Positions 1 to 64,000 of a stretch of 64,000 nucleotides of DNA are shown piece by piece. This stretch comes from a candidate division WOR-3 bacterium (GTDB lineage Bacteria > SDB-A). Both the position numbers and the translations under genes were made by a program. The stretch's first letter is position 1, and each line of letters opens with the position of its first letter. The DNA is taken from the NCBI GenBank assembly GCA_016926475.1, contig JAFGON010000023.1, forward strand, positions 559 through 64,558. Direction: 5' to 3'. Below the pieces are notes generated by a model that worked only from the letters and a program-made list of their open reading frames with translations, made no database searches and was not told the origin of the DNA.

Positions 1-763
1 CGAAAAAATAATCGGAGAGGTGTTATCGAAAAAAAGAAATGAAGTCGTTATTGCGACCAAATTCGGCTACGTCTCTGCTGAAAACGAGGCAAAAATAATC
101 GGAGAAAATGCTTCTCCGGCCTATATCAAGAAAGCCTGCGAATCTTCTCTTAAAAGGCTCAAAACTGATTATATTGATCTGTACCAGTTCCACATACACG
201 ATTACGACATGGAAAAAGCCGGAGAGGTCAGGGATTTTCTTGAAGAATTGGTCTCCATAGGCATGGTAAGGAAATACGGCTGGAGTACGGCTGATCCAGA
301 AAGAGCTAAAATATTTTCAGAGGGTAAAAACTGTGTTTCTTTTCAGTTTGGTTTGAACGCATTAAGAGAAGATCCATTAATGGTTGATTTCTGCGAGAAG
401 AATTCGATGACTGCGATAAACAGAGGCCCTCTCGCGATGGGAGTCCTCACGGGTAAATTCGACGAAAACACCGAATTCCCAGAAAACGATATGCGCAGGC
501 GGTTCGGACTGAATTTTAAGGAAGGACACCTCGCGGAAAGAGTCAAACTCATTGAGAAAATACGAGGAATAATGACTAAAGAAGGAAAATCACTCGTCCA
601 GGGCATGCTTTCGTGGATATTGGCGAGAAGCCCGACAACGCTTCCCATACCGGGATTTAAAAACGAAAAACAGATAATCGAAAATTCCCTCACTCTTTCT
701 TTCGGAGCCATGAAAAAAGAAGATTACGAAGAAGTAAACAGGATTACAGGAAGAGAGTTCTGA
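1..763 (+). CDS. aldo/keto reductase family oxidoreductase, 5'-truncated by the window edge (the first in-frame Met is at 20, but the gene almost certainly begins upstream)
   Basis: Translation (…YIDLYQFHIHDYDMEKAGEV…IPGFKNEKQI…) matches the AKR (Tas/YajO-like) C-terminal half. The ORF is open to the window start. Confidence 0.6.
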   Translation, partial: EKIIGEVLSKKRNEVVIATKFGYVSAENEAKIIGENASPAYIKKACESSLKRLKTDYIDLYQFHIHDYDMEKAGEVRDFLEELVSIGMVRKYGWSTADPERAKIFSEGKNCVSFQFGLNALREDPLMVDFCEKNSMTAINRGPLAMGVLTGKFDENTEFPENDMRRRFGLNFKEGHLAERVKLIEKIRGIMTKEGKSLVQGMLSWILARSPTTLPIPGFKNEKQIIENSLTLSFGAMKKEDYEEVNRITGREF

Positions 764-782
764 TATCAGGCTTATTTGACAA

Positions 783-1865
783 TTATTCGTTTAAAAAAAT
801 TGATATTCTGTTTTCAGAGTAATTCGTGACGGCGATGTCTGTATCGCCGTCGTTGTCGAAATCTGCTGCGCAAATCGCCCTCGGTTCCTCTCCGGATTCT
901 CCTTCATACCCGATGACAAAAAGACCTTCTCCTGTATTCGTATAAATCCTAATTTTTTCGTCCTGGCTGCTTATGACCGCAAAATCTGAATCTTTGTCGC
1001 CGTCGAAATCGGCGAACACCAAATCTTCGGGTCTGTCTCCCCCTTCATAAACGGCTGTTCTGACAAAATTCCCGCCGCCGTCGTTTGAAAACACCTGGAC
1101 TTCATCGTCCGCCGCGCATGCGACGGCAAAGTCATCATCTCCGTCTTTGTCAATGTCCGAGAGGTCTACTGCCTTCGGCCAGTCTCCGCAGGATATTTTG
1201 ACAGGTTCGCGAAAAACGCCGCCGTCGTTGACCAAGATCATAATTTTATTTTTCCAGGCGTCACATACCAAAAGATCAAAACTTCCGTCGCCGTTTACGT
1301 CGGCGGGGCAAATCGCCGAAGGGCTTTTCTGCGCTCCGTAAGGGACTCCCTCGCCGAAATATCCATCCCCGAGGTTGGTAAAAATTCTTACTGTCCCCGA
1401 GTAATAATTCGCGACTGCCATGTCCGCATAACCGTCTCCGTCAAAATCGGCGGCGCATAAAGCTTTAGGGTCCTGTCCTGAATAGTATCTACTGCATTGG
1501 TAAAACGAATCAAAACACGTTCCTAAAAAAACCGAAACATGGGATATCTTTTCAGCGACGGCTATATCCAAAAAACCGTCTCTGTCAAAATCTGCAGAAG
1601 TTATATCAAAAGATCCGTCTCCGGCTAAAAAAGCCAGCGGAGGGTCAAAAGAGCCTTCCCTGTTGAAAATTAAATAGACGTTTTCACCGAGGAGTTGGAC
1701 TCCGGCCACAGCGAGATCCGTGAAACCGTCATTGTTGAAGTCTCCGGAGCATATTCCGAAAGGAAAAACTCCTCCTCTAATTTCATTTCTTCTCCATTCA
1801 GGATAAGCGGATGTAGATAAAAGTATAAAAACGACGAAAAATATTGTTGATTTGTATTTCGACAA
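783..1865 (-). CDS. secreted FG-GAP/VCBS-repeat (integrin-alpha-like beta-propeller) protein
   Basis: N-terminal signal peptide MSKYKSTIFFVVFILLSTSAYP. Repeated FxxDGxxDhAVA motifs (DFNNDGFTDLAVAG, DFDGDGYADMAVAN, DVNGDGSFDLLV, DFDNDGDTDIAV). Confidence 0.6.
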   Translation of the reverse strand: MSKYKSTIFFVVFILLSTSAYPEWRRNEIRGGVFPFGICSGDFNNDGFTDLAVAGVQLLGENVYLIFNREGSFDPPLAFLAGDGSFDITSADFDRDGFLDIAVAEKISHVSVFLGTCFDSFYQCSRYYSGQDPKALCAADFDGDGYADMAVANYYSGTVRIFTNLGDGYFGEGVPYGAQKSPSAICPADVNGDGSFDLLVCDAWKNKIMILVNDGGVFREPVKISCGDWPKAVDLSDIDKDGDDDFAVACAADDEVQVFSNDGGGNFVRTAVYEGGDRPEDLVFADFDGDKDSDFAVISSQDEKIRIYTNTGEGLFVIGYEGESGEEPRAICAADFDNDGDTDIAVTNYSENRISIFLNE

Positions 1866-1891
1866 GATAAGAAAATTTTCTTCGTTATTGA

Positions 1892-2944
1892 TTATTCATA
1901 CATTTTGGAAACATCGAAGAGGGTCAATTTCAAGCTGTCCATGTCGAAAACGGTCGCTATGCCCCCGTTTATGCCGAGCAATTGAGAATTCTCCCCGAAA
2001 CCCAGTTTAACCCTTTTCAGATAATTGCCTTGATCGTCAAAAACGTCTATTGTGCTGTAGGCGTACTCATCCGAAGCAGCAAGCACCAGCAGCCTTTCTT
2101 TTTCCCTGTCGTATGAAACAAAGTAGAAAGGAGGTTGGGTCTCCCTGATTTTATCTTCCAGGTATTCCTTGTATTGTCCTGCCCTCTCGAATATTAGGTC
2201 TATAGCCTCCTGCGGGAAAGGCAGGGGTTCATAACTGACTGAAAAACCGCCAATCGCGGAGTCTTCCATTGTGTATTTGTATATCGTGTATTCTTCGGTA
2301 AATCCCCACCAAATCGTGTCTCCTTTTCCTGCCGCCAAAACTTTCATGGGCGGAGGGAGTTTAGCTTCCATGAGATCTACTTCCGTTTCGCCCTCGAATT
2401 TTTTCACGAGTTCTCCCGTGCTTATATCGCAGAATTCCATCAAGCTCTTTCCCATAAGAGGTGCGAACACCGCCAAAGTATCAATAATGTCGAAAGTAAT
2501 GCTTATAACTCCTATCTGCACGGAATTCAGCAGTACTCCTTCGAGGTTAAAAATCTGAAGCCTTGAGTTCATTGGGTCGAAAATCGCTATTTCTCCTTCT
2601 TTTGTGAACTTGACAAATCCCGACTGCATAAAGTTGAATTCTCCGGGGCCTTCTCCTTTGCCGCCGAATACAGTCTTCAACTCATAGTTTTCGTACACAA
2701 AACACTGACAGAGGGAAATGTCGAGTACAGCCATGAAATCTCCATAAAAATCAGTCGAGCCGAAACTAAGCTGAACAAAAGAGTCGGTCATGACATAAAG
2801 GGTCTCGGGAACTACATACATGGGTTCTTTTGGTTCGTAATGTCTTATCTCAAAAGACTCCTGATCGTTTTTACTGCACGACAATACCGCTGCAAGAGTA
2901 AACACTGAAAATAACCCGAATTTTATCATAATTTTCATTTTCAT
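1892..2944 (-). CDS. lipoprotein, probably a 6-bladed beta-propeller-like (NHL/DUF5128-like) fold
   Basis: Lipobox AAVLSC after a hydrophobic N-terminus. Repeated strand-rich segments. Its start overlaps the stop of the upstream zinc-ribbon ORF by 4 nt. Confidence 0.5.
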   Translation of the reverse strand: MKMKIMIKFGLFSVFTLAAVLSCSKNDQESFEIRHYEPKEPMYVVPETLYVMTDSFVQLSFGSTDFYGDFMAVLDISLCQCFVYENYELKTVFGGKGEGPGEFNFMQSGFVKFTKEGEIAIFDPMNSRLQIFNLEGVLLNSVQIGVISITFDIIDTLAVFAPLMGKSLMEFCDISTGELVKKFEGETEVDLMEAKLPPPMKVLAAGKGDTIWWGFTEEYTIYKYTMEDSAIGGFSVSYEPLPFPQEAIDLIFERAGQYKEYLEDKIRETQPPFYFVSYDREKERLLVLAASDEYAYSTIDVFDDQGNYLKRVKLGFGENSQLLGINGGIATVFDMDSLKLTLFDVSKMYE

Positions 2945-3153
2945 ATCCTCTTCTTGAGATTCATTCTGGCGTCGTGAATCGCTTCATTGTCGCCCATTGA
3001 TATCTCTCCGTTGTCAATCCTGACGTGAAAGCCGCAATCAGGATTGTTGCATACCCATGCTTTGTACTGGATTGTCGCGCCTTCTCTTCCGTAATCAGAC
3101 AAAGGCAGCAACACTCCGGTTTGACACTTAAGGCATTTAGGCCACTGCTCCAC
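2941..3153 (-). CDS. small zinc-ribbon protein (CxxC…CxxxxC)
   Basis: 70 aa with Cys pairs KCLKC and VCNNPDC. Translationally coupled (ATGA overlap) to the downstream lipoprotein gene. Confidence 0.45.
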   Translation of the reverse strand: MEQWPKCLKCQTGVLLPLSDYGREGATIQYKAWVCNNPDCGFHVRIDNGEISMGDNEAIHDARMNLKKRI

Positions 3154-3214
3154 TTTTCACCTCCTCTTCTTCAATTATCCCTTAAATAAAACGGAATCGA
3201 TATTTTTCAAAAAT

Positions 3215-4162
3215 TCAGATGTCAAGGGTGAAAGAAACCCTATCCGCACCTCCGAGATAACCGTATGAATAATGAACCGCGTCTATTGAAAAATAATTGT
3301 CTTTTCCGAGCGGCATCATGACCCCTAAACCGAAAGACCATCCGCTCCAATCTCCCGTCTTTTCTATCGGCTGGTAACCCCCGCGAATCGAAAAGCCGTT
3401 GAAGGCAAAATCGAGATTGGTAGGCAAAAGGGTCAATTCCCCTCCGAAGCCTGAAGAAATTTTCGAAAATTCCGAAAAACCGAGATCGGCGCTCAAAGTC
3501 GTCTTTAAAACAAAGGATTCGAGATCGAGAGGAAGCACTATTGCCGTCCCTGTTCTAAGTTCTGTGGGCGGGAGGTCCCTTTCGTCTATAAAGACGATGC
3601 CTGGTCCTACATTTTTCAAAGCCACTCCGAACCTGAAAAAAGGGTGGGGCACAAAAAGAATCCCTCCGTCTAAAGTCGCTGTTCTCGCCGTTCTGTCCCC
3701 CAGCTTGCTCTGTATTCCCCTGACCGAAGCTCCAGCGAACAAATTATCACCGTAGATTTCCCTGCCGAAAGAGACTAAGAACATGGCGTCGTAATTGCTG
3801 AAGCTTCCGTTTTCGTTTCCGTTTTCGTCTCTTCTTGTGTCGCTCGCGCTCAAAAAAGCTCCGCCTAAGCCCAGAACGCCTAAAGACTTCAACCTGACGA
3901 TGAAAGCTCCTGCTCCGTAGTTTATGTTTTCGAAAAGGTTCAAGAAAGAAAATGTTCCTCCGAGAGCATAGGTCTGTCCAAGTCCAGCGGGATTCCAGAA
4001 AACGCAATTCGCGTCATCTGCCACAGCCGTGTAGGCTGAGCCGAGAGCGACTGGTCTTGCGCCGATTCCGATTTTAAGAAACGTACTGCCGGTGACGCCG
4101 GAGCTGAAAGAGAAAAGAACCGATGCCGTAAAAAACAGAGCTGAAAACAGTCGAATTATCAT
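3215..4162 (-). CDS. PorV/PorQ-family outer-membrane beta-barrel (T9SS cargo shuttle-like)
   Basis: Signal peptide. N-terminal motif FLKIGIGARPVALGSAYTAVADDANCVFWNPAGL resembles the PorV/FadL-like signature. Aromatic C-terminus (…FTLDI). Begins 2 nt after the M6 protease T9SS cargo gene ends. Confidence 0.5.
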   Translation of the reverse strand: MIIRLFSALFFTASVLFSFSSGVTGSTFLKIGIGARPVALGSAYTAVADDANCVFWNPAGLGQTYALGGTFSFLNLFENINYGAGAFIVRLKSLGVLGLGGAFLSASDTRRDENGNENGSFSNYDAMFLVSFGREIYGDNLFAGASVRGIQSKLGDRTARTATLDGGILFVPHPFFRFGVALKNVGPGIVFIDERDLPPTELRTGTAIVLPLDLESFVLKTTLSADLGFSEFSKISSGFGGELTLLPTNLDFAFNGFSIRGGYQPIEKTGDWSGWSFGLGVMMPLGKDNYFSIDAVHYSYGYLGGADRVSFTLDI

Positions 4163-4163
4163 T

Positions 4164-5915
4164 TCAATGTATAAAAGTTATTCTGCCGAAATTTCTTTCT
4201 TCGGAAAACGGCGTCAGTTCAATTATATACAAATACATACCGCTTGAAACTTCATCGCTGTCTTCGTTTCTTCCGTCCCATATCGCTTCTCTCGATACGG
4301 GTGTTATCTCGGATGGGTCGTCTAAAATTCTAACTACCTCACCCGCGATGTTGAATATTATCACCCTGAAAAGAGGGAACATACCCTCCGCTCTTTCTCC
4401 TATCGGCTGGTATTTTATAGTGCAGAAATCAGAGTATGAATGCTTTTCGAAAGGATTCGGATAAGAAAATACTTTTCCCAGCAAAACGGGACCAGCTTCT
4501 ATATCGGCGAACATCACTTGCGCGCAAGAGGACATGTTTTTCATTTTCACTCCGCTCGGCGTTCCGTCCCAAAGATAGGGTGAGGGTACTTCTCTGGAAC
4601 CCAATTCATAGGTCGAACTGCTGAAAAGGTCGCCTTCCTCGCCAAGAGTCGAAGTAGAGGGATCCCCGCTCGCCTTGACCAAAGACACGAGTCTTCTCTC
4701 TCCGTCGTTGTTGTCTGGTCTGGATTCATCTATGTGCCACACGGCAATTCCTTCGTCAGGAAGGGCGATTTCAAAAAAACCCGTCTTAAATCTGTTCTCC
4801 ATTATAAAGTATTCACCGGTTCCGGGATGGTAGTCCGTCCAATCTACACCGTAAGGATTTTGAAGGACTCTCCAATCCTTGGGCATCGTAGGTCCTCCGG
4901 CGGCGTCCAAAACCGCCCCTTTTACAAGGTCGGGAACTCCCGGAACGTCCCTTTCTATAGAGTCGGGATTGACCCAGCCCAAGAGCATTTTAATCCAAAG
5001 GGAGGGATGCGCGGGTCTTGTACCAGGCTGTTCCCCCGAAAGTTTGTTCCAGCTTCCTGCGTCCATGAGCTCAAATCTTCCCACTACAGAATTTCCTTCG
5101 TCTGTATTGTAGAGGTCAGGAGCTCCGAGGACATGGCAGAATTCGTGGCAGAAAACACCAACCGTGACAAGCGATCCGTCTTCATTTTCTTCGGGTTCCA
5201 TGGAATATACACCGAGAGTGCATCCGCTCGAAATTATGTAAGGACAGGAGGGGTCGTAGTTGTCTCTTATAAGCTGGCAAAGCTCTCGAGCATCCGCTTT
5301 ATGAGACCAAATGTCCATAGTGTCTCCTGTCTGCTCCGCTCCTGGACCGGCATGAACCACAAAAAGTCCATGCGCCACCCTGTCTCCGTCCGGGTCGAGA
5401 GAGTTCAAGTCAAAACCTGTAGCCTCGGCTCTGTAAACAGCGTCTCTTACAGCCATGTAGACGCCTATGCTCGTGTTTTGCGTATAGGGGTCAAATATCC
5501 ACTCTATTCCGTAGTAGTGAATCGCGTATGCCATCTTCGGATAATAACTGCGCACCCAGTCGACAATGACGCCGTTTACCGAAAACTGACCGTAGCTTAC
5601 TTCTCTGTAATAAGAATACATACTTCCCGGATTTGAGGGTGAAAAAAGCAGTTCATCATAACTTGACGCCGTGTGCGAGGGATTGTGCGTCTGATCTGAA
5701 AAGTCGAATAAGACCACCGCCGTCGATAGGGAAGGCGGAGTTTTCACTCCATAGTCAGTGCTGAATATTCTACTTTCCGGATTTTCTATCCCGAATTTCT
5801 TCCCGGGGAAAGAGATGCCTGTGTGCACCACTGTGCCGTTTTCGTCGCAGAGCCCCGGAAGAGGAGGCATTAAATCGAAAACCGACACGCATATATATAA
5901 AATGAGACAGAGCAT
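4164..5915 (-). CDS. M6-family (immune inhibitor A-like) zinc metalloprotease with a T9SS C-terminal sorting domain
   Basis: HEFCHVLGAPD matches the HExxHxxGxxD motif of the M6/InhA family. The last ~80 aa (…VRILDDPSEI…WDGRNEDSDEVSSGMYLYIIEL…) form a T9SS CTD. Confidence 0.65.
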   Translation of the reverse strand: MLCLILYICVSVFDLMPPLPGLCDENGTVVHTGISFPGKKFGIENPESRIFSTDYGVKTPPSLSTAVVLFDFSDQTHNPSHTASSYDELLFSPSNPGSMYSYYREVSYGQFSVNGVIVDWVRSYYPKMAYAIHYYGIEWIFDPYTQNTSIGVYMAVRDAVYRAEATGFDLNSLDPDGDRVAHGLFVVHAGPGAEQTGDTMDIWSHKADARELCQLIRDNYDPSCPYIISSGCTLGVYSMEPEENEDGSLVTVGVFCHEFCHVLGAPDLYNTDEGNSVVGRFELMDAGSWNKLSGEQPGTRPAHPSLWIKMLLGWVNPDSIERDVPGVPDLVKGAVLDAAGGPTMPKDWRVLQNPYGVDWTDYHPGTGEYFIMENRFKTGFFEIALPDEGIAVWHIDESRPDNNDGERRLVSLVKASGDPSTSTLGEEGDLFSSSTYELGSREVPSPYLWDGTPSGVKMKNMSSCAQVMFADIEAGPVLLGKVFSYPNPFEKHSYSDFCTIKYQPIGERAEGMFPLFRVIIFNIAGEVVRILDDPSEITPVSREAIWDGRNEDSDEVSSGMYLYIIELTPFSEERNFGRITFIH

Positions 5916-6022
5916 ACATGTATCTTAATTTCAAAATCTTAAACTGTCAAACCCGGTTTTATGCTGTTGTCAGTTCATTTATTATTTGTTAGTCTTTCAA
6001 ATAAAACGTTGCAGGAGGACTC

Positions 6023-7282
6023 GTGAGAACTATTTTAATCAGCTCGATAGTTCTTTTTTCGGCGTCGTCAACTTTCCCGACACCCATTGTCGTGTCGGGT
6101 GGAAACCAAAACGACATAATCGGAAGATTTCTGAGGATAGACAACGGCACTCTTTTGGCTGTAATAGAGAGAAATCCAGATTGGAATTCGGGCGATTTTT
6201 ATTCGTCATTATCTACGGACAACGGACTGACATGGGGTTCGCTTTCTCCAGTCATAGTCAGCGCCGGCAACCAGTCCACGTTTTCTCTCACTAAAGGAAA
6301 TTCAGACACAATTCTGCTCTTTTACGCCTCCGATGAATCCGGCGTTTACAGGATATACAGCGCGTTTTCTCTAAACGGCACGACCTGGTCGAATTCAGGT
6401 CAGGTCGATTTGGGGTGGTCCTCATCCCAGAATGTTTACGATCCATCGGTGGAAAGAGAAAACGATGGATCTCTGACCATGACATATATATCAATGGGGT
6501 TTGGCGCTTACATCGCGCATAGACCTTCAGGAGGGCAATGGGACCACGACAAAATTCTGCTCCAAACAGGAGCTTACAGGGTTCGGGTGTGTAAAAGCGC
6601 AGCAGGGACGTATATGGCCTCATACCATAGACGCACCGGAACGACCTACCAGTACGACGTGTTTGTCAGAACTTCAAGCGACAGGTTAAACTGGTCCCAG
6701 GAAACACAGTTGACAACAAATCAAAATTCCCACGATCCCTTCTGCTCCATAACACCTGACGGATCTTTTATGGTGGACTACGCCAAAAATGTCTCCGGCG
6801 TCTACAACATCCATTCCCGAATTTCTTCTGACGGGGTCAACTGGGAACCCGAAGTTCAAATAACAAACGACATGACATTCAACACTCAACCATGTTTATT
6901 CGTCGAAAACGACACTATATACAGGATGTGGACGCACGCGATAGACTACAACACTGACAACGATATATATTTTGAAAAGTTCATCTATACTCCTAACTCA
7001 GTTGAACAGGATACGGCCCTCGTTTTAGAATTTTTAGATTTTAACGCAGTACAGCAAGGGAACTGTATACTCCTGGAAATCCGCTCCATAGACGAAATTT
7101 TCCTCTCTTTGAGCGTTTTCGACTTCACGGGCAGAAAAGTTCTGCATGACGCCGTACTCGCGACTCAAGGAGCATCAGAAAAAACGATTGACGCATCAAG
7201 CCTTTCTTCCGGTGTTTATTACATCGCTCTGAAAACCCGGGGATTCATACGCGCGGAAAAATTTTTTTACATCAAGATGTAG
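6023..7282 (+). CDS. BNR/Asp-box repeat (sialidase-like) secreted protein with a T9SS CTD
   Basis: GTG start with a GGAGG RBS. Asp-box motifs STDNGLTWGS, SSDRLNWSQ and SSDGVNWEPE. C-terminal …ISLSVFDFTGRKV…SSGVYYIALKTRGF… is CTD-like. Confidence 0.6.
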   Translation: MRTILISSIVLFSASSTFPTPIVVSGGNQNDIIGRFLRIDNGTLLAVIERNPDWNSGDFYSSLSTDNGLTWGSLSPVIVSAGNQSTFSLTKGNSDTILLFYASDESGVYRIYSAFSLNGTTWSNSGQVDLGWSSSQNVYDPSVERENDGSLTMTYISMGFGAYIAHRPSGGQWDHDKILLQTGAYRVRVCKSAAGTYMASYHRRTGTTYQYDVFVRTSSDRLNWSQETQLTTNQNSHDPFCSITPDGSFMVDYAKNVSGVYNIHSRISSDGVNWEPEVQITNDMTFNTQPCLFVENDTIYRMWTHAIDYNTDNDIYFEKFIYTPNSVEQDTALVLEFLDFNAVQQGNCILLEIRSIDEIFLSLSVFDFTGRKVLHDAVLATQGASEKTIDASSLSSGVYYIALKTRGFIRAEKFFYIKM

Positions 7283-7340
7283 TTATCCGGGAACAAGATT
7301 CTTTCAACGCCTTAGATAATTATGTGCAGTGTTGTCATCA
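7272..7340. repeat. copy 1 of a ~66-bp direct repeat (its partner is at 9081-9149)
   Basis: tcaagatgtagttatccgggaacaagattctttcaacgccttagataattatgtgcagtgttgtcat is 1 indel plus 5 mismatches away from the second copy. It lies between convergent gene ends. Confidence 0.7.
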
Positions 7341-8843
7341 CGCTTTTCTGTCAAGCGCAAGGTGGTTGTTTGTCACTTTCCTGAAATGTCTTCCGTATAT
7401 CGCAAGAGTTACAGCAATAGGCATATTTTTAATATCTTTGAAAAAAGTTTTCAATAAAAGTTTCCAGAAATAAAGCTTTTCCGAACCGAAAACGCCGAGG
7501 AGGATAATAGACCTCAAGAATGCCGAAACGTATATGATTTTATTTTTGAAATCGAATCTCACTCCTGTATCTGGTCTATGGTATTCATCGAGAAAAGTGT
7601 TTATTCTCCTGTAGTAAAATTTCGATGAGTAAATTTTCCTTATAACTCTTTCATATCCTTCTCTTAAATTCTTCATTTTCATAACTGGAACTATATTCGT
7701 CGAACAATCAGTGTTGTCCCCTGAAAATTTTGTCTTTATTCTGTTCGCCTTTTTCATCCTTTCATACAAGCGTGTTCCTGGCGGAGCCTGAAGCAAACCG
7801 ACCATCGCGGTTGTAATGCCGCTTTTCTGAATAAAATCTATTATCTGCTGGAATATCATCGCGGTGTCGCTGTCAAAACCGACAATAAATCCTCCCTGAA
7901 CAGTAAAACCCATTTTCTGCAGTTTTTTTATGTTTGATATGATATTCCTGTTGAGGTTCTGAACTTTGTTACACTCGAGAAGACTTGCGCTGTTTGGAGA
8001 TTCTATACCTATAAAAAGCGTGTCAAAACCGGCTTCAAGCATCATCCGCAAAAGTTCATCGTCATCAGAAACGTTTATAGAGACTTCCGTGACCAATTGT
8101 ATCCCTTTCTTCCCTTTTCTCCATTTTGAAATTGAAGGCAAGAGATCCTCTTTTAGTTTTTTCTTGTTGCCGATAAAATTGTCGTCGACAAAAAAAACTC
8201 CACCTCTCCATCCCCTTGAATATAGCTGATCGAGCTCTTCGGTTATCTTATCGGCTTTTTTTAGCCTTGGAATTCTGCCGAACAGAGAAGTTATATTGCA
8301 GAACTCGCAGTTAAAAGGACATCCCCTTGAGTACTGAATAGGCATCATCGCATACTTCCCCATTTTTACCAAAGACCAGAGCGGCACAGGTGTCAAATCT
8401 AGGTCTGCGTGCTTTTTTGTCTCATAAATTTTCTTTTCAGAGCCCTTCTTTAAATCGTCAAGAAATTCCGGAAGTGTGATTTCACCCTCGTTTAGAACAA
8501 AATGATCAACTTTATCGAACAATTCTCTTTCGAGGGTGAACAAAGGTCCACCGACAACCACTTTTTTACCGGCTATTCTGCACTGATCTATCACTTCGGC
8601 AGCGGATTTTTTCTGAATAGACATGCCGCTTATTAAAACCATGTCTGCCCATTCGAGATTTTTTACTGTAAGTTTTTCGATATTCATGTCGACGAGTTTC
8701 TTTTCCCATTCCTCGGGAAGAATTGCGGCGACAGTTAAAAGTCCAAGTGGAGGCATCATAGCTTTTTTGTGGATAAATTTTACGGCGTGTTTAAAACTCC
8801 AAAAAGTATCCGGAATTTCGGGATAGACAAGCAGGACATTCAT
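7338..8843 (-). CDS. B12-binding-domain radical SAM protein (DUF4070-type C-terminus)
   Basis: N-terminal cobalamin-binding-like domain. CPFNCEFC matches the CxxxCxxC radical-SAM motif. Confidence 0.7.
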   Translation of the reverse strand: MNVLLVYPEIPDTFWSFKHAVKFIHKKAMMPPLGLLTVAAILPEEWEKKLVDMNIEKLTVKNLEWADMVLISGMSIQKKSAAEVIDQCRIAGKKVVVGGPLFTLERELFDKVDHFVLNEGEITLPEFLDDLKKGSEKKIYETKKHADLDLTPVPLWSLVKMGKYAMMPIQYSRGCPFNCEFCNITSLFGRIPRLKKADKITEELDQLYSRGWRGGVFFVDDNFIGNKKKLKEDLLPSISKWRKGKKGIQLVTEVSINVSDDDELLRMMLEAGFDTLFIGIESPNSASLLECNKVQNLNRNIISNIKKLQKMGFTVQGGFIVGFDSDTAMIFQQIIDFIQKSGITTAMVGLLQAPPGTRLYERMKKANRIKTKFSGDNTDCSTNIVPVMKMKNLREGYERVIRKIYSSKFYYRRINTFLDEYHRPDTGVRFDFKNKIIYVSAFLRSIILLGVFGSEKLYFWKLLLKTFFKDIKNMPIAVTLAIYGRHFRKVTNNHLALDRKA

Positions 8844-9080
8844 AATTTACTCCTAAAAATTGTTCTCTGAGGAAACGTTGTTAAAAAACCTGAATAGGCA
8901 GAAATCAAACCAGAAAATGAATAAAGGGAACAAAAGAGAAAAAACCAGACTGATTAAAATATTTCCTCATATAATTATTATACATCCATTTAAACCAAAT
9001 AAAACAGGCAAATCTTCACAAAAAATTTGCCTGCAAAACCAGATGAATTTTCTCCTTTTTGACAGATCATCACCTGTAAG

Positions 9081-9149
9081 TCAGATGTAGTTCTCAGGGA
9101 ACAAAATTCTTTCAACGCCTTCGATAATTATGTGCAGTATTGTCATATG
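9081..9149. repeat. copy 2 of the ~66-bp direct repeat; it encodes the last 20 codons of gmhA on the minus strand
   Basis: tcagatgtagttctcagggaacaaaattctttcaacgccttcgataattatgtgcagtattgtcat. Confidence 0.7.
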
Positions 9150-9659
9150 CACTTCTTGAACCCGGTCTGATGTGTTCGCCTCGACAACGAATTCATGATG
9201 AGCCCTACCTGCAAGCTCGCCTCCTCCTTTGCCGAGAAGAAGAACCGTTTTCATGCCCTTTTTTTCAGCTTCTTCGAAACCCCTGATCACGTTTGGAGAG
9301 TTTCCGCTCGTAGAAAGCCCTACAAAGACATCTCCTGCCCTTCCGTATGCCTGCACACCGCGTGAGAAAATCTCGTCAAAACCGTAATCGTTTCCGACGC
9401 AGGTGATATGAGACGCGTCAGTCAGGGATATGACTGGCAATGCTTCACGGTTTTTTCTGTATTTTCCGGTAAATTCCTCGGCAAAATGCATTGCGTCACA
9501 GGCACTGCCTCCGTTTCCGCAGATCAAAATTTTACCGCCTTTCTCAAAACACTCTGCGATAACTTTCGAAACAGTCTCGGTACCGGCGATATTCTCATGA
9601 TTTTCGGAAAATTCGCTTATCGCGCTTACAGCCTCTTCAAAAGATTTTTTTAGATCCAT
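9081..9659 (-). CDS. gmhA: D-sedoheptulose-7-phosphate isomerase (SIS domain)
   Basis: SIS-domain motifs (GNGGSACDAMHFAEE, GLSTSGNSPNV, QEVHMTILHI) match GmhA along its full length. Confidence 0.8.
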   Translation of the reverse strand: MDLKKSFEEAVSAISEFSENHENIAGTETVSKVIAECFEKGGKILICGNGGSACDAMHFAEEFTGKYRKNREALPVISLTDASHITCVGNDYGFDEIFSRGVQAYGRAGDVFVGLSTSGNSPNVIRGFEEAEKKGMKTVLLLGKGGGELAGRAHHEFVVEANTSDRVQEVHMTILHIIIEGVERILFPENYI

Positions 9660-9743
9660 TACCTGCTCCTGTTTTGAATATCTATTTTATCATATCACAA
9701 GTGTTTCGTGAATTATTCAGTATCTTGTCTTTTTATTCATTGG

Positions 9744-9772
9744 TTGACACGGGATTTACCAAGAAATAAAAT
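9744..9772 (+). promoter_or_regulatory. sigma70-type promoter (TTGACA-17 nt-TAAAAT) for the ACT-domain gene
   Basis: Consensus -35 and a near-consensus -10 with 17-nt spacing, about 22 nt upstream of the RBS aaaggatg. Confidence 0.45.
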
Positions 9773-9794
9773 AGTCAATTTCAAAGGATGTGAA

Positions 9795-10202
9795 ATGAAT
9801 TCAAAGACAGCGATACAATACACGATTTTTCTGGAACACAAAGCCGGCGCTATGGAGAAAATTGTCAGTAAACTTAAATCCGAAGGCATACAGATTATGG
9901 CTCTTTCCGGCAGCGGGTCTGTTGACGGAGGCCTTTTAAAAATAGTCATCGAAAAGGACACCGACCGCGTGAACGCGATATTCAAAACCATGAACGTTTT
10001 CCCCATGTCCGTACCTGTTATCGTGCTCAGAATAGACAAAAAATCCCCGGTAGACATGAACTATGTACTTCAGCTTCTCGCTTCCAACGAAATAAACCTT
10101 CTGTCGATTAATTGGAGTGATTGCCCGGAAAACAGCTTTGTCTGCATGTCTGTAATACCAGACAAATTCGACATGACCATGAAGATTCTCGAAGAAATAT
10201 GA
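9795..10202 (+). CDS. ACT-domain protein (small regulatory ligand-binding fold); start chosen at the ATG behind the AAAGGA RBS rather than the ORF-track start at 9708
   Basis: Two beta-alpha-beta-beta-alpha-beta-like halves (QYTIFLEHKAGAMEKIVSKLKSEGIQIMALS…). RBS present. Confidence 0.4.
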   Translation: MNSKTAIQYTIFLEHKAGAMEKIVSKLKSEGIQIMALSGSGSVDGGLLKIVIEKDTDRVNAIFKTMNVFPMSVPVIVLRIDKKSPVDMNYVLQLLASNEINLLSINWSDCPENSFVCMSVIPDKFDMTMKILEEI

Positions 10203-10885
10203 ATTTACTTTTTTTGACTTTCCTCCTGTTTTCAAAGGTGAACTTCATTCAGCCTGATATAACATGGCAAGACGCATTATCTCTGACAAAATCGAAAATC
10301 AAAGACAGTGTTTTTCTTCTCATAGGCGATTCCATGATAGGCGGAGCAGTCGGTTTTTTTCTGTCCGGAGATCTTAAATCCGAGGGAGCGAGTGACGTCA
10401 TCGTCGATTACCATGTTTCGAGCGGACTCTCAAGACCTGATTTTTACAATTGGGATGAAAGGCTTTCTGAGCTTAACGCGATGTATGACTTCGACTACGC
10501 TTTTGTCTTTCTCGGAGCCAATGACAATCAGCCCCTTCACAGATACGGTTCAGGATGGATTGGATACCACACCGAAGAGTGGTTCAGGGAATATCACTCT
10601 CGAGTCGGGTCTATGATGGACGCTCTTCTACGAAAAGCCGAAAAAGTTTACTGGATAGGGTTGCCGCGAATGGCGAGCTCAGAATTCGATGCCGGCACAA
10701 AAGAACTAAACGAGATCTACGAACAAGAAGCGAAAAAAAGACCGCGTGTAATATATATCTCTTCCTATGATCTGCTTGAAGGTAAAAACCAAAGTTTTTC
10801 GGAGTTGAGAACAGAAGACGGATGCCATCTCACGAGCGAAGGCGCAAGGTTGCTCGTGGAAAAGATTATGGAGACTATAAATTAA
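10199..10885 (+). CDS. SGNH/GDSL-family hydrolase (DUF459-like), secreted
   Basis: Start overlaps the previous stop (ATGA). Signal peptide MNLLFLTFLLFS. LLIGDSMIGG (GDS-x block I) and FLGANDN (block III). Confidence 0.5.
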   Translation: MNLLFLTFLLFSKVNFIQPDITWQDALSLTKSKIKDSVFLLIGDSMIGGAVGFFLSGDLKSEGASDVIVDYHVSSGLSRPDFYNWDERLSELNAMYDFDYAFVFLGANDNQPLHRYGSGWIGYHTEEWFREYHSRVGSMMDALLRKAEKVYWIGLPRMASSEFDAGTKELNEIYEQEAKKRPRVIYISSYDLLEGKNQSFSELRTEDGCHLTSEGARLLVEKIMETIN

Positions 10886-12081
10886 CCCTTTCTTTTCTCA
10901 AGGGTTTTAACAATTTCAGGCACAATTTCAAAAAGATCGCCAATTATGGCGTAATCAGCGATTTTCATTATCGGAGCGTCTTTGTCCTTGTTTATAGCCA
11001 CTATGCAGTCCGATGACTGCATTCCGACGAGATGCTGAATAGCGCCGGATATTCCGACGGCGACGTAAAGCTTCGGAGCGACAGTTCTTCCAGTCTGCCC
11101 GACTTGATGTGAATGCGCAATCCATCCTTCATCAACAGGAGGTCTTGAAGAACCTACGGCTCCCCCGAGGTTGTTTGCAAGTTTCTCAATTAGAGAAAAG
11201 TTTTCGGGTGCTTTTATTCCTCTTCCGCCTGAAACGATTATATCGGCATTGTCCAGCCTCAACAAAGAGGTTTCCTCTTTTATGATTCCTAAAAACTGGA
11301 CAGGGTCGTTTAAGATTTGAGCGGAAACATCAAACTCGACCACGTTCGGCTTTTTCGTTGTATCTGGGGTTTTCTTTCTCATCACCCTGGGCCTGACAGT
11401 CGCCATTTGAGGGCGGGTGTTCGGCGTCATTATCGTCGCCATTATCGAGCCTCCCCAAGCTGGTCTTGTCTGCAAGAGGTGCCTGTCAGGCATTTCGACT
11501 TCAAGATGCGTGCAATCCGCGGTGAGTCCAGTCTGAAGCCTTACGGCTACTCTGGATAAAAGAGGTCTTCCCTGCGAGGTCGACCCCGCGAGGACGACTT
11601 CAGGCTTTTCGTTCTCAATAAGATCATAAAGGCTCCGGGCTCTCGGCCCTATCACCGGCTTACGGAGAATCTCTCCTTTAATTATCACGATTTTATCTGC
11701 TCCGTAAGAAGCGAGAGCTTCAATGTCTTTGTCAGGGGCTCCACCGAAAACTACCGCTGTGACAGGAACCTTCAGGACCCCGGCCAACTCACTGCCTTTG
11801 CTGACAAGCTCGTATGAAACTTGGGCGATTTTATCTTCTTCCTCTTCGGTAACTACCATTACTCCCCTGTATTGATCGAAATCTTTCTGAGTTGTGCTGG
11901 TTTTGTGAACCCTGACAATGGCTCCAGTCGGGCATTTTTCGACGCAAATCCCGCATAGGGTGCACAATTCAAAATCAATTTCCGGAAGGTTGTCTTCGTT
12001 CATCTTTATTGCTTTAACAGGACAGACATTTACACACACTGAACAGGAAACGCATCTTTTTTCGATTATTTTAAGGCTCAT
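10882..12081 (-). CDS. etfA: electron transfer flavoprotein alpha subunit with an N-terminal 2x[4Fe-4S] ferredoxin domain (FixB-type)
   Basis: CVSCSVCVNVCP and CTLCGICVEKCP cluster motifs, followed by an ETF-alpha FAD-binding C-terminal domain. Confidence 0.75.
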   Translation of the reverse strand: MSLKIIEKRCVSCSVCVNVCPVKAIKMNEDNLPEIDFELCTLCGICVEKCPTGAIVRVHKTSTTQKDFDQYRGVMVVTEEEEDKIAQVSYELVSKGSELAGVLKVPVTAVVFGGAPDKDIEALASYGADKIVIIKGEILRKPVIGPRARSLYDLIENEKPEVVLAGSTSQGRPLLSRVAVRLQTGLTADCTHLEVEMPDRHLLQTRPAWGGSIMATIMTPNTRPQMATVRPRVMRKKTPDTTKKPNVVEFDVSAQILNDPVQFLGIIKEETSLLRLDNADIIVSGGRGIKAPENFSLIEKLANNLGGAVGSSRPPVDEGWIAHSHQVGQTGRTVAPKLYVAVGISGAIQHLVGMQSSDCIVAINKDKDAPIMKIADYAIIGDLFEIVPEIVKTLEKRKG

Positions 12082-12092
12082 GGCATCTCCAT

Positions 12093-12878
12093 TTAAATTA
12101 TGTGCCGTTCAGACAAAATTTCGACGATTCTTTCAGCTTGGGATTCTGGTTCGCCTTCGATAAACAGCACTTCTCCGCCGACTTCGGGAGTGAATATTTT
12201 TACGACTTGAGTGGGACTCCCCTTCAGTCCGAGCATGCTTGTGTCGGCGTCGACATCTTCGGGAGACCAAACGGGGATTATCTCTTTTCTAGCCCTCATT
12301 TTATTCCTCAGTGAAGGCATTCTCGGTTCGCCTATGCCTTTGCCAACCGAAATGACCGCGGGAAAATGTACGGACAATTCTATGTATCCCTCCTCGGTCA
12401 TAGCTCTGACTTTCAAGCCATTTTCGTCAATTCCGTCAAAGCCGTTGACATCCGTTATAACCGGATACTCAAGATGCTGTGCTATGCCTGGTCCCACCTG
12501 CGCGGTGTCTCCGTCTATAGCCTGTCTTCCAGTTATTATCAGGTCGACATTTCCAACCTGCTTGATTCCCTTTGAAAGAGCGTAAGACGTCGCCAGAGTG
12601 TCAGAGCCGGCAAAATCTTTGGAACTGAGCAAAACAGCGTTGTCGACACCCATGGAAATAACTTCTCTCAAAGCATCTTCTGCTTGAGGGGGACCCATCG
12701 ATATTGCTGTCACCGAAGCTTCTATTTTGTCTTTAATTTTCAACGCCGCTTCGACAGCGTAAAGGTCAAAAGGGTTTACAACGGCGTCCACACCGGTCCT
12801 CACTATTGTGTAGGTCTCCGGGTCTACTTTTGATTGAGATATGTCCGGAACTTGCTTGACGCAGACAACAATTTTCAA
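12093..12878 (-). CDS. etfB: electron transfer flavoprotein beta subunit (FixA-type)
   Basis: MKIVVCVKQVPD… is the typical ETF-beta N-terminus. Sits immediately upstream of etfA. Confidence 0.75.
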   Translation of the reverse strand: MKIVVCVKQVPDISQSKVDPETYTIVRTGVDAVVNPFDLYAVEAALKIKDKIEASVTAISMGPPQAEDALREVISMGVDNAVLLSSKDFAGSDTLATSYALSKGIKQVGNVDLIITGRQAIDGDTAQVGPGIAQHLEYPVITDVNGFDGIDENGLKVRAMTEEGYIELSVHFPAVISVGKGIGEPRMPSLRNKMRARKEIIPVWSPEDVDADTSMLGLKGSPTQVVKIFTPEVGGEVLFIEGEPESQAERIVEILSERHII

Positions 12879-12999
12879 AGAACCTCCATTCCAACCAAGA
12901 TCATGAAGTAAACTCTCTCATCACTTCGGATATCCCTGTCTCTATCCCGAACTTATAATTCTTGATGGCTTATTGTCTGTTTAAATAGACTTAAACCTT

Positions 13000-14241
13000 T
13001 TACTTTCCTTCATATTTTTTGAAAAGAATAGAGACATTATGCCCCCCAAAACCGAATGAATTTGAAAGGACATAGTTTAAATCAATTTTTCTGTTTCCTT
13101 CCGGAGCGTAGTCGAGGTCACATTCAGGGTCTGGATTCGTGAGATTTAACGTTCTGTGAATTATCCCTTCTTTTATGGATTGCGCTACGACAGCCGCTTC
13201 CATGGCAGATGCCGCTCCGAGGAGGTGTCCGGTCATAGATTTTGTCGAGATAATCGGGATTTCCTGAGATCTTTTGCCAAGGGCAATTTTTATGGCTTTT
13301 GTCTCTATTTTGTCGTTGTAAGGAGTGCTAGTGCCGTGGGCGTTTACATGGTCTATTTGTTCTGGTTTTATTCCTGCGTCTTTCAAAGCGAATTTCATCG
13401 CCATAGCGGGTCCTTCTCCTGTCTCATCTGGAGCTGTCATGTGAAATGCGTCGTCTGTTTGACCCGCCCCAACAATTTCGCAGTAGATATTCGCGCCTCT
13501 CGCTTTAGCTCTCTCGTATTCCTCGAGTACGAGAAGCGTCGAGCCTTCTGACATAATGAATCCGTCTCGTTCTTTGTCGAATGGCCTGCTTGCTGTTTGC
13601 GGATCGTCGTTTCTCGTAGAAAGAGCTTTCATTATTGAAAAACCCGCGACCGAAAGTGGTGTTACGGAGCTCTCGGATCCACCTGTTACCATTATTTCCG
13701 CTTCACCTCTCTGCACTATTCTGTAAGCTGAGACCAAAGCGTGGCCGGAAGAAGCGCAGGCGCTTGAAACAGAGTAATTTGGCCCTTTGAGGCCAAACCT
13801 TATCGCCACCATTCCCGACGCCATATTGATTATCATCATCGGAATAAAAAACGGGGAGACCTTGTCAGGTCCTTTGTTTAAAAGGTTTTTATGCTGTTCT
13901 TCCCACGTTTTATTCCCCCCTATGCCGGATGATATAATCGATCCAACCATGAAACTGTCGACGCTGGAAAGGTCTATGCCCGAATCGGTTATTGCTTCGT
14001 TTGCAGCATATATCGCGAATTGAATATACGGATCCATTCTTCGGACATCTTTCTTGTCAAGAACCGAGGAAGGGTCAAAGTCTTTTACTTCTCCGGCAAT
14101 TTTCACAGACAAACCGCTTGTGTCAAATTTCTGTATGGCCGTAACTCCTGAGGTTCCTTCGAGAAGCTTTTGCCAAGTGGTTTTGAAATCGTTCGCCAGA
14201 GGATTGACCGTTCCCAAACCTGTTATTACAACTCGTTTCAT
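13000..14241 (-). CDS. fabF: 3-oxoacyl-ACP synthase II
   Basis: KAS II motifs (SACASSGHA, HGTSTPYND, NSFGFGGHN). Confidence 0.85.
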   Translation of the reverse strand: MKRVVITGLGTVNPLANDFKTTWQKLLEGTSGVTAIQKFDTSGLSVKIAGEVKDFDPSSVLDKKDVRRMDPYIQFAIYAANEAITDSGIDLSSVDSFMVGSIISSGIGGNKTWEEQHKNLLNKGPDKVSPFFIPMMIINMASGMVAIRFGLKGPNYSVSSACASSGHALVSAYRIVQRGEAEIMVTGGSESSVTPLSVAGFSIMKALSTRNDDPQTASRPFDKERDGFIMSEGSTLLVLEEYERAKARGANIYCEIVGAGQTDDAFHMTAPDETGEGPAMAMKFALKDAGIKPEQIDHVNAHGTSTPYNDKIETKAIKIALGKRSQEIPIISTKSMTGHLLGAASAMEAAVVAQSIKEGIIHRTLNLTNPDPECDLDYAPEGNRKIDLNYVLSNSFGFGGHNVSILFKKYEGK

Positions 14242-14271
14242 CTATACTGCCTTTTTTTCAAATATGAAATA

Positions 14272-14562
14272 TTACTCTTCTTCTTCTCCGTCTTTTGCAG
14301 GTTTGTCTCCTTTTTCAGCGAGAGCCTTTTCGAGATAATCAATCGAATCGCCTACTGTTTCAAGTTTTTCCGCGTCTTCATCGGGAATATCAATGTCAAA
14401 TTTTTCTTCAAAAGCCATAATTAGCTCCACCAGGTCAAGTGAATCCGCTCCGAGATCCTTTACATACTTAGAATCCAACGTCACCTGGGCGTCGTCTACA
14501 CCGAGTCTTTCGACTATTATTTTTTTCACTTCTTTCTCTAAGCTTGTTCTGTCGAGTGCCAT
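14272..14562 (-). CDS. acpP: acyl carrier protein with an ~18-aa acidic C-terminal extension
   Basis: [17 protein letters not shown] carries the phosphopantetheine-attachment Ser in a DSL context. The tail is [18 protein letters not shown]. Confidence 0.8.
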
Positions 14563-14582
14563 AATAACCTCCTCTAAATAAT

Positions 14583-15335
14583 TTACATCGCCAGGCCGCC
14601 GTCTATTCTTATCGTCTCTCCAGTCACATATGAAGATTCATCACTCACGAGAAAAGAGACGACGTCGGCGACATCTTTAGGCGCGCCGAATTTTCGCGCC
14701 GGTATATTTTCCATATATGTTTTTTTTACTTCTTCTGGAAGCTTCATCGTCATTTCTGACTCTATGAAACCCGGGCAGACTGCGTTTACAGTTATACCTT
14801 TTGAAGCTACCTCCTTTGCTGTCGATTTTGTCAAGCCTATAAGCCCTGCTTTTGAAGAGGCGTAGTTCGCCTGTCCGGCATTGCCAAAAAGCCCTATCAC
14901 AGAAGAAATATTGACTATTCTGCCGTATTTATTTCTTATCATCTGCCTGATGACCGCCTTGGTGCACACGAAAGCGCCCAACAGATTTACTTCCAATACT
15001 TTTTTGAAATCATCCGCCGACATTTTCATGATGAGATTGTCCCTGGTTATACCGGCGTTGTTGACGAGAATTGCGACGTTTTCCCCTCTGTCGCCAATGA
15101 TTTTCACGGCTTCTTCACAGGACTTTTCATCCGTTATATCGACTTTTGTGAAATCGCACATCGCCGGCAAGGCTTTCATGTCTTCCGCGGTTTTTTTGCC
15201 TTCCTCCTCCAAAACATCCCATATATATACTTTATGTCCTTTCAGACAAAGATTTTTTACTATCTCTTTTCCTATCCCTCTCGCTCCGCCTGTGACTACC
15301 GCCACTAATTTTTTTTCATCCATTTCAGCCCCCAA
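14583..15335 (-). CDS. fabG: 3-oxoacyl-ACP reductase (SDR)
   Basis: TGGARGIGK Rossmann motif and the YASSKAG catalytic motif. Confidence 0.8.
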
Positions 15336-16254
15336 ATTCTTTTATAAATTCTTTTACGCTGTTAGTGTCTGAAATGCAAATTGTTTGGATGTCTTTTTCT
15401 GTTTTTTTAACAAGAGACGACAAAACGGGTTTTGTCGAAAATTCCAAAGTCTCCGTAACATCCTTCTCTTTGAAAAATTTAACGGTCTGCATCCATTTGA
15501 CAGGTCCGGTCATTTGCCCTTTCATCGCTTCTCGAATTTCTTGCGGTGAAGAAATCGGTTTTGCGCTGATGTTTGCGATTACAGGTTTTTCTGCTTTTTC
15601 AATTTGTGCTTCCGAAACGACGTCCGAAAACACTTTTGCCGCATCTTCCATCAAAGGAGAATGAAAAGCCGCTGAGACCTCGAGGAAAACGCATCTTTTG
15701 GCGCCTTTTTCCTTGCATTTACCGACAGCTTTTTCGACAGCATCGCTCTCCCCGCTTATCACCACCTGAGAAAGGCTGTTGTAGTTCGCTGGCACGACAA
15801 TTCCCTGGATTTCTGCGCAGATGTCTTCGATTTCCTTATCACTGAGCCCGACAATCGCCGCCATCTTTCCGGGGCGTCTGCCCCCGGCTTCACTCATCAA
15901 TTCGCCGCGCTTTCTGACTATTTTAAGTGCAGTGTCGAAACTTATTGCTCCTGAAGCGGCGTAAGCAGTGTATTCTCCGAGGCTGTGACCTGCCAGAAAC
16001 TCATATTCTTTCATAAAATCTTTGACGAGGCTGTAAAGGCAAAATGAATGTAGGAATAGAGCGGGTTGAGTGTTTTTAGATTCGGTTAATAAGTCTGGGG
16101 GACCCTCAAACATAATTTTCGAAAGGTCGAAACCGAGTATTTCGTTCGAAAGTTCGAAAAGTTCACGGGCTTTCTGAAAATCTGCGAACAGGTCTTTTCC
16201 CATTCCGACTTGTTGTGCGCCTTGTCCGACAAATATCAAAGCGGTATTGCTCAT
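15325..16254 (-). CDS. fabD: malonyl-CoA:ACP transacylase
   Basis: GHSLGEY active-site motif. Canonical position between plsX and fabG. Confidence 0.8.
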   Translation of the reverse strand: MSNTALIFVGQGAQQVGMGKDLFADFQKARELFELSNEILGFDLSKIMFEGPPDLLTESKNTQPALFLHSFCLYSLVKDFMKEYEFLAGHSLGEYTAYAASGAISFDTALKIVRKRGELMSEAGGRRPGKMAAIVGLSDKEIEDICAEIQGIVVPANYNSLSQVVISGESDAVEKAVGKCKEKGAKRCVFLEVSAAFHSPLMEDAAKVFSDVVSEAQIEKAEKPVIANISAKPISSPQEIREAMKGQMTGPVKWMQTVKFFKEKDVTETLEFSTKPVLSSLVKKTEKDIQTICISDTNSVKEFIKEFGG

Positions 16255-17201
16255 TGTCCTTCTTTTCTAAACTTGCTTTCCAAAACTTCTTTTATCTTTT
16301 GAGAATAGGTTTTTTTCACTGTTTCAAGTCCGTTTTTGACTCCCAGCGGCGAGGTCTTGCCGTGGCCTATAAAAACAATCCCGTTGACGCCTATCAGAGG
16401 AGCCGCACCGTATTCCTCGGAAGTCAGCTTTCTTGCCATTTCAGACGGAATCTGGACAGTCTTGCCGAAAAAAGAGTTTAAAAACTCTATCATGCTCTCT
16501 GCGAATTTCAGAATAATGTTTCCGACAAAACCGTCGACGACGACTACATCGGCTTTGCCCTTAAAAATATCCCCTCCTTCGATGTTTCCGATGAAATTCA
16601 AATCGCTTTTTTCGAAAAGCTTGTACGCTTGAAGAGTCTGTTCGTTTCCTTTGGAAGGCTCTTCCCCTATTGACAAAAGTGCCACTTTGGGGGTCTTGAC
16701 ATCGTAGAGTTTTGAATAATAGACAGACCCCATCTGTCCAAACTGCCTCAACAAAGGGGGTTTGCAGTCGACATTCGCCCCGCTGTCGATAATCAGGGTG
16801 GGCTTTGACATGGTAGGGAAAAAACATGCCAGAGCCGGTCTCAAGATGTGTTTTATCCGGCCTAGGTTGACAAGTGCAAAAGCCATCACCACTCCTGTGT
16901 TTCCCACGGAGAAGAAAGCGTCCGCTTTTCCTTTTTTATGAAGGTTTAAACCGACGCTTATGGACGAGTTTGTTTTAGTTTTCAGGGCTTCGGAAGGAAT
17001 GATGTTCATGTCGACGGAATCCTTTGACTCGATGAATTGAAGCCTTTTATCTTTAAGTATCCAAGAATTCGCGTCCAGAACTTCTTTCTCGCCGACTAGA
17101 ATTACTTGGTCGTCTTGAGTTGAATCAACAAACAATTTAACGCCTTCGACGATAGGAGCGAATCCTTCGTCTCCTCCCATTGCGTCTATGGCAATTATCA
17201 T
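16251..17201 (-). CDS. plsX: phosphate acyltransferase PlsX (start moved to the internal ATG that overlaps the rpmF stop)
   Basis: MIIAIDAMGGDEGF matches the conserved PlsX N-terminus. The ORF-track extension upstream reads through rpmF in another frame. Confidence 0.75.
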   Translation of the reverse strand: MIIAIDAMGGDEGFAPIVEGVKLFVDSTQDDQVILVGEKEVLDANSWILKDKRLQFIESKDSVDMNIIPSEALKTKTNSSISVGLNLHKKGKADAFFSVGNTGVVMAFALVNLGRIKHILRPALACFFPTMSKPTLIIDSGANVDCKPPLLRQFGQMGSVYYSKLYDVKTPKVALLSIGEEPSKGNEQTLQAYKLFEKSDLNFIGNIEGGDIFKGKADVVVVDGFVGNIILKFAESMIEFLNSFFGKTVQIPSEMARKLTSEEYGAAPLIGVNGIVFIGHGKTSPLGVKNGLETVKKTYSQKIKEVLESKFRKEGQ

Positions 17202-17389
17202 CCCTTGTTTTCCTCTTTTATTTTTATGATTTCTTTGTTGTCGTAATATCCGCAATTTCTACAAACACTGTGCGGGAGATTTAAACTACCGCATTTCCTG
17301 CATTTTGTCAAAGCAGGCAACTGAGCCTTCCAGTGTGTTCTTCTCTTTTTCCCTCTTGTCGAAGACTGCCTTTTTTTAGGGAGAGCCAT
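17198..17389 (-). CDS. rpmF: 50S ribosomal protein L32
   Basis: MALPKKRQSSTRGKKRRTHWK…CRKCG…CRNCGYY. A GGAGG RBS sits 5 nt upstream of this ATG, and the longer ORF-track start lies inside that RBS. Confidence 0.8.
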   Translation of the reverse strand: MALPKKRQSSTRGKKRRTHWKAQLPALTKCRKCGSLNLPHSVCRNCGYYDNKEIIKIKEENKG

Positions 17390-17429
17390 TTTTTCCTCCA
17401 ATCAAACTTTTCAGCGCTTAGGTTTAGAT

Positions 17430-17909
17430 TTACTTTGCGTTGACCTCGCAAGAGCAGGGTCCTCTGTTTAAATTTTCACCACACACCGGACAGAGCCCTT
17501 TGCAGTCTTCGCTGCAAAGGTATCTCATCCCCTCGTCCAGAATAATCATATCTCTTATCACGTTGGTCAAGTCTATAATTTTATCTTTTATCGGTATCAC
17601 GCCTTCGTCTTCTACGAACCTTTCACTATCCGAAACAACAGCTTCTGCTTTCTCAGCCAACTCGGTCTTTTTTAAGAACCGATCCAGGCATCTTGCACAA
17701 GTCATCTCTCTTTCGTAAGAAACCTTGAGAGTGACCTGGGCGCTGTTTCTGCCGGGTAAAATTTTCACGTAGAACAAGGCTTTTTTCAAGCCTTCTATCG
17801 AAAAATCCGCAACCGGTAAGTCGCCCTCTCTTTCGAAAGGTTTGTCGTCGGTTAAATCTATTTTAAACCTGAGAATCCTTTCTTTGGATTCATCTTTGCT
17901 TTTTTTCAT
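17430..17909 (-). CDS. yceD: DUF177/YceD-family protein (23S rRNA accumulation)
   Basis: C-terminal CxxC…CPVCGENLNRGPCSC motif. Conserved position upstream of rpmF. Confidence 0.7.
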   Translation of the reverse strand: MKKSKDESKERILRFKIDLTDDKPFEREGDLPVADFSIEGLKKALFYVKILPGRNSAQVTLKVSYEREMTCARCLDRFLKKTELAEKAEAVVSDSERFVEDEGVIPIKDKIIDLTNVIRDMIILDEGMRYLCSEDCKGLCPVCGENLNRGPCSCEVNAK

Positions 17910-18850
17910 TTTTCCAGTATTGTCCCTGTTTTTCCGTTGAAAGCTTCCCTCGCTTTGTCCAGATCGGTTATTATAACTTTCTTCCCTCCTTTTTCAAGGA
18001 AATCTATGGCGGCTTCAATTTTTGGACCCATGCTTCCCGGAGGGAACTGCCCTTCAAAGAGGTATTTTTTCGCTGTCCCAATATCCAGCCTGTCGAGGAA
18101 TTTTTCTCCCTGTTTCCTGAAATTTATTGCGACCTTTTCGACACCTGTTAAAATGACGAGAAGTTCAGCTCCAATTTCCGCGCCGAGAACAGCTGAAGCC
18201 CTGTCTTTGTCGATAACCGCGTCCATCCCTTCAAGGGCTCCGTTTTCAAGATAATAGACGGGTATCCCTCCGCCGCCGGCTGCGATGACTATTCCTCCCT
18301 TGTTTATTATCGACAATATGGCGTCCTTCTCAACAACCGAGAGCGGCTTGGGTGAAGGGACAACTCTTCTGTATCCCCTGCCGGAGTCTTCTTTCACAAC
18401 CCATCCTCTCGCTTCAAGAGATGGAACATCTTCTTTCCGGTAAAAAACACCTACCGGTTTTGTCGGGTTTTTTATGGAAGGGTCGTCCGGCGAGACAATG
18501 ATTTGCGTGACAATGGGAGTCACGGTCTTTTTTATGTTTTCTTTCAGCAGCCTGTTGTAGAGAGACTGCGCTATCATGTATCCTATCCATCCCTGCGTCG
18601 AAGCGTCGATGACACCCAGAGGCTGAGGGGGTATTTCATCGGCGCACCTTTCGTTTCTCAAAAGCTCATGCCCCGCTTGAGGACCGTTTCCGTGGGTGAT
18701 CACTGGGCTGTATCCGTTTTCAATCAAATGAATTATTCCGGAAAGGCTTGCTCTAGTGTTCGCGAATTGCTCATAAATCGTGCCTTTTTGCCCTTCCCTT
18801 ATCAGAGCGTTTCCGCCGAGGGCGACTATCGCTATCGGTTTATCCGTCAT
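17906..18850 (-). CDS. arcC: carbamate kinase
   Basis: IVALGGNALI…HGNGPQAG matches carbamate kinase (amino-acid kinase fold). Its stop overlaps the yceD start by 4 nt. Confidence 0.75.
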   Translation of the reverse strand: MTDKPIAIVALGGNALIREGQKGTIYEQFANTRASLSGIIHLIENGYSPVITHGNGPQAGHELLRNERCADEIPPQPLGVIDASTQGWIGYMIAQSLYNRLLKENIKKTVTPIVTQIIVSPDDPSIKNPTKPVGVFYRKEDVPSLEARGWVVKEDSGRGYRRVVPSPKPLSVVEKDAILSIINKGGIVIAAGGGGIPVYYLENGALEGMDAVIDKDRASAVLGAEIGAELLVILTGVEKVAINFRKQGEKFLDRLDIGTAKKYLFEGQFPPGSMGPKIEAAIDFLEKGGKKVIITDLDKAREAFNGKTGTILEK

Positions 18851-20160
18851 TTCACCTTCTCGAGAACTTCGGAAATATCTGGTTTTCCGATTTCTTGGAG
18901 GTCATACTTGACCCTGACCCAGGGTATGTTTATTTTGCAGACCCTTGAAAGGTCTATAGGCGTGGCAATCACGACAATTTCTACGTCCATCGAATTTATG
19001 GTCTTTTCCAGGTCGGAAATCTGTTTTTCTCCGTAACCCATAGCCGGAAGTATCGATCCGGTTCCCGGGTACTTTTCGAAAGTATCCCTTATAGTCCCCA
19101 CCGCCCATTTTCTGGGGTCTACTATTTCTTTCGCACCGAATTTTTTAGCGGCGACAACACCCGCGCCGTAGGTCATAGATCCATGGGTGAGTGTTGGTCC
19201 GTCTTCGATAACAAGCGCCTTTTTCCCTTTGATTTTCGAACTGTCTGCCACCGTTATTGGCGATGCCGCGTCGATTATCGTAGCGTCTGGGTTGAAGGAT
19301 TCGATGTTCTTTCTGACCTCTTCGACGTCAGAGGGGACAGCGTCACCAATTTTGTTGATGACAACGACGTCAGCCATCCTGAGGTTGGTTTCTCCTGGGT
19401 GATATTTGATTTCGTGTCCAGGCCTCAGAGGATCGACAACGACTATGTGCACATCCGGCTTGAAAAAAGGCAAATCGTTGTTGCCTCCGTCCCAGAGTAT
19501 GACATCGGCTTCCTTTTCCGCCTCTCTCAGTATTCTCTCGTAATCAACTCCGGCAAAGACAGTTACACCGTTTTCAATATGAGGCTCGTATTCTTCCATT
19601 TCCTCTATGGTACAGTTGTATTTTTTTAAATCATCTTTCGTGGCAAAGCGCTGTACAGCCTGCTTTACCAAATCTCCGTAAGGCATGGGGTGTCTGACGG
19701 CCACTACCTTTTTTCCGGCTTTTAAAAGTTCAGAAGCTACTTTTCTCGTCGTCTGGCTCTTTCCGCAACCGGTCCTCACCGCACAAACGGCGACCACAGG
19801 TTTCGTGCTTTTGAGCATTGTCTTTTTTGGGCTCAAAAGCCAGAAAGAAGCTCCGCTCGCGTTGACCCTGCTGGCTATGTGCATAACGTATTCGTGGGAT
19901 ACGTCGGAATACGAAAAGACGCACACGTCTATGTTCTTTTCTTTTATCAGGTCTTCGAGCCGGTTTTCAGATTCGATTGGAATGCCTTGTGGATAAAGTT
20001 CGCCAGCGAGTTCTTTGGGATATTTTCTGTCATCGATATCTGGAATTTGAGTCGCGGTGAAACATTGAACTTTGTAATCTTTGTTGCCTCTGAAGAACAT
20101 GTTGAAGTTGTGAAAATCTCTTCCCGCCGCTCCAAGAAGTAAAACATTTTTCGCTTCCAC
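18847..20160 (-). CDS. P-loop NTPase-fold protein, possibly cyclic 2,3-diphosphoglycerate synthetase-like (start reassigned to a GTG behind AGGAGG)
   Basis: Walker A AVRTGCGKSQT. N-terminal Rossmann-like VLLLGAAGRDFHNF. caggaggaaatcGTG gives a strong RBS; the 88-codon N-terminal extension in the ORF track has no protein-like character. Confidence 0.4.
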   Translation of the reverse strand: MEAKNVLLLGAAGRDFHNFNMFFRGNKDYKVQCFTATQIPDIDDRKYPKELAGELYPQGIPIESENRLEDLIKEKNIDVCVFSYSDVSHEYVMHIASRVNASGASFWLLSPKKTMLKSTKPVVAVCAVRTGCGKSQTTRKVASELLKAGKKVVAVRHPMPYGDLVKQAVQRFATKDDLKKYNCTIEEMEEYEPHIENGVTVFAGVDYERILREAEKEADVILWDGGNNDLPFFKPDVHIVVVDPLRPGHEIKYHPGETNLRMADVVVINKIGDAVPSDVEEVRKNIESFNPDATIIDAASPITVADSSKIKGKKALVIEDGPTLTHGSMTYGAGVVAAKKFGAKEIVDPRKWAVGTIRDTFEKYPGTGSILPAMGYGEKQISDLEKTINSMDVEIVVIATPIDLSRVCKINIPWVRVKYDLQEIGKPDISEVLEKVK

Positions 20161-20306
20161 GATTTCCTCCTGCTTAACATTCAAATTGAAAAACGCAAAA
20201 CGGGGAGCTTTTTCAGAAAGCTTCAAAACCCGAAAATCATATGAGATGCCAAAAGAAGTCCATATTCTCCATAAAACAACATTCTTTGTCAAGTTTTTTT
20301 TAAAGT

Positions 20307-21452
20307 CTAAATGCCGAGAACTATTCTGAAACCGAGAGTGTTGGTCTTGATCAGAACATCGGAGAAAGACGGATCCGAAGGTCCTCTTTTCGCGCACCTT
20401 ATGTTTTCCTCGTCGTCTTCCCACGACCCTCCTCTTATCACTTTGTAGGATCCGCTTCCTGGTCCTTTTGGGTCCTGGGAGGGAGAATTTGAATAGTACT
20501 CGCTACCGTAATAATCGTTGCACCATTCCCAGACGTTTCCCGACATGTTGTAGAGGCCATAGCCGTTCGGTTCAAAAGACACAACAGGAGAAGTGTATGG
20601 GTATAAAGCATCACCCGACCAATTGCACATGCTTTGAGGCTGTTCGTCTCCCCATGGATAATAATTCCGTGCCAAACCTCCCCTTGCGGAGTATTCCCAT
20701 TCGGCTTCCGTAGGAAGTCTGTACCCTCCTGTGAACCTGCATTCCCATGTCACCGTGTCGTATTGAGGGTCAAAACCTTCAACCGAAGAAAGCCAGTTGC
20801 AGTACCTCGCCGCGTCATACCAGGATATCATCAAAACCGGGTAGTCGGGGAAACTGTCAAAATAGTTGGCCATGCCGGAAAACCCCGGATCGTAGGGGTA
20901 CTGGTACGAGTTCAAGTCGCAGAATTGTCTGTATTCGACGTTCCTGACTTCTTTTTTCGATATGTAAAACGTCGAAAGGCTCACGCTGTGGACAGGTTCC
21001 TCGTCCTGGCAATGACCCGGTTCGGTAGAGTCGCTGCCCATGAGAAAACTGCTGTCGCAGATAAGCAAAACCAGGTCGGGGTGGAGCACCGAATCAATGA
21101 TGAAATATCCCTGGTTTGTGTCGAAAACCGAACTGTCATCCGACGCTGAAATTTTTATCTTGGCTTTTGCCGTCCTGACCTTTGGGACAGTCCAAAGAGC
21201 TGACAGTCCTTCGACTGCCGTGTCGATTACAATCCACGGAGAATCGTCTGAGACCCTGTAAAACAGGTCAACGCTCTGTATGTCTCCCTCTTTAAACCAA
21301 GATATGGTATACGAACTGTCAGGTGATAAAAAATCACCTGCATCAGGATGAGTGACGGTAATTCTTTTTTCCGGTTGCGGTTCGGGTTCGGTACCTGATT
21401 TTTTTGTGCATGACAAAACAAGGATTGGCAGCAAAAACAGTATCTTACGCAT
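20307..21452 (-). CDS. formylglycine-generating-enzyme (SUMF1/FGE-sulfatase) domain lipoprotein
   Basis: Lipobox LVLSC. FGE-domain motifs GYRLPTEAEWEYSARGG, GNVWEWCNDYY and RVIRGGSW. Confidence 0.75.
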   Translation of the reverse strand: MRKILFLLPILVLSCTKKSGTEPEPQPEKRITVTHPDAGDFLSPDSSYTISWFKEGDIQSVDLFYRVSDDSPWIVIDTAVEGLSALWTVPKVRTAKAKIKISASDDSSVFDTNQGYFIIDSVLHPDLVLLICDSSFLMGSDSTEPGHCQDEEPVHSVSLSTFYISKKEVRNVEYRQFCDLNSYQYPYDPGFSGMANYFDSFPDYPVLMISWYDAARYCNWLSSVEGFDPQYDTVTWECRFTGGYRLPTEAEWEYSARGGLARNYYPWGDEQPQSMCNWSGDALYPYTSPVVSFEPNGYGLYNMSGNVWEWCNDYYGSEYYSNSPSQDPKGPGSGSYKVIRGGSWEDDEENIRCAKRGPSDPSFSDVLIKTNTLGFRIVLGI

Positions 21453-21491
21453 CTTTCCTCCGATGCTTGTCTTTTGAAAATATTATAATGT

Positions 21492-21527
21492 AAAAAAAGG
21501 GGGGTGGAAACCCCCCTTTTTACTTTT
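21492..21527. terminator. bidirectional intrinsic terminator (G6-tggaaa-C6 hairpin flanked by A7 and T-rich runs) ending the giant T9SS protein gene
   Basis: aaaaaaaggggggtggaaacccccctttttacttttt. Confidence 0.7.
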
Positions 21528-24500
21528 TACCTGACGTGCAGGAATTTCCCGTTTTCTGAGCCAAAATCAGTCCTGAGCATCCAGAAATACGTTCCAGCTG
21601 AAAGGCTTGTCCCTCTGTCGTCTTTTCCGTCCCAACTGACAATGTGAGTGCCTGCCGGCAGGAAAGTCTCGATTTCTCTGACCTGTCTTCCTGAAATGTC
21701 ATAGACCAGCCATCTAACCGAGGAATTCCCGGGGAGAGACAGCCTGATAGATACCTCGTCCATAAACACGTTGGAAGAGGCAAGTCTGACCGAAAATACT
21801 TCGCTGGGTCCGATTGCTTCTGAAGAAGACTCCATGCCCATCGTTTTTTTGGTCTTAAGCACGAGCCTGTAAGCATCCGACAAAGCGCCAGAGGAGTTTC
21901 TGCCCCCGACAAGGAAGAAATCCCGTACTTCCACGGTGTCTGAAGAACCTTCCGCTTCCCTTGCGGTTATCGAGGCGCTTGAAAGGGGAGAAGGAAGATT
22001 GTCTATTTGATACCAACCATAACCGTTTTCATAGAGGTACGAATTTGCCGAAAACACACCCGAACTCTGACCTCCCGCAAAGACCATGTATGAACCAGAT
22101 GAACCCGCGGAAATTTTACCGGTGTTTCTAAGAGGTGTTCTGTAGTCCGTGCTCCAGTTTATCACGACGGGAGAGGCCGCGCTCACCCTTCCGAAATAGA
22201 CGTTGCCCCCGTAGATATCCCCTCCGGCCAGCGCAATGCCTTCCCTTGAACTTACGGAAAGACCTCCTTCAAAACCTCCGGGAAGAGGAGAAGCCAACAT
22301 GAACTCTTCTGAATTTTCGTCAAAGAAATAACATGAAGGCTTTTCTGTCAAATTGCTCTCGATCACGTAGATGTAATCGCCTCCGATGCCTTCAAAAAAC
22401 GCCAGCACCGGCGAGTTGACGGTGTTGGGTAAGTCCTGGGTCTGGAAGCTTCCAGTTAACTTGTCAAAGATAATTAGTTTTCCGGCGAGAGAAGAGTCGG
22501 AACTCAGCATATAAACTTTGTCCGTGGCGCTGACTCCCTGAGCGTCGGTTATTTTGTAAGGAATGGAAGAAACAACCGACCAGACGTTGCCAGTGGCGTC
22601 GTATTTCATGTGAAGCGTGTCTCCGAATACATTGACATCCCCCGCGTCGTCTATCCAAGAAACAGGACCGGCGACGGCTATAGGCATGTCGGCTATCGGC
22701 TCCCATGACGGCGTGACGCATCTTACAGAGTAAATTGAGGTGTCGTTATGGGGATTCGCGTCTCCGGGGTATTCGATTATTATTTTCTTTATGTAGTGGT
22801 GGTCTTCGACAAGGTCCACGTCTCCAAAATCGACTATGACGCTGTCCAGATAAGAAAGCCCCGTGACGTCGCGGGTTTCATTCATCAGGACTGATCCGCT
22901 GTTTATGTCGGTCACGACGGCTCTTACAGAGAAGTTCGCCGTCTGAGTCCCGTTGTTTTTGACAACTTCTCTTATACTGCTAGACCCCGCGGGTTGGAAG
23001 ACACCCTGTATGTTCGGGTCTCCCCCTCCGACAAAAGCGTCTTTGTCCACCGAGGAGCTCAGGTAGATGTTGTCTATTACGCACGCGCCGTAGTTCTGGG
23101 TGGCATAGTAGGCAAAAGCCACTTCAATTTTAGAAGCGTTCGCGAACGAATCGCTTACGTCGGCTGAGTCAAGCGCCCTGAAGCTCGGAGTCGTCGCCCT
23201 GTAGTATGTCTTTATCTCCTGCCAAGCGGTCCAGGAGCCTTCTTTCAATCCGCACATCAAGACTTTTATCGAGTCGTAGGCGTTGTTGAAGCCTATCCCC
23301 CAGACAAAATACTGAAGGTCTACAGGGTTCCATTCCGCAGGCGATTTTATCGTGTCCACCAGAGGAGTGCTGTGGGATGAAGTATTGCCTATCCAAGCGC
23401 TGTAGTTTCCGGCGTTGTCGAGTTCGAGAGAACTCACTGTCCCTTCGTCTCTTATGTTCCAGCCGTTGGGCCAGTTTACGCTTACTGTGTGCGTCCAGTC
23501 CCATTTCGCCTGATCCTCGAAGTTCCAGACAACTTCCTCGAGGTATGGTCTGTTTAGAAGCCAGACATTGTCTATGCCGAAGAACCTATCGTAAGAGGGA
23601 CCTTCCCTGTGTGTGTATATCACACCGACCTGGACGCTGTCCGCGCCAAAAAGCTGGAGTATCTCCTGGTAAAACCAGTTGGGGTTTGTGTTTGTGGTGT
23701 AGAAATAAACCGCCTCCCAGTCTCCCCAGACCGTGTTTCTGAAAGTCCTCAACATGACTATGGCGGTATCGCCTTGAACGCTTGTGCTCTTTCTGAGGCA
23801 GCCTGTCCAGCATAGATACTGATAATCCACAGACACGGGGGCTGAGGGTGAAAATGTCGTGTCGCATACGTAGTTTTTCCCGGTTCCTATAGCCCACATG
23901 CTCCAATTGTCCCCACTCGTCATCTCCCATCCAGAGTACCATGAGGAGGATTTTCTCTCCCAATTCGAGGATATCTTCCACCCTTGGTTGCCGGGTTCGA
24001 ACGTCCAAGGAGGGTCGAAATAACCGGAAGCGCCTACCTCGATATAGTGCGGTGGAGACCATTGGCCTATGAGCGTTGTGTCTGACTGGATTCTAGCTCT
24101 CGTCCTTATCCCGTAAAGACCTTCGGCTGACCATTGGTGTATGGCGTTTCTGTCGGTGCTCCAACTGGAATAAGCGCTGTCGCCCCAGCTGAACTGGTAT
24201 TCGAGAGTCCCCATTCCTGTAATAGCAGAATCGGAGAGGAAAGCGTAGTTTGTCGACACGTATCCCCACGTTGGTCCGAAGGGAGGGTGTAGAGGTCCTA
24301 TCAACGGACGCATAAAAGTGTCCACCCTTATATCGTCAATGTAGAATCCTGGTCCGTTTCCTGTCGTCCCGTTGTTATCGGAGAGCCTCCAGAGAATCTG
24401 CAGATCCGTGTAGTTTTTTATACCGGTCAAATTGACGCTGTAGAGGGTCCAGTTGGACGAAGACCCCGTCCAGCCGGGCAAAGTCGCTCCCATCCAAGAT

Positions 24501-26569
24501 ACGTTGAATGTTCCCGTGTAAATCGGATTTACATTTTCGCTCGGGATCGTGTCCCAATTTCTTCCGTTGCTGTTCCATCCGCTCGGCATTGAAGCGGAGC
24601 CGTAAAACAAATCAACGCCGTCTTCGTTGTAAGCGCTTTCGTACCACATCCAGAAGAAAAGAACCGCTGAATCGGCAAAAGACGTGTTGATATCCGGAGT
24701 TCTGAACCAACTCGCATTTTGATCGTATATTCCGTCGAGGTCTGTCGCGGTGACGTTCACGCCCGACCTGGCCGACAAGGGGCCAACTACGGGTATTCCC
24801 CTCTGCCAGTCACCGGAAAAATAGTATCCGGCGGTGTCCATCTCGAACTCAAACCCGCTGTAATAAACAGTCCTGGCGTGAAGGGCGACGGTCAAATGTT
24901 CAGGAGACCACCCGGAAAGCCTTGTAGTGTCGCCGGAATCTCTGACCCTCGATCTGACGAAATACGTCCCTACCTCGTCGTAAGTTTTCTGTGCTAAGGG
25001 GTAGATATTCCATCCGGAATAGGTCCCGTCTCCCCAGTCGAATTGGTATTCGACCGCTCCAGCGACAACTTCAGAAGTGAAGTTGTATGAATTATAAGTT
25101 ATACAGGTATCCGGACCTGTCGGCGCGGTAGTGGGTCCCGGTATCAGCATAACTGTGTCGAGTCTTATATCGTCTATGTAAAAACCTGCTCTGTTTCCGG
25201 TTGTTCCGTCGTTGTCCCCGAGCCTCCAAAGAAGTCTTAAATCCGTGGCGTATTTGTACGGGGTCAGGTCCACCTGGTAGAGCGTCCAAATAGGATTCGA
25301 ACCTGTCCAGCCGGGCATGGTCGTGCTTGTCCACGTGACGTTGTAGCTGCCTGTGTATGCGGGGACTATGCTCGCGCTCGGCACGGTGTCCCAGTAATAA
25401 CCCGCGTTGTTCAGCCCCCACGTGAAGGAAGCGCTTCCTACCCAGAGGTTGACTCCGTCGTAATCCTGGCGGGAGTCATACCACATCCAGAAATCGAGGA
25501 TGACCGAATCGCACATTGAAAGGTTTACCTCGGGCGTGTTCAGCCAGCTCGCGTTCGTGTAGTAATTTTCGTTTAACCTGGTCGCCCAAACATTTCCCCC
25601 GCTTCGGGCTCTAAACGGACCTGAAAGCGGAATACCCCACTGCCAGTCCCCGAGCTGGTGCAGGCCGACGAAACCTCCGTCGTCGACTTCAAAACCCCAA
25701 TAATAAGCGGTTTTCGGAGTCACCATGACGGCGAGAAGAGGTGGGGACCAGTTTGAAACCAGCGAACTGTCGTTGGCGTCACGGATCCTGGTCTGGACGA
25801 AATACGTTCCGGGGGTGGTCCAGGAGCGGGAAGACGAGGTTGAAATATCCCACGCCGAATAGCCACCGTCCCCCCACGAGAACTGGTATTCGTAATCTCC
25901 TGGTACGACTTCCGAAGTATAGACGTAATTTGTCTCTACGAGTCCGCTGTCAGTCCCTAAAGGTGCCGTCGTTGGACCCGGGATGTTTCCCCCCTGAAAC
26001 GTCATTATTGAGATGTTGTCCAGACCCAGGTAAAAGTCGGGCCTGAGAGGGGAACCTCCCCCTCCCCTGTAGGCAAAACCTAACTGAATGGTGTCATAAC
26101 CCATTGCGTAAGATGAGATGTCGACGGAATCCCATATCGAAAGATCTGTGCCGTAATAATATTTCAACTGCTGCCAGTTCGTCCAAGCACCCGCGGCACA
26201 GCTCCGTATAAGAATTGAAGCGGTGTCGCGGTCTCTGCCAGCCCTGTAATTGTAACCTATGGAATACTTCAGCCATTGAGTGTAGAAAAGAGAGTCCGAA
26301 ATCTTGGGCGAATAGAGAGTGTCCCTGAGGACATAGTTGCCGGCTCTGTTGCTGCATATCCACATGCTCATCGTCAATGGGTCAAGAGGCCTTATGGCTT
26401 CCTGGTCGTAAACCCTCCACTGCCACCTGCGGGGCCAGTTTTGACCCTGTATTCTCTTGGCGGAGTTCCATCCGTCGGCCCAGGGATCTGTCTCAAAATC
26501 CCAGAAATGATAAGCCGACAGAGTGTAAGCTGTAATCAGCAAACTCAAAAAAATTACTATTTTTTTCAT
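21527..26569 (-). CDS. giant (~1680 aa) secreted multidomain protein with a T9SS C-terminal sorting domain, containing three tandem [PKD-like + ~190-aa] modules
   Basis: Signal peptide MKKIVIFLSLLITAYTLSA. Three PKD-like motifs (YEYQFSWGDGGYSAWD, VEYQFDWGDGTYSGWN, LEYQFSWGDSAYSSWS). Each is followed by a GxxxYYxGFE…DWQWGIP…NASW…FWMWY domain. C-terminal …VRWLVYDISGRQV…SAGTYFWMLRTDFG… is a CTD. GGAGG RBS lies inside the pilY1-like stop region. Confidence 0.65.
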   Translation of the reverse strand: MKKIVIFLSLLITAYTLSAYHFWDFETDPWADGWNSAKRIQGQNWPRRWQWRVYDQEAIRPLDPLTMSMWICSNRAGNYVLRDTLYSPKISDSLFYTQWLKYSIGYNYRAGRDRDTASILIRSCAAGAWTNWQQLKYYYGTDLSIWDSVDISSYAMGYDTIQLGFAYRGGGGSPLRPDFYLGLDNISIMTFQGGNIPGPTTAPLGTDSGLVETNYVYTSEVVPGDYEYQFSWGDGGYSAWDISTSSSRSWTTPGTYFVQTRIRDANDSSLVSNWSPPLLAVMVTPKTAYYWGFEVDDGGFVGLHQLGDWQWGIPLSGPFRARSGGNVWATRLNENYYTNASWLNTPEVNLSMCDSVILDFWMWYDSRQDYDGVNLWVGSASFTWGLNNAGYYWDTVPSASIVPAYTGSYNVTWTSTTMPGWTGSNPIWTLYQVDLTPYKYATDLRLLWRLGDNDGTTGNRAGFYIDDIRLDTVMLIPGPTTAPTGPDTCITYNSYNFTSEVVAGAVEYQFDWGDGTYSGWNIYPLAQKTYDEVGTYFVRSRVRDSGDTTRLSGWSPEHLTVALHARTVYYSGFEFEMDTAGYYFSGDWQRGIPVVGPLSARSGVNVTATDLDGIYDQNASWFRTPDINTSFADSAVLFFWMWYESAYNEDGVDLFYGSASMPSGWNSNGRNWDTIPSENVNPIYTGTFNVSWMGATLPGWTGSSSNWTLYSVNLTGIKNYTDLQILWRLSDNNGTTGNGPGFYIDDIRVDTFMRPLIGPLHPPFGPTWGYVSTNYAFLSDSAITGMGTLEYQFSWGDSAYSSWSTDRNAIHQWSAEGLYGIRTRARIQSDTTLIGQWSPPHYIEVGASGYFDPPWTFEPGNQGWKISSNWERKSSSWYSGWEMTSGDNWSMWAIGTGKNYVCDTTFSPSAPVSVDYQYLCWTGCLRKSTSVQGDTAIVMLRTFRNTVWGDWEAVYFYTTNTNPNWFYQEILQLFGADSVQVGVIYTHREGPSYDRFFGIDNVWLLNRPYLEEVVWNFEDQAKWDWTHTVSVNWPNGWNIRDEGTVSSLELDNAGNYSAWIGNTSSHSTPLVDTIKSPAEWNPVDLQYFVWGIGFNNAYDSIKVLMCGLKEGSWTAWQEIKTYYRATTPSFRALDSADVSDSFANASKIEVAFAYYATQNYGACVIDNIYLSSSVDKDAFVGGGDPNIQGVFQPAGSSSIREVVKNNGTQTANFSVRAVVTDINSGSVLMNETRDVTGLSYLDSVIVDFGDVDLVEDHHYIKKIIIEYPGDANPHNDTSIYSVRCVTPSWEPIADMPIAVAGPVSWIDDAGDVNVFGDTLHMKYDATGNVWSVVSSIPYKITDAQGVSATDKVYMLSSDSSLAGKLIIFDKLTGSFQTQDLPNTVNSPVLAFFEGIGGDYIYVIESNLTEKPSCYFFDENSEEFMLASPLPGGFEGGLSVSSREGIALAGGDIYGGNVYFGRVSAASPVVINWSTDYRTPLRNTGKISAGSSGSYMVFAGGQSSGVFSANSYLYENGYGWYQIDNLPSPLSSASITAREAEGSSDTVEVRDFFLVGGRNSSGALSDAYRLVLKTKKTMGMESSSEAIGPSEVFSVRLASSNVFMDEVSIRLSLPGNSSVRWLVYDISGRQVREIETFLPAGTHIVSWDGKDDRGTSLSAGTYFWMLRTDFGSENGKFLHVR

Positions 26570-26580
26570 CTTCCCCTCCA

Positions 26581-29337
26581 TCAGTAAACTTCGTTCCAGT
26601 AGACGTATTTCTTTTTAAATCCTGGACCTGTTATCTCTCTGATTATAGGTCCGGAACTGGTCATCACAATGACCACAGGTCCGTCAGGACCGACAGTGAC
26701 CTGCGGAGAGGAAGGGACTCCAATGTGTCCGAGGTCTATAGCCTCCAAGAGTCTGCCTTCGAGCAGCGACGCGACATACATTCTCGCGTAACCCGCTCCA
26801 ATGTCGCAGGGGCCTGCTTCTGCTGTGTCGGGGGCGAATGTCGTCCAATATACGTTGTTGCTGTAAATGAGAGGAAGAGACGTGACTTTCTCTCCGGGGT
26901 GGGTGTGCCTGTAGTAATACCCGTAATCACCAGGAGGGGTCGCTGCTGTCGTCAACTCGGCCATGTCGGATATTGTCGCCGCCGCGCCGGATGCCGGAGG
27001 CGATTTGAGCATTAGGAAGTAACCGACTTTCGTTGTGTCCATTGGGTTGTCCCTGTTTCCGGAACCCCAGCAATACCAGTGTTCTCCGCTGAAATCTTGA
27101 GCTACAGCGACGGGGAAAAAGCAAGTCATGTCGGCGTCGGCCGGGACTCCCGCGCTCCCGCTGAAAGCTGTATAAACCGACCAATTTGAAGGATTTGTAT
27201 CTGATTCTGTGTCCATTATCAGGAGGTTTCCGCCCAGATCCGGAGCAACCACCATGTCGACGAAGCCGTTTACGTTCATATCCGTCATCGCCAGAGAAGC
27301 CGGCACTCCGTTTCCGTTGGGGTTTTCCCATCCTTTTGCCCATGCGGTGTTTCCGGTCAAAGCGTAAAAAGCGAAGAAATCTCCCGTGTCCGCTACGAAA
27401 GATCCTGAAGTGTCGGGGACGTATCCCCCACCCATGAAAAATCCCCACATGGGAATTGCCGTGTCGTTGCTGACGGGGTCCACATCCACTTTGAACTGAC
27501 CCGCTGTGGGCTGGGACCAGGTGTCTCCAAACCTTTTATAAAGGCCTCCGATGAGAGTTCCGGATATTTCGGTGATCAACTTGGGATAAGAAGAAGTGTC
27601 TGTCGGCGCCGGCACCTCGGTTATATCGAGAATTATGTAGTTGTTGCCGCCTTCTCTCTGCCCCACAATCAAAATTGTTCGCCAGTCGGTCGGGTCTTTC
27701 ACACCGTCTCCGTCCAAGTCGGCCCACAAATCGGCGGCGGTGACCGGTCCGTCTAAAATATAGGTGTGCTGGTTGTCGAGCGCCCAAACCCTGAGTTTGT
27801 TCATCGCGAATTTCGGCACCCAAGCCCAGACTTCATGCCCGGTAGAGGCGTCTATACAGTGAAGCGTACCCGTGTTTGTACCGACGTACACCCTTTTTCT
27901 GCTGTCTCTGTAAGCGTGGTTTTTTCTGTAAACCACGTATGACGGGTCGCCTGTGTAAAATGGGCTCGGGGCGCCTATCATCAGAGGAGCGCTGTGAAAT
28001 ATGTCTCCCATCTTCCATCCAGGAGACGCGTTGCTGTAACCCTCTCTCGTCCTCTGGACGATGAGGTCTTTTTCCCAGGCGGTGCCGACGTTGACTTCCG
28101 AGGGCAGGACATTCAGAAAACTGAAGTCGGATTTGAGTCCAAGCTGATTCGTGTAGAAAATTTTTCTGCTCGCGGAAGGGGTCTGCTGAAGAGATTCTCC
28201 CGCGGTCCAGATTTCAGAACCCAAAAATGTGTCGCCCGTGAAAACGACAGCTCTGAGCTGACCATCCCAAAACCCTCCTCCCTGAGGACGGAAAGTCGCG
28301 TAAACTATCGCCGTGTCGCTTATCATAGTCCTGACAACAGGGACACTCGCCGGTGAGAACGAAAAGTTGTTCTCGAGAATCGACTGGAAAATATCATGCA
28401 GGGATTGAGCGAGCTCATCGGCGGTCTGAGCTATATAGGCGTAACCCTCGCAGTAATGAAAAGAAGGAGGCAGGGCTTGATAGCCCGTCGAGTAGGCGGA
28501 TTTTGGGTTGTACCATCCGTTTGATGACCCCCAACCGCTTCCAATGGGTTGTGGCCATGTCCACGGATTGTGAACGTGTGTGTGGGGGGGGTTGTACATC
28601 ATGTCTGAATAGTTGTATTTATCGAGATTGTCGGTCCCTCCCCAGTATGCCGCCCAGTTCAGTTCGTTTCTTCCTTTTTGTGTTATTCCTGTGCCGAAAC
28701 CGACCATGAAAGCCGGAATATCTCTGTCTTGGTTGCTCACCGAGGCTTCTCGGACAAGCGACCAGCTTCCGAGCCAGTCGTTTGATTCGGTTATCTGGGT
28801 GTAAGACGCGTTTGTTCCATAGCCGTTTGATTCCCCGTCAGTTATATGTATCAGGTAATAACTCCTGCAGTCGAGGTCTGGATGGGTTGAGTCGTATTCG
28901 TGTATCCATTTTGAAGAAAAGTAAATCGCAGGGCCGTTAGGAGTCCAACCTCCATTTGTGGTGTAGTTGATGTGGGACCATATCGTCGAATAGGGCGTCC
29001 CGAAAGTGTCCGCTCTCAAAGAACCCGTCGCCTCCCCGGGCAGATAGATATACGGACCGGGGTTGTACGTTCCCGAAGGGGTGTTATAAAAAAATCCAGT
29101 TGCCAGATCGACGCCGAGAATATCCCTGTCGGAGTCTTCCACCACTCCGTCTTTGTCTGCGTCGAGAAGGCTTTTTATGACCTGCAGAGCCTGGGTTATT
29201 CTCGATCCGGCCATGCTGCCCGACCTGTCGAGAAAAATCATGGCCGCAGGTTCAGCCGCGACGCGGAACAGGACTTCATCGTTGGCGAGCAGCAAAGCGG
29301 GAAAGACAAGCAAGATAAATAAATTTTTCCACTTCAT
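26581..29337 (-). CDS. pilY1: PilY1/PilC-like type IV pilus tip adhesin with an N-terminal von Willebrand A domain
   Basis: Signal peptide. MIDAS motif FLDRSGSMAG plus ITDGES. C-terminal VYVGTNTGTLHCIDASTGHEVWAWVP matches the PilY1 beta-propeller signature. Confidence 0.65.
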   Translation of the reverse strand: MKWKNLFILLVFPALLLANDEVLFRVAAEPAAMIFLDRSGSMAGSRITQALQVIKSLLDADKDGVVEDSDRDILGVDLATGFFYNTPSGTYNPGPYIYLPGEATGSLRADTFGTPYSTIWSHINYTTNGGWTPNGPAIYFSSKWIHEYDSTHPDLDCRSYYLIHITDGESNGYGTNASYTQITESNDWLGSWSLVREASVSNQDRDIPAFMVGFGTGITQKGRNELNWAAYWGGTDNLDKYNYSDMMYNPPHTHVHNPWTWPQPIGSGWGSSNGWYNPKSAYSTGYQALPPSFHYCEGYAYIAQTADELAQSLHDIFQSILENNFSFSPASVPVVRTMISDTAIVYATFRPQGGGFWDGQLRAVVFTGDTFLGSEIWTAGESLQQTPSASRKIFYTNQLGLKSDFSFLNVLPSEVNVGTAWEKDLIVQRTREGYSNASPGWKMGDIFHSAPLMIGAPSPFYTGDPSYVVYRKNHAYRDSRKRVYVGTNTGTLHCIDASTGHEVWAWVPKFAMNKLRVWALDNQHTYILDGPVTAADLWADLDGDGVKDPTDWRTILIVGQREGGNNYIILDITEVPAPTDTSSYPKLITEISGTLIGGLYKRFGDTWSQPTAGQFKVDVDPVSNDTAIPMWGFFMGGGYVPDTSGSFVADTGDFFAFYALTGNTAWAKGWENPNGNGVPASLAMTDMNVNGFVDMVVAPDLGGNLLIMDTESDTNPSNWSVYTAFSGSAGVPADADMTCFFPVAVAQDFSGEHWYCWGSGNRDNPMDTTKVGYFLMLKSPPASGAAATISDMAELTTAATPPGDYGYYYRHTHPGEKVTSLPLIYSNNVYWTTFAPDTAEAGPCDIGAGYARMYVASLLEGRLLEAIDLGHIGVPSSPQVTVGPDGPVVIVMTSSGPIIREITGPGFKKKYVYWNEVY

Positions 29338-29346
29338 GTTTCCCCC

Positions 29347-29877
29347 TTACCTTGTCCCTTGAATTCCGGACGGATCCACGACGACGGCTACTGGAAGACA
29401 AGCTCTTCCAGAACCGAGTTGTATCTCCATCACCGTGTAGAAAATTCCTTGGTTCGTGAAAATTTCACCGTCGATTTCGACAGCGTAATGCCACGCTTCT
29501 CTCGACAAAATCTTACCCATAAATATTACTTTGACTCCTTCGGGCGATCTTATGGGAAACCCTGGGTCGTAACCCTTGAGCCTTTCTATATCAAAGCCGT
29601 ATTCGTCCGAGCCGTGGTAAAAAATTACCACTGGGTCGTAGACAAAAAAACCGGTCGGGAGAGAGGGGTCGTCTTTCAGCTCGTAGTCTTCAAGGATTTC
29701 TTTCTTTATATCGTCTGTTTCAAGGGCGGTAGAAGAGACGGATAGATCAGACCTCAAAGCGAACCATTTGACAGCCTCTCTCTCCTGAGGAGGGTTTAAA
29801 TCCATGTCTTGTTCAAAAGCTGAAACGTTTTGGGAAAGAAAAAACGTCAGCATAATAAATATCGATATTTTGACCAT
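29347..29877 (-). CDS. secreted hypothetical protein of the pilus tip operon (start moved to the ATG behind GAAGGAGG)
   Basis: Signal peptide MVKISIFIMLTFFLSQNVSA and a strong RBS. The longer ORF-track version overlaps the pilX-like gene. Confidence 0.5.
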   Translation of the reverse strand: MVKISIFIMLTFFLSQNVSAFEQDMDLNPPQEREAVKWFALRSDLSVSSTALETDDIKKEILEDYELKDDPSLPTGFFVYDPVVIFYHGSDEYGFDIERLKGYDPGFPIRSPEGVKVIFMGKILSREAWHYAVEIDGEIFTNQGIFYTVMEIQLGSGRACLPVAVVVDPSGIQGTR

Positions 29878-29888
29878 CTGACCTCCTT

Positions 29889-30332
29889 CTACGGATAGCC
29901 CGTAGTCCCGCCGGGGACCGGCGCCGCTGTTGTTCCGACGAGGATTTGAGAACGTCCTTTTCTCGGGGACGTTATCTGCTCTTCGCCGGTTATCTTGTAT
30001 GAATAATTCAGAGCGACAAGAGCTCTTTCGTTTGCCGTCCAGGAAGAAGTGTAACCCGGTAAAATTTTTGTTGTCTTGGTCATTGTGTCTACGTCGCATT
30101 TGACGTTTCCTATCGTGAAAGTGTCTCCATGGTCGGGTTGGTAAACAGTTCCCAGTGTCGCCGTCACTCTTTCGGCTCCGGCTTCAGTGCCTCTGAAGGC
30201 CTGCGTTTTATGCTTTATGACGTCTGTGATTCTGAGATCAGACGTCGCGAGCATAAAAGCTGCGCCGACAAGAATAGCTCCCGCGACAAGTATGCTCAAA
30301 GCCAAGATGAGCGCTATTCCTTTTCTTTTCAT
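29889..30332 (-). CDS. pilX: PilX-like minor pilin (PilX_N domain)
   Basis: MKRKGIALILALSILVAGAILVGAAF matches the PilX N-terminal helix, which lacks Glu5. Position is consistent with the fimU-pilVWX order. Confidence 0.55.
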   Translation of the reverse strand: MKRKGIALILALSILVAGAILVGAAFMLATSDLRITDVIKHKTQAFRGTEAGAERVTATLGTVYQPDHGDTFTIGNVKCDVDTMTKTTKILPGYTSSWTANERALVALNYSYKITGEEQITSPRKGRSQILVGTTAAPVPGGTTGYP

Positions 30333-30341
30333 CTGCCCCCC

Positions 30342-30947
30342 TTACATCCTGCTTCTTATTGTTACGACCCGGCTGAAAGTTATCGTGTCCGCCGAAGTCG
30401 GATTTTTCACGGCTCTCTGGTTGTAGGTCGTCACCCTCAGTTCTACGTGGGTGACCGCGAGGTTGTTCGCCGTCACAGCTCCGGTGACGTCGTACGGTAT
30501 TATGTCAAAACTCTCAACGCCGGGAATCAAAAGGTTATAGACCAGAGCACCCGCGCTGTATCGGACGTTGTAAACGTTCTTTGAAGCTGCGTCGTAGACG
30601 ATTCCGAAGGTTTCATAGACTGTGTCGAGCGATCCGTTGCCAAAAGTGGCTTCAGGGTAAACGTCTGCGAAATAGCAAAACGAATCGTTTCCTGAAGCAT
30701 TGTAGTGGAGTTTAAAAATCTTGAAAATGGTCGTGTCCTGAAATTCCCTTGTGTTTCCGGGTATTGCCCTCATCTCTCTCGAAGCTATCCTCAAAATAGC
30801 TTCTGCAGACTGTATCGCTTCGGACCTGCCTTCGATAATAGATTGGTGGTTTCTCTCCTGAGTGTAATAATACACGAGGACGCCCACGAGAGCCAAACCC
30901 ATGGTCAGGGCGCCCAAAAGTTCGACCAAAGAAAATCCTTTTTTCAT
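30342..30947 (-). CDS. pilW: PilW-like minor pilin with a prepilin N-terminal methylation motif
   Basis: MKKGFSLVELLGALTMGLALVG (G|FxxxE). RBS GGAGAGGTGA. The longer ORF-track start overlaps the upstream gene. Confidence 0.55.
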   Translation of the reverse strand: MKKGFSLVELLGALTMGLALVGVLVYYYTQERNHQSIIEGRSEAIQSAEAILRIASREMRAIPGNTREFQDTTIFKIFKLHYNASGNDSFCYFADVYPEATFGNGSLDTVYETFGIVYDAASKNVYNVRYSAGALVYNLLIPGVESFDIIPYDVTGAVTANNLAVTHVELRVTTYNQRAVKNPTSADTITFSRVVTIRSRM

Positions 30948-30952
30948 AATTC

Positions 30953-31303
30953 TCACCTCTCCGCCACATAGGTGTGAATTGTATCGATGATCTGCTGACC
31001 TTGCCTGCTCCTCCAAGAGTATTCGACAGTCATGCTCTTTGCCCTCAGGCCTGACGTGTCGGGATAGACAGTCCATGTAATATGTGTCGTCCCGAAAATG
31101 GAGTCGCCACTCGCTATCGTCTCGTAGTCGATGCTCTTTATCCATTCAAGAAAATCCTCTAAGTCGTTTATCGCTTGTTTCTCGATTCGGACGCTCAATT
31201 CAGCCTCCATGGTCCTGACCCTCGCCGCTCCGAGGGCGACAATACCAATTGCAAAGAGGACGACGACCACAAGAACTTCGAGATATGAAAATCCTTTTTT
31301 CAT
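30953..31303 (-). CDS. pilV: PilV-like minor pilin
   Basis: MKKGFSYLEVLVVVVLFAIGIVALG prepilin motif. 116 aa. Confidence 0.55.
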   Translation of the reverse strand: MKKGFSYLEVLVVVVLFAIGIVALGAARVRTMEAELSVRIEKQAINDLEDFLEWIKSIDYETIASGDSIFGTTHITWTVYPDTSGLRAKSMTVEYSWRSRQGQQIIDTIHTYVAER

Positions 31304-31314
31304 AAAAATCTCCC

Positions 31315-31776
31315 TCAGTATTTGATGATTCTGGCAATGCCGGTAGCGGGAATTACTTTTATGGAAAGCCTTCTCGTGCCGCTCTCAATCATGACAGAAT
31401 CTCTCGGAGACGAACCGAGAGAAAGAGAAAGAGATCCGGTTGGAAGAAAAAAAATCTCCGAATACTGGCCGGAATTGAGAGTGACGTTGCTCGGAATATC
31501 CCCTTTGATGTCGAGACTCGTCGCCGATCCTCCGACACCTCCCTGCCATTTGCAGACTTCATAACGCCCCGCAGTCGTGTTGAATCTTACGAGAGTCGTA
31601 TCTGCTTTTGTTATAGCGAGCTCTCTCGCCTCCTTGACGGCCCCGACGACCTGCCTTGTCGCCCTGTCGACTTTGTCGTTTAAAACTCTGACAAAAGGAA
31701 TCGATATTGAGACTATCAGCCCCATCAGCACGACCACGACCATCAATTCTATTATCGAAAAACCCTTTTTAGACAT
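31315..31776 (-). CDS. fimU: FimU/FimT/GspH-family minor pilin
   Basis: MSKKGFSIIELMVVVVLMGLIVSIS prepilin motif. C-terminal region is GspH-like. Confidence 0.55.
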   Translation of the reverse strand: MSKKGFSIIELMVVVVLMGLIVSISIPFVRVLNDKVDRATRQVVGAVKEARELAITKADTTLVRFNTTAGRYEVCKWQGGVGGSATSLDIKGDIPSNVTLNSGQYSEIFFLPTGSLSLSLGSSPRDSVMIESGTRRLSIKVIPATGIARIIKY

Positions 31777-31902
31777 TTATCCCTCCCATTATCTGTAAAC
31801 ATTTATAGGTATAGCAAAACCTTTGCCATAAAACTTGATTTTTATAAACCACAAAATAATGTGGCATATCATAAAAAGGTTTTTTTTTGTGTATAAATAT
31901 TG

Positions 31903-31936
31903 TGAAAATATTTTCAAGTTGTGAAAATATTTTCAC
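31903..31936. promoter_or_regulatory. two copies of a 14-bp perfect palindrome, TGAAAATATTTTCA, centred 19 bp apart in the pilin-operon promoter region
   Basis: tgtgaaaatattttcaag ttg tgaaaatattttcac. The second copy extends to the 16-bp palindrome GTGAAAATATTTTCAC. They overlap a candidate -35 (TTGAAA) / -10 (TATACA) on the minus strand. Confidence 0.55.
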
Positions 31937-31940
31937 ATTG

Positions 31941-31985
31941 CAGAAAAAAAACAAAGGAGAGTCCTGCTGTATAGTAGGACTCTCT
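31941..31985 (-). terminator. intrinsic terminator of the RND efflux operon (9-bp GC-rich stem followed by a T-run on the minus strand)
   Basis: GGAGAGTCCT-gctgtatagt-AGGACTCTC hairpin. Adjacent A8 on the plus strand is the T-run for the minus-strand transcript. Confidence 0.65.
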
Positions 31986-32008
31986 AAAAATTTCCTAAAT
32001 TGCTTTAC

Positions 32009-35000
32009 TCAATCGCTTTCTGTTATGTCTACCGGTTCCAAATCATGGGGCATTTTACCTGCCTTGTTGATAAAAGAATAGACAACCGGAATTACTAACA
32101 GGGTCAAAAGGGTTGCAAAGAGAAGACCGAAAATTATCGGCCATACCATCGGTCCCCAGAATTTATATTTCATACCAATTCCGAGGGCGAGCGGAAGCAT
32201 TCCTCCCATCGTCGTCACGGAAGTCATTAGAATTGGCCTTAATCTGACAGGGCCTGCTTTTCTTAGAGCTTGGTATATCGGCATGCCGTCTTTCCTCAGC
32301 TTGTTTGTGTATGTGACAAACACAATAGCGTCGTTTACAACTATTCCTACCAGCGCGATAGTCCCAATGAAAGGCATCACTCCGAAGTGGTTTCTCGTTA
32401 TCAAAAGACTGAGAAGAACCCCGATTATGGAAAATGGAACCGTGAACATAATTACAAATGGATGTGAAAGAGATTGAAACTGGATGACCATGATTAGATA
32501 AATCAGCGCCACACCGATTAAAAGAGCAATTCCAAGACCGCCGAAGTCTTCCTCCATCTGCTGTTTGTCACCGGTTATGTTTATCGTGTAACCTGGCGTC
32601 TGCAGAGAATCGATGAAAGGTTCGAGTTTTTTTATTACATCGAACGCGAGAACGCCGTATACATCCGAACTCACCGTGACCTGCCTCATTCCATCGACCC
32701 TGTTTATCTGAGAAAACCCCGACGTCACGTTTATGTCGGCGACTTGCTCGAGCGGAACTGTTGAACCCGACGCCGTGGGCACTGGAAAAGACCTTAGGAC
32801 ATCAAGCGTTTTGTCGCTTTCCTCAAGTTCTACCCTGACTTTGACCTTGTCGTCTCCGATGTTCATTTCCGTAGCGTCTGTTCCGTTGAAGGAAACAGAA
32901 ACGGGCTGAACAATGTCCGCAGGGGTGACCCCGTAATAAGCGGCTTCTCTTCTTTTGATTATGACTTCGACCTCTGGAGAGCCCGATCCGAAATCGTCTT
33001 TCACGTTGCGAGTTCCTTCCTGCTGACGGAGAAACTGCTTTATTTTGTAGGCTATGTCCATCAAAACGTCTATGTTGTCACCTTTGATTTCAACCGTGAT
33101 CGGCGCACCTGAAGGCGGCCCCATGGATTCGCCTCTCATTTCGACTCTTGCCTCCGCAATTTCGTGCTTTATCGAATCGATTTTTGCAAGCAAAATTTCT
33201 CTGACTTCTATGTCTTTTTTGCCGGAGTTCTCAAACAATCGGACTTCTATCTGAGCGGTATTCCCGCTGACGTTTGAAGTGTACTTTTCGACCTCGGGTA
33301 TCTGAGCGATCAGGGCTTCAATCTTCTTTGAAATTTCGTCGATGTCCTCGGTGGGCGTGCCGGTTGGAACAGAGACGTTGACCGTGAACTGATCAAAACC
33401 GCTTGAAGGCCAAAGCTCGAAACCAACAACCGGAAGAAGAGCAAGAGACAGGATAAAAGCGGTCCCGGCGAATATAAGCGTTTTCACCCTGTGGTCGAGC
33501 GCCCAGTCGAGTATTTTCCTGTAGGTTCTCATTACTCTGGAGTTCACCCACCTGTCTCTTCTCTTGGCTGCTTTACTGTGATATATGAGGAATTTTGAAG
33601 CCACTGCAGGAATAACTAAATGGTCGACGAGAATAGACGAGGACAGGGCTATAATCACCGTTATCGGGATCAATTTCATGAATTCGCCGGTCACTCCCCT
33701 TATCATGAACATTGGGAAAAATGCGGCCATCGTTGTAAGGGCAGACGCGAGAATTGCGCCTCCCGTTTCGTCAATGCCTTTTCTGGCGGCGGTCATTTTA
33801 TCGTATCCGTATTCCAGATACCTGTATGTGCTCTCTATGACAATAATGGCCCCGTCCACTATCATGCCGACCAGAAGTATCATCGAGAAGAGAGACATGT
33901 TGTTCAATGAGTAACCCAGCAAAAACAAAGCTGCAAAAGATGTGCTTATTATCAGCGGAATGGAGATCATCACGAGCACGGCGTTTCTCCACCCTACACC
34001 TAAAACCAATATCAAAATTACAAGAATGGATCCGAATATCGCGTTTTGCTTGAGCTGGTTAAGGTTTTCGTTTATGTAATCTGACTGGTCAAAGGTTATG
34101 TCGAAGGAGATTCCCAGGGGAAGATTTTCCCGGATTATCTCGAGCTCTTCCCTGATTCTTTTGGAAATTCCGATTGTGTTGCCGTTTGTTTTCTTGTATA
34201 TGGCGAGCGTCACCGAAGGGTGGCTGTTGAAACGTGAATATGACGTCGCCTTCTCTAGTGTGTCGAGAACCGTAGAAATATCGGACAAATAGACCGGACC
34301 GTTAGCAGTAACCGTTATCACGGTGTTTTCAATATCCTCCTTGGAACGATAGGCGCCGAGGACTCTGAGGGTGTAGTCTTTCTCTCCGAGATTGATGCTG
34401 CCTGCCGGAAGATCTATGTTCGAACTGTTTATCCTTCCTATGATGAGTGGAATCGTCAGCCCGTATTCCCTGAGCTTGTCCTCTCTGAGCAGGACCATGA
34501 ACTGCCTTTCTCTTCCGCCGAATACGTCGACCCTCGAAACACCGCTGATGCCTTCGAAAATGGGGGCGATGTCGTCCGCGTATCTTTTCAGGTTTTCATA
34601 TGAGGTCTTATCCCCATTCTCGCTTTTGAGAGTCAGGAAAATCACGGGCATTTCGCTGAGTTTTATATCCCGAATTATAGGATCCATTGCGTCTTCAGGA
34701 AACTCGTGCTTTACTCTGTTGATTATCTCTTCTATGTCTCTCTTTGCATCGTCGTTATCGACTCCTATGTCAAATTCATACCAGATCTGAGCTCCGCTAT
34801 TTGAAGAGTATGAATAGACATGTTTGAGGTCTTCAATTCCTCTGGAGTCCTCTTCTACGATTTTTGAAATCTGCTTTTCAACCTCTTCCGGGGCGGCTCC
34901 AGGGTAGGGAATCGTCACCGAAATCCAAGGGATGTTGACATCGGGGACGAGTTCAACAGGTATTGAAAAATAAGCGTAAACACCGAAGAGAGCAGCTGCT

Positions 35001-35056
35001 ATCGCGACGATAAAAACAGTCAAACTCGAAGAAATTGCCAGCTGGGATATCTTCAT
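32009..35056 (-). CDS. RND family efflux transporter, inner-membrane permease (HAE1/AcrB-like)
   Basis: 1015 aa with 12 TM segments and two large periplasmic loops; typical AcrB architecture. Confidence 0.8.
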   Translation of the reverse strand: MKISQLAISSSLTVFIVAIAAALFGVYAYFSIPVELVPDVNIPWISVTIPYPGAAPEEVEKQISKIVEEDSRGIEDLKHVYSYSSNSGAQIWYEFDIGVDNDDAKRDIEEIINRVKHEFPEDAMDPIIRDIKLSEMPVIFLTLKSENGDKTSYENLKRYADDIAPIFEGISGVSRVDVFGGRERQFMVLLREDKLREYGLTIPLIIGRINSSNIDLPAGSINLGEKDYTLRVLGAYRSKEDIENTVITVTANGPVYLSDISTVLDTLEKATSYSRFNSHPSVTLAIYKKTNGNTIGISKRIREELEIIRENLPLGISFDITFDQSDYINENLNQLKQNAIFGSILVILILVLGVGWRNAVLVMISIPLIISTSFAALFLLGYSLNNMSLFSMILLVGMIVDGAIIVIESTYRYLEYGYDKMTAARKGIDETGGAILASALTTMAAFFPMFMIRGVTGEFMKLIPITVIIALSSSILVDHLVIPAVASKFLIYHSKAAKRRDRWVNSRVMRTYRKILDWALDHRVKTLIFAGTAFILSLALLPVVGFELWPSSGFDQFTVNVSVPTGTPTEDIDEISKKIEALIAQIPEVEKYTSNVSGNTAQIEVRLFENSGKKDIEVREILLAKIDSIKHEIAEARVEMRGESMGPPSGAPITVEIKGDNIDVLMDIAYKIKQFLRQQEGTRNVKDDFGSGSPEVEVIIKRREAAYYGVTPADIVQPVSVSFNGTDATEMNIGDDKVKVRVELEESDKTLDVLRSFPVPTASGSTVPLEQVADINVTSGFSQINRVDGMRQVTVSSDVYGVLAFDVIKKLEPFIDSLQTPGYTINITGDKQQMEEDFGGLGIALLIGVALIYLIMVIQFQSLSHPFVIMFTVPFSIIGVLLSLLITRNHFGVMPFIGTIALVGIVVNDAIVFVTYTNKLRKDGMPIYQALRKAGPVRLRPILMTSVTTMGGMLPLALGIGMKYKFWGPMVWPIIFGLLFATLLTLLVIPVVYSFINKAGKMPHDLEPVDITESD

Positions 35057-36120
35057 TTTTCAACTCCGGGCATATATTCGGGACACATCAGGCAGTTTAT
35101 AGGCGAACCGTCTTCTATGTAGTCCTGTCCCGCCACTATGACAGTGTCGCTGACACTTAGTCCTTCGAGAACGATACCGAAAGAATCGTTTATCTGTTCG
35201 ATGGATATCACGGTTCTAAGAGCTATTCCCCCGGAAGCCTTGAATACAACAGTCTCTCCTTCCTGCATCAAGACCGACTTCAGAGGGACTATAATCGCTT
35301 CTTCGAATCTTCCTATTTCTATCTGAGCAATGCCGATCATGCCTGGAAGTAGCGTTTTATCTAGATTTGAACATATCACTTCGACAGTAAACTTGCCTGT
35401 CTGCCTGTCCGCAGCCGGATAAATTCTGTTCACTGTCCCACCAAATATCCTGTCCGGGAAGGCGTCCACGCATATTTCCACTGGAGACCCTTCTTGGATT
35501 TTAGTGACATTTTCAGAGCTGACGCTCAGTTTGATTTTTACAGTGTCCATGTCGGCTATTCCGAAATACGGCATGCCAGGACTTGCCATCTCCTGAGGGT
35601 CAATTCCCCTCGATGTTATGGTGCCGTCAAAAGGAGCTTTTATCACTGACCCCGACATCGCGGACTGGGCGAGCATGAGGCCGGACTGGGCGCTCTGAAA
35701 AGCAGTCTGCGCTGCTTGAAATTGAGACTGAGACACAAGCCCTGAATTGAAAAGTTCTTCTGTCCGACTGAAGTCGTCCTGAGCTTTTTGAAAAGAAGCC
35801 TGGGCTTGTATATAGTTCGCGTAAAAGTCCGTCCCTTCGAGTGACGCAATAACGTCGTTTTTCTTCACATAGTCGCCAATTTCGACCGAGACGGAGAGCA
35901 CTCTTCCCCCCGATTTAAACGATAGATCAACTTCCATCTGTCCTTCGATTCTTCCTGAGGACCGTATTTTGTCAACAAACAAACCTTTCTCTATCTGTAT
36001 TGTTCTCACTGTCGAACTGAACGGATTTCTGTTGTTTTTCGGCTTTTTCGAGCAGCTCATTAAAAGAACAAGAACCGTTATTGAAACCAACACAAGGGCT
36101 TTAGAAGTATTACTTCTCAT
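35053..36120 (-). CDS. RND efflux periplasmic adaptor (membrane fusion protein)
   Basis: Lipoprotein signal (LLMSC). Coiled-coil plus beta-barrel HlyD-like domains. 4-nt overlap with the RND gene. Confidence 0.75.
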   Translation of the reverse strand: MRSNTSKALVLVSITVLVLLMSCSKKPKNNRNPFSSTVRTIQIEKGLFVDKIRSSGRIEGQMEVDLSFKSGGRVLSVSVEIGDYVKKNDVIASLEGTDFYANYIQAQASFQKAQDDFSRTEELFNSGLVSQSQFQAAQTAFQSAQSGLMLAQSAMSGSVIKAPFDGTITSRGIDPQEMASPGMPYFGIADMDTVKIKLSVSSENVTKIQEGSPVEICVDAFPDRIFGGTVNRIYPAADRQTGKFTVEVICSNLDKTLLPGMIGIAQIEIGRFEEAIIVPLKSVLMQEGETVVFKASGGIALRTVISIEQINDSFGIVLEGLSVSDTVIVAGQDYIEDGSPINCLMCPEYMPGVEK

Positions 36121-37399
36121 ATAGTCCTCCCTCGGAGATAAAACTCGTCAATACTCCCATAGAAGAGAGTAGTTTTGCGTAAGAAATATATATGCCGTAA
36201 TAAGATGCTATTTCTGCGAGTTTCGCGCTTTCAAGCGTATTCATGGCTTCGAACAGCTCAAGAGAAGTCGCCAGTCCATTTTTGTACATTTTGTCTGTCA
36301 GTTCGTAAGCTTCCTGTGACGCCCGGACTGTTTTCAACGCGCTTTCGTATTGAAGCATTGCCCCTTTGACTTCTCTGTAGCTCTGTTCCGTGGAACTCAG
36401 GGTCTGCGCATGAGTGTCGAGAAGAGCCAATTCCGCCCCCCTGACTTGGGAGGAAGCGCTTGAGTAATCCTGTATTCTCGCCGTCCCCTGAAAGAGAGTC
36501 CAGCTCAGCTGAACTCCTCCGTAGTAATTTGGTTCGCCGAACTCCCAATTGTTTCCGGACCAATTGTAACCTGCAAACGCGCTTAAAGTCGGAGAGAACG
36601 AAGACATCACATTCGTTTTTCCCGCCTTTGCTGAAGAAAGCGACGCATACGCGATTTCCATGCTGGGTGAGGCTAGAGCTATTTTTAAGCAGCTGTCGAG
36701 TTCTGGAAGTTGGACATCCATAAAAACAGGTTCCACGACATTTATGCTGGTCTTTTCTATTTGCAGAATATCGCAAAGGGAATTGACCGCGTTTTCCAAA
36801 TCGTTCTCGGCTTTTATAAGATTCGCCTCTTCTTGAGCTACCTGGACCTCCGACCTGGCGACGTCAAGGTTGGTCGCCATACCCACCCTCAGCATTTCCT
36901 GGGTCAAGTTTAGGTTGTCGTTAGCCATCTGAAGGGATTCTCTTGAAATTTTCAAGGATTTAGAAGCCTGAATAAGGCCCAAATATGAAGTCAGGATCCC
37001 CAGCGCTATTTGGTTTTGAGCAATTTCTCTGCCCTCCTGGGCTATTCTGACAACAGACGAATTCAGGGCGACGTTTGCCAGTCTAGACCCTCCCGTGAAA
37101 AGAGGCAACGAAAGAGAAAATCCGGTCTGATGGGTTCCCTTTGCTCTTATCACTACAGGATTTCCGTCTATTCCCGGCTGGGTTATTTCATCCGGATACC
37201 TTGTGTACGAAGAAGAAAACGACACCGTCGGCAGGAAATAAGAAAGCGACTTCCTGTAACCTGCTTTGGCTTGAAAAATTTCCTCGTCGGCTTCTCTTAT
37301 GCTTACATTGTTTTCAAGAGCTATTGACATCGCCTCATCAAGGCTCAAAGTCAGGCCCGACTGAGAGGCTATCGCTAGTAGCAGCGCAATATATAACAC
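36110..37399 (-). CDS. TolC-like outer-membrane efflux protein
   Basis: Two OEP repeats (…LDEAMSIALENNVSIREADEE…) and the beta-barrel/alpha-helical repeat pattern. Confidence 0.7.
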   Translation of the reverse strand: MLYIALLLAIASQSGLTLSLDEAMSIALENNVSIREADEEIFQAKAGYRKSLSYFLPTVSFSSSYTRYPDEITQPGIDGNPVVIRAKGTHQTGFSLSLPLFTGGSRLANVALNSSVVRIAQEGREIAQNQIALGILTSYLGLIQASKSLKISRESLQMANDNLNLTQEMLRVGMATNLDVARSEVQVAQEEANLIKAENDLENAVNSLCDILQIEKTSINVVEPVFMDVQLPELDSCLKIALASPSMEIAYASLSSAKAGKTNVMSSFSPTLSAFAGYNWSGNNWEFGEPNYYGGVQLSWTLFQGTARIQDYSSASSQVRGAELALLDTHAQTLSSTEQSYREVKGAMLQYESALKTVRASQEAYELTDKMYKNGLATSLELFEAMNTLESAKLAEIASYYGIYISYAKLLSSMGVLTSFISEGGLYEK

Positions 37400-37409
37400 T
37401 CCGCCTCCT

Positions 37410-38012
37410 TTATTCTTTTCTAAGTAAAACTCCGTTTTTAAAAATATTCATTGCGTTATAAACTGATCCTTGACTAGAAATTTTTTTCTCCCGTTTAAGC
37501 CCCGGAGAAATAGATCTGAAAATCAAATCGAAAAACAAACTCATAAAAAAGAACGCTATTTCTTCCGTTTTTAAATCCTTTCGTACTTCTGTTGATTTTT
37601 TACCTTTTTCGACCAAATCGACGAGAAACTCATACAATTCCGTCTTCTTCAAATGGATTTCTTCGAAAAATCTCTGCCTGTTCTTGACTATGTTTGGATT
37701 GTGAAGTATGAAAATAATCCCCGCGTATTCTGGGTTTTTCTTGAAAAGCCAGACTGAAGATTTGATGATTTTTTCGCATGAAGTAAAAAAACCGTCCTTT
37801 TCATCGTAGTTTTTTTCAACACTGCCCTTCATGCAGTCTATGACAAACAACACGCTCTGAAGGAAAAGTTCTTCTTTGTCTTTGAAATAAAGATAAAGGG
37901 TTCCCTTGGCAAGTTCTGCTTCTTCGGCGATTTCGTCGAGGGTGACTTCTCCAAAGTATTTTTTTGAAATGACTTTTAATACAGCTCTGATAATTCTCGT
38001 TTTTTTGTCCAT
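37410..38012 (-). CDS. TetR/AcrR family transcriptional regulator
   Basis: N-terminal HTH (TLDEIAEEAELAKGTLYLYFKDKEELF). Confidence 0.75.
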   Translation of the reverse strand: MDKKTRIIRAVLKVISKKYFGEVTLDEIAEEAELAKGTLYLYFKDKEELFLQSVLFVIDCMKGSVEKNYDEKDGFFTSCEKIIKSSVWLFKKNPEYAGIIFILHNPNIVKNRQRFFEEIHLKKTELYEFLVDLVEKGKKSTEVRKDLKTEEIAFFFMSLFFDLIFRSISPGLKREKKISSQGSVYNAMNIFKNGVLLRKE

Positions 38013-38025
38013 TAATCCCTCTTTC

Positions 38026-38043
38026 TGACTGACCGTTCAGTCA
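38026..38043. promoter_or_regulatory. candidate TetR operator: 18-bp inverted repeat TGACTGA-ccgt-TCAGTCA, 14 nt upstream of the tetR start codon
   Basis: Perfect 7-bp arms. Lies in the region divergent to the methyltransferase gene. Confidence 0.45.
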
Positions 38044-38138
38044 AATTGAAAAGAAGAATAAATAAACATCGTGCCTTTGTCAAGAAAATTAGATAAAAAT
38101 CGTTTGACTATTTTTGACTCCTGTTTTATCTTACATCT

Positions 38139-38786
38139 ATGAATTTCAGAGACGAATCTTTCAGGCGTCTGATCCAGGACAAAGAAGCCCTTAAATACGA
38201 ACTTCAAAACCAGCCGAAAAGCGAATTTCTCGCCCTTTTCATAAACGAGATGGAAATATTCAAAGAGCGGAGGATTCTCGATTTTTTATGCGGAACCGGA
38301 ATGTACTCGGTTTTTTTAGCTCAGATAAACAACCGGGTCATTGTCACAGAGACATGTCCAGAAGCCATTCAAATTACGACTTTAAGGGCAAAACAGAACG
38401 AAATATCGCTTGAGTTCGCTCAAATCTCAGAATCTTTTGAGGTCAGCCTTCCCAAGAATGTCTTCAATGGAGCCACAATGATAGACTCCATCAACTATTT
38501 CAACGACTCTGAAGTGACGGCGATAATAAAAGAGTTGAACAGATTGTTGATCAAAAACGGCTTTTTGTTTATAAACTTTCTTCCTGAAGAGCCAATCCCG
38601 ACAAAATTCAAGTTCGAATTCAAAAGCGACGGAACTTTTATACTTCATGAGGGTCCTGACGAGGGAAAAGTTTTATATTTGAGGGACAGCAAAAAAATCG
38701 AGGCTTTCTTCAAAGAAGGCTTTGCTCTGGTAGACATTGAAGAGACAAAAAGCGGCATGAAAAAAGTTTTGGCGAAAAAAATATAA
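38139..38786 (+). CDS. class I SAM-dependent methyltransferase
   Basis: Motif I ILDFLCGTGMYSVFLA. Confidence 0.6.
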   Translation: MNFRDESFRRLIQDKEALKYELQNQPKSEFLALFINEMEIFKERRILDFLCGTGMYSVFLAQINNRVIVTETCPEAIQITTLRAKQNEISLEFAQISESFEVSLPKNVFNGATMIDSINYFNDSEVTAIIKELNRLLIKNGFLFINFLPEEPIPTKFKFEFKSDGTFILHEGPDEGKVLYLRDSKKIEAFFKEGFALVDIEETKSGMKKVLAKKI

Positions 38787-38834
38787 TCTTTACAGAATCC
38801 GGTAGATTTCATACACTGAAGAAAGGCATAAGTT

Positions 38835-39989
38835 TTGAGGACAATATACCTGGACAACAGCGCGACGACGAAAACAGACCCCCTCGTCTTGTCGGAAATG
38901 TTACCGTATCTTGAAGAACTTTATCAGAATCCTTCCTCGGCTTACGAATCTGCATACAAAATAAGGGAAAGTATCGCGGTATCAAGACAAAAAATCGCTG
39001 ATTTCATGGGTTGCGAACCAGACGAGATATTTTTCACTTCTGGCGGAACCGAGTCCATCAACCATTCTATTATTGGAACGGCGTCGCGTTTCGGACTCAA
39101 AGGAGGACATATATTGACATCCTCCATAGAGCACAGCGCCGTTTTTAACACTTGCAAATACCTTGAAAATTTCGGCTTTGAGGTCACATACCTGCCGGTC
39201 GACGCGAATTGCGTCGTATCAGCAGAAGACTTCGAAAAGTCGCTGAGACAAGACACCGTCATAGCATCCATTATGGCGGCGAACAATGAAACGGGCGCGA
39301 TTCAACCCATTGAAGAATTGGCCTTAATCGCCAGGAAAAAAGGCGTGATTTTCCACACTGATGCAGTTCAGGCTTTCGGTAAAGTTTTCTTTGACCTAAA
39401 AAAAACCCCCATTTCTCTTCTGTCATTTTCCGGGCACAAGATATACGCTCCGAAAGGAATAGGTGTTTTGTATAAAAGAAAAAACGTCACGATAGACCCT
39501 CTTCTGCACGGAGGACCTCACGAAAACAAGATGAGAGCAGGAACCGAAAATGTCCCCGGAATTATCGGCATAGCAAAAGCGGTGGAACTGCTAAAAAGCG
39601 AAGATGCAGAAGAAAGAATCCGCGCCATGCGAGACGCCTTGTTCTTTAGGATAAAAGAGGAAATCCCGGACATAAAAATCAACACTGCTGTTGGAAATTC
39701 AATTTACAACACCTTGAACGTATCCTTCAAATTCATCGAAGGCGAGAGCCTATCGACTTTGCTGCAGCTCGACGGGATTGAAGTTTCAACGGGCTCTGCT
39801 TGCTCTTCGTCTTCTCTCGAACCTTCCCGCGTTCTTCTCGCGATGGGCTTGAGTCATGTCGACGCTCATGGCAGCGTCCGGTTCAGCTTTGGAAGATACA
39901 ATTCTTTTGATGAAATTGACCCCACCGTTCAATCCCTTAAAGCGGCTGTCTCAAAACTCAGGCTGATCTCTCCATTAAAGAAGGATTGA
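38835..39989 (+). CDS. nifS: cysteine desulfurase (NifS/IscS class V aminotransferase), TTG start
   Basis: IYLDNSATT…SFSGHKIYAPKGIGVLY (PLP-Lys)…SSGSACSS (active Cys). Confidence 0.8.
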   Translation: MRTIYLDNSATTKTDPLVLSEMLPYLEELYQNPSSAYESAYKIRESIAVSRQKIADFMGCEPDEIFFTSGGTESINHSIIGTASRFGLKGGHILTSSIEHSAVFNTCKYLENFGFEVTYLPVDANCVVSAEDFEKSLRQDTVIASIMAANNETGAIQPIEELALIARKKGVIFHTDAVQAFGKVFFDLKKTPISLLSFSGHKIYAPKGIGVLYKRKNVTIDPLLHGGPHENKMRAGTENVPGIIGIAKAVELLKSEDAEERIRAMRDALFFRIKEEIPDIKINTAVGNSIYNTLNVSFKFIEGESLSTLLQLDGIEVSTGSACSSSSLEPSRVLLAMGLSHVDAHGSVRFSFGRYNSFDEIDPTVQSLKAAVSKLRLISPLKKD

Positions 39990-40011
39990 CCGGTAAAAAA
40001 GGAGACTTTTT

Positions 40012-40428
40012 TTGTCGCAGTACAGTGAAAAGGTTATAGACCATTTCAGAAACCCTAGAAACATGGGCTCTATCCCCGACGCTGACGGTGTAGGAAAAGT
40101 CGGCAACCCCGTCTGCGGAGACATGATGACCATTTACTTAAAAATCAAAAATGGGATAATTACCGATTGCCGGTTTGAAACTTTCGGATGCGTAGCGGCG
40201 ATTGCATCTTCATCCATGGCGACAGAACTGATAAAAAATAAAACGATAGAAGAAGCTTTGAAACTTACCAACAAATCTGTCGTGTCGGAACTCGAAGGGC
40301 TTCCTCCGGTGAAAGTACACTGCTCGGTTTTAGCTGAACAGGCTATAAAAGCGGCAATAGAAGATTACAAGTCAAAGATTCAATCAACCCATGGCGGCAA
40401 CGGCGAAGATATAAGCTCCGAGGGCTGA
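40012..40428 (+). CDS. nifU: Fe-S cluster assembly scaffold (NifU N-terminal/IscU type)
   Basis: NPVCGDMM, FGCVAAIASSS and HCSVLAEQA motifs with the three conserved Cys. Confidence 0.75.
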   Translation: MSQYSEKVIDHFRNPRNMGSIPDADGVGKVGNPVCGDMMTIYLKIKNGIITDCRFETFGCVAAIASSSMATELIKNKTIEEALKLTNKSVVSELEGLPPVKVHCSVLAEQAIKAAIEDYKSKIQSTHGGNGEDISSEG

Positions 40429-41502
40429 AGCCTTTTCGGTCCCAAGTTTTGATATTCCTACTCCATTGCTTCTTATGTATTCATAGTTTAAAAACTTTTT
40501 TGATCCCGGGATTTGAAGTTTGATGGTTTCACTCGTGAAATATTCTTCAAATTCATCCGGGTCTTCGAGGTTGAATACTCGCGTTTCGGTTCTCGGAATT
40601 TTTCCTCCGTGAACGCTTTCGTACGGCTTGTTCATTTCCCGTACGAGTTTTTTCAAAAAAACATCATGAGAGCCGGAAATTCCTCCTCCAATTACGACGA
40701 GTCCGTCAAAAAGGCTCACGGCGTCTGCAAGGGAGTCAGCCAGAGCAAGCGCGAACTTCTCGAAAGCTTTTTTGGCACTGAGATGATACCTTCCGTTTTT
40801 GTTCTGTGCAAAAAAAGCAATTTCCTCCACTGCCGGCGACTTTTCAAAATCAATTTCCGCTTCTTCGGCAAAGTATTTTCTTATACCTCTCGACGACACA
40901 GAGTCTTCTGCGCAGGAATTAGCGAAATATTTATTTCTCAACCTGTTTATTTCCCCCTGAGCGCAATTGTCTCCAAGGAATAGGTTTCCCTGCGTTATCG
41001 CCCCCCCTCCAAATCCTGTCCCGAGGGTTACCCCTAAAAGGTTTTGAGTCCTTTTTTTCACGCCTCTCTTCTCAAATTCCAAATTAACGTTTTTTGTCAA
41101 CCCGTAGACGAATTCTCCAAGAGTGAAGAGGTCTGCGTCGTTGTTCATGAAAACCGGAACTTTAAAATTTTCTTCCAAAAAAGCTTTTAGAGGAAAAGGG
41201 TCTTTGAAAGCCGGCAAGTTGACGAGTTCAAACACGACTCCTTCCTTATAATCCGCCGGTCCCGGAAAACCCAGGCTGATCGCAGATGGCTTCTGCTCCA
41301 GTTCTGAACCGATCTTTTCGATTCCGTTTTTAATCGTCCCAAGACAAAGCGACAGATCGTGTCCTTTAGAAGGCATGACAGAAGTAGAGACTGCGAAACC
41401 ACCTTTTTTGACAGCGGAGAAAGAAAAATTCGTGCCTCCGGCGTCGAGAGTTATGACAACTCTTTTGTCTTCTTTATATTTATCGACATCGAGAAAGTTC
41501 AC
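40384..41502 (-). CDS. ROK-family sugar kinase/regulator-like protein
   Basis: ITLDAGGTNFSFSAV ATPase motif. TLGTGFGGGAITQGNLFLGDNCAQGEI matches the ROK signature. Its 3' end overlaps nifU convergently by 45 nt. Confidence 0.5.
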   Translation of the reverse strand: MNFLDVDKYKEDKRVVITLDAGGTNFSFSAVKKGGFAVSTSVMPSKGHDLSLCLGTIKNGIEKIGSELEQKPSAISLGFPGPADYKEGVVFELVNLPAFKDPFPLKAFLEENFKVPVFMNNDADLFTLGEFVYGLTKNVNLEFEKRGVKKRTQNLLGVTLGTGFGGGAITQGNLFLGDNCAQGEINRLRNKYFANSCAEDSVSSRGIRKYFAEEAEIDFEKSPAVEEIAFFAQNKNGRYHLSAKKAFEKFALALADSLADAVSLFDGLVVIGGGISGSHDVFLKKLVREMNKPYESVHGGKIPRTETRVFNLEDPDEFEEYFTSETIKLQIPGSKKFLNYEYIRSNGVGISKLGTEKASALGAYIFAVAAMG

Positions 41503-41618
41503 AGCTAAAATTATATAGTTTTGGGGCTAAATCGGCAAATGCACTTTTTTAAATCATTCTTGTCCGGCAAGCTGATATCGTATAGAATGTTTTTTTAACG
41601 CAAAAAAAGGAGCTCGAA

Positions 41619-42083
41619 TTGAAAAAAATCGCGCTTATCATTTTAACAGCGGTAATTTTGCCCGTCTCTGTTTTCAGCCAGACAAAAAGATTCGGCCTTG
41701 GTATCGTGGTAGGAGAACCCACGGGTTTCACTGCGAAGTATTGGCTATCTCCGGTGAATTCTCTTAACGGCGCGGTCGCATGGTCGGTTTTCGATGACAA
41801 TTCGTTTGAAGCTCTCTACCTTCATATTGACCACGTATTCTATTATTATGACCTGTTCAGAGTCCAGACTGGAAAAGCCCCTGTGTTTATTGGAGTCGGA
41901 GGAAGATTTTATTTCCCCAAGCACGATGACACAAAAATCGGATTTAGAATTCCAATGGGTCTTGCCTACATGTTCGATCAGGTCCCAATTGAGATTTACG
42001 GAGAAATCGCCCCCGTAATAAACATTGTCCCCGAGACAGACGTCGATCTTGACGGCGGCGTAGGTTTCAGATATTTCTTCTGA
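41619..42083 (+). CDS. small secreted/outer-membrane hypothetical protein (TTG start, AAAGGAG RBS)
   Basis: Signal peptide MKKIALIILTAVILPVSVFSQ. Beta-rich with a C-terminal aromatic residue (…RYFF). Confidence 0.45.
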   Translation: MKKIALIILTAVILPVSVFSQTKRFGLGIVVGEPTGFTAKYWLSPVNSLNGAVAWSVFDDNSFEALYLHIDHVFYYYDLFRVQTGKAPVFIGVGGRFYFPKHDDTKIGFRIPMGLAYMFDQVPIEIYGEIAPVINIVPETDVDLDGGVGFRYFF

Positions 42084-42246
42084 AGGTTTGAAATAAACAG
42101 AAGCAAAGGCGCATATTGCCTGTTTAATCTGGCCTGAAGGCAGTGTTGTAAGAAACGGTTTTTGGAATTCAGCCTCTTTTTACCAATTCATCCGGTTTTT
42201 GAACAACCGGCAGAAATAAACAAGCAAATCTAACGGAGGTTTAATA

Positions 42247-44757
42247 ATGCCTTTTATGCCGTTCTTAATGGTTCTGTTGGGAAATCCCTCAGGTATTCCG
42301 GTAACACGTTGGGTGGGACCTGGAAACCCAACTTCTTATGCCGAATGGTCTTCGTCTTTTCAGACCGAAAATCAAGTTTCACCCGCAAACATAGATCGTC
42401 GGCTTTCCCCGGGAGCTGACCTCGTTGAAATTATCGTCGAGTCCGGGCTTTATCCTTTCATAGCCTCGGAAATTTCATTGCTATCGGCCGATATAGCCGC
42501 GGAAGGATTTTCCGTTTCTGTCGACACAGTTCAGGGCGTTCAGTCAATCAACGCCTGTTTCACACTAAGAAATTTCCTTATTTCAAAAATATCTCAGGAC
42601 CTTGTCGGAGCTTACTTCATCGGAGACGTCCCTATCTCATGGTATCAGATGATCGACGACTGGGGCTCGGGTCCAGAAGGATACGAAGAGTTCCCGTGCG
42701 ATTTGTTCTACATGGATCTGGACGGGACTTGGGAAGACGATTCCACATGGACATCCCCCAACAACTATTTGTCTCCCGGTCAGGACGGAATTTTTGATGT
42801 TCACGAAGGAAACACCTCTCCCGAAATCTGGGTCGGACGCCTTTTCCTTTCCTCTTTGGGCGATGAAGATTCGCTTGGTAAGATTTACTTGCGAAGATCC
42901 CATCTCTACAGGACGGATTCTTTTCAATCCGTCAGCAGAGGTTTGAGCTATGTTGACGACGACTGGGCTTACTGGGCGCAGGAGTACAAGGCGAACATGC
43001 AGGAAGCTTATTCAGACGTCACTTCCGTGTCGCAAATTGACACGACCAATCCTGTAAACTACAAAGAACACCTTTCTTCGACATATGAATGGGTCGGAAT
43101 ATTCTGCCATTCCTCACCGAGCCTGCATTCTTTCAAAGTTTCAGGGGGAACTTCATGGTCTGATATGTACGCGTCAGAAATACCTGTTCTGAAACCTTAC
43201 GGTCTTTTTTACAACCTTTTCGCCTGCTCAAACGCAAGGTATATTGAACACAATTTTATGGGTGGCATGTATATTCTCAAAACCCCTTCAGGGCTTGGTT
43301 CAATTGGGACCACAAAGACCGGCAGCATGCTGAATTTTTACCATTTTTATTCACCTCTCGGCTTAGGGCAGACAACCGGAGAAGCTTTTCTTTCATGGTT
43401 TCAATTTATCGCCACAAACGGATTCACAATAGAAGAAAAATCATGGCACTACGGCATGACTTTGATAGGAGACCCGACTCTAAAACTGAAACCGGCGGGT
43501 CCTTTTTTGAAAATCGCGTTGATCTCGGCAAACGATTCATCGGGAAACGGAGACGGCCGAATCGACCAGGGAGAAGAAGCGGTTCTGAGCTTTTCTGTCT
43601 ACAACCATTTATTCTCCCAAAACGCGACAAACATACAGGCAGCGCTTGTTTCTCTTGACTCTTTCCTTACCGTCACAGCTTCATCTTCCTCTTGTCCTGT
43701 CATCAACCCAGGCGACACAATCGAAAACGCCTTTTCCTTCTCCGTCGAAGGGGCGGCTTCATTTACGCCCCATAATGCAGATATTGTCCTCTACATGAAC
43801 GACGGTTTTTCAGGTAGGGTGACGGCGGAAACGTCTCAAATTTTCATTGGAAGACAACCTATTCTCGTGATCGATGACGATGGAGGAATGACTAGCGAAG
43901 AAGCGCTCACCCAGAGCTTGAATTCTTTAGGACGGGGTTTCGAGATAATTGAGCGCGAAAATTACCCCTCTTTGACGGATATTATTAACTCGTACAGCAT
44001 GGTAATCTGGCTGACGGGTTCTTCATCAACGGGTACTTTGACCGCACAGGACCAGAACGACGTAATTGACTATTTTAACCTTTCAGGAAAGTTGTTTCTT
44101 TACGGCCAGGGAATAGCCGAAGAACTCAACGGTTCAGCTTTTTTGTCCTCTTTTCTGGAGGTCTCCTGGCAGGGAAACACTTCCGTTCATTTTCAGACAG
44201 GAACGTCAAACGACCCTATTGGCGACAGCCTCTCAATCGCCACTTCAAACCAGACATCGCAGGACATGCTGACTTCAACCGGTAATTCATCCGTAAGCTT
44301 CAGTTATCAGACCACCCCGCAGGGAGCCTCCATGATAAGGAAAGAAGGCGCCGGAAAAATCGTCTTTGCCGGTTTTGGTTTTGAGGGCGTCGTGTCAAAT
44401 GTCCCTGGATACGCTCACAGAGATACCTTGCTCGCAAGAATCATCGACTACATGGATTTGACGGTCGAAGTCGAAGAAGAAAAACCCAGTTCTGAAGATT
44501 TCGAGTTTTTTATGACCCAGGAAGCGGATAGGATTTACTTCAATTTACCTAAAGAGTTCGAAGGAAATATAACTGTAAAAATCTTCGACGTCTTGGGAAG
44601 AAACATCATCACAGTAAACCCCGGGTCGGCTTCAGATCAAAGAATTTTCTGGAATTTCAGAGATTTCAAAGGGCAGAGAGTTAGGGCTGGGTCTTATTTT
44701 GCGGTTATTTTGACAGATTCAGGATTGTTTTCAGCAAAATTTTCAATCTTGCATTGA
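42247..44757 (+). CDS. peptidase C25 (gingipain-like) domain protein with a T9SS C-terminal sorting domain
   Basis: Candidate catalytic His (GIFCHSSPSLHSFKVSGGTSW) and Cys (LFYNLFACSNARY) in gingipain-like contexts. CTD …VKIFDVLGRNI…AGSYFAVILTDSG…. Confidence 0.5.
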   Translation: MPFMPFLMVLLGNPSGIPVTRWVGPGNPTSYAEWSSSFQTENQVSPANIDRRLSPGADLVEIIVESGLYPFIASEISLLSADIAAEGFSVSVDTVQGVQSINACFTLRNFLISKISQDLVGAYFIGDVPISWYQMIDDWGSGPEGYEEFPCDLFYMDLDGTWEDDSTWTSPNNYLSPGQDGIFDVHEGNTSPEIWVGRLFLSSLGDEDSLGKIYLRRSHLYRTDSFQSVSRGLSYVDDDWAYWAQEYKANMQEAYSDVTSVSQIDTTNPVNYKEHLSSTYEWVGIFCHSSPSLHSFKVSGGTSWSDMYASEIPVLKPYGLFYNLFACSNARYIEHNFMGGMYILKTPSGLGSIGTTKTGSMLNFYHFYSPLGLGQTTGEAFLSWFQFIATNGFTIEEKSWHYGMTLIGDPTLKLKPAGPFLKIALISANDSSGNGDGRIDQGEEAVLSFSVYNHLFSQNATNIQAALVSLDSFLTVTASSSSCPVINPGDTIENAFSFSVEGAASFTPHNADIVLYMNDGFSGRVTAETSQIFIGRQPILVIDDDGGMTSEEALTQSLNSLGRGFEIIERENYPSLTDIINSYSMVIWLTGSSSTGTLTAQDQNDVIDYFNLSGKLFLYGQGIAEELNGSAFLSSFLEVSWQGNTSVHFQTGTSNDPIGDSLSIATSNQTSQDMLTSTGNSSVSFSYQTTPQGASMIRKEGAGKIVFAGFGFEGVVSNVPGYAHRDTLLARIIDYMDLTVEVEEEKPSSEDFEFFMTQEADRIYFNLPKEFEGNITVKIFDVLGRNIITVNPGSASDQRIFWNFRDFKGQRVRAGSYFAVILTDSGLFSAKFSILH

Positions 44758-44828
44758 TGTCAAAGAAACAGATTTAAATTTTTTTTTTTCAGGTTTAGTA
44801 AATGTTTTGCGGTGCTGAGTCTGCTATT

Positions 44829-47800
44829 TTATTTTCCGCCGGAATATTTTGCCAAAAGTTCGCTGAGTTCTGAAATGTCGTAGGGTTTTGTCAAGTATCC
44901 AGAAAAGCCGTGCGTTTTGTAGTTGGTTATCACCGGATCGTCAGAGTACCCGCTGGAGACGAAAACAACTGCGAAAGGGTCTATTTCGAGGATTTTCGGA
45001 ACAGTCTCTTTTCCGCCCATGCCTCCGCCTTGTATTGTCAAGTCCATTATGACGGCAGAATAGGGTTTTTTTTCACGAACGGAAGCCTCGAATTTTAAAA
45101 GAGCGTCCTCGCCGTTTGACGCAGATTCCGATTCATACCCAAGGTAGCTGAGCATTTGGGACAAAACACCGACGACAGACCTCTCGTCGTCCATGATTAA
45201 AACTCTCCCTTTTCCTTTTTCCACTTTTGGATTTTTATCAATTTTTTCAACAGGTTTGGAAGTAGAGGGAAGGTATATCTGAAAAGTTGATCCTCTGTAT
45301 TTTTCAGATTCTACCAAGATTGTTCCTCCGTGATTTTTGACTATCGAATAGGCCGTTGTAAGACCAAGCCCGCTCCCTGAATCTTTTGTGGTGAAAAAAG
45401 GGTCGAATTTTTTTGCCAATTTCTCCTCATCTATGCCATAACCCTGGTCCGTAATCGAAACCAAGACATAATCGCCGCTTTTCAAAGGAGGTGAAGAAAG
45501 TGTGCCGACGTGAGTGTTATGCGCCTTTATTTTTATTATGCCTCCCCGTGGCATCGACTGAACCGCGTTAATTATTATGTTATTGAAAACTTGAGCTATT
45601 TGATCTTCGTCTACTTCCACAAAAAATAGTTCCTTTTGAAAGTCAAAGTCTATTTTGCATTTTGAACCTCTTGTTGAAAATACACATGCTTCGGAAAGCA
45701 ATTCGTTGATCCTCATTGCTTTTTTCACGGGTTGTCCGCCTTTTGAAAAAGTCAGCAGCTGCTTTGTCAAATTTTTCGCTCTTATAGAGGCTTTTTCGGC
45801 TTCTTCCAACAGTTTATAAACTTCACTTTTGCCATTTAAAAATTCTTTTGAAAGAGATATATTGCCGAGTATCCCCATGAGAATGTTGTTGAAATCGTGT
45901 GCGATTCCTCCTGCCAAAACTCCGACGGATTTCAGCTTTTCAATCTTGCCCAGTTCTTCTTCCATCTTTATCTGGTTGGTGATATCGCTTATGACGCTGT
46001 TTGCCCTAATGACTTCTCCGTTTTCGAATTCCATTCTCACCGTGGCTCTCATCCATATTGTGTCTCCGTCTTTTTTTTCAGCCCTAAAACGGAATTCGAC
46101 AGAATCTTCCTTTTCGCTGTGCGTCTGTTTTTGGGAGAATATCTCGTTGATTTTTTCTTTATCTTCTTGGTGAATTATTGAGGAGAAAAAATTTATCGGA
46201 TTATTTTCGATTTCCTCGACCTTATAACCGAGTATCTTTTCAACGGATGGAGAGAGCAATTCGCATTTATTTTCTTTTATCTGGACTCTGAAAAGTATGT
46301 CCGGGGCGAGTTCCATGAAGCTTCTAAATCTCGCTTCGGCATCCTTTAAGGCGTTTATATACTTTGTTTTTTCTGTGAAATCCCTCACGATTGCCTGCAG
46401 GTAGACTTTTCCTCCTGCTGTGAATCTGTTCAGAGAGACTTCTGCGTTGAAAAGACTTCCGTCTCCCCTTTTATGCACCCAGTCGAAACGTTGGGATTTT
46501 CCCGACATAGCGTTGTTCATGCGGTCTATTGCTTTTACGGCGGAGGAAATACCGTCGGGCTGAAATTCAGGCGAAGTCTCAAAAGGTTTTTTTCCCAAAA
46601 GCAAATTTTTTTCCAGACAAAACATTTCACTCGCTTTATGATTGCAATCTATAAAAAGATAGTCCTTCATCAAAAAAATGGCGTCGTCGGCACTTTCGTA
46701 CAACAGCCTGTATCTTTCTTTTGTCTCCTCTAAGTCTTTTTGGGCTTTTTTCCGCAGGGTGATGTCTTCTATTGAACCGTCGATAAATGCCACCTCTCCT
46801 GTTTTGGAAAGCTCATGCTTCTCGTTGCAAAGGCATACAATCTTGTCGCCGTTCTTTTTTTTCATCTCTATTTCGTAGCTCCTGACTTCTTCCTGTTTTT
46901 CGTGCAACCGGAGAAGTTTTAACCTGTCCCTCTCTTTGACGTATAAATCGACAACGGAGACCATTTTTATCTCCTCAATACTCTTGTATCCGAAAATATT
47001 GACAAAAGCCGGATTCGCTGAAATTATTTTTCCATTTACGTCTGTTCTGAAAATCCCTATTGGAATATTCTCCTGAATTGACCTTAGGTTTTTTTCGCTT
47101 TCCGCCAATTTTTCCTGTGAAAATTTTCTTTTTAGAATTTCTGAAAATATTATTGCGGTGTTTTCAAAAAAAATTCTGTCCTTTTCGGAAAATCCTTTTT
47201 TATGGTTGCCAATCAGGTGAAAGACTCCATAGACCTCGCCTAAATCGTCAATCAGGGGCCAGGAAAATAAAGACTTTATCTTTTTTATCCTTCTGCTGAA
47301 TATTTCTTTCAGGAAGTGATTTTCAGTGTCTGGTGCGAAAATCGGTTTTTTGGTCGCCGCGACGTATGTAGTTATGTGCTTTTTTTCTCTTAAAAAACGA
47401 GGTTTTTCCTGATCTTTTTTTTCTTCTTCTGAAAAGCCAATAGCCGCGAAGAGATCAAGCTTTTTTCCGCTCTTGTCTAAAAGCCTCACAGATCCTTTGT
47501 CGAGGTCGAAAATATCTATGAAATGTTTCAAAAAATCTTCGCACAACTCCTTTATATCCGAAGCTTTGGTCGAGGATTCAACGAGGTAATGGTACGCGTC
47601 TCTCTCTCTTTGGAGTTCTCTTTCCGCTCTTTTCTTTTCCGTCCAGTCTTCAATGACAAGAAAATACAATTTCCGTGCTTTTTGGACCGAAAACAAAACG
47701 TTTCTGTCGTTGAAAACAATTTCACCTCTGTACTCTCTTTTGTTTTCAATAGATTTGGAGCATTGATTTAATATCTCTTTCTGGCAAAAACCAGGGATCA

Positions 47801-47951
47801 AATCTTTCAAGTCGTGATTTTGAATTTCACTTTCAGCCCTGTTCGTAAATTCCCGAAAAGATACGTTGAAAGCTTTGACCTTACAATCTCCGTCAAAAAA
47901 CACGACCGGATTTTTCAGGCTATTGAATAAAACTTCAAAGCATTTTTCCAT
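44829..47951 (-). CDS. multi-sensor hybrid histidine kinase (PAS/GAF sensors, HisKA, HATPase_c, C-terminal receiver)
   Basis: H-box GIAHDFNNIL. N/G boxes. REC domain RVLIMDDE…DLTIQGGMGG. Confidence 0.75.
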   Translation of the reverse strand: MEKCFEVLFNSLKNPVVFFDGDCKVKAFNVSFREFTNRAESEIQNHDLKDLIPGFCQKEILNQCSKSIENKREYRGEIVFNDRNVLFSVQKARKLYFLVIEDWTEKKRAERELQRERDAYHYLVESSTKASDIKELCEDFLKHFIDIFDLDKGSVRLLDKSGKKLDLFAAIGFSEEEKKDQEKPRFLREKKHITTYVAATKKPIFAPDTENHFLKEIFSRRIKKIKSLFSWPLIDDLGEVYGVFHLIGNHKKGFSEKDRIFFENTAIIFSEILKRKFSQEKLAESEKNLRSIQENIPIGIFRTDVNGKIISANPAFVNIFGYKSIEEIKMVSVVDLYVKERDRLKLLRLHEKQEEVRSYEIEMKKKNGDKIVCLCNEKHELSKTGEVAFIDGSIEDITLRKKAQKDLEETKERYRLLYESADDAIFLMKDYLFIDCNHKASEMFCLEKNLLLGKKPFETSPEFQPDGISSAVKAIDRMNNAMSGKSQRFDWVHKRGDGSLFNAEVSLNRFTAGGKVYLQAIVRDFTEKTKYINALKDAEARFRSFMELAPDILFRVQIKENKCELLSPSVEKILGYKVEEIENNPINFFSSIIHQEDKEKINEIFSQKQTHSEKEDSVEFRFRAEKKDGDTIWMRATVRMEFENGEVIRANSVISDITNQIKMEEELGKIEKLKSVGVLAGGIAHDFNNILMGILGNISLSKEFLNGKSEVYKLLEEAEKASIRAKNLTKQLLTFSKGGQPVKKAMRINELLSEACVFSTRGSKCKIDFDFQKELFFVEVDEDQIAQVFNNIIINAVQSMPRGGIIKIKAHNTHVGTLSSPPLKSGDYVLVSITDQGYGIDEEKLAKKFDPFFTTKDSGSGLGLTTAYSIVKNHGGTILVESEKYRGSTFQIYLPSTSKPVEKIDKNPKVEKGKGRVLIMDDERSVVGVLSQMLSYLGYESESASNGEDALLKFEASVREKKPYSAVIMDLTIQGGGMGGKETVPKILEIDPFAVVFVSSGYSDDPVITNYKTHGFSGYLTKPYDISELSELLAKYSGGK

Positions 47952-48305
47952 CTATTAAATTCTCCAGATTTATTGTATCACTCTGCCTAAAACTTTTGTC
48001 CCGGTATATACAATCTTTTTATTATGTATGAAACGATTTTTCCCGCTTCAGATATTTGACAATTTGGTGTTATTTTCTCCTTTATCAACACTTCCAAAGC
48101 TTTTCTTGACATGGCCGGTTTAACCTGATTTTTCCTGGCTCTTTGCCAAGACGTTTTCGGGCAGCGTCCAAATTTAATTCTTTTCTGATGGATAATTCCT
48201 GGAAAGCCTTTATCTTTTTTATCAACCATATTGACAAAATAAATTCTCTTACATAATACCACCTCTTTGATTTGAATTGTATTCTTTATTAAATTATAAT
48301 CAACC

Positions 48306-49697
48306 GTGATAATTATAATTTCAAACCTAATCCAGATAGAAGAATTCAACGGGAATCAAAGTCTTGCTTCTTTCGTAAAAAAGAGTTTGACCCTGCCAAA
48401 TTTCGAATATTTTCTCCGAAAGAAAATGGGAAAGAGCGTATGGGGTTTGAAAAGCAGTTTCACGTTTTATAAAATCAAAAAAGACAAAATTGTCGTCCCT
48501 CGCGGTTTTTTGGACAGACTCCTTTTATTTTTTGAAGAGCACAGCATTGAATATAAAATCGAAGATAAAAGAAGCAGACATCAAAAGGTCATCTTTTCGC
48601 CTGGCATAGAGCTTTTTGAATCACAGAAAACAGCTCTTCGCGATGTATTAAAGAAAGACGGCGGGATTTTAGTAGCCCCTCCTGGGTCTGGAAAAACGGT
48701 TGTCGCTTTAAAAATAATTGAACAAAAATCTTTGCCTTCTCTTGTTTTGGTTCATAGAAGACAGCTCATGGACCAGTGGGCGGACAGAATAGAATCTTTT
48801 TTAAAGATCCCAAAAAGGGAAATAGGTTCGCTTTCTACAAAAAAAATAAAAAAAGGCGAAAAAATTACTCTCGCAACGCTTCAAACTCTTTCAAAAATGC
48901 ATTCCGTTGATATCACAGATCTTTTTGGCACCGTAATTGTCGATGAATGCCACCACATTCCTGCAAAAATGTTTCGAAAGGCAATCGTAAAACTCAATCC
49001 AAGATATATCTATGGACTGACAGCTACTCCAGTCAGAAAAAACCGAGATGAAAAGGCGATTTTCATTTTTATCGGAGATAAACTTCACGATTTGACTCAA
49101 AAAACAATCACAAATACAGGTGGAGATATCTGCATAAAAATCGTCGGGACGGGCTTTTTTGTACCTTTCAACATCAAAACGGGTGAAATTGAAATTTTAA
49201 ACAAAATGCTGATTTTCGACACCCACAGAAACAGAATTATAACTGAAATGGTAATGGGGGAAATATCTAAAAACAGAAAAACGGTTCTTCTAACCGAGCG
49301 CAAAGAACACATAGAGGCATTAAAATACTTTTTTTCAGGAAATTCAGACTTCGTCACAATGACAGGAGATGACTCCAAAAAAGAAAGAGCTTATAAAAGA
49401 GATAAAATTAATACCGGAGATTACCAGCTAATTATGGCCACCGGCCAATATTTCGGTGAAGGCACGGATTTTATTTCTCTGGATTGCCTTTTCCTTGCTT
49501 TTCCAGTTTCCTTTGAAGGGAAACTCTTGCAATACGTGGGCAGAATTCTCCGGGGTGACAGCAAAAAGGTAATTTACGATTTCAGGGACGACAGAGTTGA
49601 ATACTTTGAAAAACAGTATAAAAAAAGGGAACTTTTTTACAAAACATCGCTTTCGAACGTAAACAGGCCCGTAAGTATCGAGTTTTTACGGGCCTGA
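48306..49697 (+). CDS. XPB/ERCC3 (RAD25)-like superfamily-2 DNA helicase; start uncertain (GTG at 48306 without an RBS; alternative ATG at 48426)
   Basis: Walker A GILVAPPGSGKT. DECHH box. GLTATPVRKN motif III. C-terminal helicase domain. Confidence 0.6.
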   Translation: MIIIISNLIQIEEFNGNQSLASFVKKSLTLPNFEYFLRKKMGKSVWGLKSSFTFYKIKKDKIVVPRGFLDRLLLFFEEHSIEYKIEDKRSRHQKVIFSPGIELFESQKTALRDVLKKDGGILVAPPGSGKTVVALKIIEQKSLPSLVLVHRRQLMDQWADRIESFLKIPKREIGSLSTKKIKKGEKITLATLQTLSKMHSVDITDLFGTVIVDECHHIPAKMFRKAIVKLNPRYIYGLTATPVRKNRDEKAIFIFIGDKLHDLTQKTITNTGGDICIKIVGTGFFVPFNIKTGEIEILNKMLIFDTHRNRIITEMVMGEISKNRKTVLLTERKEHIEALKYFFSGNSDFVTMTGDDSKKERAYKRDKINTGDYQLIMATGQYFGEGTDFISLDCLFLAFPVSFEGKLLQYVGRILRGDSKKVIYDFRDDRVEYFEKQYKKRELFYKTSLSNVNRPVSIEFLRA

Positions 49698-49705
49698 AGT
49701 TTTGT

Positions 49706-50455
49706 TTATTCCGAAACTGTAAAAGTAATGCTCGTAATTTCTTCGCCTTCACTGTCGCTGCTGAATAGTCTTAGATCATAAGAGCCGGGTTCATCCGGAG
49801 CGTAATACGTGAGGGTACCCTCGAGTTCTCCGTCGAGATAATTCCAGTCTAAATCGTATTGGTCAGCTTCTTCTTCATCGCCGTGGGCTACATCTGAAGG
49901 GATCAATCCTATCCAAGCGGAAGACTCAAGCCTTTGGGAAACGGTGAATTTGACTTCGATTTCTTCTCCCGGTTCAAAAACGTCTTTTTCGAGTTCTATC
50001 GTGGCGGTGACATCTTGCCTTTCCCCTGATACGGTGAAAGAGGCGTAGGTGACTTCTTCGCCTTCGAAATCGCTGTCAAACATCCTTATGTCGTATTCTC
50101 CCGGTTCTACAGGAGCATCAAAAGTCACTTCGCCTTCGAGCTCTGTTCCAATAAGATGATACTGGACGTCATATTCGTCGTTTTCCTCTTCGTCTCCGTG
50201 AGCGACTTCCGAAGGGATCAATCCAATCCATGCGTTGTCGTCAAATTCTTCAAGTGCAAGGTATTGGACAACAATTATTTCCTCGGGTGAATACACTTCT
50301 TTGTCGAGCTTGACAAAAGCTTCTTCTTGTACCGCGACAGTTGTGTCGGTTTTTGTGGTGTCTGTTGTCGGTTCTTCGGGTTTCTTGCTGCAGTCGGCAA
50401 AAAACATAGCGACGGCCATAAGAGCAGTCAAAATCAGGACCAGGGACCTTCTCAT
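49706..50455 (-). CDS. lipoprotein with an internal tandem duplication (two ~95-aa repeats, each with AWIGLIPS[ED]VAHGDEEE)
   Basis: Lipobox FFADC. Repeat 1 is residues ~45-140 and repeat 2 ~150-249, with about 55% identity. Confidence 0.55.
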   Translation of the reverse strand: MRRSLVLILTALMAVAMFFADCSKKPEEPTTDTTKTDTTVAVQEEAFVKLDKEVYSPEEIIVVQYLALEEFDDNAWIGLIPSEVAHGDEEENDEYDVQYHLIGTELEGEVTFDAPVEPGEYDIRMFDSDFEGEEVTYASFTVSGERQDVTATIELEKDVFEPGEEIEVKFTVSQRLESSAWIGLIPSDVAHGDEEEADQYDLDWNYLDGELEGTLTYYAPDEPGSYDLRLFSSDSEGEEITSITFTVSE

Positions 50456-50520
50456 CTTTTTTCTCCTTTCAATGGCATGACTATCTACAATTTTATTATA
50501 AATTAGATATTATTCAAGAG

Positions 50521-51138
50521 TTATTTGTCAGGTGTTTCTTTGAAAATGTCGAAAAGTTCTTTTATATCCGACATGTAAATTTTTACAACTTCATCTTTAT
50601 CCTTCTTGAACCTGTTCTCGGAAAATCCAATGAAGTAGCTGTGAAAAATCGACCTTATAACAACGTTCAGAAGATCTGCCCTCTTTTTGGGAATCCCGCA
50701 AAATTCTGCCGCCTTTTGAAAAGCCTGGCTTTCCAATCGAGTTGTTTTCGATTCCATCAGCTTGGAAATGACATTAGGGGTGTTTTTTCCGAAATATGTA
50801 AAATTTATGAGCCTGAAAGCGTCTTTGTGTTCGAAAGCGTAATAAGCGATCGCCTTCCTAATCTGTTGAAACCGATCAAGCGGGGTTTCAAATACTACAT
50901 CTTTTGTAAATCTTGCTATATATTCGAAAATATCATCCATGAACTTAAGGGCAACGTAGTATTTTAATTCGTGTATGTCTTTGAAATACGAATACAATGT
51001 CGCGTAATGGTATCCTGCAATATCAGCTACTTTTCTGACGCTTAAATACTGAATGCCTTCTTTTTCTATTACCTGACAAGCGGCATCTACAAAGTAACCT
51101 AATGTTCTCTTTTTTCTGATCTCCCTTTTTGACTCCAT
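50521..51138 (-). CDS. TetR family transcriptional regulator
   Basis: HTH LSVRKVADIAGYHYATLYSYFKD. Confidence 0.7.
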   Translation of the reverse strand: MESKREIRKKRTLGYFVDAACQVIEKEGIQYLSVRKVADIAGYHYATLYSYFKDIHELKYYVALKFMDDIFEYIARFTKDVVFETPLDRFQQIRKAIAYYAFEHKDAFRLINFTYFGKNTPNVISKLMESKTTRLESQAFQKAAEFCGIPKKRADLLNVVIRSIFHSYFIGFSENRFKKDKDEVVKIYMSDIKELFDIFKETPDK

Positions 51139-51185
51139 GTATATATATTATAAAAAAAAATCTTTTTGGTAAAGAAAAAAAACCC

Positions 51186-51214
51186 TTGACAAATAATCAA
51201 ACAATGTTTAATAT
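51186..51214 (+). promoter_or_regulatory. consensus sigma70 promoter TTGACA-17 nt-TAATAT, divergent from tetR, driving the small-ORF unit
   Basis: Perfect -35 and a 5/6 -10. An AT-rich near-palindrome (AACAAT…ATTGTT) overlaps the -10. Confidence 0.5.
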
Positions 51215-51260
51215 TTAATTGTTGTTTTAATTACAACCGTCGTTTAAAAGGAGGAAGAAA

Positions 51261-51380
51261 ATGAAAGTTTTAAAGAAAAAGAAAATTAACGGCAAAAAAA
51301 TCCTGAAAAAGAAAATCAAAGGACAAAAACCAATGACAGAAAGGTTTTACCTGTCGTGGAACCCTTTGTTTTTGTGGTGA
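51261..51380 (+). CDS. 39-aa lysine-rich small ORF (MKVLKKKKINGKKILKKKIKGQKPMTERFYLSWNPLFLW) with a strong RBS AAAGGAGGAAGAAA
   Basis: Below the 60-aa ORF-track cutoff. Consensus SD at optimal spacing. Followed by a second small ORF and a strong terminator. Confidence 0.35.
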   Translation: MKVLKKKKINGKKILKKKIKGQKPMTERFYLSWNPLFLW

Positions 51381-51384
51381 AAAA

Positions 51385-51492
51385 ATGGATGAGAGAAAAC
51401 TCGGTTCTTTGTCTTCGGTGGTAAAGTCCGTCGTTTCTTTTGACGAATCGAAGATAAAAGTGTTTGAAGATTTTTATATTCAAAGAATCTAA
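51385..51492 (+). CDS. 35-aa small ORF (MDERKLGSLSSVVKSVVSFDESKIKVFEDFYIQRI) with a weak RBS
   Basis: Read directly from the sequence. Ends 18 nt before the terminator hairpin. Confidence 0.2.
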   Translation: MDERKLGSLSSVVKSVVSFDESKIKVFEDFYIQRI

Positions 51493-51510
51493 AAAAGCGT
51501 ATTTATTTTT

Positions 51511-51549
51511 CGCCGGCGAATTTATATAATAATTCGCCGGTTTTTTTTC
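51511..51549 (+). terminator. strong intrinsic terminator (10-bp stem CCGGCGAATT / AATTCGCCGG, 8-nt loop, T9)
   Basis: cgccggcgaatttatataataattcgccggttttttttt. Confidence 0.75.
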
Positions 51550-51564
51550 AAAATTGGAGAATTT

Positions 51565-52926
51565 TTGTTAGCGTTGAAAAATTGCATGTCAATAGCGACT
51601 TTCGACGGCGAAGAAAGAGAGCTGTCAAACCATGATATAATAGTTGAAGGCAACAAGATTAAAAAAATCTCCAAATCCCCTTCAATAAGTCAAGATTTTG
51701 ATGGAGAGATCCTCGACTGCAGCAGCCACCTCGTCCTGCCAGGCTTTACAAACACCCACCACCACATGTTCCAATCCCTCACAAGGAATTTAAAACAGGT
51801 ACAAAACGCCAAGTTGTTCGATTGGCTGAAATTCCTATACGACAAATGGGTTAACATTGACGAGGACTGTGTCTATTATTCCACTCTTTTATGCTGCTCC
51901 GAACTGATGCTTACCGGATGTTCGGCTTCTTCAGACCACATGTACTTGTACCCGCCGCAAATTTCAAAGAGTATACTCGGGGTTCAGTTTGAGGCGGCAA
52001 AAAAAGCGGGGATCAGGTTTTCCCCTTCCCGGGGAGCGATGACAAGAGGAAAAAGCGACGGCGGGCTCCCCCCCGATAAAATAGTCCAAAAATGGGATGT
52101 TGTTTTGAAGGACATGGACGATTCAATCTCAAAGTTTCATGATCCTTCTCCTTTCTCGATGAGCAGGGTGATATTGGCGCCGTGCAGTCCATTTACCGTC
52201 GAAGAAAACCTCATGAAAGAAACCGCCTCTCTCGCCAGGACCAAAGAAGTCATAATGCACACTCATTTGGCTGAAACAAAAGACGAGGAAGAATACTGCA
52301 TGGAAATCTACGGTAAAAGACCTCTCGGTCTTATGTCGGATCTTGGATGGCTTGGCAAGGATGTTTATTTCGCCCATGGAATATACTTCACAGAAGATGA
52401 ATTGGATTTGCTCGCAGAAACAAACACAGGAGTCTCCCACTGTCCGACTTCAAATATGCGCTTAGGCTCTGGAGCTGCGAAAATCCAAAAGATGAAAGAT
52501 CTAGGAGTCAGAATTTCACTCGGTGTCGACGGTTCTTCTTCAAACGATACCTCTGACATGCTCGCGGAAGCTCGAAACGCTTTGCTTCTCGCCCGAGTAT
52601 TTGGAGGACCGGATGCTCTGACGGCAAGAGAAGTTTTACGTTTTGCCGCAAAGGGCGGCGCGCAGATGCTCGGTTTTGAAAACTCCGGTACTTTAGAAGA
52701 AGGTAAAGCTGCCGATATCGCAGTCTTTGATCTCGGCGGCATAGACAGGGCTGGATCTCTGTCTGATCCTGTCGCCTCTATTATCTTTACCGGTTTTTCA
52801 CATAAAACCGCATACACAATTATTGACGGTAAAATCGTCGTGAGAAACGGTCAACTCGTATCAATAGACGAAAGACAGATATCGGAAAAGGTTAACTCTC
52901 TTTCAAAAAAACTCATCGAAAAATAG
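51565..52926 (+). CDS. metal-dependent amidohydrolase (cytosine-deaminase-like; 8-oxoguanine deaminase/AtzB/SsnA-like)
   Basis: LPGFTNTHHHMFQSL metal-binding motif. …HTHLAET…GVDGSSSND. Start (TTG 51565 or ATG 51586) is uncertain. Confidence 0.6.
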   Translation: MLALKNCMSIATFDGEERELSNHDIIVEGNKIKKISKSPSISQDFDGEILDCSSHLVLPGFTNTHHHMFQSLTRNLKQVQNAKLFDWLKFLYDKWVNIDEDCVYYSTLLCCSELMLTGCSASSDHMYLYPPQISKSILGVQFEAAKKAGIRFSPSRGAMTRGKSDGGLPPDKIVQKWDVVLKDMDDSISKFHDPSPFSMSRVILAPCSPFTVEENLMKETASLARTKEVIMHTHLAETKDEEEYCMEIYGKRPLGLMSDLGWLGKDVYFAHGIYFTEDELDLLAETNTGVSHCPTSNMRLGSGAAKIQKMKDLGVRISLGVDGSSSNDTSDMLAEARNALLLARVFGGPDALTAREVLRFAAKGGAQMLGFENSGTLEEGKAADIAVFDLGGIDRAGSLSDPVASIIFTGFSHKTAYTIIDGKIVVRNGQLVSIDERQISEKVNSLSKKLIEK

Positions 52927-52939
52927 CATTAGCAAAATC

Positions 52940-54220
52940 TCAATCGCAGTACACTACAGGCAGTTCATTCCAATTCGTCGTGTACCTCTTTGACAATTTT
53001 TTTCTTTTCATTTTCCAGGAATTATCAAATCCTGAAGAGGCGAAGCCCACGGTTTCTCTTCCCATTTTTCGGTTTATTTCGTCTATGGTTTTTATTATTT
53101 TATTTTTGGATTGGTCTTCTTCTTCGAAAATCGACTTGCTGATCTCATCCTTTTTGATGATTCCGGTAAAAACAACCCCTGCTTTTTTATATTTGTACCC
53201 ACTCCTGAATATGTTCTCCAAAGCTTTATGAGAATGTTTTATTAGTGAGGGGGTATAGTTCGTCGGGTTTTTAATCCTTACATCTGACCAGTTCGCGTAT
53301 TGTTCTTCGTCCTCGTTGAACCTGTCGGTAGTTATGTAAACAGTCATCGACAACGGGACCGCGTTTTGGCTTCTCAGCTTGACAGCAGCCAAAGTAACGT
53401 ATTGTGAAAGGGCGTTTTTCAACTCTTCAATTTTCTCTACAGTTCTGCCGAAAGATCTTGAACAGGCCATGCCCTTTTTGTCCGATGGCATGTTTTCAAT
53501 GTCAATGCATGGCTCTCCGTTCAGTTCGAGTAAGGTTTTCAATCCAACTACCGTTAAATTTTTCAAAATCCATTCTCTGTCAGCATTTTTTAAATCCAAA
53601 GCTGTAAAAACACCTTTTGAAGCCAGCTTTAAAGATTGCTTTGCTCCGATTCCCCAGACATCTTCGGTTCCAAGGTTTTGGAGAATTTTGTCGATTTTCT
53701 CAAATTTATATATGTCGACAGCACCAGAACCGTTTTTTTTTGCTTCTTTTGTAGCTATTTTCGACAACGTCTTTGTCTCGGCTATTCCAACTGAAACAGG
53801 TATTCCTGTCCATTTCAAAACAGTCTTCTTTATTTTTAATCCCAGGTCTAAAAGCCTTTTTTCTTCAAATCCTTCAAGGAGGACAAAGGCCTCATCTATC
53901 GAATATACTTCAACATCAGATGAAAATTGCCTCAGGGTCTGCATTACCCTTATAGACATGTCTTGGTAAAGTTCGTAGTTGGATGAAAACACTTTCACTG
54001 AGTTCTGTTCTATGAAGTTTTTTATCTTGAAAACCGGAACTCCCATTTTGATTCCCAGCGCTTTTGCCTCTTCAGACCTTGAGACCACACAGCCGTCGTT
54101 GTTTGAGAGGACGACAACTGGCACGCCTTTCAAAGATGGAGCGAAAACCCTCTCGCAGGAGACGTAAAAATTATTGCAGTCCACGAGGGCTATGGGAGGA
54201 TGATACAAAGGGCTTTTCAT
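52940..54220 (-). CDS. umuC: Y-family translesion DNA polymerase (UmuC/DinB-like)
   Basis: [17 protein letters not shown]…[13 protein letters not shown]-terminus typical of UmuC. Confidence 0.75.
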
Positions 54221-54697
54221 TCAAGCCAATGGATGAATCACGTAAGTCACAACGCCCCAGACCTCAAAATTCATTTCAGGTTTTACTTCAATGGGCTTGT
54301 ATTCAGCGTTTTCAGGGACAAGATATATTTTTTCTTTCTTTTTGTGTATCCTCTTGACTGTAAATTCCCCGTCGATTACAGCGATTACAACCCTGTTGTT
54401 GCCTGGTTTTTCAGCCCTGTCGACGATGAGGATGTCCCCTGAATTGATACCCGCGCCTACCATGGAATCGCCCGAGACTTTGATAAAAAAAGTCGCCGAT
54501 GGGTGTTTTATCAGAAATTCGTTTAGGTCGAGTTTGTTTTCGGCGTAATCTTCAGCCGGAGAAGGAAATCCAGCGGATATTTTGACTTCGAAACATGGAA
54601 TTTTTATTTCTGCTTTTTTTTCGAATGAAAACATTTCTGTGACTTTGATCTCTTTTCTCATTGGATTAATTCTATTTGTTTGAGGGTCTAAAAGCAA
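54221..54697 (-). CDS. umuD: S24 peptidase LexA/UmuD-like protein (true start may be an internal Met)
   Basis: Ser nucleophile in VSGDSMVGAGI. Lys in EFTVKRI. Immediately upstream of, and abutting, umuC. Confidence 0.65.
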   Translation of the reverse strand: MLLDPQTNRINPMRKEIKVTEMFSFEKKAEIKIPCFEVKISAGFPSPAEDYAENKLDLNEFLIKHPSATFFIKVSGDSMVGAGINSGDILIVDRAEKPGNNRVVIAVIDGEFTVKRIHKKKEKIYLVPENAEYKPIEVKPEMNFEVWGVVTYVIHPLA

Positions 54698-54730
54698 TTG
54701 AAGGTTGAAAATCTTTTGTCTTAACCCCCT

Positions 54731-55927
54731 CTACATTGTGATTTTGTCGATTATTTTTTCTTTTATTTCTTCAAATGCCATAAATTTTGAAAACTCTTCT
54801 CTGTTTTTGTAAATTTCGGCAAAAGGATAAATTCTTCTTTTAAATAAGGAAATCACCCTGGAGACATAGGCAATAAAAACGTCAGGAAAAGGGGCTTCAA
54901 TTTTCTCCATCTCGATTATGTGCTTTGGGGTTGGAAACAGACTAAAATAAAGAGAGACAAGGTTTCTCAAGAAACCGGATTTTTTTTTGAATCTGCTGAA
55001 AGATGTGTGTACCGTCTGCTGTTTTTTAAGAGAAAAAATCAACGCGTCTTCGAGAGTATTTTCATCAATAGACGCCTTTTGTACAATTTCTGATAACTCT
55101 TCGGGAAGTTCGACTCCAAATAACGCATTGACAGCTTTTGCAACAAGTCCAACTGCCTTTATGGCTTTTGTTTCATGCGCTATTTCTGAAAACTTTTGCC
55201 ACTGGATTTCTTCTTTTTTTAAAAAAAGACCAATATCCAAAAAATGCAGAAGCTTGACTTGGAAAACATGAAGGAAAGCAATATGAAGACACAAATACAG
55301 CAGTAAATGTTCTTTCGACAAAACCTTGCATTTTACGTTTCCGATTTGAACATTTGTTGCGTCTGCCCAGACCTCTTCCATATCCAGCAAAAATGGATTA
55401 TCAGGAGGCAAAAGGTTCCAATGAACTTCGATTTTCAATGGTTTCACGCCGCTGTAGATCTTTTCTGATACAGTATATCCATAGTGATAATGGTACTTTT
55501 CAATCCAGGTAATGTTCCAATTTTCTGGAACCGAGATTTTCTTCATGCTTTTATGAGCCTTTTCAACATGGGCTTTTTTGACCAATATGTCCAAATCTGA
55601 CATGGGCCTCTGTTTGAAAGAGCGGTATATCTCCTGGGCAACATGCGGGCCTTTCAAAACAATGAGGTCTATTCCATCTACGGAAAAAAGTTTTTCAACC
55701 TTTTCCAAAATCGCCAAATAAGCCAGCGAATCCCTCCACGCAGGTGCGTAGCCAGAGGAAAGCGATTCAAAGATTTGGGGGGGGACATCCGCTTTTTCTG
55801 ATTTTAAAACTTCCGAAAGGTACCCCGAAAGAGAGTGGTATTGTGCCTCTTTGGCAACTCTTTTCCACCCCTTTTCATCAATACCAGACGGAAATTTTTT
55901 TTCCTTTGCAAGTGAAAGGATATCCAA
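54731..55927 (-). CDS. uncharacterised nucleotidyltransferase (NTP_transf_5/PF14907-like)
   Basis: GIDLIVLKGPHVAQ…RPMSDLDILV gives the nucleotidyltransferase-fold GS/DxD pattern. 398 aa. Confidence 0.45.
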   Translation of the reverse strand: MDILSLAKEKKFPSGIDEKGWKRVAKEAQYHSLSGYLSEVLKSEKADVPPQIFESLSSGYAPAWRDSLAYLAILEKVEKLFSVDGIDLIVLKGPHVAQEIYRSFKQRPMSDLDILVKKAHVEKAHKSMKKISVPENWNITWIEKYHYHYGYTVSEKIYSGVKPLKIEVHWNLLPPDNPFLLDMEEVWADATNVQIGNVKCKVLSKEHLLLYLCLHIAFLHVFQVKLLHFLDIGLFLKKEEIQWQKFSEIAHETKAIKAVGLVAKAVNALFGVELPEELSEIVQKASIDENTLEDALIFSLKKQQTVHTSFSRFKKKSGFLRNLVSLYFSLFPTPKHIIEMEKIEAPFPDVFIAYVSRVISLFKRRIYPFAEIYKNREEFSKFMAFEEIKEKIIDKITM

Positions 55928-55949
55928 AAACAGGTCTATTGTCTTTCTT

Positions 55950-57743
55950 TTATTTTGCCTGTTCTTGCAGACTTTTTGCGTAAAGCTCGGCGTAAAACCC
56001 TTCTCTTTTTATAAGGTTTTCATGAGAATCCATCTCAACAACAGTGCCTTTGTCGAGAACGTATATGATGTCGGCATGCTTGACGTTTGAAAACTTATGG
56101 CTGATCAGCGCGACTACAGCTTTTTTTGATAGGGCTTTGACCTTTTGTAAAAACAGACGTTCCGTCTCCGGGTCGAGATGGGAAGTCGGCTCGTCAAAAA
56201 TATAGACAGGCGCCCTTTTAAAAAGGCACCTGGCCAAAGCCAGCTTCTGCCATTCGCCAAAACTCAGCTCTTCTCCTCCCTTGAACCATTTCCCCAGCTT
56301 TGTGTTTATGCCTTCGGTCAACTTATCCAAAATATTAACAGCTCCCGCGTCTCTTAGAGACTCTACCACAGACTCGTTTTCCATTAACCTTTCAACGTCT
56401 CCTATGCTTACGTTTTCAGCAAGGGTGAGCTGGTATTTCTGGAAGTCTTGAAACACCAAAGAGACCGAATCGTACCACTTCATGGGTTCAATTCTCTTCA
56501 AATCAATACTGTCGACAAATACGCTGCCCCCGTCCGGGTCGTATAGACGGCACAATATTTTCGCGATTGTCGATTTTCCGGATCCGTTGCTCCCGACAAT
56601 AGCCGTAAATCTGCCCTTTTCAAGCGTCAAGTTCAGGTCATCGAGAGCTTTCAGTTTCGAACCGGGATAGGAAAACACTACTTTTCTTAGAGAGATCTTT
56701 TCAACATTTTCAAATTTCGATTCAACACCAGGGGGCGACGTAATAATTTTTGTTTTTAAACCCAAAAATTCAGCGAAATAAGACAGGAAAAGGCTGTTTT
56801 CATAAAGTCCGACAAACCCTCCAAGCAACCCCTTGAGACTCCCTTGCCCTCTTTGGAAAGCCTGTAAAAACATGACCAGGTTTCCGAGAGAGATCTCCCC
56901 TCTATAGGTTTTAAAAGTCATAAAAACCATGAGCAAAGCTAGGATGGAAGACGAAAATACTTGTGAAGAAAAATCCGCGGCGGATTTTTTTATCTTAATT
57001 GATATTAGTTTTCTTCTGATAGTGTTTCTAATGCTTTGAAATCTATCTCTGAACAACTGGAATGTGCTGAAAATCTTCACTTCTTTCGAGGAACTTTCCG
57101 AAGTCAAAAGATAATTGTAATACCAAGTCTCTCTTTCTTTTTCTGTTATTCTTTTCTGCCACGAGTATATTTTTTTAACGAAATAAAGCTGGACAAAAGT
57201 ACCGGGAATTACGGCGGCAAAAAGAATCAATCCTACTAAACTGTTTACGGAAAATATCAGCACCGCTACCCCTGAAAACGTTAAGAGGTTTTGGAAAATC
57301 GAAAAAAACTGGTTGAGGGTGTTGACTGGTCTGTAGGGGGATTCTCTTTGAGCCCTGTGTAGGGTGTCGTAATAAACAGGATTGTCGTAGTATGCTATGT
57401 CGATTTCAGAGGATTTTTTATGCATAATTTCATAGACTTTGTCGGATGTTTTAAGCGAAAAGTATTCCGAGACAATATCGTTCAAGGAATCCGCTAAAAA
57501 ACTGACGAAGTAGGCGGCTCCCGCCGCGGCGATCAGAGCAATAGACTTTAACATTCCTTGTTCTGGATTAGTCGAAGAAAGACTTGTAGCAACTGAATCT
57601 ACAAAAAGTTTCACGATATACAAAAGCAAAACTGGTATCGCGGAGCGTATCACAGTCAGAATAATTCTGGCGAAAAAAAGTTTTTTTGAAGCGTAAAAAA
57701 CGACCGCTATAGCGTTTTTAAGTCTAGAAAAACTATTTTTCAA
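55950..57743 (-). CDS. ABC exporter, fused 6-TM permease + ATPase (bacteriocin/peptide-exporter-like, no peptidase domain)
   Basis: Walker A GSNGSGKST. Signature LSFGEWQ. Walker B IYIFDEPTSHLD. N-terminal TMD. Confidence 0.7.
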   Translation of the reverse strand: MKNSFSRLKNAIAVVFYASKKLFFARIILTVIRSAIPVLLLYIVKLFVDSVATSLSSTNPEQGMLKSIALIAAAGAAYFVSFLADSLNDIVSEYFSLKTSDKVYEIMHKKSSEIDIAYYDNPVYYDTLHRAQRESPYRPVNTLNQFFSIFQNLLTFSGVAVLIFSVNSLVGLILFAAVIPGTFVQLYFVKKIYSWQKRITEKERETWYYNYLLTSESSSKEVKIFSTFQLFRDRFQSIRNTIRRKLISIKIKKSAADFSSQVFSSSILALLMVFMTFKTYRGEISLGNLVMFLQAFQRGQGSLKGLLGGFVGLYENSLFLSYFAEFLGLKTKIITSPPGVESKFENVEKISLRKVVFSYPGSKLKALDDLNLTLEKGRFTAIVGSNGSGKSTIAKILCRLYDPDGGSVFVDSIDLKRIEPMKWYDSVSLVFQDFQKYQLTLAENVSIGDVERLMENESVVESLRDAGAVNILDKLTEGINTKLGKWFKGGEELSFGEWQKLALARCLFKRAPVYIFDEPTSHLDPETERLFLQKVKALSKKAVVALISHKFSNVKHADIIYVLDKGTVVEMDSHENLIKREGFYAELYAKSLQEQAK

Positions 57744-58534
57744 AAATCGCTCTCTCTGTAACTCGAACCCCCCAAAGCTTCCCTTTCAAACCACTCTCCG
57801 TCATATAATTTCATCAGTTTTGTCAATCCCTCCCAGAGATACACGTCTGTTCCGTCCAAGTTACGCCTTAACCAAAAACCTATTGCCATGCCAACTGTCC
57901 ACTCGCTATAACCGTCTCTTACCTGGTATTCTTCGAGAACGCCTTTATACCTGTCTTCGAGAAACAAAAGAGCGTCAACGCGTCCTAAAACGACTTTTTC
58001 GCGATAAAGTTCAGCTTCTTGTTCGACATTCCTCTCTCTTTCGAGGTACAAAAAGGATTCTGTCATCATCCTGAAAAACCTTTGGAAAACCCTGTGGTAG
58101 ACCTCTCTGTAAGTTTGGTCTAAAAACTCGTCTTCCGGAAGAGGGATCAAATTTTGATAGCCCCAGATTATGATTTCCGGGTTGTAATAACCGAAATCTT
58201 CACTTTTTAAAAGTATTTGTATGCCTGAAATCCTTTCTATTGCACCGATATCCTGATAATGTTTCAGCGTGTACCCGTCCTCCAGTAAAAAAGTAAAGGC
58301 CTCAGCGAGAGATCCGTAATAAAGAATCCCGTTTACTCCGGCGAGAAACATTTGATTTTTATCGCAACCATCAAACATATATTCATACGGCCATGAAAAC
58401 CATTCTTCGTACAACAATTCTAAATTTTCTCTTGAAAGTGAGTTTCCCAGACAGGTAACGGTTGCATTGTCTTTGACGAGCAAACCGCAGGAAAGGATTG
58501 ACAGCGAGACAACCAAAAACACCGACCTTTTCAA
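57740..58534 (-). CDS. lipoprotein of unknown function; its stop overlaps the ABC exporter start by 4 nt
   Basis: Lipobox SILSC. No recognisable domain. Confidence 0.45.
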   Translation of the reverse strand: MKRSVFLVVSLSILSCGLLVKDNATVTCLGNSLSRENLELLYEEWFSWPYEYMFDGCDKNQMFLAGVNGILYYGSLAEAFTFLLEDGYTLKHYQDIGAIERISGIQILLKSEDFGYYNPEIIIWGYQNLIPLPEDEFLDQTYREVYHRVFQRFFRMMTESFLYLERERNVEQEAELYREKVVLGRVDALLFLEDRYKGVLEEYQVRDGYSEWTVGMAIGFWLRRNLDGTDVYLWEGLTKLMKLYDGEWFEREALGGSSYRESDF

Positions 58535-58603
58535 TTTGCCTCCTTTTGTGGACTTGAATGATTATTTTGTATATCATTATTCCAACAATGGCAAGGAGAG
58601 ACG

Positions 58604-59248
58604 ATGAAAAAAGAGATGTTTTTATTGGCTTTGGTTTGTTTTTTTTTCAACGGATGCACCAAAAATACAGACGAGATTGTCACGGCTGCAAAACAAAAAC
58701 CATCCGACAACTACACGTGCTTTGTTCTTTCTTTACCCGACAGCTGCAACTGTCTTAAAAACGGAAAATATATCATGCCCTTGGATCATTCGGAAGTGAC
58801 GGAAGGAGCTTACTCCAGTTTATCTCTTAATTTCAATTCTGTTTTGGAATCAGATCAAACGGTTTATTTCGATTTAATGCTTCCAGCCACCGAGAAATTT
58901 TCTGTTTTTGTCGGAATGTGCACTCCCCTGGGGTGTATCCTGGACTGTGAAAAGCCAGAAAGTTCGTTTTCAATCTCTGAAGACGAATACACGAACCTGA
59001 AAACTTTATACGGCGATCCATTATCTCCTTCTATGACAGTCACCATCGTTAAAGGAGTGGATACGTTGGAAAAGGTTGTTTTCGACAAATTCAGAATTGC
59101 AATAGACTCCTTCTCCGTCGAAAGCACGCTGGTAACTCTCCGTTCCAGCCATGTCGAGCTTTCAAGCTCTTCGGACCCGGAATTGCGTTTGGAGGGCGAG
59201 ATCTACATCTCCGGACAGGAACCCGCACAGACAATGGTAGAGCAGTGA
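58604..59248 (+). CDS. lipoprotein of unknown function
   Basis: MKKEMFLLALVCFFFNGC lipobox. RBS AAGGAGAG. Confidence 0.5.
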   Translation: MKKEMFLLALVCFFFNGCTKNTDEIVTAAKQKPSDNYTCFVLSLPDSCNCLKNGKYIMPLDHSEVTEGAYSSLSLNFNSVLESDQTVYFDLMLPATEKFSVFVGMCTPLGCILDCEKPESSFSISEDEYTNLKTLYGDPLSPSMTVTIVKGVDTLEKVVFDKFRIAIDSFSVESTLVTLRSSHVELSSSSDPELRLEGEIYISGQEPAQTMVEQ

Positions 59249-59631
59249 ACATGCGGTTAATGCGTTTTCTGCTTCTGCTTTTGACTTTTAGCTGTTCGGT
59301 AAAAAACAGCACGGTCTTTGACCAGTCTTTTAACCGAGACACTGTTTCCCTGTGTTTCAGACAAAAATTTTCTATCGTTCTTCCATCAAACCCTACAACG
59401 GGATACAAATGGGGGATAGACTCCTCAAAAAGCGGATTTTTTTCACTGGAAAGCGCACTCTTCGTGCAGAATAACAGTGGTGTTCTAGGTTCAGGGGGCA
59501 GAGAAATTTTCTTTTTCCAGGCGCCGGAAGAAAATTTATCCAGGCTATCAATGGTTTACAAGCGCGACTGGGAGGAAAAACCGGGGATTGACTCTTTTGT
59601 GCTTTTCTTTAAACTGCAAACGGTTTTTTAG
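59245..59631 (+). CDS. chagasin-family (MEROPS I42) cysteine-peptidase inhibitor, secreted/lipoprotein
   Basis: Signal peptide plus the hallmark L2 motif NPTTGYKW. VLGSGG (L4-like) and RDW (L6-like) motifs at chagasin-like spacing. Confidence 0.55.
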   Translation: MNMRLMRFLLLLLTFSCSVKNSTVFDQSFNRDTVSLCFRQKFSIVLPSNPTTGYKWGIDSSKSGFFSLESALFVQNNSGVLGSGGREIFFFQAPEENLSRLSMVYKRDWEEKPGIDSFVLFFKLQTVF

Positions 59632-59637
59632 AGAAAA

Positions 59638-60285
59638 TCAAAGGTTGTGCTTGATAATTTTCCCCTGAAAAATGAAAACCACTTCTTCGGAAATGTTTGT
59701 TGAGAGGTCGGCTATTCTTTCGAGATCGTGCGTTATGTTAATCATTTTCAGGGCTCTTTCTATGCTCGCTGGATCCGACAGCATTATATCTATTAGTTCT
59801 TTAATTATTTTATCTTTTCTATCGTCAACTTCGTCGTCTTTCGCGCAGACCTCCCTCGCGAGAGAGATGTCTTCTCTTATAAAGGCTTTGATGCTGTTTT
59901 TGAACATGAAAAGGACGTCTTCTTTCATCTTTTCCAAATCGTCGTAGTCTTTTAGCTTTGGTTTATCCACCAAAAAAAGCGCGTGCTGGGCAATGTTGAC
60001 AGCGTGATCCCCTATTCTCTCGAGATCGCTGTTCATTTCCATTATCATCAAAACTTTTCTCAGGTCAGATGCTTTTGGGCTGAACTGGGCTATTGTTTGA
60101 GCGCCAAACTCTTCGATTTCTACGTCTTTGAGATTCGCTTGTTTCTCGAGGTTTTCTATGACTTCTTTCAAAATCGCGGTGTTGATGCTCGTGAGACCAG
60201 AAAAGCTCTTCACTATCATCAGTTCTATTAGAGAAGAAAACGAAATAATTTTCTCGTGAAGCGTTTCAATTTTTTCATGTAACAT
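59638..60285 (-). CDS. phoU: phosphate-transport system regulatory protein PhoU
   Basis: Two PhoU repeats. Follows pstB. Confidence 0.75.
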   Translation of the reverse strand: MLHEKIETLHEKIISFSSLIELMIVKSFSGLTSINTAILKEVIENLEKQANLKDVEIEEFGAQTIAQFSPKASDLRKVLMIMEMNSDLERIGDHAVNIAQHALFLVDKPKLKDYDDLEKMKEDVLFMFKNSIKAFIREDISLAREVCAKDDEVDDRKDKIIKELIDIMLSDPASIERALKMINITHDLERIADLSTNISEEVVFIFQGKIIKHNL

Positions 60286-60294
60286 TTAATCTCC

Positions 60295-61053
60295 TCAACT
60301 GAATTTCCCCGTCAAATATTCTTCCGTTATTTTATTGTCGGGAGAAGTGAACATTTTCTCTGTGTTTCCGAATTCAACCAATTCTCCCACGTAGAAAAAA
60401 GCAGTGTAGTCTGAAACCCTCGCCGCTTGAGACATGTTATGGGTGACAAGTATAAGAGTGACATATTCTTTCAATTCTACTATGAGTTCTTCAATTTTTG
60501 AAGTCGCTTTTGGATCCAGGGCGGACGTCGGCTCGTCCAGCAATAATATTTCGGGTTTCAGCGCCAAAGATCTCGCTATACATAGCCTTTGCTGTTGACC
60601 TCCAGAGAGAAAAGTCCCCCTTTTGTGGAATTTATCCTTTACTTCGTCCCAAAGAGCCGCCTTTCTCAGAGAATCTTCTACTATCGAATCTCTGTCGGAT
60701 CTTGAAAGTTTTATTCCTCCCAGTTTATACCCGGCAATGACATTGTCATATATATTCATTGTGGGAAAGGGGTTGGGTTTTTGAAAGACCATTCCGATTT
60801 TTCTGCGAAGCCCTATCGGGTCCAGAGAGTGGATTTCCTGTCCTCTCAAAAATATCTCACCCTCCCATCTTATCTCCCTGTCCAGCTCATGCATTCTGTT
60901 TATAGCCCTTAAAAACGTGGTTTTGCCGCATCCCGAAGGACCCATGATCGCAGTCACTTTATTCGGGGGTATTTCGACATTGATTTTGTTTAGAGCTTTT
61001 GCTTCTCCGTAGTAAAGCGAAAAGTCAACGCTTTTTAAAACTGAACTTTCCAT
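60295..61053 (-). CDS. pstB: phosphate ABC transporter ATP-binding protein (start at the ATG overlapping the pstA 3' end)
   Basis: GPSGCGKTT and [16 protein letters not shown] motifs. [21 protein letters not shown] is the PstB-like N-terminus. Confidence 0.8.
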
Positions 61054-61886
61054 TTTTTCGATATTCCTGTCGCGATAAAGTTGACCAGCAATACAAACAC
61101 AATTAAAAACAAAGAAGCTCCCCACGCTATATCATGCCAATCTTTGTACGGACTTGTCGCGTACCTGTATATCAGCAACGGAAGAGCGTTCACCGGTTTA
61201 AAAATATTGTAGTTCATGAATTGGTTGCCAAAAGCCGTGAAAAGAAGAGGGGCTGTCTCCCCTGCTATTCTCGACACACCCAAGAGAATTCCCGTCATTA
61301 TGCCGCTGAGGCTTATTGGCAGAACAACTCCGAGAATGGTCCTGTAATAAGGGACCCCAAGAGACATGGAAGCTTCTTTTAACGTAGGATTGACCATTCC
61401 GACGGTTTCTTCAGTTGCTTTGATGACCAGGGGCAGCATCATAATGGAAAGGGCAACCGACCCCGCAAAAGCGGAAAACATGCCTTTGAGCGGTTTGACT
61501 ACCCAGATGTAGGCGATTATACCCATTATTATCGATGGAACTCCTTGAAGGACTTCAACCCAGGACCTGATCCAGAAAGCCAGATGTTTTCCCTTGTTTT
61601 CAGCGAGAAATACACCGCACAAAATTCCCACGGGGACCGATAGGATCAAAGTCAGCCCAATCAAAAGCAGAGTCCCGATTATGGCGTTAGAAATACCTCC
61701 CCCTTCTTGTCCCACCGGAGCCGGAAGAGAAAGTAAAAAATCGATATTGATTACCGACAATCCTTTTTTGACGACGAAAAATATTATCAGTAAAAGAGGA
61801 ACTACCGTAGCCAGAGAAAACACTATTACGCTTGTCTTGAAAAAAATGTTTTCAGCTTTTCTGAATGAAAAGGATTTTTGCTTCAT
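61035..61886 (-). CDS. pstA: phosphate ABC transporter permease PstA
   Basis: 6 TM segments with the EAA-like loop. Position in the operon. Confidence 0.75.
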
Positions 61887-62800
61887 CTGGAATTCGACCT
61901 GTCTGTTTTTTTAATTATGAATCTCCCCGCAAAATTAATAATTGTGGTGAGCAGAATAAGCAAAAGCCCCATCTCGATTAGCGCGGATTGATGTATGCCG
62001 CTTGACTCGTTGAATTCAAGGGCAATAATGCTCGACATTGTATTTCCAGGTGAAAACAATGTTTTATGTATTTGAAAAATTGACCCGAGAGTTTTAGGAA
62101 GAGAATTCAGGTTTCCGATGACAAGCGTAACCGCCATGGTCTCTCCCAGCGCTCTTCCGAGAGCGAGCAGCAGCCCCGCGACAATTCCGGATCTAGCGTA
62201 GGGAAAAACAATATTCTTAATAACTTCAAATCGAGTCGCTCCGAGAGAATAACCAGCTTCCTTTAATTCCTTAGGAACCAGGTGCAGTATTTCCCTTATC
62301 AACGAAGCAGAGTAGGGAATAATCATTATCGCCAAGACCAAAGACGCGGCCATTATGCCCACTCCATAAGGGGGTATTCCAATCTTCAATTCAATGTTTC
62401 TTATGATTGGGACTATCAGGTTAAAACCCCAAAACCCGTATATGACTGATGGAATGCCAGAAAGCAGTTCAACTGTGCTTTTTAAAAAAGCCGGAATAAA
62501 ACCGTTTCTGTAGTATTCCCCCAGCAAAAGCGCGGTTGAAAACGAGAAAGGAATTGACAATGCCAAAGACAAAAAAGAAGTCACGATCGTGCCAAATAAA
62601 AATGGAATCGCGCCAAGCTCAATTGCACTGCCGTTCCAAACTGTTTGAGGGTTCCAGTTTGATCTCGTCAAAAAGGAAAATCCCAGAGACTTGATTGAGG
62701 GAAAAGCGCCGATAGACAAAGTCAGGAAAATTCCGCCAATAAGAAAAAAAATCAGCAGTCCTGAAACAAAGAGAATGCCCCTGAAAATTTTATCGTTCAT
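61883..62800 (-). CDS. pstC: phosphate ABC transporter permease PstC
   Basis: Permease topology. 4-nt overlap with pstA. Confidence 0.75.
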   Translation of the reverse strand: MNDKIFRGILFVSGLLIFFLIGGIFLTLSIGAFPSIKSLGFSFLTRSNWNPQTVWNGSAIELGAIPFLFGTIVTSFLSLALSIPFSFSTALLLGEYYRNGFIPAFLKSTVELLSGIPSVIYGFWGFNLIVPIIRNIELKIGIPPYGVGIMAASLVLAIMIIPYSASLIREILHLVPKELKEAGYSLGATRFEVIKNIVFPYARSGIVAGLLLALGRALGETMAVTLVIGNLNSLPKTLGSIFQIHKTLFSPGNTMSSIIALEFNESSGIHQSALIEMGLLLILLTTIINFAGRFIIKKTDRSNSR

Positions 62801-62837
62801 TTTTTAGTCAAGTCTCCGGGGTTTTCCCTTAATACAG

Positions 62838-63920
62838 TTACATCAAGGGTTTTCCGCCGTAATTGATGGATTTAATTAGTGTCTCAATGTCCCCTATGGC
62901 GTCTTGCGGCAGTGGAGCGTAATGAAGCTCTTCACAGTAAACCTGTCCTTCGTGGGTCATCCACCATATCAAATTCACAATCTCTTTAGCCAATTCTTCG
63001 CTTCTTCCGCCGTAATTCTGGTCTTTGTAGAGAATGAGCCATGTTAAACCGCTGATTGGGTATCCTTCCGGTGCATCAGTGTCGGTCAGGGAAACTATCA
63101 TGTCAGCCGGTAAATCTATCGCGGCGGCGGAACTGACGGAGGCGATTGAAGGCGTAATGAAATTTCCGCTTTTGTTCCTGACAGATGCGACTGGCATAGA
63201 ATTGCTCAGAGCGTATATCAACTCTGTGTAACCGACGGCTCCCGGGGTAGAACTTATCTGTCCTGCGACGCCAGGGTTCCCGTTCGCGCCGATTCCTACA
63301 GGCCATTCCAGGGATTTTCCTGCCCCCACTTTATCCGCCCACTCAGGGCTGACTTTTGTCAAGTAATCACTGAAAATATGTGTCGTTCCGCTTCCATCTG
63401 ATCTATGGACGACGATTATTTCCATATCAGGCAGAGATATTTCCGGATTTATTTCGGTGATTTTCGGGTCGTTCCACTTTACAATATTTCCGAGAAATAT
63501 ATCCGCTATAACTTGGTCAGTCAGTTTCAACGGAGGATTGTCCGGAAGGTTGTAAGAGACAACTACCGCTCCGAGCACCGTGGGAATATGTACGATTTCT
63601 GCGCCTGCCTTTTCAAAATCATCCGCTTTCATCGGCGCATCTGTTCCGCCGAAATCCACGGTCTTTTCTATTAGCTGGTTTATTCCGCCTCCAGAACCGA
63701 TCGCGTTGTAGTTTACTTTAGGCCCTCTAATTTTCGCGTATTCATCAAACATTTTTGAATAAAGAGGGAAAGGGAAAGTAGCCCCTGCCGCCATGATGTC
63801 CATCTCGACAAGCTCAACTTGGGAAGAATCGTCTGTGGTCTGCTGCTGGGGTTTTTGGCTGCAGCCGATCAAAAGCGCCGCGAAAATCATGACAATGGCA
63901 AGAATTTTCTTGTTTTTCAT
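62838..63920 (-). CDS. pstS: phosphate-binding periplasmic lipoprotein PstS
   Basis: Lipobox LLIGC. PBP superfamily motifs (GSGGGINQ, TDAPM). Confidence 0.75.
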   Translation of the reverse strand: MKNKKILAIVMIFAALLIGCSQKPQQQTTDDSSQVELVEMDIMAAGATFPFPLYSKMFDEYAKIRGPKVNYNAIGSGGGINQLIEKTVDFGGTDAPMKADDFEKAGAEIVHIPTVLGAVVVSYNLPDNPPLKLTDQVIADIFLGNIVKWNDPKITEINPEISLPDMEIIVVHRSDGSGTTHIFSDYLTKVSPEWADKVGAGKSLEWPVGIGANGNPGVAGQISSTPGAVGYTELIYALSNSMPVASVRNKSGNFITPSIASVSSAAAIDLPADMIVSLTDTDAPEGYPISGLTWLILYKDQNYGGRSEELAKEIVNLIWWMTHEGQVYCEELHYAPLPQDAIGDIETLIKSINYGGKPLM

Positions 63921-64000
63921 ACTTTTTCTCCTTATTAAAAAAGTTTAAGGGGGAAGATTCCCTCCCCCTGTTTCCAGACCTGTGCTTTAAACCTCTTTAT

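Follow-up and report, generated by a model that had tools for sequence, protein, structure and literature searches.

A candidate division WOR-3 bacterium, represented by a MAG, carries on its chromosome a lineage-specific variant of the pilus-tip operon, in which the genes for minor pilins and PilY1 are followed by one for a secreted protein of giant size. The reading that we favor, with a confidence slightly above even, is that of a type IVa pilus priming and tip operon whose last cistron encodes a T9SS-type C-terminal domain (CTD) protein in place of a PilY1-coupled lipoprotein. Whether a type IV pilus forms, and what it binds, depends on its minor pilins and PilY1, and T9SS cargo makes up the surface coat of FCB-group bacteria and supplies their adhesins. 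If the operon joins both, pilus attachment and surface-anchored attachment would be made as one unit in an uncultured phylum for which there is no experimental model.

Layout of the operon and the pilY1-giant junction

Seven open reading frames (ORFs) run in the same direction on the minus strand from 31776 to 21527 of the window, by which we mean the whole 64-kb stretch of DNA analyzed here (Table 1). Their coordinates, checked in the window, bear out the tight seven-gene layout described in an earlier note on this DNA. From g1 to the giant gene, the intergenic gaps measure 11, 5, 9, 11, 9 and 11 nt, and each of the seven starts has a Shine-Dalgarno (SD)-like GGAGG or GGGGG 5-9 nt on its 5' side. 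Right behind the TAA stop of the giant gene is the clean intrinsic terminator which that note had also recorded: AAAAAGGGGGG-TTTCC-ACCCCCCTTTTTTT forms a stem of 12 pairs, 6 of them GC, and is followed by a T run. At the other end, the 232-nt stretch separating the acrB terminator and g1 contains a tandem palindrome, TGTGAAAATATTTTCACA, for which no DNA-level conservation was found in the related loci L001, L003 or L008. GC3 values are 0.53-0.60 in g1-g3, pilY1 and the giant gene, and ~0.44-0.54 in the neighbors.

Table 1. Features of the pilus-tip operon and of related genes in the window
Feature	Position	Strand	Description
g1	31776-31315	-	153-aa prepilin-type minor pilin, FimU/GspH-like
g2	31303-30953	-	116-aa prepilin-type minor pilin, PilV/GspI-like
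g3	30947-30342	-	201-aa prepilin-type minor pilin, PilW/GspJ-like by position
g4	30332-29889	-	147-aa PilX/PilK/GspK-like protein
g5	29877-29347	-	176-aa secreted protein, no family match
pilY1-like	29337-26581	-	918-aa tip protein, vWA + beta-propeller
pilY1-giant spacer	26580-26570	-	11 nt, TGGAGGGGAAG, carries the Shine-Dalgarno of the giant gene
giant gene	26569-21527	-	1680-aa secreted multidomain protein
CTD of giant	21530..21781	-	~last 84 aa, predicted sorting domain
terminator	21521-21494	-	intrinsic, bidirectional; closes the operon
tandem palindrome	31901..31937	-	two 19-nt copies of TGTGAAAATATTTTCACA; candidate operator/promoter region
PorV/PorQ-family gene	3215..4162	-	outer-membrane protein; context, outside the operon
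M6/InhA peptidase	4164-5915		last ~80 aa homologous to giant CTD (giant-CTD HMM)
BNR protein	6023-7282		last ~80 aa homologous to giant CTD; PF18962 27.4 vs 27
C25-like protein	42247-44757		last ~80 aa homologous to giant CTD (giant-CTD HMM)

The ribosome-binding site of the giant gene had been placed inside the last pilY1 codons; its GGAGG (26579-26575) instead lies in the spacer, 3' of the pilY1 TGA (26583-26581). An ATG overlapping this stop (26581) was considered as the start of the giant gene and rejected: it is absent as a conserved feature in the orthologues, and we therefore place the start at 26569. Spacers of 11-15 nt with GGAGG-like SDs recur in L001, L003, L008, L009 and L091, so that a short spacer with an SD is found in six of the seven related loci, with no terminator between pilY1 and the giant gene. 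At L011, the spacer is 100 nt long and AT-rich, and an independent promoter is therefore possible there. A sigma-70-like match within the 3' end of pilY1 (26669-26642) lacks conservation at synonymous positions and thus does not point to an internal promoter kept in relatives. The two genes share a strand, the spacer is too short for a terminator or promoter, and the giant gene has its own SD, an arrangement kept in relatives. Its proposed membership in the operon thus stands, and co-transcription with pilY1 is likely, as far as the sequence can tell.

Minor pilins and PilY1

A regex search over the ORFs of the window recovers G|FxxxE in exactly three, g1-g3, the same three genes for which the motif had been claimed; their N-termini are MSKKG|FSIIE, MKKG|FSYLE and MKKG|FSLVE, respectively. 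Both g1 and g2 pass the TIGR02532 cut-off of 16.3 (24.6 and 18.6), and g1 also passes Pfam N_methyl (23.9 vs 21.2), for which g3, found by the regex, scores 14.9. Membership in the prepilin class is thereby upheld, but the specific FimU/GspH, PilV and PilW identities proposed along with it do not reach their cut-offs: g1 is sub-threshold for both Pfam GspH (17.5 vs 21) and TIGR01708 (30.8 vs 80), g2 is sub-threshold for TIGR02523 PilV (23.5 vs 52.2), and PilW had no match at E<=0.1 in the Pfam/NCBIfam search of the operon ORFs. Orthologues of g3 occupy the same position in dozens of loci, and across the compared pilY1 loci the order g1-g2-g3-g4-(g5)-Y1 is conserved, with g1 first. Our FimU-, PilV-, PilW- and PilX-like labels are accordingly putative ones, resting on gene order and length kept over many loci.

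The g4 protein combines an N-terminal hydrophobic helix without Glu5 (MKRKG|IALILAL) with an invariant C-terminal VPGGTTGYP. It has no Pfam or NCBIfam match at E<=0.1, PilX_N included, so that its earlier description as PilX_N-like is not borne out by that model. Its gene is invariably placed after the PilW-like gene and before pilY1, its homologue in L045 gives a faint GspK match (E 0.006), and with 73-95% identity in relatives, versus 63-90% for AcrB, no other gene of the operon is as well conserved. In the g5 protein, correctly described as a secreted hypothetical, the Sec signal peptide ends in VSA|FE, and there is no Pfam or NCBIfam family match or PDB profile match. It evolves fast (34-63% identity in relatives), and its position is kept in WOR-3-type clusters.

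By its profile matches and predicted fold, the 918-aa protein is a genuine PilY1. Its signal peptide is followed by a vWA domain with a MIDAS at the N-terminus, as in the PilY1 proteins of P. aeruginosa and M. xanthus, and it further has a C-terminal beta-propeller and a DLDGDGVKD loop (540-548). The claim that it contains a vWA domain, based on DRSGSM (residues 37-42), is borne out, in that D37-x-S39-x-S41, T132 and D167 of the MIDAS are all invariant in the family alignments A4 and A7; VYVGTNTGTLHCIDASTGHEVW is likewise present. The protein passes PF05567 (29.0, cut-off 28.1), and the profile of its family (A4) matches P. aeruginosa PilY1 (3HX6) at E=4.9e-42. In Foldseek searches with an AF2 model (pLDDT 73), 3HX6 is again the best PDB match (E 7e-15, TM 0.61 on target), and the N-terminal part of the model matches the vWA structures 4C2A, 6FPY and integrin. 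Pfam VWA gives no significant match on the window sequence.

The giant protein and its C-terminal domain

Behind a signal peptide (residues 1-22), the giant protein is composed of a MAM/choice-of-anchor-J-like jelly-roll (~23-195), two tandem modules of a PKD-like and an InhA-like MAM domain (~201-480 and ~481-765, ~50% mutual identity), a third PKD-like domain (~766-868), two more MAM-like domains (~870-1030 and ~1035-1200), an Ig-like domain (~1201-1285), a six-bladed Kelch propeller (~1289-1573) and the CTD (~1593-1680). Family matches over seven orthologues include choice_anch_J (8.9e-12), InhA-like_MAM, PKD and Kelch, the PDB profile matches are to PKD, Kelch and FlgD, and an AF2 model of the last 480 aa (pLDDT 80.6) matches Kelch structures at TM up to 0.77. 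The catalytic motif HExxH does not occur in the protein, which we consider a probable non-catalytic multidomain binding protein. What the earlier note called a giant adhesin is thus indeed a secreted multidomain protein of 1680 aa, with a putative adhesive function.

In the window giant, the CTD scores 32.4 against FlgD_ig (PF13860, cut-off 27) and 18.6 against TIGR04183 (cut-off 23), PF18962 is not reported, and the PDB sequence matches are to FlgD and not to T9SS CTDs. All seven giant orthologues match TIGR04183, the best E being about 3e-6 (3.1e-6). In the AF2 model of the 480-aa C-terminal part, the CTD has seven strands (model residues 393-478, pLDDT ~75-88); there was no direct Foldseek match for the CTD in a multidomain search that was dominated by the Kelch domain. 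Thus, we predict a seven-stranded beta-sandwich of the T9SS type-A/FlgD_ig type; type-A CTDs are seven-stranded (3+4) Ig-like sandwiches (PMC11285876). The same domain ends three further, otherwise unrelated secreted proteins of the window, bringing CTD proteins to ~4 of its 53 ORFs. That the giant ends in a T9SS-type sorting domain, as had been proposed, is supported by the matches in all orthologues and by these three proteins, although the window giant itself falls below the TIGR04183 cut-off. Export of the giant by a T9SS would be in line with this.

A PorV/PorQ-family gene starts 1 nt past the gene of the CTD-bearing M6/InhA peptidase. An identical NCBI entry is named 'PorV/PorQ family protein', the product matches an HMM of PorV-like proteins (E 4.5e-12), and a profile (A8) matches F. 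johnsoniae PorV (6H3I_F, E 1.3e-5). We regard this gene as evidence that the host genome may code for T9SS-type sorting components. The PorV/PorQ-family annotation is also given to proteins from phyla without a known T9SS, e.g., Elusimicrobiota, and WOR-3 is not among the phyla listed with T9SS (PMC11285876). Of the other candidates in the window, the FGE-sulfatase lipoprotein (20307-21452) is only GldK-like (141 vs 350), and the C25-like protein scores too low for the PorU model.

Phyletic distribution and the slot after pilY1

Full-length homologues of the giant (n=7; 43-100% identity) are all encoded directly 3' of pilY1, and in all seven the frame is intact and the length constant at 1674-1685 aa. 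The succession of pilY1 and a CTD protein, which the earlier note had suggested checking in related genomes, is therefore present throughout this set, but all its members belong to a single small WOR-3 lineage, with synteny across the entire neighborhood (acrB upstream; FGE-sulfatase, AA-kinase, yceD and plsX downstream). Because of this general synteny, the adjacency is weak as independent functional evidence. Over the loci compared, a CTD gene is the immediate neighbor of a pilY1 cluster in about three independent cases, namely in the window lineage, in L045/L063 and in L022, which is roughly what chance could produce; adjacency is not clearly enriched and, since CTD proteins are common, does not by itself go beyond chance.

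In 33 of the 75 other pilY1 loci, which range from WOR-3 to Myxococcota, the slot after pilY1 holds a ~300-aa Ig-domain lipoprotein (~294-390 aa, with a C-terminal Big_9/He_PIG/Cadherin_5 Ig domain), the start of which overlaps the pilY1 stop and is thus translationally coupled to it. The giant had been said to sit in the pilE position, but it is this lipoprotein that the slot normally contains. The two are unrelated (hhalign probability 0.1%), and because the other loci hold the unrelated lipoprotein there, the giant is best viewed as a non-homologous, lineage-specific replacement. In the sister clades, the cluster is devoid of CTD genes. We found no description of the ~300-aa lipoprotein as a PilY1 partner.

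A model and its alternatives

FimU-PilVWX-PilY1 prime pilus assembly and occupy the tip. In the reading we favor, a single transcript would start in the 232-nt region 5' of g1 and end at the terminator; the minor pilins and PilY1 would be exported via Sec, prime pilus assembly and come to lie at the tip. The giant would likewise leave via Sec, its CTD would be recognized by a PorV-containing T9SS-type pathway, and it would be displayed on the surface or released. Co-expression would then supply a long-range pilus-tip adhesin together with a short-range surface-anchored binding protein. The functional link of pilus tip and T9SS, which the earlier note had suggested, and the cooperation between giant and PilY1 are what we infer from the gene arrangement. 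Neither the pilus machine (PilB/C/D/M-Q, PilT) nor a major pilin is encoded in the 64-kb window, raising the question of whether the cluster could form a T2SS-like pseudopilus tip of GspH/I/J/K-like proteins that serves secretion rather than a type IV pilus. The best specific matches of g1 are indeed to GspH models (TIGR01708, 30.8 bits; Pfam GspH, 17.5; both sub-threshold), and g4-type proteins give the faint GspK match. However, all Gsp scores are far under their cut-offs, related loci have further pilin genes just downstream, and the cluster includes a genuine vWA and propeller PilY1, a protein that marks T4aP minor-pilin operons rather than T2SS, making a secretion role highly improbable.

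It is possible, though less likely than not, that the giant is an ordinary T9SS-type surface protein without any role in the pilus, whose gene landed at the 3' end of the operon with loss of the lipoprotein gene and is now transcribed along with the others. The abundance of CTD proteins in the window (~4/53 ORFs), the restriction of the arrangement to one lineage with general synteny and the absence of a CTD gene from sister-clade clusters would all fit such a passenger, yet its 11-15-nt spacer has been held across a divergence corresponding to 63% AcrB identity, and its frame has stayed intact at 1674-1685 aa in 7/7 loci. The giant is the fastest-evolving product of the operon except g5 (44-50% identity in relatives, vs 57-63% for PilY1 and 73-81% for g4), and it has no homology to the lipoprotein that it replaced; on the other hand, its GC3 is like that of pilY1, and a second, differently organized CTD-PorV-PilX-PilY1 cluster exists in WOR-3. 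Moreover, the replaced slot is usually translationally coupled to pilY1, which suggests that a PilY1 partner is perhaps encoded there. The giant could then have taken over the lipoprotein's role as an outer-membrane-anchored partner of PilY1, as a tip docking or retention site or as a receptor module passed on to the tip, the whole forming one adhesion device. It lies in the exact slot of the widespread coupled lipoprotein, both being predicted to be envelope-anchored; the PilY1 of the window lineage has lost a vWA insertion of ~150-190 aa that is present in the lipoprotein-bearing sister clade, whose PilY1 exceeds it by ~190 aa, and this loss is a correlated change; and L045/L063 tightly cluster a CTD adhesin, a PorV-like protein, PilX-like and PilY1 without FimU/V/W. 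Nevertheless, the adjacency statistics fit chance, and we consider such a physical partnership quite unlikely.

Significance

The practical value of the window itself is modest, as the organism is uncultured and the pilus-giant link genomic only. What the comparison newly brings out is the coupling of a ~300-aa lipoprotein to pilY1, seen from WOR-3 to Myxococcota, as well as a second WOR-3 cluster uniting CTD cargo, a PorV-like gene and PilY1. Both lead to concrete hypotheses, and for the lipoprotein Myxococcus offers a tractable relative.

Comparison with known systems and related clusters

The second WOR-3 arrangement is found on the MAG contigs JALXEF010000084.1 (L045) and CAZXAO010000070.1 (L063), in the order large Ig-repeat CTD protein, PorV/PorQ-like, PilX-like, g5-like and PilY1, followed by MglB-like and small-GTPase-like ORFs. 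As in the window, the gene of a large CTD surface protein points the same way as the PilX-like, g5-like and vWA-propeller PilY1 genes and is closely linked to them, and the g4 proteins share the C-terminal motif PxPxGTxxY. In contrast to the window, the CTD protein is encoded upstream of the pilus genes rather than downstream, its domains (Big_13, Big_5 and CopC) are unlike those of the giant, the cluster includes a PorV-like gene, which the window operon does not, and no FimU/PilV/PilW prepilin genes are visible, where the window has three. This independent arrangement hints at a recurrent CTD-PilY1 link. One could go further and imagine that in WOR-3 a PilX-like/g5/PilY1 module has been wired to T9SS-type surface proteins as a hybrid adhesion/motility device, with the giant as the envelope partner of PilY1 in the window lineage, and in L045/L063 a CTD adhesin and PorV-like shuttle with PilX-like and PilY1 but without classical minor pilins, followed by MglB/MglA-like proteins; this we hold to be unlikely.

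The giant resembles T9SS type-A cargo of Bacteroidota, such as RgpB and HBP35 of P. gingivalis, in having a signal peptide and a ~80-aa domain at the extreme C-terminus. Like type-A CTDs, its CTD has seven predicted strands, with weak-to-moderate TIGR04183 matches in all orthologues; unlike the Bacteroidota cargo, it resembles Pfam FlgD_ig more than Por_Secre_tail in sequence.

The minor-pilin operon of P. aeruginosa is fimU-pilVWXY1Y2E, and Myxococcus xanthus has equivalent minor-pilin/PilY1 clusters. The window shares with the P. aeruginosa operon the order GspH/FimU-like, PilV-like, PilW-like, PilX-like and PilY1, the G|FxxxE prepilin leaders of the first three genes, and a PilY1 with an N-terminal vWA domain and C-terminal propeller that finds 3HX6 by both profile and fold. 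It differs in the extra secreted g5 between pilX and pilY1, in its last gene, which codes for a 1680-aa CTD protein with neither pilY2 nor pilE past pilY1, and in that the specific FimU, PilV, PilW and PilX models are not reached. Another counterpart is the canonical cluster of the same PilY1 subfamily, g1-g2-g3-g4-(g5)-pilY1-lipoprotein(-pilin-pilin), which is seen in WOR-3, Stahlbacteria, TA06, Myxococcota and Spirochaetes (e.g., L004, L007 and L016-L031). Its g1-g5 and PilY1 are homologous to those of the window and stand in the same order, with PilY1 27-32% identical, and it ends in the lipoprotein where the window has the unrelated giant CTD protein.

Organization of the minor-pilin/PilY1 operon

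The window is an ordinary stretch of chromosome, in which seven ORFs spanning 31776 to 21527 on the minus strand form the co-directional and tightly spaced series described in the earlier note. The intergenic gaps measure 11, 5, 9, 11, 9 and 11 nt, a GGAGG-like Shine-Dalgarno sequence lies ahead of every ORF, and the series closes, as had been claimed, with a terminator made up of a 12-bp GC-rich hairpin and a T run. All the motifs quoted in that note are found in the sequence. One detail needs correction: the ribosome-binding site of the last gene (giant, coding for a 1680-aa protein) had been placed within the final pilY1 codons, but the positions of the stop codon, the GGAGG and the ATG (see table) put it in the spacer beyond the pilY1 stop. 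An alternative giant ATG overlapping that stop was rejected, as it is not kept by the orthologues, and so was an internal sigma-70-like promoter at the 3' end of pilY1, the best match of the scan not being conserved at synonymous positions.

The gene assignments of the earlier note are largely right. The 918-aa product of pilY1 is a real PilY1: it scores 29.0 against PF05567 (cut-off 28.1), a profile of its family matches the C-terminal domain of Pseudomonas aeruginosa PilY1 (3HX6; E=4.9e-42), and its AlphaFold model (pLDDT 73) has the same structure as its best PDB match, with an N-terminal part matching vWA domains. The metal-site (MIDAS) residues D37, S39, S41, T132 and D167 do not vary within the family. 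Sister-clade PilY1 proteins (P0006-P0009) carry about 150-190 extra residues in the vWA domain, directly after the DxSxS of the MIDAS, which are absent in the window lineage. Of the three prepilin-type genes, g1 exceeds the cut-offs of both the domain model TIGR02532 and Pfam N_methyl, g2 exceeds that of TIGR02532, and g3 scores below threshold despite its prepilin motif. These three alone among the ORFs of the window show the G|FxxxE pattern, and more specific models, for GspH, PilV and PilW, match them weakly. The fourth gene, g4, has a PilX/GspK-type N-terminus without Glu5 and no match in an HMM family scan, and is more strongly conserved than any other cluster gene (73-95% identity versus 63-90% for AcrB). 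The fifth, g5, codes for a fast-evolving secreted protein without detectable relatives of known structure; profile searches with g4 and g5 against PDB sequences returned nothing meaningful.

The series is preceded on the same strand by a TetR/OEP/MFP/AcrB efflux operon that has a terminator of its own, and just past that terminator a perfect palindrome of 18 nt, TGTGAAAATATTTTCACA, occurs in two tandem copies. These are a possible operator by their sequence, but the region upstream of g1 is not conserved in an alignment across relatives and hence does not support that role. Downstream are genes for an FGE-sulfatase lipoprotein, an unknown 440-aa protein and an amino-acid kinase, followed by yceD, plsX and fab genes. 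The position of the lipoprotein is kept in all relatives; its top NCBIfam match is PorK/GldK, at 141 bits against an equivalog cut-off of 350, and we reject that identity. No pilus machine genes are present within the 64-kb window. A UmuD-like/UmuC-like pair elsewhere in the window constitutes a translesion polymerase V-type operon.

Coordinates of features in the window and in related pilY1 loci (L-numbers)
Feature	Locus	Coordinates	Strand	Remarks
PorV/PorQ-family outer-membrane protein gene	window	3215-4162	-	starts 1 nt past the M6/InhA-type gene
M6/InhA-type peptidase	window	4164-5915	-	CTD at C-terminus
BNR-repeat protein, 419 aa	window	6023-7282	+	CTD type as in giant; passes Pfam Por_Secre_tail
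FGE-sulfatase lipoprotein	window	20307-21452	-	directly past operon terminator; N-terminal Ig-like part and FGE-sulfatase domain
Operon terminator	window	21521-21494	-	hairpin and T run
giant	window	21527-26569	-	1680 aa
pilY1-giant junction	window	TGA stop 26583-26581; GGAGG 26579-26575; giant ATG 26569	-	
pilY1	window	26581-29337	-	918 aa
Tandem palindromes	window	31901-31937		upstream of pilin operon
C25-like peptidase (Peptidase_C25-like), 836 aa	window	42247-44757	+	CTD type as in giant
UmuD-like/UmuC-like pair	window	52940-54697	-	Peptidase_S24; IMS/DUF4113
Post-pilY1 lipoprotein	L004	13318-14202		
Post-pilY1 lipoprotein	L007	6216-7100		31 further loci within L016-L088
Two tandem pilY1 clusters	L020	1-12682		WOR-3 MAG
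CTD protein, PorV/PorQ-like, PilX-like, g5-like, PilY1	L045	1-9609		labelled WOR-3
Two Roadblock/MglB-like ORFs	L045	9676-10437		past the cluster; identified by eye
Small GTPase-like ORF	L045	10427-10957		past the cluster; identified by eye
CTD protein, PorV/PorQ-like, PilX-like, g5-like, PilY1	L063	3-7986		

The giant protein and its probable sorting domain

In NCBI, the giant protein has a 100% identical counterpart, JXA84_02245, from a candidate division WOR-3 MAG. Self-comparison of the giant protein reveals three MAM/choice-of-anchor-J-like domains, a tandemly duplicated module of a PKD-like and an InhA-like MAM domain (the copies about 50% identical) and a third PKD-like domain; choice-of-anchor J, InhA-like MAM, PKD and Kelch are supported by family scans of seven orthologues. 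In a model covering the C-terminal 480 residues (pLDDT 80.6), an Ig-like domain is followed by a Kelch propeller of six blades, which matches Kelch structures with TM up to 0.77, and then by a disordered linker and a seven-stranded sandwich. As HExxH and other obvious catalytic motifs are absent, a binding or adhesive role may reasonably be supposed.

The tail of the giant protein passes Pfam FlgD_ig (32.4 versus 27), and an HMM built from it matches three other secreted multidomain proteins of the window at their very C-terminal ends, namely the C25-like peptidase, the BNR-repeat protein and the M6/InhA-type peptidase. Recurrence of a domain at the end of unrelated exported proteins is the behavior of a sorting signal. 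The proposal of a type IX secretion system (T9SS) type C-terminal sorting domain (CTD) is favored by this recurrence and by the matching of TIGR04183 in all seven orthologues (best E 3e-6), but the window sequence itself stays below that model (18.6 versus a cut-off of 23). The C25-like protein falls short of the PorU equivalog model and was rejected as the PorU sortase.

The product of the gene adjoining the M6/InhA-type peptidase is identical to a protein named PorV/PorQ-family by NCBI and matches PorV-like proteins (E 4.5e-12), and a small profile of its family reaches Flavobacterium johnsoniae PorV (6H3I_F; E 1.3e-5). The same pairing of a CTD gene with a PorV-like gene recurs in L045 and L063. 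A longer related contig showed no T9SS core genes beside its PorV-like gene. The giant protein is likely to be exported by a T9SS. We regard this as predicted and not established, because WOR-3 is absent from the phyla given as T9SS-bearing in the source for the known phyletic range of the system and the CTD fold (PMC11285876), and PorV/PorQ-family names are found in phyla beyond the FCB group too.

The gene following pilY1 across lineages

Only seven full-length homologues of the giant protein (43-100% identity; 1674-1685 aa) are found in the protein database. In every one of their loci a pilY1 orthologue directly precedes the giant gene, with spacers of 11-15 nt and in one case 100 nt, and the loci also share acrB upstream and the genes from the FGE-sulfatase lipoprotein to plsX downstream. 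The order of pilY1 followed by a CTD gene holds in all seven, which represent one orthologous locus of one lineage. NCBI labels their genomes either WOR-3 or Desulfuromonas sp. SDB. Three loci in genomes named 'Desulfuromonas sp. SDB' or 'uncultured Desulfuromonadaceae' (L013, L014, L015) are syntenic with the window, their PilY1 being 62-81% identical; the Desulfuromonas names are probably misassignments of a WOR-3 lineage.

A scan of GTDB species representatives with an alignment of 10 PilY1 sequences, annotated with HMMs of the cluster genes, yielded 79 loci, in which the usual order is g1-g2-g3-g4-(g5)-pilY1. Outside the window lineage, 33 of 75 loci have a lipoprotein of about 294-390 aa next after pilY1, its start often overlapping the pilY1 stop; it combines a lipobox with a C-terminal Big_9/He_PIG/Cadherin_5 Ig domain and ranges from WOR-3, Stahlbacteria and TA06 through to Myxococcota and Spirochaetes. 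We found no description of this protein, which looks like a widely conserved PilY1 partner. A WOR-3 MAG (L020) has two complete tandem g1-g4(-g5)-pilY1 clusters, with the lipoprotein gene after the first. The giant protein shows no homology to the lipoprotein by BLASTP or hhalign and is rejected as its homologue. Given the usual occupant of the slot and this dissimilarity, we infer that in the window lineage the pilY1-coupled gene has been replaced by a non-homologous CTD gene.

CTD and pilY1 genes adjoin in a few other places. In L045 and L063 (60-64% GC), the first gene encodes an Ig-repeat protein that is large (at least 1565 aa) and has the CTD type of the giant protein. Four genes come after it, overlapping or closely spaced: one of the PorV/PorQ family (NF033709 73-77 bits, below the cut-off of 90; E about 1e-20), a homologue of g4, a g5-like gene and a vWA-propeller PilY1 (PF05567 61.7 bits). 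FimU/PilV/PilW genes are not visible in these two clusters. Scanning metagenomes for proteins related to the L045 PilY1 gave two fragments only. In L022, a CTD protein ends 220 nt upstream of a pilY1 cluster.

A possible link between pilus tip and giant protein

The most likely reading, which we hold with slightly more belief than doubt, is that a type IVa pilus minor-pilin/PilY1 operon co-transcribes a T9SS-type surface protein, such that the cell would produce an adhesin of the pilus tip jointly with a binding protein anchored at its surface. This reading is suggested by the tight and conserved spacing, the absence of a conserved promoter inside pilY1, the character of the slot after pilY1, and the GC3 common to g1-g3, pilY1 and giant. 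The main rival, that giant is a passenger functionally unrelated to the pilus, seems to us a good deal less probable. About three independent juxtapositions of a CTD gene with a pilY1 cluster are at hand. With CTD genes accounting for several percent of the gene complement of these genomes (about 4 among the 53 ORFs of the window), this number is not clearly above chance. Horizontal transfer of giant by itself is rejected because giant does not differ in GC3 from pilY1 and g2-g3. The most interesting reading, in which the giant protein is predicted to be a direct physical partner of PilY1, we consider a long shot. That the cluster encodes a T2SS-like pseudopilus is unlikely, given that it contains PilY1.

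A functional link between the pilus tip and the giant protein, confined to a small lineage, is plausible but unproven. The overall observation of the earlier note is confirmed. The searchable literature gave no description of the arrangement, and searches pairing WOR-3 with T9SS, PilY1 with T9SS, FlgD Ig-like with type IX and WOR-3 with type IV pili, and on PF13860, found nothing relevant. We see in the arrangement a departure within a familiar type of operon rather than a novel type of system.

Follow-up and report, generated by a model that had tools for sequence, protein, structure and literature searches.

At the enteric glnAp2 promoter, NtrC occupies two adjacent dyad sites approximately 100–140 bp upstream of a −24/−12 promoter, and the pair of dimers bound there seeds assembly of the active oligomer, with DNA looping to the promoter. 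A protein of the bacterial enhancer-binding protein (bEBP) family also binds TyrR/PhhR boxes (TGTAAA-N6-TTTACA), which often occur as adjacent pairs. In Pseudomonas aeruginosa, the sites reported for PilR are tandem (C/G)TGTC repeats, and AlgR is a LytTR response regulator, not a bEBP. Sigma-54 together with a PilR-type activator is an established mode of control of type IV pilin genes, and PilS–PilR/sigma-54 control is described for P. aeruginosa pilA, Myxococcus xanthus, Geobacter sulfurreducens and, through RpoN2–PilRX, Xanthomonas oryzae (PMC7170775, and references in PMC3333781). The minor-pilin genes fimU-pilVWXY1E of P. aeruginosa are controlled by FimS–AlgR (Marko et al. 2018, as cited in PMC7170775). 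In Desulfovibrio vulgaris, DVU2114 is a sigma-54-dependent response regulator of pilin and pilus-assembly genes, with a site ahead of the pilin genes that was defined by comparative genomics and validated by DAP-chip; most sites in that work are palindromic, with inverted repeats of 4–6 bp set 3–8 bp apart (PMC3333781, PMC4641369). Target operons of Clostridiales EBPs carry multiple sites, mostly 100–250 bp upstream of TTGGCAT-N5-TTGCT, the sigma-54 consensus used in that study (PMC6615313). Across reconstructions of sigma-54 regulons, upstream activating sequences (UASs) lie at least 100 bp and mostly 100–250 bp upstream, are often multiple and are commonly palindromic (arms of 4–6 bp, 3–8 bp apart), with a large class reading TGT-N10–12-ACA (PMC6615313, PMC4641369, PMC3333781).

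We analysed a 64-kb stretch of DNA (64,000 nucleotides, 44.5% G+C; hereafter the window) from an uncultured candidate division WOR-3 bacterium, in which a pair of palindromes precedes a pilus operon. The pair probably acts as the UAS (enhancer) of a sigma-54-dependent promoter driving this operon of minor-pilin, PilY1 and giant surface-protein genes, a reading drawn from sequence comparison. The element is real and conserved, and that it is regulatory is almost certain.

The target operon comprises seven genes on the minus strand (21527–31776), as supported by Pfam matches, prepilin leaders and the same gene order in relatives. The first gene (31315–31776) encodes a FimU/GspH-like prepilin that is identical to NCBI MBN1150028.1, a protein from a candidate division WOR-3 MAG. 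Two more prepilins with KKGFSxxE leaders (30953–31303 and 30342–30947), a PilX-like gene (29889–30332), a gene for a 168-aa protein (29347–29853) and a PilY1-like gene (26581–29337) follow on the same strand, and the operon closes with a gene for a 1684-aa protein (21527–26581) that has a FlgD_ig C-terminal domain and for which type IX secretion sorting domains gave sub-threshold matches only. Upstream, also on the minus strand, lies an efflux operon that is headed by a TetR gene (37410–38012) and continues with an outer-membrane efflux protein (36110–37399), a membrane-fusion protein (35053–36120) and an AcrB-type RND pump (32009–35056), the last of which lies upstream of the palindromes. The intrinsic terminator of this RND operon (31941–31984, minus strand; stem GAGAGTCCTAC...GCAGGACTCTC, then a T-run) consists of a G+C-rich hairpin (31957–31984) and the T-run (31941–31956), and is distinct from the palindromes. 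A preliminary description of this DNA had placed the palindromes between the RND-operon terminator and the fimU-like start, which matches the order mapped here on the minus strand.

Pfam analysis of nearly all open reading frames of the window identified two TetR proteins, one ROK protein and one hybrid kinase, and no regulator for the palindromic sites was found nearby. The earlier statement that no regulator is encoded adjacent to them is therefore right for the cognate factor but too broad as worded, given that a TetR gene does head the adjoining efflux operon and has a dyad of its own. TetR itself was rejected as the factor for the pilin sites: its region carries a different dyad (TGACTGA-CCGT-TCAGTCA, 38026–38043), the related locus L010 retains the sites without a TetR/RND cluster, and the window holds no further copy of the 18-bp site with up to three mismatches, which also speaks against reading the pair as a TetR operator.

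The 14-bp palindrome TGAAAATATTTTCA occurs in two exact copies in the 64-kb window, at 31903–31916 and 31922–31935, and the centres (31909.5 and 31928.5) are 19.0 bp apart; copy number, positions and separation all agree with the preliminary description. The second copy had been given as a 16-bp perfect dyad. The dyad is indeed perfect, but it extends to 18 bp (TGTGAAAATATTTTCACA, 31920–31937), and this perfect palindrome forms the distal site, site A, on the minus strand, with its centre at approximately −126.5 from the predicted transcription start. The proximal site, site B (31901–31918; CTTGAAAATATTTTCACA in the minus-strand reading), is centred 19 bp away at approximately −107.5. A repeat finder showed that a 19-bp tandem direct repeat spans the whole element, with 17 of 19 positions identical between 31900–31918 and 31919–31937. 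Within the window, a tolerance of two mismatches yields six matches to the 14-mer where 0.92 are expected, a number attained in 0 of 100 shuffles; the 18-mer, at a tolerance of three mismatches, is found at sites A and B alone (0.06 expected); and a pair of TGAA-N6-TTCA sites with up to one mismatch per site and a period of 19–20 bp occurs once (0.04 expected). The near-matches to the 14-mer at 306, 47711 and 53984 lie within coding regions, and the one at 21475 is single and overlaps a TATAAT-like −10 ahead of a small lipoprotein-like gene. An Rfam search gave sub-threshold matches only (E above 0.5), and our literature search found TGAA-N6-TTCA or variants of it in no paper.

We compared the window with five independent orthologous metagenome or MAG loci, all from uncultured candidate division WOR-3, which were found through proteins homologous to the first pilin or to PilY1. 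Four were found by the FimU-like protein: L002 (79% identity; promoter TGGCAAAGTTATTGCA; sites at −147.5 and −127.5), L006 (76%; CGGCAAAGATATTGCT; −149.5 and −129.5), L009 (53%; TGGCAGGATTTTTGCT; −164.5 and −144.5) and L010 (57%; TGGCATAGATTTTGCT; −126.5 and −107.5). L041 was found by PilY1 (55% identity; promoter TGGCATGGATCATGCT; sites at approximately −224 and −204); a possible third site was seen in this locus near −162. All distances were set by placing the C of the −12 GC at −12. A MAFFT alignment of the intergenic regions aligned the pair and mis-registered the promoter block and the first site of L010, and anchored pattern searches were therefore used. The intergenic DNA ahead of the first pilin gene is A/T-rich, has diverged almost completely and cannot be aligned outside the conserved blocks. 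Three blocks are kept in all six regions: the ribosome-binding site (GGGAGGG in the window, 31781–31787, minus strand; GGAGG is invariant in an alignment of five orthologous regions), the sequence TGGCA-N7-TGC and the pair of TGAA-N6-TTCA sites.

Sites and promoter are thus co-conserved in six of six loci. In every region the pair has a period of 19 or 20 bp and the sigma-54 element lies 33–59 nt 5′ of the start codon, while the gap between pair and promoter ranges from approximately 70 to 180 bp. Base-order shuffles of each intergenic region gave P ≤ 0.003 per region for the pair (up to one mismatch per site, period 19–20), and shuffles gave P ≤ 0.002 per region for YGGCA-N7-TGC within 120 nt of the start codon, which is present in all six. 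Throughout the 174.6 kb made up of the window and the related loci, pairs with periods of 18–22 bp number only these six, one per locus. The 12 sites together give the counts T12 G12 A11 A11-N6-T11 T12 C12 A12 and, with T and R flanking the left half-site and Y and A the right one, the consensus TRTGAA-N6-TTCAYA. The centre of the site varies freely and is often not self-complementary (GAGAAA in L006, CTTTTG in L010). Conserved half-sites around a variable, non-complementary centre indicate a protein site rather than a hairpin, and the pattern is that expected of a dimeric protein contacting two half-sites one helical turn apart. G+C-rich hairpins also lie upstream of the pair in L002, L006, L009 and L041. 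L010 has no RND operon upstream, yet its distance from pair to promoter equals that of the window; the pair thus belongs with the pilin promoter and not with the efflux terminator. Counting against the enhancer reading, three distant PilY1 operons (L042–L044, 27–30% identity) carry no pair. One of them, L044, has a near-sigma-54 element, TGGCATGGAATTTGT.

In the window, the predicted sigma-54 promoter TGGCAAAGGTTTTGCT is a minus-strand element at 31813–31828 that lies 37 nt ahead of the start codon, with the GG of the −24 element at 31826–31827 and the GC of the −12 element at 31814–31815. Its TGGCA-N7-TGC block, which matches once in the 64 kb counting both strands, is by its sequence the −24/−12 signature of sigma-54 promoters (GG-N10-GC). 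The transcription start predicted from it lies near 31802 and would give a 26-nt leader. The two sorts of element that such a promoter calls for are both present, namely a correctly oriented and exactly spaced −24/−12 element near the gene and dyad sites within the range of approximately 70–250 bp upstream of the promoter (range from PMC4641369 and PMC6615313). Site positions between −107 and −224, as found across the six loci, are in the usual range for the UAS of a bEBP, and the 18-mer TGTGAAAATATTTTCACA of the window reads TGT-N12-ACA. Between enhancer and promoter, the sequence contains an A-tract with nine consecutive A residues (CAAAAAAAAAC, 31879–31889, minus strand) that may provide an intrinsic bend helping looping; A-rich stretches also occur 3′ of the proximal site in the other loci. 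The full IHF consensus (WATCAR-N4-TTR) was found between enhancer and promoter in none of the five regions scanned (the window, L002, L006, L009 and L010), which counts against the enhancer reading.

On the preferred reading, each TRTGAA-N6-TTCAYA site would bind one dimer of a bEBP, that is, an AAA+ activator carrying a helix-turn-helix at its C terminus and probably serving as a two-component response regulator in the manner of PilR or NtrC. The spacing of 19–20 bp places the two dimers roughly on one face of the helix, where they could seed the active, ring-shaped AAA+ oligomer. The intervening A/T-rich DNA, approximately 75–180 bp long, would then loop, and ATP hydrolysis would remodel the closed complex of sigma-54 RNA polymerase, which the lineage presumably possesses, at 31813–31828. 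Transcription would begin near 31802 and read the seven-gene pilus operon. Several searches did not return the proteins that this scheme calls for: neither Sigma54_activat domains nor rpoN were found in the 64-kb window or the related loci, which counts against a sigma-54 promoter here; a six-frame search for GAFTGA and ESELFGH in the window and L001–L040 gave matches in L012 and L023 only; and the window, in which the target is a minor-pilin/PilY1 operon and not the major pilin, contains no pilS or pilR. Our literature search found no paper connecting WOR-3 with RpoN.

The same layout was found beside bEBP genes in unrelated bacteria. We scanned a genome and a metagenome collection for two perfect TGAA-N6-TTCA sites 5–6 bp apart, followed after N70–100 by TGGCA-N7-TGC, and obtained matches at 9 and 21 loci, respectively; the chance expectation, a rough estimate assuming uniform base composition, is well under one per 600 Gb. 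Most of the scan loci show the extended form TTGGCAY-N5-YTGCW, although only eight promoter bases had been specified, and most of the promoters lie 13–46 nt ahead of an open reading frame; by these features, most matches look like genuine sigma-54 promoters. The strict pattern demands four perfect half-sites, which among the orthologues only the window, L002 and L041 possess, and the scan can therefore find only part of the relatives' regulon. None of the genome matches with a title is from WOR-3, and none of the loci in either collection has a pilin-like first downstream open reading frame, which indicates that the source lineage is poorly represented in the scanned collections.

An activator gene adjoins the module in two independent kinds of locus. 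In L012, from an Anaerovoracaceae MAG, and also in L023 and L040, the module is preceded by genes for a sensor kinase and for a response regulator of the NtrC type. The L012 regulator has receiver (REC), Sigma54_activat and HTH_8 domains and a GAFTGA motif, its gene ends five bases before the pair, and the module is followed by a sodium:alanine symporter gene. In L029, outward-facing copies of the module lie on either side of the gene for a Sigma54_activat protein that has a DAFTGA loop. Sixteen loci share a common module ahead of a protein of 92–98 aa; the four titled members of this group are from Desulfobacteraceae (two), Nitrospinaceae and a delta proteobacterium. In three further loci (L014, L015 and L038; the titled ones are a Nealsonbacteria MAG and an unclassified bacterium), the tandem pair stands directly before a regulator-like gene and the 'promoter' match falls inside coding sequence. 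The pair alone is thus not diagnostic of a bEBP, and other factors can use this geometry.

The preliminary description had taken the palindromes for the operator of a repressor or activator, overlapping a sigma-70 promoter with a −35 at 31912–31917 and a −10 at 31890–31895. Its core, a dyad regulator-binding element of the pilin operon, is upheld by the conserved pair in six loci, but the overlap with a sigma-70 promoter is not. Both strings, TTGAAA and TATACA, do occur, 16 nt apart on the minus strand, in an A/T-rich region where a promoter scan lists a few weak sigma-70-like matches; as a promoter, however, they match poorly and are not conserved. The final T is missing from TATACA, the output of the scan does not include the TTGAAA/TATACA pair, the hexamers are absent from the orthologous regions, and the L002 region is without any sigma-70-like site. 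Such a promoter would moreover leave the conserved TGGCA-N7-TGC unexplained and would imply a leader of approximately 105 nt without conserved sequence, and we consider this model improbable. With the sites at approximately −107 and −126 from a conserved sigma-54 element, a repressor is unlikely as well, and an ATP-dependent activator (bEBP) fits better. A structural role is equally hard to sustain, and slightly harder on balance: the copies would pair into a long A/T-rich hairpin or cruciform that, downstream of the RND operon, would either insulate or terminate transcription, in the latter case as a back-up or in both directions. The window does contain a 16-bp stem (−14.4 kcal/mol as DNA, z = −8.6) that a terminator scan lists, and weaker stems are present in L002, L006 and L010. 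Pairing is always possible, however, between adjacent copies of a single palindromic consensus, so that the stem is not independent evidence; moreover, the L009 region folds no better than shuffled sequence, the window, L002, L006 and L041 already have a canonical G+C-rich terminator 5′ of the pair, L010 retains the pair without the upstream operon, and what is conserved is TGAA and TTCA rather than complementarity within the centres. An intrinsic terminator in particular was rejected, as the palindrome stem has 3 G–C pairs out of 16 and no T-run, and the real terminator is at 31941–31984. The identity of the two window units at 17 of 19 positions could also reflect a recent, functionless 19-bp tandem duplication, a reading that is extremely improbable and already contradicted by conservation, as the pair persists across six lineages whose site centres and flanks have diverged.

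Instead, a dimeric regulator from outside the bEBP family (of the CRP/FNR, ArgR, MarR or Xre type, for example) might bind the pair and influence the pilin operon from an upstream position, in the role of co-activator, anti-activator or roadblock against RND read-through; any sigma-54 activator would in that case not bind the pair. The tandem geometry before regulator-like genes in L014, L015 and L038, where the intra-coding sigma-54 match is implausible, is consistent with such a regulator, as are the resemblance of the 18-mer to CRP-like TGTGA...TCACA and to the ARG box and the finding of no bEBP for the WOR-3 lineage in the window and the related loci. The ARG box has the sequence wnTGAATwwwwATTCAnw. 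As a site of that type (TNTGAAT-N4-ATTCANA, arginine genes), the element was rejected: position 5 shows no conserved T (A7, C1, G2, T2) and the target is a pilin operon. A CRP-type site (TGTGA-N6-TCACA, at −41.5 to −93 from a sigma-70 promoter) was likewise rejected, as the spacing from TGTGA to TCACA is N8 here, not N6, the outer TG and CA are kept only partly, and there is no conserved sigma-70 promoter. More generally, the sites lie approximately 75–180 bp upstream of a conserved sigma-54 element; a sigma-54 promoter requires an activator, and this is the very range in which one is usually bound (PMC4641369, PMC6615313). Given also that bEBP genes adjoin the same module in the unrelated loci L012 and L029, we regard a regulator outside the bEBP family as unlikely.

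Read as the enhancer of a sigma-54 promoter, the locus resembles several described systems and differs from each. As in PilS–PilR systems, a pilin gene stands behind a GG-N10-GC promoter with the sites of an NtrC-family activator further upstream; those systems act on the major pilin, whereas the window holds a minor-pilin/PilY1 operon in an uncultured WOR-3 host, and TRTGAA-N6-TTCAYA does not match the (C/G)TGTC repeats reported for P. aeruginosa PilR. With NtrC at glnAp2 the locus shares two adjacent dyad sites and their distance from a −24/−12 promoter, but the NtrC site is TGCACC-N5-GGTGCA, its copies are approximately 32 bp apart compared with 19–20 bp here, and its regulon is that of nitrogen assimilation. 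DVU2114 also has a bEBP site upstream of pilin genes, a likeness of described architecture, and its targets are pilins of the Tad/Flp type. TyrR/PhhR boxes are 18-bp dyads with a non-conserved 6-bp centre, as here, a resemblance that carries no evidence of homology; the fourth base here is R (G in 7 and A in 4 of the 12 sites), and the base sixth from the end is T, not the A of TTTACA. FimS–AlgR is similar in the kind of operon it targets (minor pilins and PilY1), whereas its promoter class and activator family differ from those proposed here. Among the TGT-N10–12-ACA and NifA/FhlA sites described for Clostridiales EBPs, the former class is matched by the window 18-mer (TGT-N12-ACA; PMC6615313), but the core here is the inner TGAA/TTCA, with the outer T and A conserved only in part.

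The arrangement itself is familiar from textbooks; the novelty lies in the lineage, in the motif and in a target that consists of minor pilins and PilY1 in place of the major pilin. We tentatively raise the possibility that TRTGAA-N6-TTCAYA pairs with a 19–20-bp period represent an undescribed bEBP recognition class that spans unrelated phyla, and that in WOR-3 the pilus priming/tip module, not the major pilin, is under a signal-gated sigma-54 switch. Such a class would include WOR-3, Desulfobacteraceae-type MAGs, the Anaerovoracaceae MAG and others. As a control arrangement, a sigma-54 enhancer is biologically expected and opens no new question. The locus also illustrates that −35/−10 look-alikes in A/T-rich DNA can mislead: once a small number of orthologous regions had been compared, the predicted promoter shifted by approximately 100 bp and was assigned to a different sigma factor. 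For WOR-3, a phylum known only from metagenomes, the analysis provides a concrete and testable model of type IV pilus regulation that specifies a promoter class, an enhancer motif and a predicted start. Motif and promoter together form a specific probe, occurring once per locus in 175 kb; applied to complete genomes from this lineage, it could delimit the regulon and lead to the cognate activator and its signal. If the model is true, a sigma-54 switch on the priming/tip module would be a regulatory logic unlike the AlgR or PilR schemes of Proteobacteria.

A sigma-54 -24/-12 promoter element, TGGCAAAGGTTTTGCT, was recognized by sequence match on the minus strand at 31813–31828, in the region upstream of the minor-pilin/PilY1 operon that also carries the two tandem TGAA-N6-TTCA palindromes. 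It is the sole such match in the 64 kb searched and is kept in all relatives, and it was missing from the preliminary description, which had placed the palindromes in an operator overlapping a candidate -35/-10 promoter.

Scans of genomes and metagenomes for a site pair with a sigma-54 promoter recovered a strongly conserved module (L011, L016, L018–L021, L024, L025, L028, L030, L031, L033, L035–L037 and L039) from metagenome-assembled genomes (MAGs) and sediment metagenomes; four of these loci carry genome titles (Desulfobacteraceae (two), Nitrospinaceae and delta proteobacterium). Its layout is TGAAAACGAGTTCA-N5-TGAAATAAAATTCA, followed after about 90 bp by TTGGCATGATTTCTGCT, downstream of which most loci encode a protein of 92–98 aa (MGNLxSxKKK...), with a ClpB-like AAA ATPase coming next in L019. 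No activator gene was seen inside these module loci. At L029, two outward-facing modules of site pair and sigma-54 promoter (2378–2514, minus strand; 4236–4383, plus strand) bracket a two-gene unit whose products are 160 and 389 aa long; the 389-aa one is a Sigma54_activat protein with a DAFTGA loop and no recognizable HTH_8 domain. Downstream on one side are genes for an AAA protein and for a protein with ankyrin repeats. In the Anaerovoracaceae MAG locus L012 (28–4955), genes for a kinase whose sensor domain is of the solute-binding type and for an NtrC-type response regulator are followed by a pair of identical TGAAAGAAATTTCA sites, then by a sigma-54 promoter and the gene for a sodium:alanine symporter, an arrangement matched in L023 and L040. 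L012 is a compact instance of the layout proposed for the pilin operon, in which the site pair would serve as the enhancer for a sigma-54 activator.

Tandem TGAA-N6-TTCA pairs also occur at L014 (1346–1470; unclassified bacterial MAG), L015 (6425–6548; Nealsonbacteria MAG) and L038 (871–1001; metagenome), where the gene directly after them encodes a winged-helix-like domain together with a nucleotidyltransferase. Because the sigma-54 pattern match at these loci falls within coding sequence, each pair looks like an ordinary operator sharing the tandem-pair geometry. A second good sigma-54-like element, TTGGCATTTTTCCTGCT, lies on the minus strand of the related WOR-3 locus L010 (1422–1437), oriented away from the pilin operon; the side it faces has a MarR-family gene and small ORFs, and no site pair was noted alongside it. 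In the window, the near-match TGAAAATATTATAA (21475–21488), between the terminator of the last pilin-operon gene and a short gene for a lipoprotein-like product (about 21150–21455, minus strand), is probably unrelated, given that it is a lone site overlapping a TATAAT-like -10. The efflux operon probably has its TetR operator in the 7-4-7 dyad TGACTGA-CCGT-TCAGTCA (38026–38043), which precedes the start codon of the TetR gene (38012, minus strand) by 14 nt; this dyad has no relation to the pilin palindromes. Elsewhere, UmuD-like (Peptidase_S24) and UmuC-like (IMS, DUF4113) genes form a translesion-polymerase pair (52940–54697, minus strand).

The pilin operon ends with a gene (21527–26581, minus strand) for a 1684-aa protein that has a C-terminal FlgD_ig domain and weak matches to Kelch, PKD and CHU_C. 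A gene of near-equal length (1674–1681 aa) follows PilY1 in L002, L006 and L041, the three relatives with loci long enough to cover this position. The protein may serve as an adhesin, either secreted or associated with the pilus.

What the first reader, a model, noticed from the sequence alone, without database searches (positions are those of the whole stretch)
54221..58534. Operon joining a lipoprotein, an ABC exporter and an NTP_transf_5 nucleotidyltransferase with umuD-umuC
Five minus-strand genes are tightly linked. The lipoprotein and ABC exporter overlap by 4 nt. The next gaps are 22 nt and 33 nt, and umuD abuts umuC. PF14907-type nucleotidyltransferases and half-size ABC exporters commonly accompany RiPP and other peptide-export clusters, but no precursor or maturase is visible here. 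Coupling such an export module to an error-prone polymerase V-like cassette is not an arrangement I recognise. It could be a degenerate RiPP locus, or an SOS-controlled export function.
Basis: partly seen in the sequence, partly recalled or inferred. Interest (0 to 1): 0.55.

Follow-up and report, generated by a model that had tools for sequence, protein, structure and literature searches.

The report
Orphan peptide-export genes beside umuDC
Five same-strand genes in an uncultured WOR-3 bacterium are most likely two ordinary units that ended up adjacent in one narrow lineage: a leftover peptide-export/tailoring gene pair with a lipoprotein, and a standard error-prone DNA polymerase cassette that appears to have its own promoter.

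Summary
On the minus strand lie a lipoprotein-like gene (57740-58534), a half-size ABC exporter (55950-57743), a PF14907 nucleotidyltransferase (54731-55927), umuD (54221-54661) and umuC (52940-54220, outside the stated range). The functional coupling is not supported. The arrangement occurs in five related WOR-3 lineages, but these share the whole ~16 kb neighbourhood, so it is inherited synteny. The two nearest outgroups keep umuDC plus the downstream amidohydrolase, yet have an unrelated divergent gene upstream. None of 80 other UmuC loci carries the nucleotidyltransferase, and none of 80 nucleotidyltransferase loci carries umuDC. A -35/17 nt/-10 promoter-like element sits just before umuD in all five lineages. 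It ends 5-7 nt before a start codon that lacks a usable Shine-Dalgarno sequence, which suggests a leaderless umuDC transcript. Here no precursor or maturase exists in 64 kb. All five genes are under purifying selection (dN/dS 0.08-0.24), so the module is orphaned, not decaying. No known LexA box was found. The substrate is unknown and read-through is not excluded. Low interest.

The parts
57740..58534 (-). lp264: secreted, probably lipidated all-alpha protein of unknown function; first gene of the upstream unit
   Evidence: ORF. No Pfam, NCBIfam or PADLOC hit. Ten-member family. AF2 model pLDDT 74.6, all helical, no Foldseek PDB match. Distant homologues stand alone, not next to ABC/NT5/umuDC.
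55950..57743 (-). Half-size ABC exporter (N-terminal transmembrane domain plus C-terminal ATPase), no C39 peptidase domain
   Evidence: PF00664 + PF00005. Best NCBIfam hit is MsbA at 251 bits, far below its 602 cutoff. Alignments to peptidase-containing exporter models start after their peptidase region. It is 30-43% identical to the ABC genes that precede PF14907 genes in RiPP clusters.
54731..55927 (-). PF14907 (NTP_transf_5) Pol-beta-fold nucleotidyltransferase
   Evidence: Pfam E 9e-48. K92-G93, R107, D111-x-D113 and H169 are invariant and E167 nearly invariant in 31 homologues. AF2 pLDDT 85.4. Weak fold matches to MenT1, TM1012, LnuA and ANT(2'')-Ia.
54669..54697 (-). Promoter-like element TTGCTT-17 nt-TAGAAT, ending 7 nt before the umuD ATG
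   Evidence: Read. The orthologous position in L002, L178, L006 and L177 reads TTGACC-17-TAAAAT, ending 5 nt before the start codon. Hexamers and spacing are conserved; the spacer sequence is not.
54221..54661 (-). umuD (146 aa from ATG 54661; the mechanical ORF extends to TTG 54697)
   Evidence: PF00717 and NF007621 at 171 bits, above the 110 cutoff. The Ala-Gly cleavage site (SAGFPSPAEDY), the SGDSM serine and the FTVKR lysine are visible in the translation. Start supported by orthologues.
52940..54220 (-). umuC, Y-family polymerase, abutting umuD
   Evidence: IMS + IMS_C + DUF4113. NF002955 (UmuC) scores 409 bits, just under its 431 cutoff.
58535..58603 (.). 69-nt divergent control region between lp214 (+) and lp264 (-), containing an invariant 18-mer at 58563-58580 and both Shine-Dalgarno sequences
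   Evidence: Alignments A2, A5 and A9. The 18-mer ATAATGATATACAAAATA is unique in the window and present once at the same place in L002, L006-8, L177 and L178.

Best explanation
Two independent units lie head-to-tail. Unit 1 is lp264-ABC-NT5. It is probably transcribed from the conserved bidirectional control region at 58535-58603, shared with the divergent lp214 / Inhibitor_I42 pair (inferred). Its ABC-PF14907 core belongs to a widespread two-gene module that normally closes RiPP clusters (SynChlorMet radical-SAM cassettes and lasso clusters). There the exporter presumably pumps out the finished peptide, and the nucleotidyltransferase tailors it; the one studied lasso example, PsmN, is needed to add hexose to a phospho-serine. 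In this WOR-3 clade the pair has lost, or never had, its precursor and maturases, has gained a lineage-specific lipoprotein gene upstream, and is kept by purifying selection. Its most likely role is therefore export, with or without nucleotidyl-type modification, of a substrate not encoded locally. Candidates are a peptide made elsewhere in the genome, or a foreign RiPP in an immunity-like role. The substrate is inferred, not shown. Unit 2 is a canonical umuDC cassette (self-cleaving UmuD plus Y-family UmuC). It is driven by its own sigma-70-like promoter, whose -10 box ends 5-7 nt before a start codon without a usable Shine-Dalgarno sequence, so the mRNA would be leaderless (inferred). The two units became neighbours through a rearrangement in the ancestor of one WOR-3 clade and have stayed so by synteny.
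For: The gene families are confirmed. The five-gene order recurs in L002, L006-8, L177 and L178/179, always inside the same block from pstSCAB-phoU to amidohydrolase and TetR; pst proteins are 77-83% identical to the window. Outgroups L180 (UmuC 58% identical) and L181 (54%) keep umuD-umuC plus the convergent amidohydrolase. Upstream of umuD they have a divergent unrelated gene and a 122-193 nt intergenic region. None of 80 UmuC loci has NT5 or lp264, and none of 80 NT5 loci has umuD/C. An ABC homologue lies immediately upstream on the same strand in 23 of 45 NT5 loci with enough sequence. At least 14 of those 23 have ScmE/F-like radical-SAM genes, and L124 matches ScmC/D/E/F above the NCBIfam cutoffs. 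L005, L133 and L170 are lasso-type. A promoter-like site scoring 10 of 12 lies directly before umuD in L002 and L006. The same hexamers and 17-nt spacing occur in L177, L178 and, more weakly, the window, with unconserved spacers. dN/dS is 0.08-0.24 for all five genes in two close genome pairs. The 64-kb window has no Scm or PqqD homologue, no lasso cyclase and no LexA paralogue.
Against: All five genes are co-directional with gaps of 69 nt or less. No intrinsic terminator-like site lies between NT5 and umuD, so read-through from unit 1 into umuDC is possible. The window's own -35 hexamer is weak (TTGCTT, 3 of 6). Promoter calls are consensus matches, not transcript data. Leaderless translation has not been documented for WOR-3. 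Only contigs were examined, so a partner RiPP cluster or a lexA gene elsewhere in the genome was not checked. The outgroups could in principle have lost the module rather than the clade gaining it. Either way umuDC functions without it.
Confidence: 0.72

Rival explanations
1. A genuine five-gene operon. Transcription from the lp264 promoter, or from a damage-responsive one, runs through umuDC, so that export/nucleotidylation and error-prone polymerase are co-expressed and functionally linked.
For: Same strand, gaps of -4, 22, 69 and 0 nt, and no terminator-like site at the NT5-umuD junction. The order is kept in five lineages.
Against: Those five lineages share the entire neighbourhood, so the order is explained by descent. 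The nearest outgroups have umuDC alone behind a divergent gene. There is no co-occurrence in 160 unrelated loci. A promoter-like element is conserved just before umuD, and umuD lacks a usable Shine-Dalgarno sequence, so internal translation from a read-through mRNA would be poor. No known LexA motif lies upstream of lp264 or umuD.
Confidence: 0.13
2. A decaying remnant of a RiPP cluster: ABC and NT5 are functionless leftovers on their way to loss.
For: No precursor, PqqD, radical-SAM enzyme, lasso cyclase or HprK-like kinase occurs in the window or in the flanks of the four related loci. NT5 is the fastest-evolving gene of the block, 36-40% identical between the window and L002/L006 against 62-69% for umuDC.
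Against: The reading frames are intact in all five lineages. dN/dS is 0.08-0.13 for ABC and 0.18-0.24 for NT5. The catalytic D-x-D and other family-invariant residues are retained.
Confidence: 0.05
3. Unit 1 has nothing to do with peptides. lp264 is the functional partner, and the MsbA-like exporter with the nucleotidyltransferase handles a lipid, glycan or lipoprotein-linked envelope component.
For: The best NCBIfam similarity of the exporter is to MsbA. lp264 is translationally coupled to the ABC gene in the window (4-nt overlap) and always directly upstream in the clade. The divergent partners lp214 and I42 are also envelope lipoprotein-like.
Against: The MsbA score is far below the cutoff (251 against 602). 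The closest ABC relatives found (30-43% identical) are the ones paired with PF14907 in RiPP clusters. lp264 homologues elsewhere are not next to ABC genes, and no ABC-NT5 locus elsewhere has lp264.
Confidence: 0.1

Closest known systems
umuDC (DNA polymerase V) operon of Escherichia coli type
   Same: UmuD has an S24 self-cleavage domain with an Ala-Gly site and a Ser/Lys dyad. UmuC carries IMS, IMS_C and the DUF4113 C-terminal domain. The genes abut and have the same order.
   Different: No CTGT-N8-ACAG box or any other described LexA box lies upstream. The apparent promoter ends 5-7 nt before the start codon, implying a leaderless mRNA. UmuC scores just under the NCBIfam UmuC cutoff (409 against 431).
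SynChlorMet (SCM) radical-SAM peptide-maturation cassette (NCBIfam TIGR04248-TIGR04251: ScmD, ScmC, ScmE, ScmF) followed by an ABC exporter and a PF14907 gene
   Same: The window's ABC and NT5 are homologous to the last two genes of these clusters, in the same order and on the same strand (ABC 36-41% and NT5 23-29% identical).
   Different: The window has no ScmC, ScmD, ScmE or ScmF and no Cys/Gly-rich precursor. A lineage-specific lipoprotein gene takes the upstream position.
Lasso-peptide clusters with a PsmN-type nucleotidyltransferase and PsmD ABC exporter (pseudomycoidin, PMC6993621)
   Same: PF14907 genes next to ABC exporters occur in lasso-type loci with Asn_synthase, HprK-like kinase, PqqD and Transglut_core3 (L005, L133, L170). 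PsmN is described as an uncharacterised nucleotidyltransferase with a D-x-D motif and remote ANT(2'') similarity. My NT5 model hits the same PDB entries (5cfs, 4xje).
   Different: I could not check that PsmN itself is PF14907. The window has no kinase, cyclase, protease or precursor. PsmN activity (hexose on a phospho-serine) has been shown only in vivo (PMC6993621, PMC11912497).
Small-molecule Pol-beta-fold nucleotidyltransferases (ANT(2'')-Ia, LnuA) and MenT-type toxins
   Same: They share the minimal nucleotidyltransferase core fold (Foldseek E 1e-3 to 6e-2, target TM 0.5-0.65).
   Different: Sequence identity is only 8-17%. NT5 has a large extra helical C-terminal half. There is no sequence-level PDB relative and no PADLOC hit.

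Membership tests
PF14907 NTP_transf_5 | Score above Pfam gathering threshold over the full-length model | tested here: met
   163.4 bits against a cutoff of 31.2; model positions 2-249 of 249.
PF14907 NTP_transf_5 | Pol-beta-type catalytic motif (G near the N-terminal end of the core, D-x-D, third acidic residue) and nucleotidyltransferase fold | tested here: met
   K92-G93 and D111-x-D113 are invariant and E167 nearly invariant in 31 homologues. AF2 pLDDT 85.4 with nucleotidyltransferase fold hits.
Half-size ABC exporter (type IV fold) | ABC_membrane domain followed by ABC_tran in one polypeptide | tested here: met
   PF00664 at residues 145-296 and PF00005 at residues 367-521.
Peptidase-containing bacteriocin ABC exporter (C39 type) | N-terminal C39 peptidase domain | tested here: not met
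   No peptidase domain in Pfam. Alignments to the NHLM_micro_ABC1 and cleave_ABC models begin after their peptidase regions.
MsbA lipid A flippase | NCBIfam equivalog score at or above the cutoff | tested here: not met
   TIGR02203 scores 250.8 bits against a cutoff of 602.
UmuD (Pol V autoproteolytic subunit) | NF007621 above its cutoff; Ala/Cys-Gly cleavage site; Ser-Lys dyad | tested here: met
   171 bits against a cutoff of 110. SAG|FPSPAEDY, SGDSM and FTVKR are present in the translation.
UmuC (Pol V catalytic subunit) | Y-family IMS and IMS_C domains plus the DUF4113 C-terminal domain; NF002955 cutoff | tested here: inconclusive
   All three Pfam domains are present. NF002955 scores 409.3 bits against a cutoff of 431. 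Pairing with a bona fide umuD supports the assignment.
SynChlorMet RiPP cassette | ScmC, ScmD (PqqD-like), ScmE and ScmF radical-SAM/SPASM genes and a precursor | tested here: not met
   tblastn with the L124 Scm proteins finds nothing in the window, L002, L006, L177 or L178 apart from ABC and NT5. There is no small intergenic ORF.
Lasso-peptide cluster | Asn-synthase-like cyclase, transglutaminase-like protease, PqqD-like RRE, precursor | tested here: not met
   No such domains in the 30 ORFs of at least 200 aa upstream of position 48000 that were scanned, nor in the 9 ORFs scanned around the finding. No credible PqqD hit (best tblastn E 0.06, 28 residues). Short B2-type ORFs elsewhere in the window were not scanned with Pfam, and one ORF of at least 200 aa (48306-49697, +) was not scanned at all.
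SOS (LexA) regulon | A LexA-binding motif in the promoter region | tested here: inconclusive
   No exact match to 13 described LexA motifs upstream of umuD or lp264 in the window, L002 or L006. The WOR-3 motif is unknown, and no lexA gene was available to derive it.
Single operon of five genes | One promoter, no internal promoter or terminator, co-transcription | not testable with these tools
   Same strand, short gaps and no terminator-like site at the junction, but there is a conserved internal promoter-like element before umuD. Transcript data are needed.
Bacterial lipoprotein (lp264) | Signal peptide ending in a lipobox with an invariant Cys | tested here: inconclusive
   MKRSVFLVVSLSILSC16 was read by eye. 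A Cys is retained in the close relative P0038 and in P0046 but absent in six other family members, which look like plain secreted proteins. No dedicated predictor was available.

The most novel reading that the evidence does not exclude
The juxtaposition is functional in this clade. Read-through from the lp264 promoter, plus a leaderless start at umuD, would give two expression modes for Pol V. Alternatively, the Pol-beta-fold PF14907 enzyme, orphaned from peptide biosynthesis, has been recruited to act with UmuD'2C or on nucleotides or DNA during damage tolerance, with the exporter removing a by-product.
Probability: 0.07. Interest if true: 0.55.

Novelty: new member of a known kind. Interest (0 to 1): 0.2.

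Why it matters
If the best explanation holds, this is ordinary. It shows how conserved local synteny within a narrow lineage can mimic an exotic operon. Three modest by-products remain. The ABC-PF14907 pair is documented as a portable two-gene tail shared by SynChlorMet and lasso RiPP clusters, and it can persist under selection without them, which hints at immunity-like or in-trans roles. A likely precursor family for SynChlorMet cassettes was seen. There is also a candidate case of a leaderless umuDC with no recognisable LexA box in the poorly studied WOR-3 phylum.

Tried and rejected
- The first genome-contig scan, with UmuC as a single protein, confirmed no relatives.
- The second scan, with an alignment, returned only loci at 50% identity or less from other phyla, so GTDB representatives gave no close WOR-3 relative.
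- Exact-sequence look-up of NT5 gave only a 1.6-kb Logan contig.
- NT5: no PDB relative by profile search.
- Literature searches for PF14907, NTP_transf_5 and SynChlorMet gave nothing useful.
- A scan with 13 known LexA motifs gave only one-mismatch, chance-level matches. Inspection by eye for a shared palindrome between the -35 and -10 hexamers found none.
- No tRNA or Rfam family in the window, so nothing suggests an integration site or riboswitch.
- GC content of the five genes (0.39-0.42) is only slightly below the window average of about 0.44, and similar values occur elsewhere in the window, so composition gives no signal of recent transfer.
- The idea that UmuD might be a RiPP leader peptidase, because S24/S26-like peptidases precede ABC-NT5 in L100 and L124, was rejected. 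The window protein passes the UmuD subfamily model and is coupled to umuC.

Full report
**What is there**

Five minus-strand ORFs occupy 52940-58534:
- lp264, 57740-58534
- a 597-aa ABC exporter, 55950-57743
- a 398-aa protein, 54731-55927 (NT5)
- umuD, 54221-54697 as the mechanical ORF
- umuC, 52940-54220

The 398-aa protein matches PF14907 at E 9e-48 over the full model. The exporter has ABC_membrane plus ABC_tran. UmuD matches Peptidase_S24 and the UmuD subfamily model NF007621 at 171 bits (cutoff 110). UmuC has IMS, IMS_C and DUF4113.

The UmuD translation shows the Ala-Gly cleavage site (SAGFPSPAEDY), the SGDSM serine and the FTVKR lysine. lp264 matches no family, but it begins with a signal peptide and has Cys16 in a lipobox-like context.

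Two corrections apply. The stated range leaves out umuC. And umuD almost certainly starts at ATG 54661: the protein is then 146 aa, as in the L002, L006 and L178 orthologues, and the conserved N-terminus K-E-[IV]-K-[VI]-T begins there. This makes the NT5-umuD gap 69 nt rather than 33. No intergenic gap can hold a precursor ORF.

**Source and close relatives**

The proteins are identical to entries from a candidate division WOR-3 MAG. The same five-gene order occurs in four further lineages:
- L002 (GCA_016929715.1)
- L006-L008 (Logan assemblies)
- L177 (GCA_016934535.1)
- L178/L179

In every case it lies inside the same larger block: pstSCAB-phoU, Inhibitor_I42 and lp214 on the opposite strand, then the five genes, then a convergent amidohydrolase. 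TetR and a 249-252 aa gene follow wherever the contig extends that far.

Window-to-L002 protein identities are 77-83% for pst, 62-69% for umuDC, 53% for ABC and lp264, and 38% for NT5. Conservation of the five-gene order is therefore what descent alone predicts. It is not evidence of functional linkage.

**Where the linkage stops**

The next-closest UmuC proteins are in L180 (58% identical) and L181 (54%, GCA_049975185.1). Both loci still have umuD-umuC followed by the convergent 455-460 aa amidohydrolase, so they are syntenic relatives. Upstream of umuD, however, sits a divergently transcribed unrelated gene; in L181 it is a molybdopterin oxidoreductase. The intergenic space is 122-193 nt. 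There umuDC must have its own promoter.

Two wider surveys agree:
- Eighty UmuC loci from GTDB representatives across many phyla contain no NT5 and no lp264. Of these, 58 have at least 3.5 kb upstream of umuC.
- Eighty metagenomic PF14907 loci contain no umuD or umuC.
- Distant lp264 homologues (36-40% identical) stand alone in unrelated contexts.

**What the ABC-NT5 pair is elsewhere**

Of the 80 PF14907 loci, 45 have at least 1.9 kb of upstream sequence. In 23 of these, an ABC homologue (30-43% identical to the window's) lies immediately upstream on the same strand.

Neighbour clustering and family scans show that at least 14 of these 23 pairs sit beside ScmE/ScmF-like radical-SAM genes. In L124 the layout is: a small Cys/Gly-rich ORF, ScmD (PqqD-like, TIGR04248), ScmE and ScmF (radical-SAM/SPASM, TIGR04250 and TIGR04251), an S26-like peptidase fused to ScmC (TIGR04249), then ABC and PF14907. 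This is the NCBIfam 'SynChlorMet cassette'. Others (L005, L133, L170) are lasso-type, with Asn_synthase, an HprK-like kinase, PqqD and Transglut_core3.

In the window, tblastn with the Scm proteins finds nothing except ABC and NT5. Pfam scans of 39 ORFs across the window show core metabolism only: fab genes, ETF, an RND efflux system and pst. They show no lasso cyclase and no LexA.

**Is the module decaying?**

No. In two close genome pairs (L006/L177 and L002/L178) dN/dS values are:

| Gene | dN/dS |
|---|---|
| ABC | 0.08-0.13 |
| lp264 | 0.12-0.14 |
| NT5 | 0.18-0.24 |
| umuD | 0.09 |
| umuC | 0.13 |

NT5 keeps the residues that are invariant (K92-G93, R107, D111-x-D113, H169) or nearly invariant (E167) across 31 homologues. 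Its AF2 model (pLDDT 85.4) has a Pol-beta-type nucleotidyltransferase core. Fold matches are weak and go to MenT1, TM1012, LnuA and ANT(2'')-Ia.

The only studied enzyme of this kind in RiPP clusters that I could find is PsmN of the pseudomycoidin lasso cluster. It is required in vivo for adding hexose to a phospho-serine and was modelled on the same ANT(2'') structures (PMC6993621, PMC9266682, PMC11912497). I could not verify that PsmN is PF14907.

**Regulatory signals**

Directly before umuD, the promoter scan reports TTGACC-17 nt-TAAAAT (10 of 12). This is the single best site in 5.9 kb of L002 and one of three tied best sites in L006. L177 and L178 have the same hexamers and spacing. The window has TTGCTT-17-TAGAAT at 54697-54669.

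Across the five lineages the hexamers and the 17-nt spacing are conserved while the spacer sequence is not. That pattern fits a promoter rather than a palindromic operator. The -10 box ends 5 nt before the start codon in four lineages and 7 nt before it in the window. No usable Shine-Dalgarno sequence precedes umuD, whereas lp264 and lp214 both have AGGAG(G). The simplest reading is a leaderless umuDC mRNA. This is an inference.

No exact instance of 13 described LexA motifs occurs upstream of umuD or lp264 in the three loci tested (motif list partly from PMC8565304). The WOR-3 motif is unknown.

The 69-nt divergent region between lp214 and lp264 contains an invariant 18-mer, ATAATGATATACAAAATA (58563-58580). 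It is unique in the window and identical in all related loci, even though synonymous sites between the window and those loci are saturated. It probably holds overlapping face-to-face -10 elements, an operator, or both, for unit 1 and the lp214-I42 pair.

**Mechanism and rivals**

Best explanation (about 0.72): two autonomous units were juxtaposed in one WOR-3 clade.
- Unit 1 is lp264-ABC-NT5, an orphaned RiPP-type export/tailoring pair plus a lineage-specific lipoprotein. It is expressed from the conserved divergent region and kept by selection for a substrate not encoded locally.
- Unit 2 is a canonical umuDC with its own promoter.

Rivals:
- A true five-gene operon (about 0.13). It cannot be excluded, because no terminator separates NT5 and umuD.
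- A decaying remnant (about 0.05). dN/dS argues against it.
- An envelope/lipid role centred on lp264 and an MsbA-like exporter (about 0.10). The MsbA score is far below the cutoff, and the nearest ABC relatives are the RiPP-cluster ones.

PADLOC gives no defence-system assignment.

**Verdict**

The RiPP-type origin of the ABC-PF14907 pair and the absence of a precursor or maturase hold up. The proposed coupling to Pol V is best explained as lineage-specific synteny. This is a new member of known kinds and of low interest. The side observations (the portable ABC-PF14907 tail, candidate SynChlorMet precursors, a possibly leaderless umuDC without a known LexA box, and an unclassified secreted all-alpha family) are modest leads.

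Noticed in passing
window 58563-58580 (within 58535-58603): An invariant 18-mer, ATAATGATATACAAAATA, lies in the divergent lp214/lp264 control region. It is identical in five lineages whose synonymous sites are saturated relative to the window, and it is unique in the window. It contains TGATATACA and its reverse complement TGTATATCA, which could be face-to-face extended -10 boxes or an operator.
   Followed up: partly
window 58604-59631 (+): A 214-aa protein with no family match overlaps by 4 nt with a chagasin-type peptidase inhibitor (PF09394, Inhibitor_I42). Both have lipobox-like N-termini. The pair is divergent from lp264 and conserved in the clade.
   Followed up: no
window 57740-58534; proteins P0037-P0046: lp264 belongs to a small family of secreted all-alpha proteins. 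It has strongly conserved motifs (WFxxPYEYMFD, YNPxIIRWGYQNLIP, VFQRFFRLMTESYLYL, MAIGFWLRRxxDGT) and no Pfam, NCBIfam or PDB match. Members outside the clade sit in unrelated contexts, for example next to an FHA-domain gene in L015.
   Followed up: partly
L124:1505-1852, L127:1269-1664, L134:1549-1755, L140:5948-6142, L162:651-950: Small ORFs close to the ScmD/ScmE genes of the SynChlorMet cassettes share a leader, K(P)KYEAPVVVPLGEMAKGSGSC, followed by Cys/Gly/Thr-rich repeats. They are probably the cassette's precursor peptides.
   Followed up: partly
L124:4589-6100; L100:5537-6034: In SynChlorMet-type loci, ScmC is fused to, or preceded by, an S26/S24-like signal-peptidase domain directly upstream of the ABC-PF14907 pair. 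The ScmC portion also shows weak similarity to an HprK-related kinase, echoing the kinase-plus-nucleotidyltransferase pairing of lasso clusters.
   Followed up: no
window 21527-29337 (-): This stretch has higher GC (about 0.52 against a window mean of about 0.44). It carries two very large ORFs: 1684 aa with a C-terminal FlgD_ig domain, and 918 aa with a PilY1-like beta-propeller.
   Followed up: no
L181:4131-4323 and L180:1108-1229: The outgroup umuD upstream regions contain short perfect palindromes just downstream of promoter-like hexamers: TTTGTACAAA in L181 and CTCTT-ACAA-AAGAG in L180. These could be lineage-specific operators. The window clade has no counterpart.
   Followed up: no
window 7338-8843 (-): A B12-binding radical-SAM protein with DUF4070 is the only radical-SAM gene detected in the window. 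It lies 46 kb from the finding and is not SPASM/RiPP-type by Pfam.
   Followed up: no
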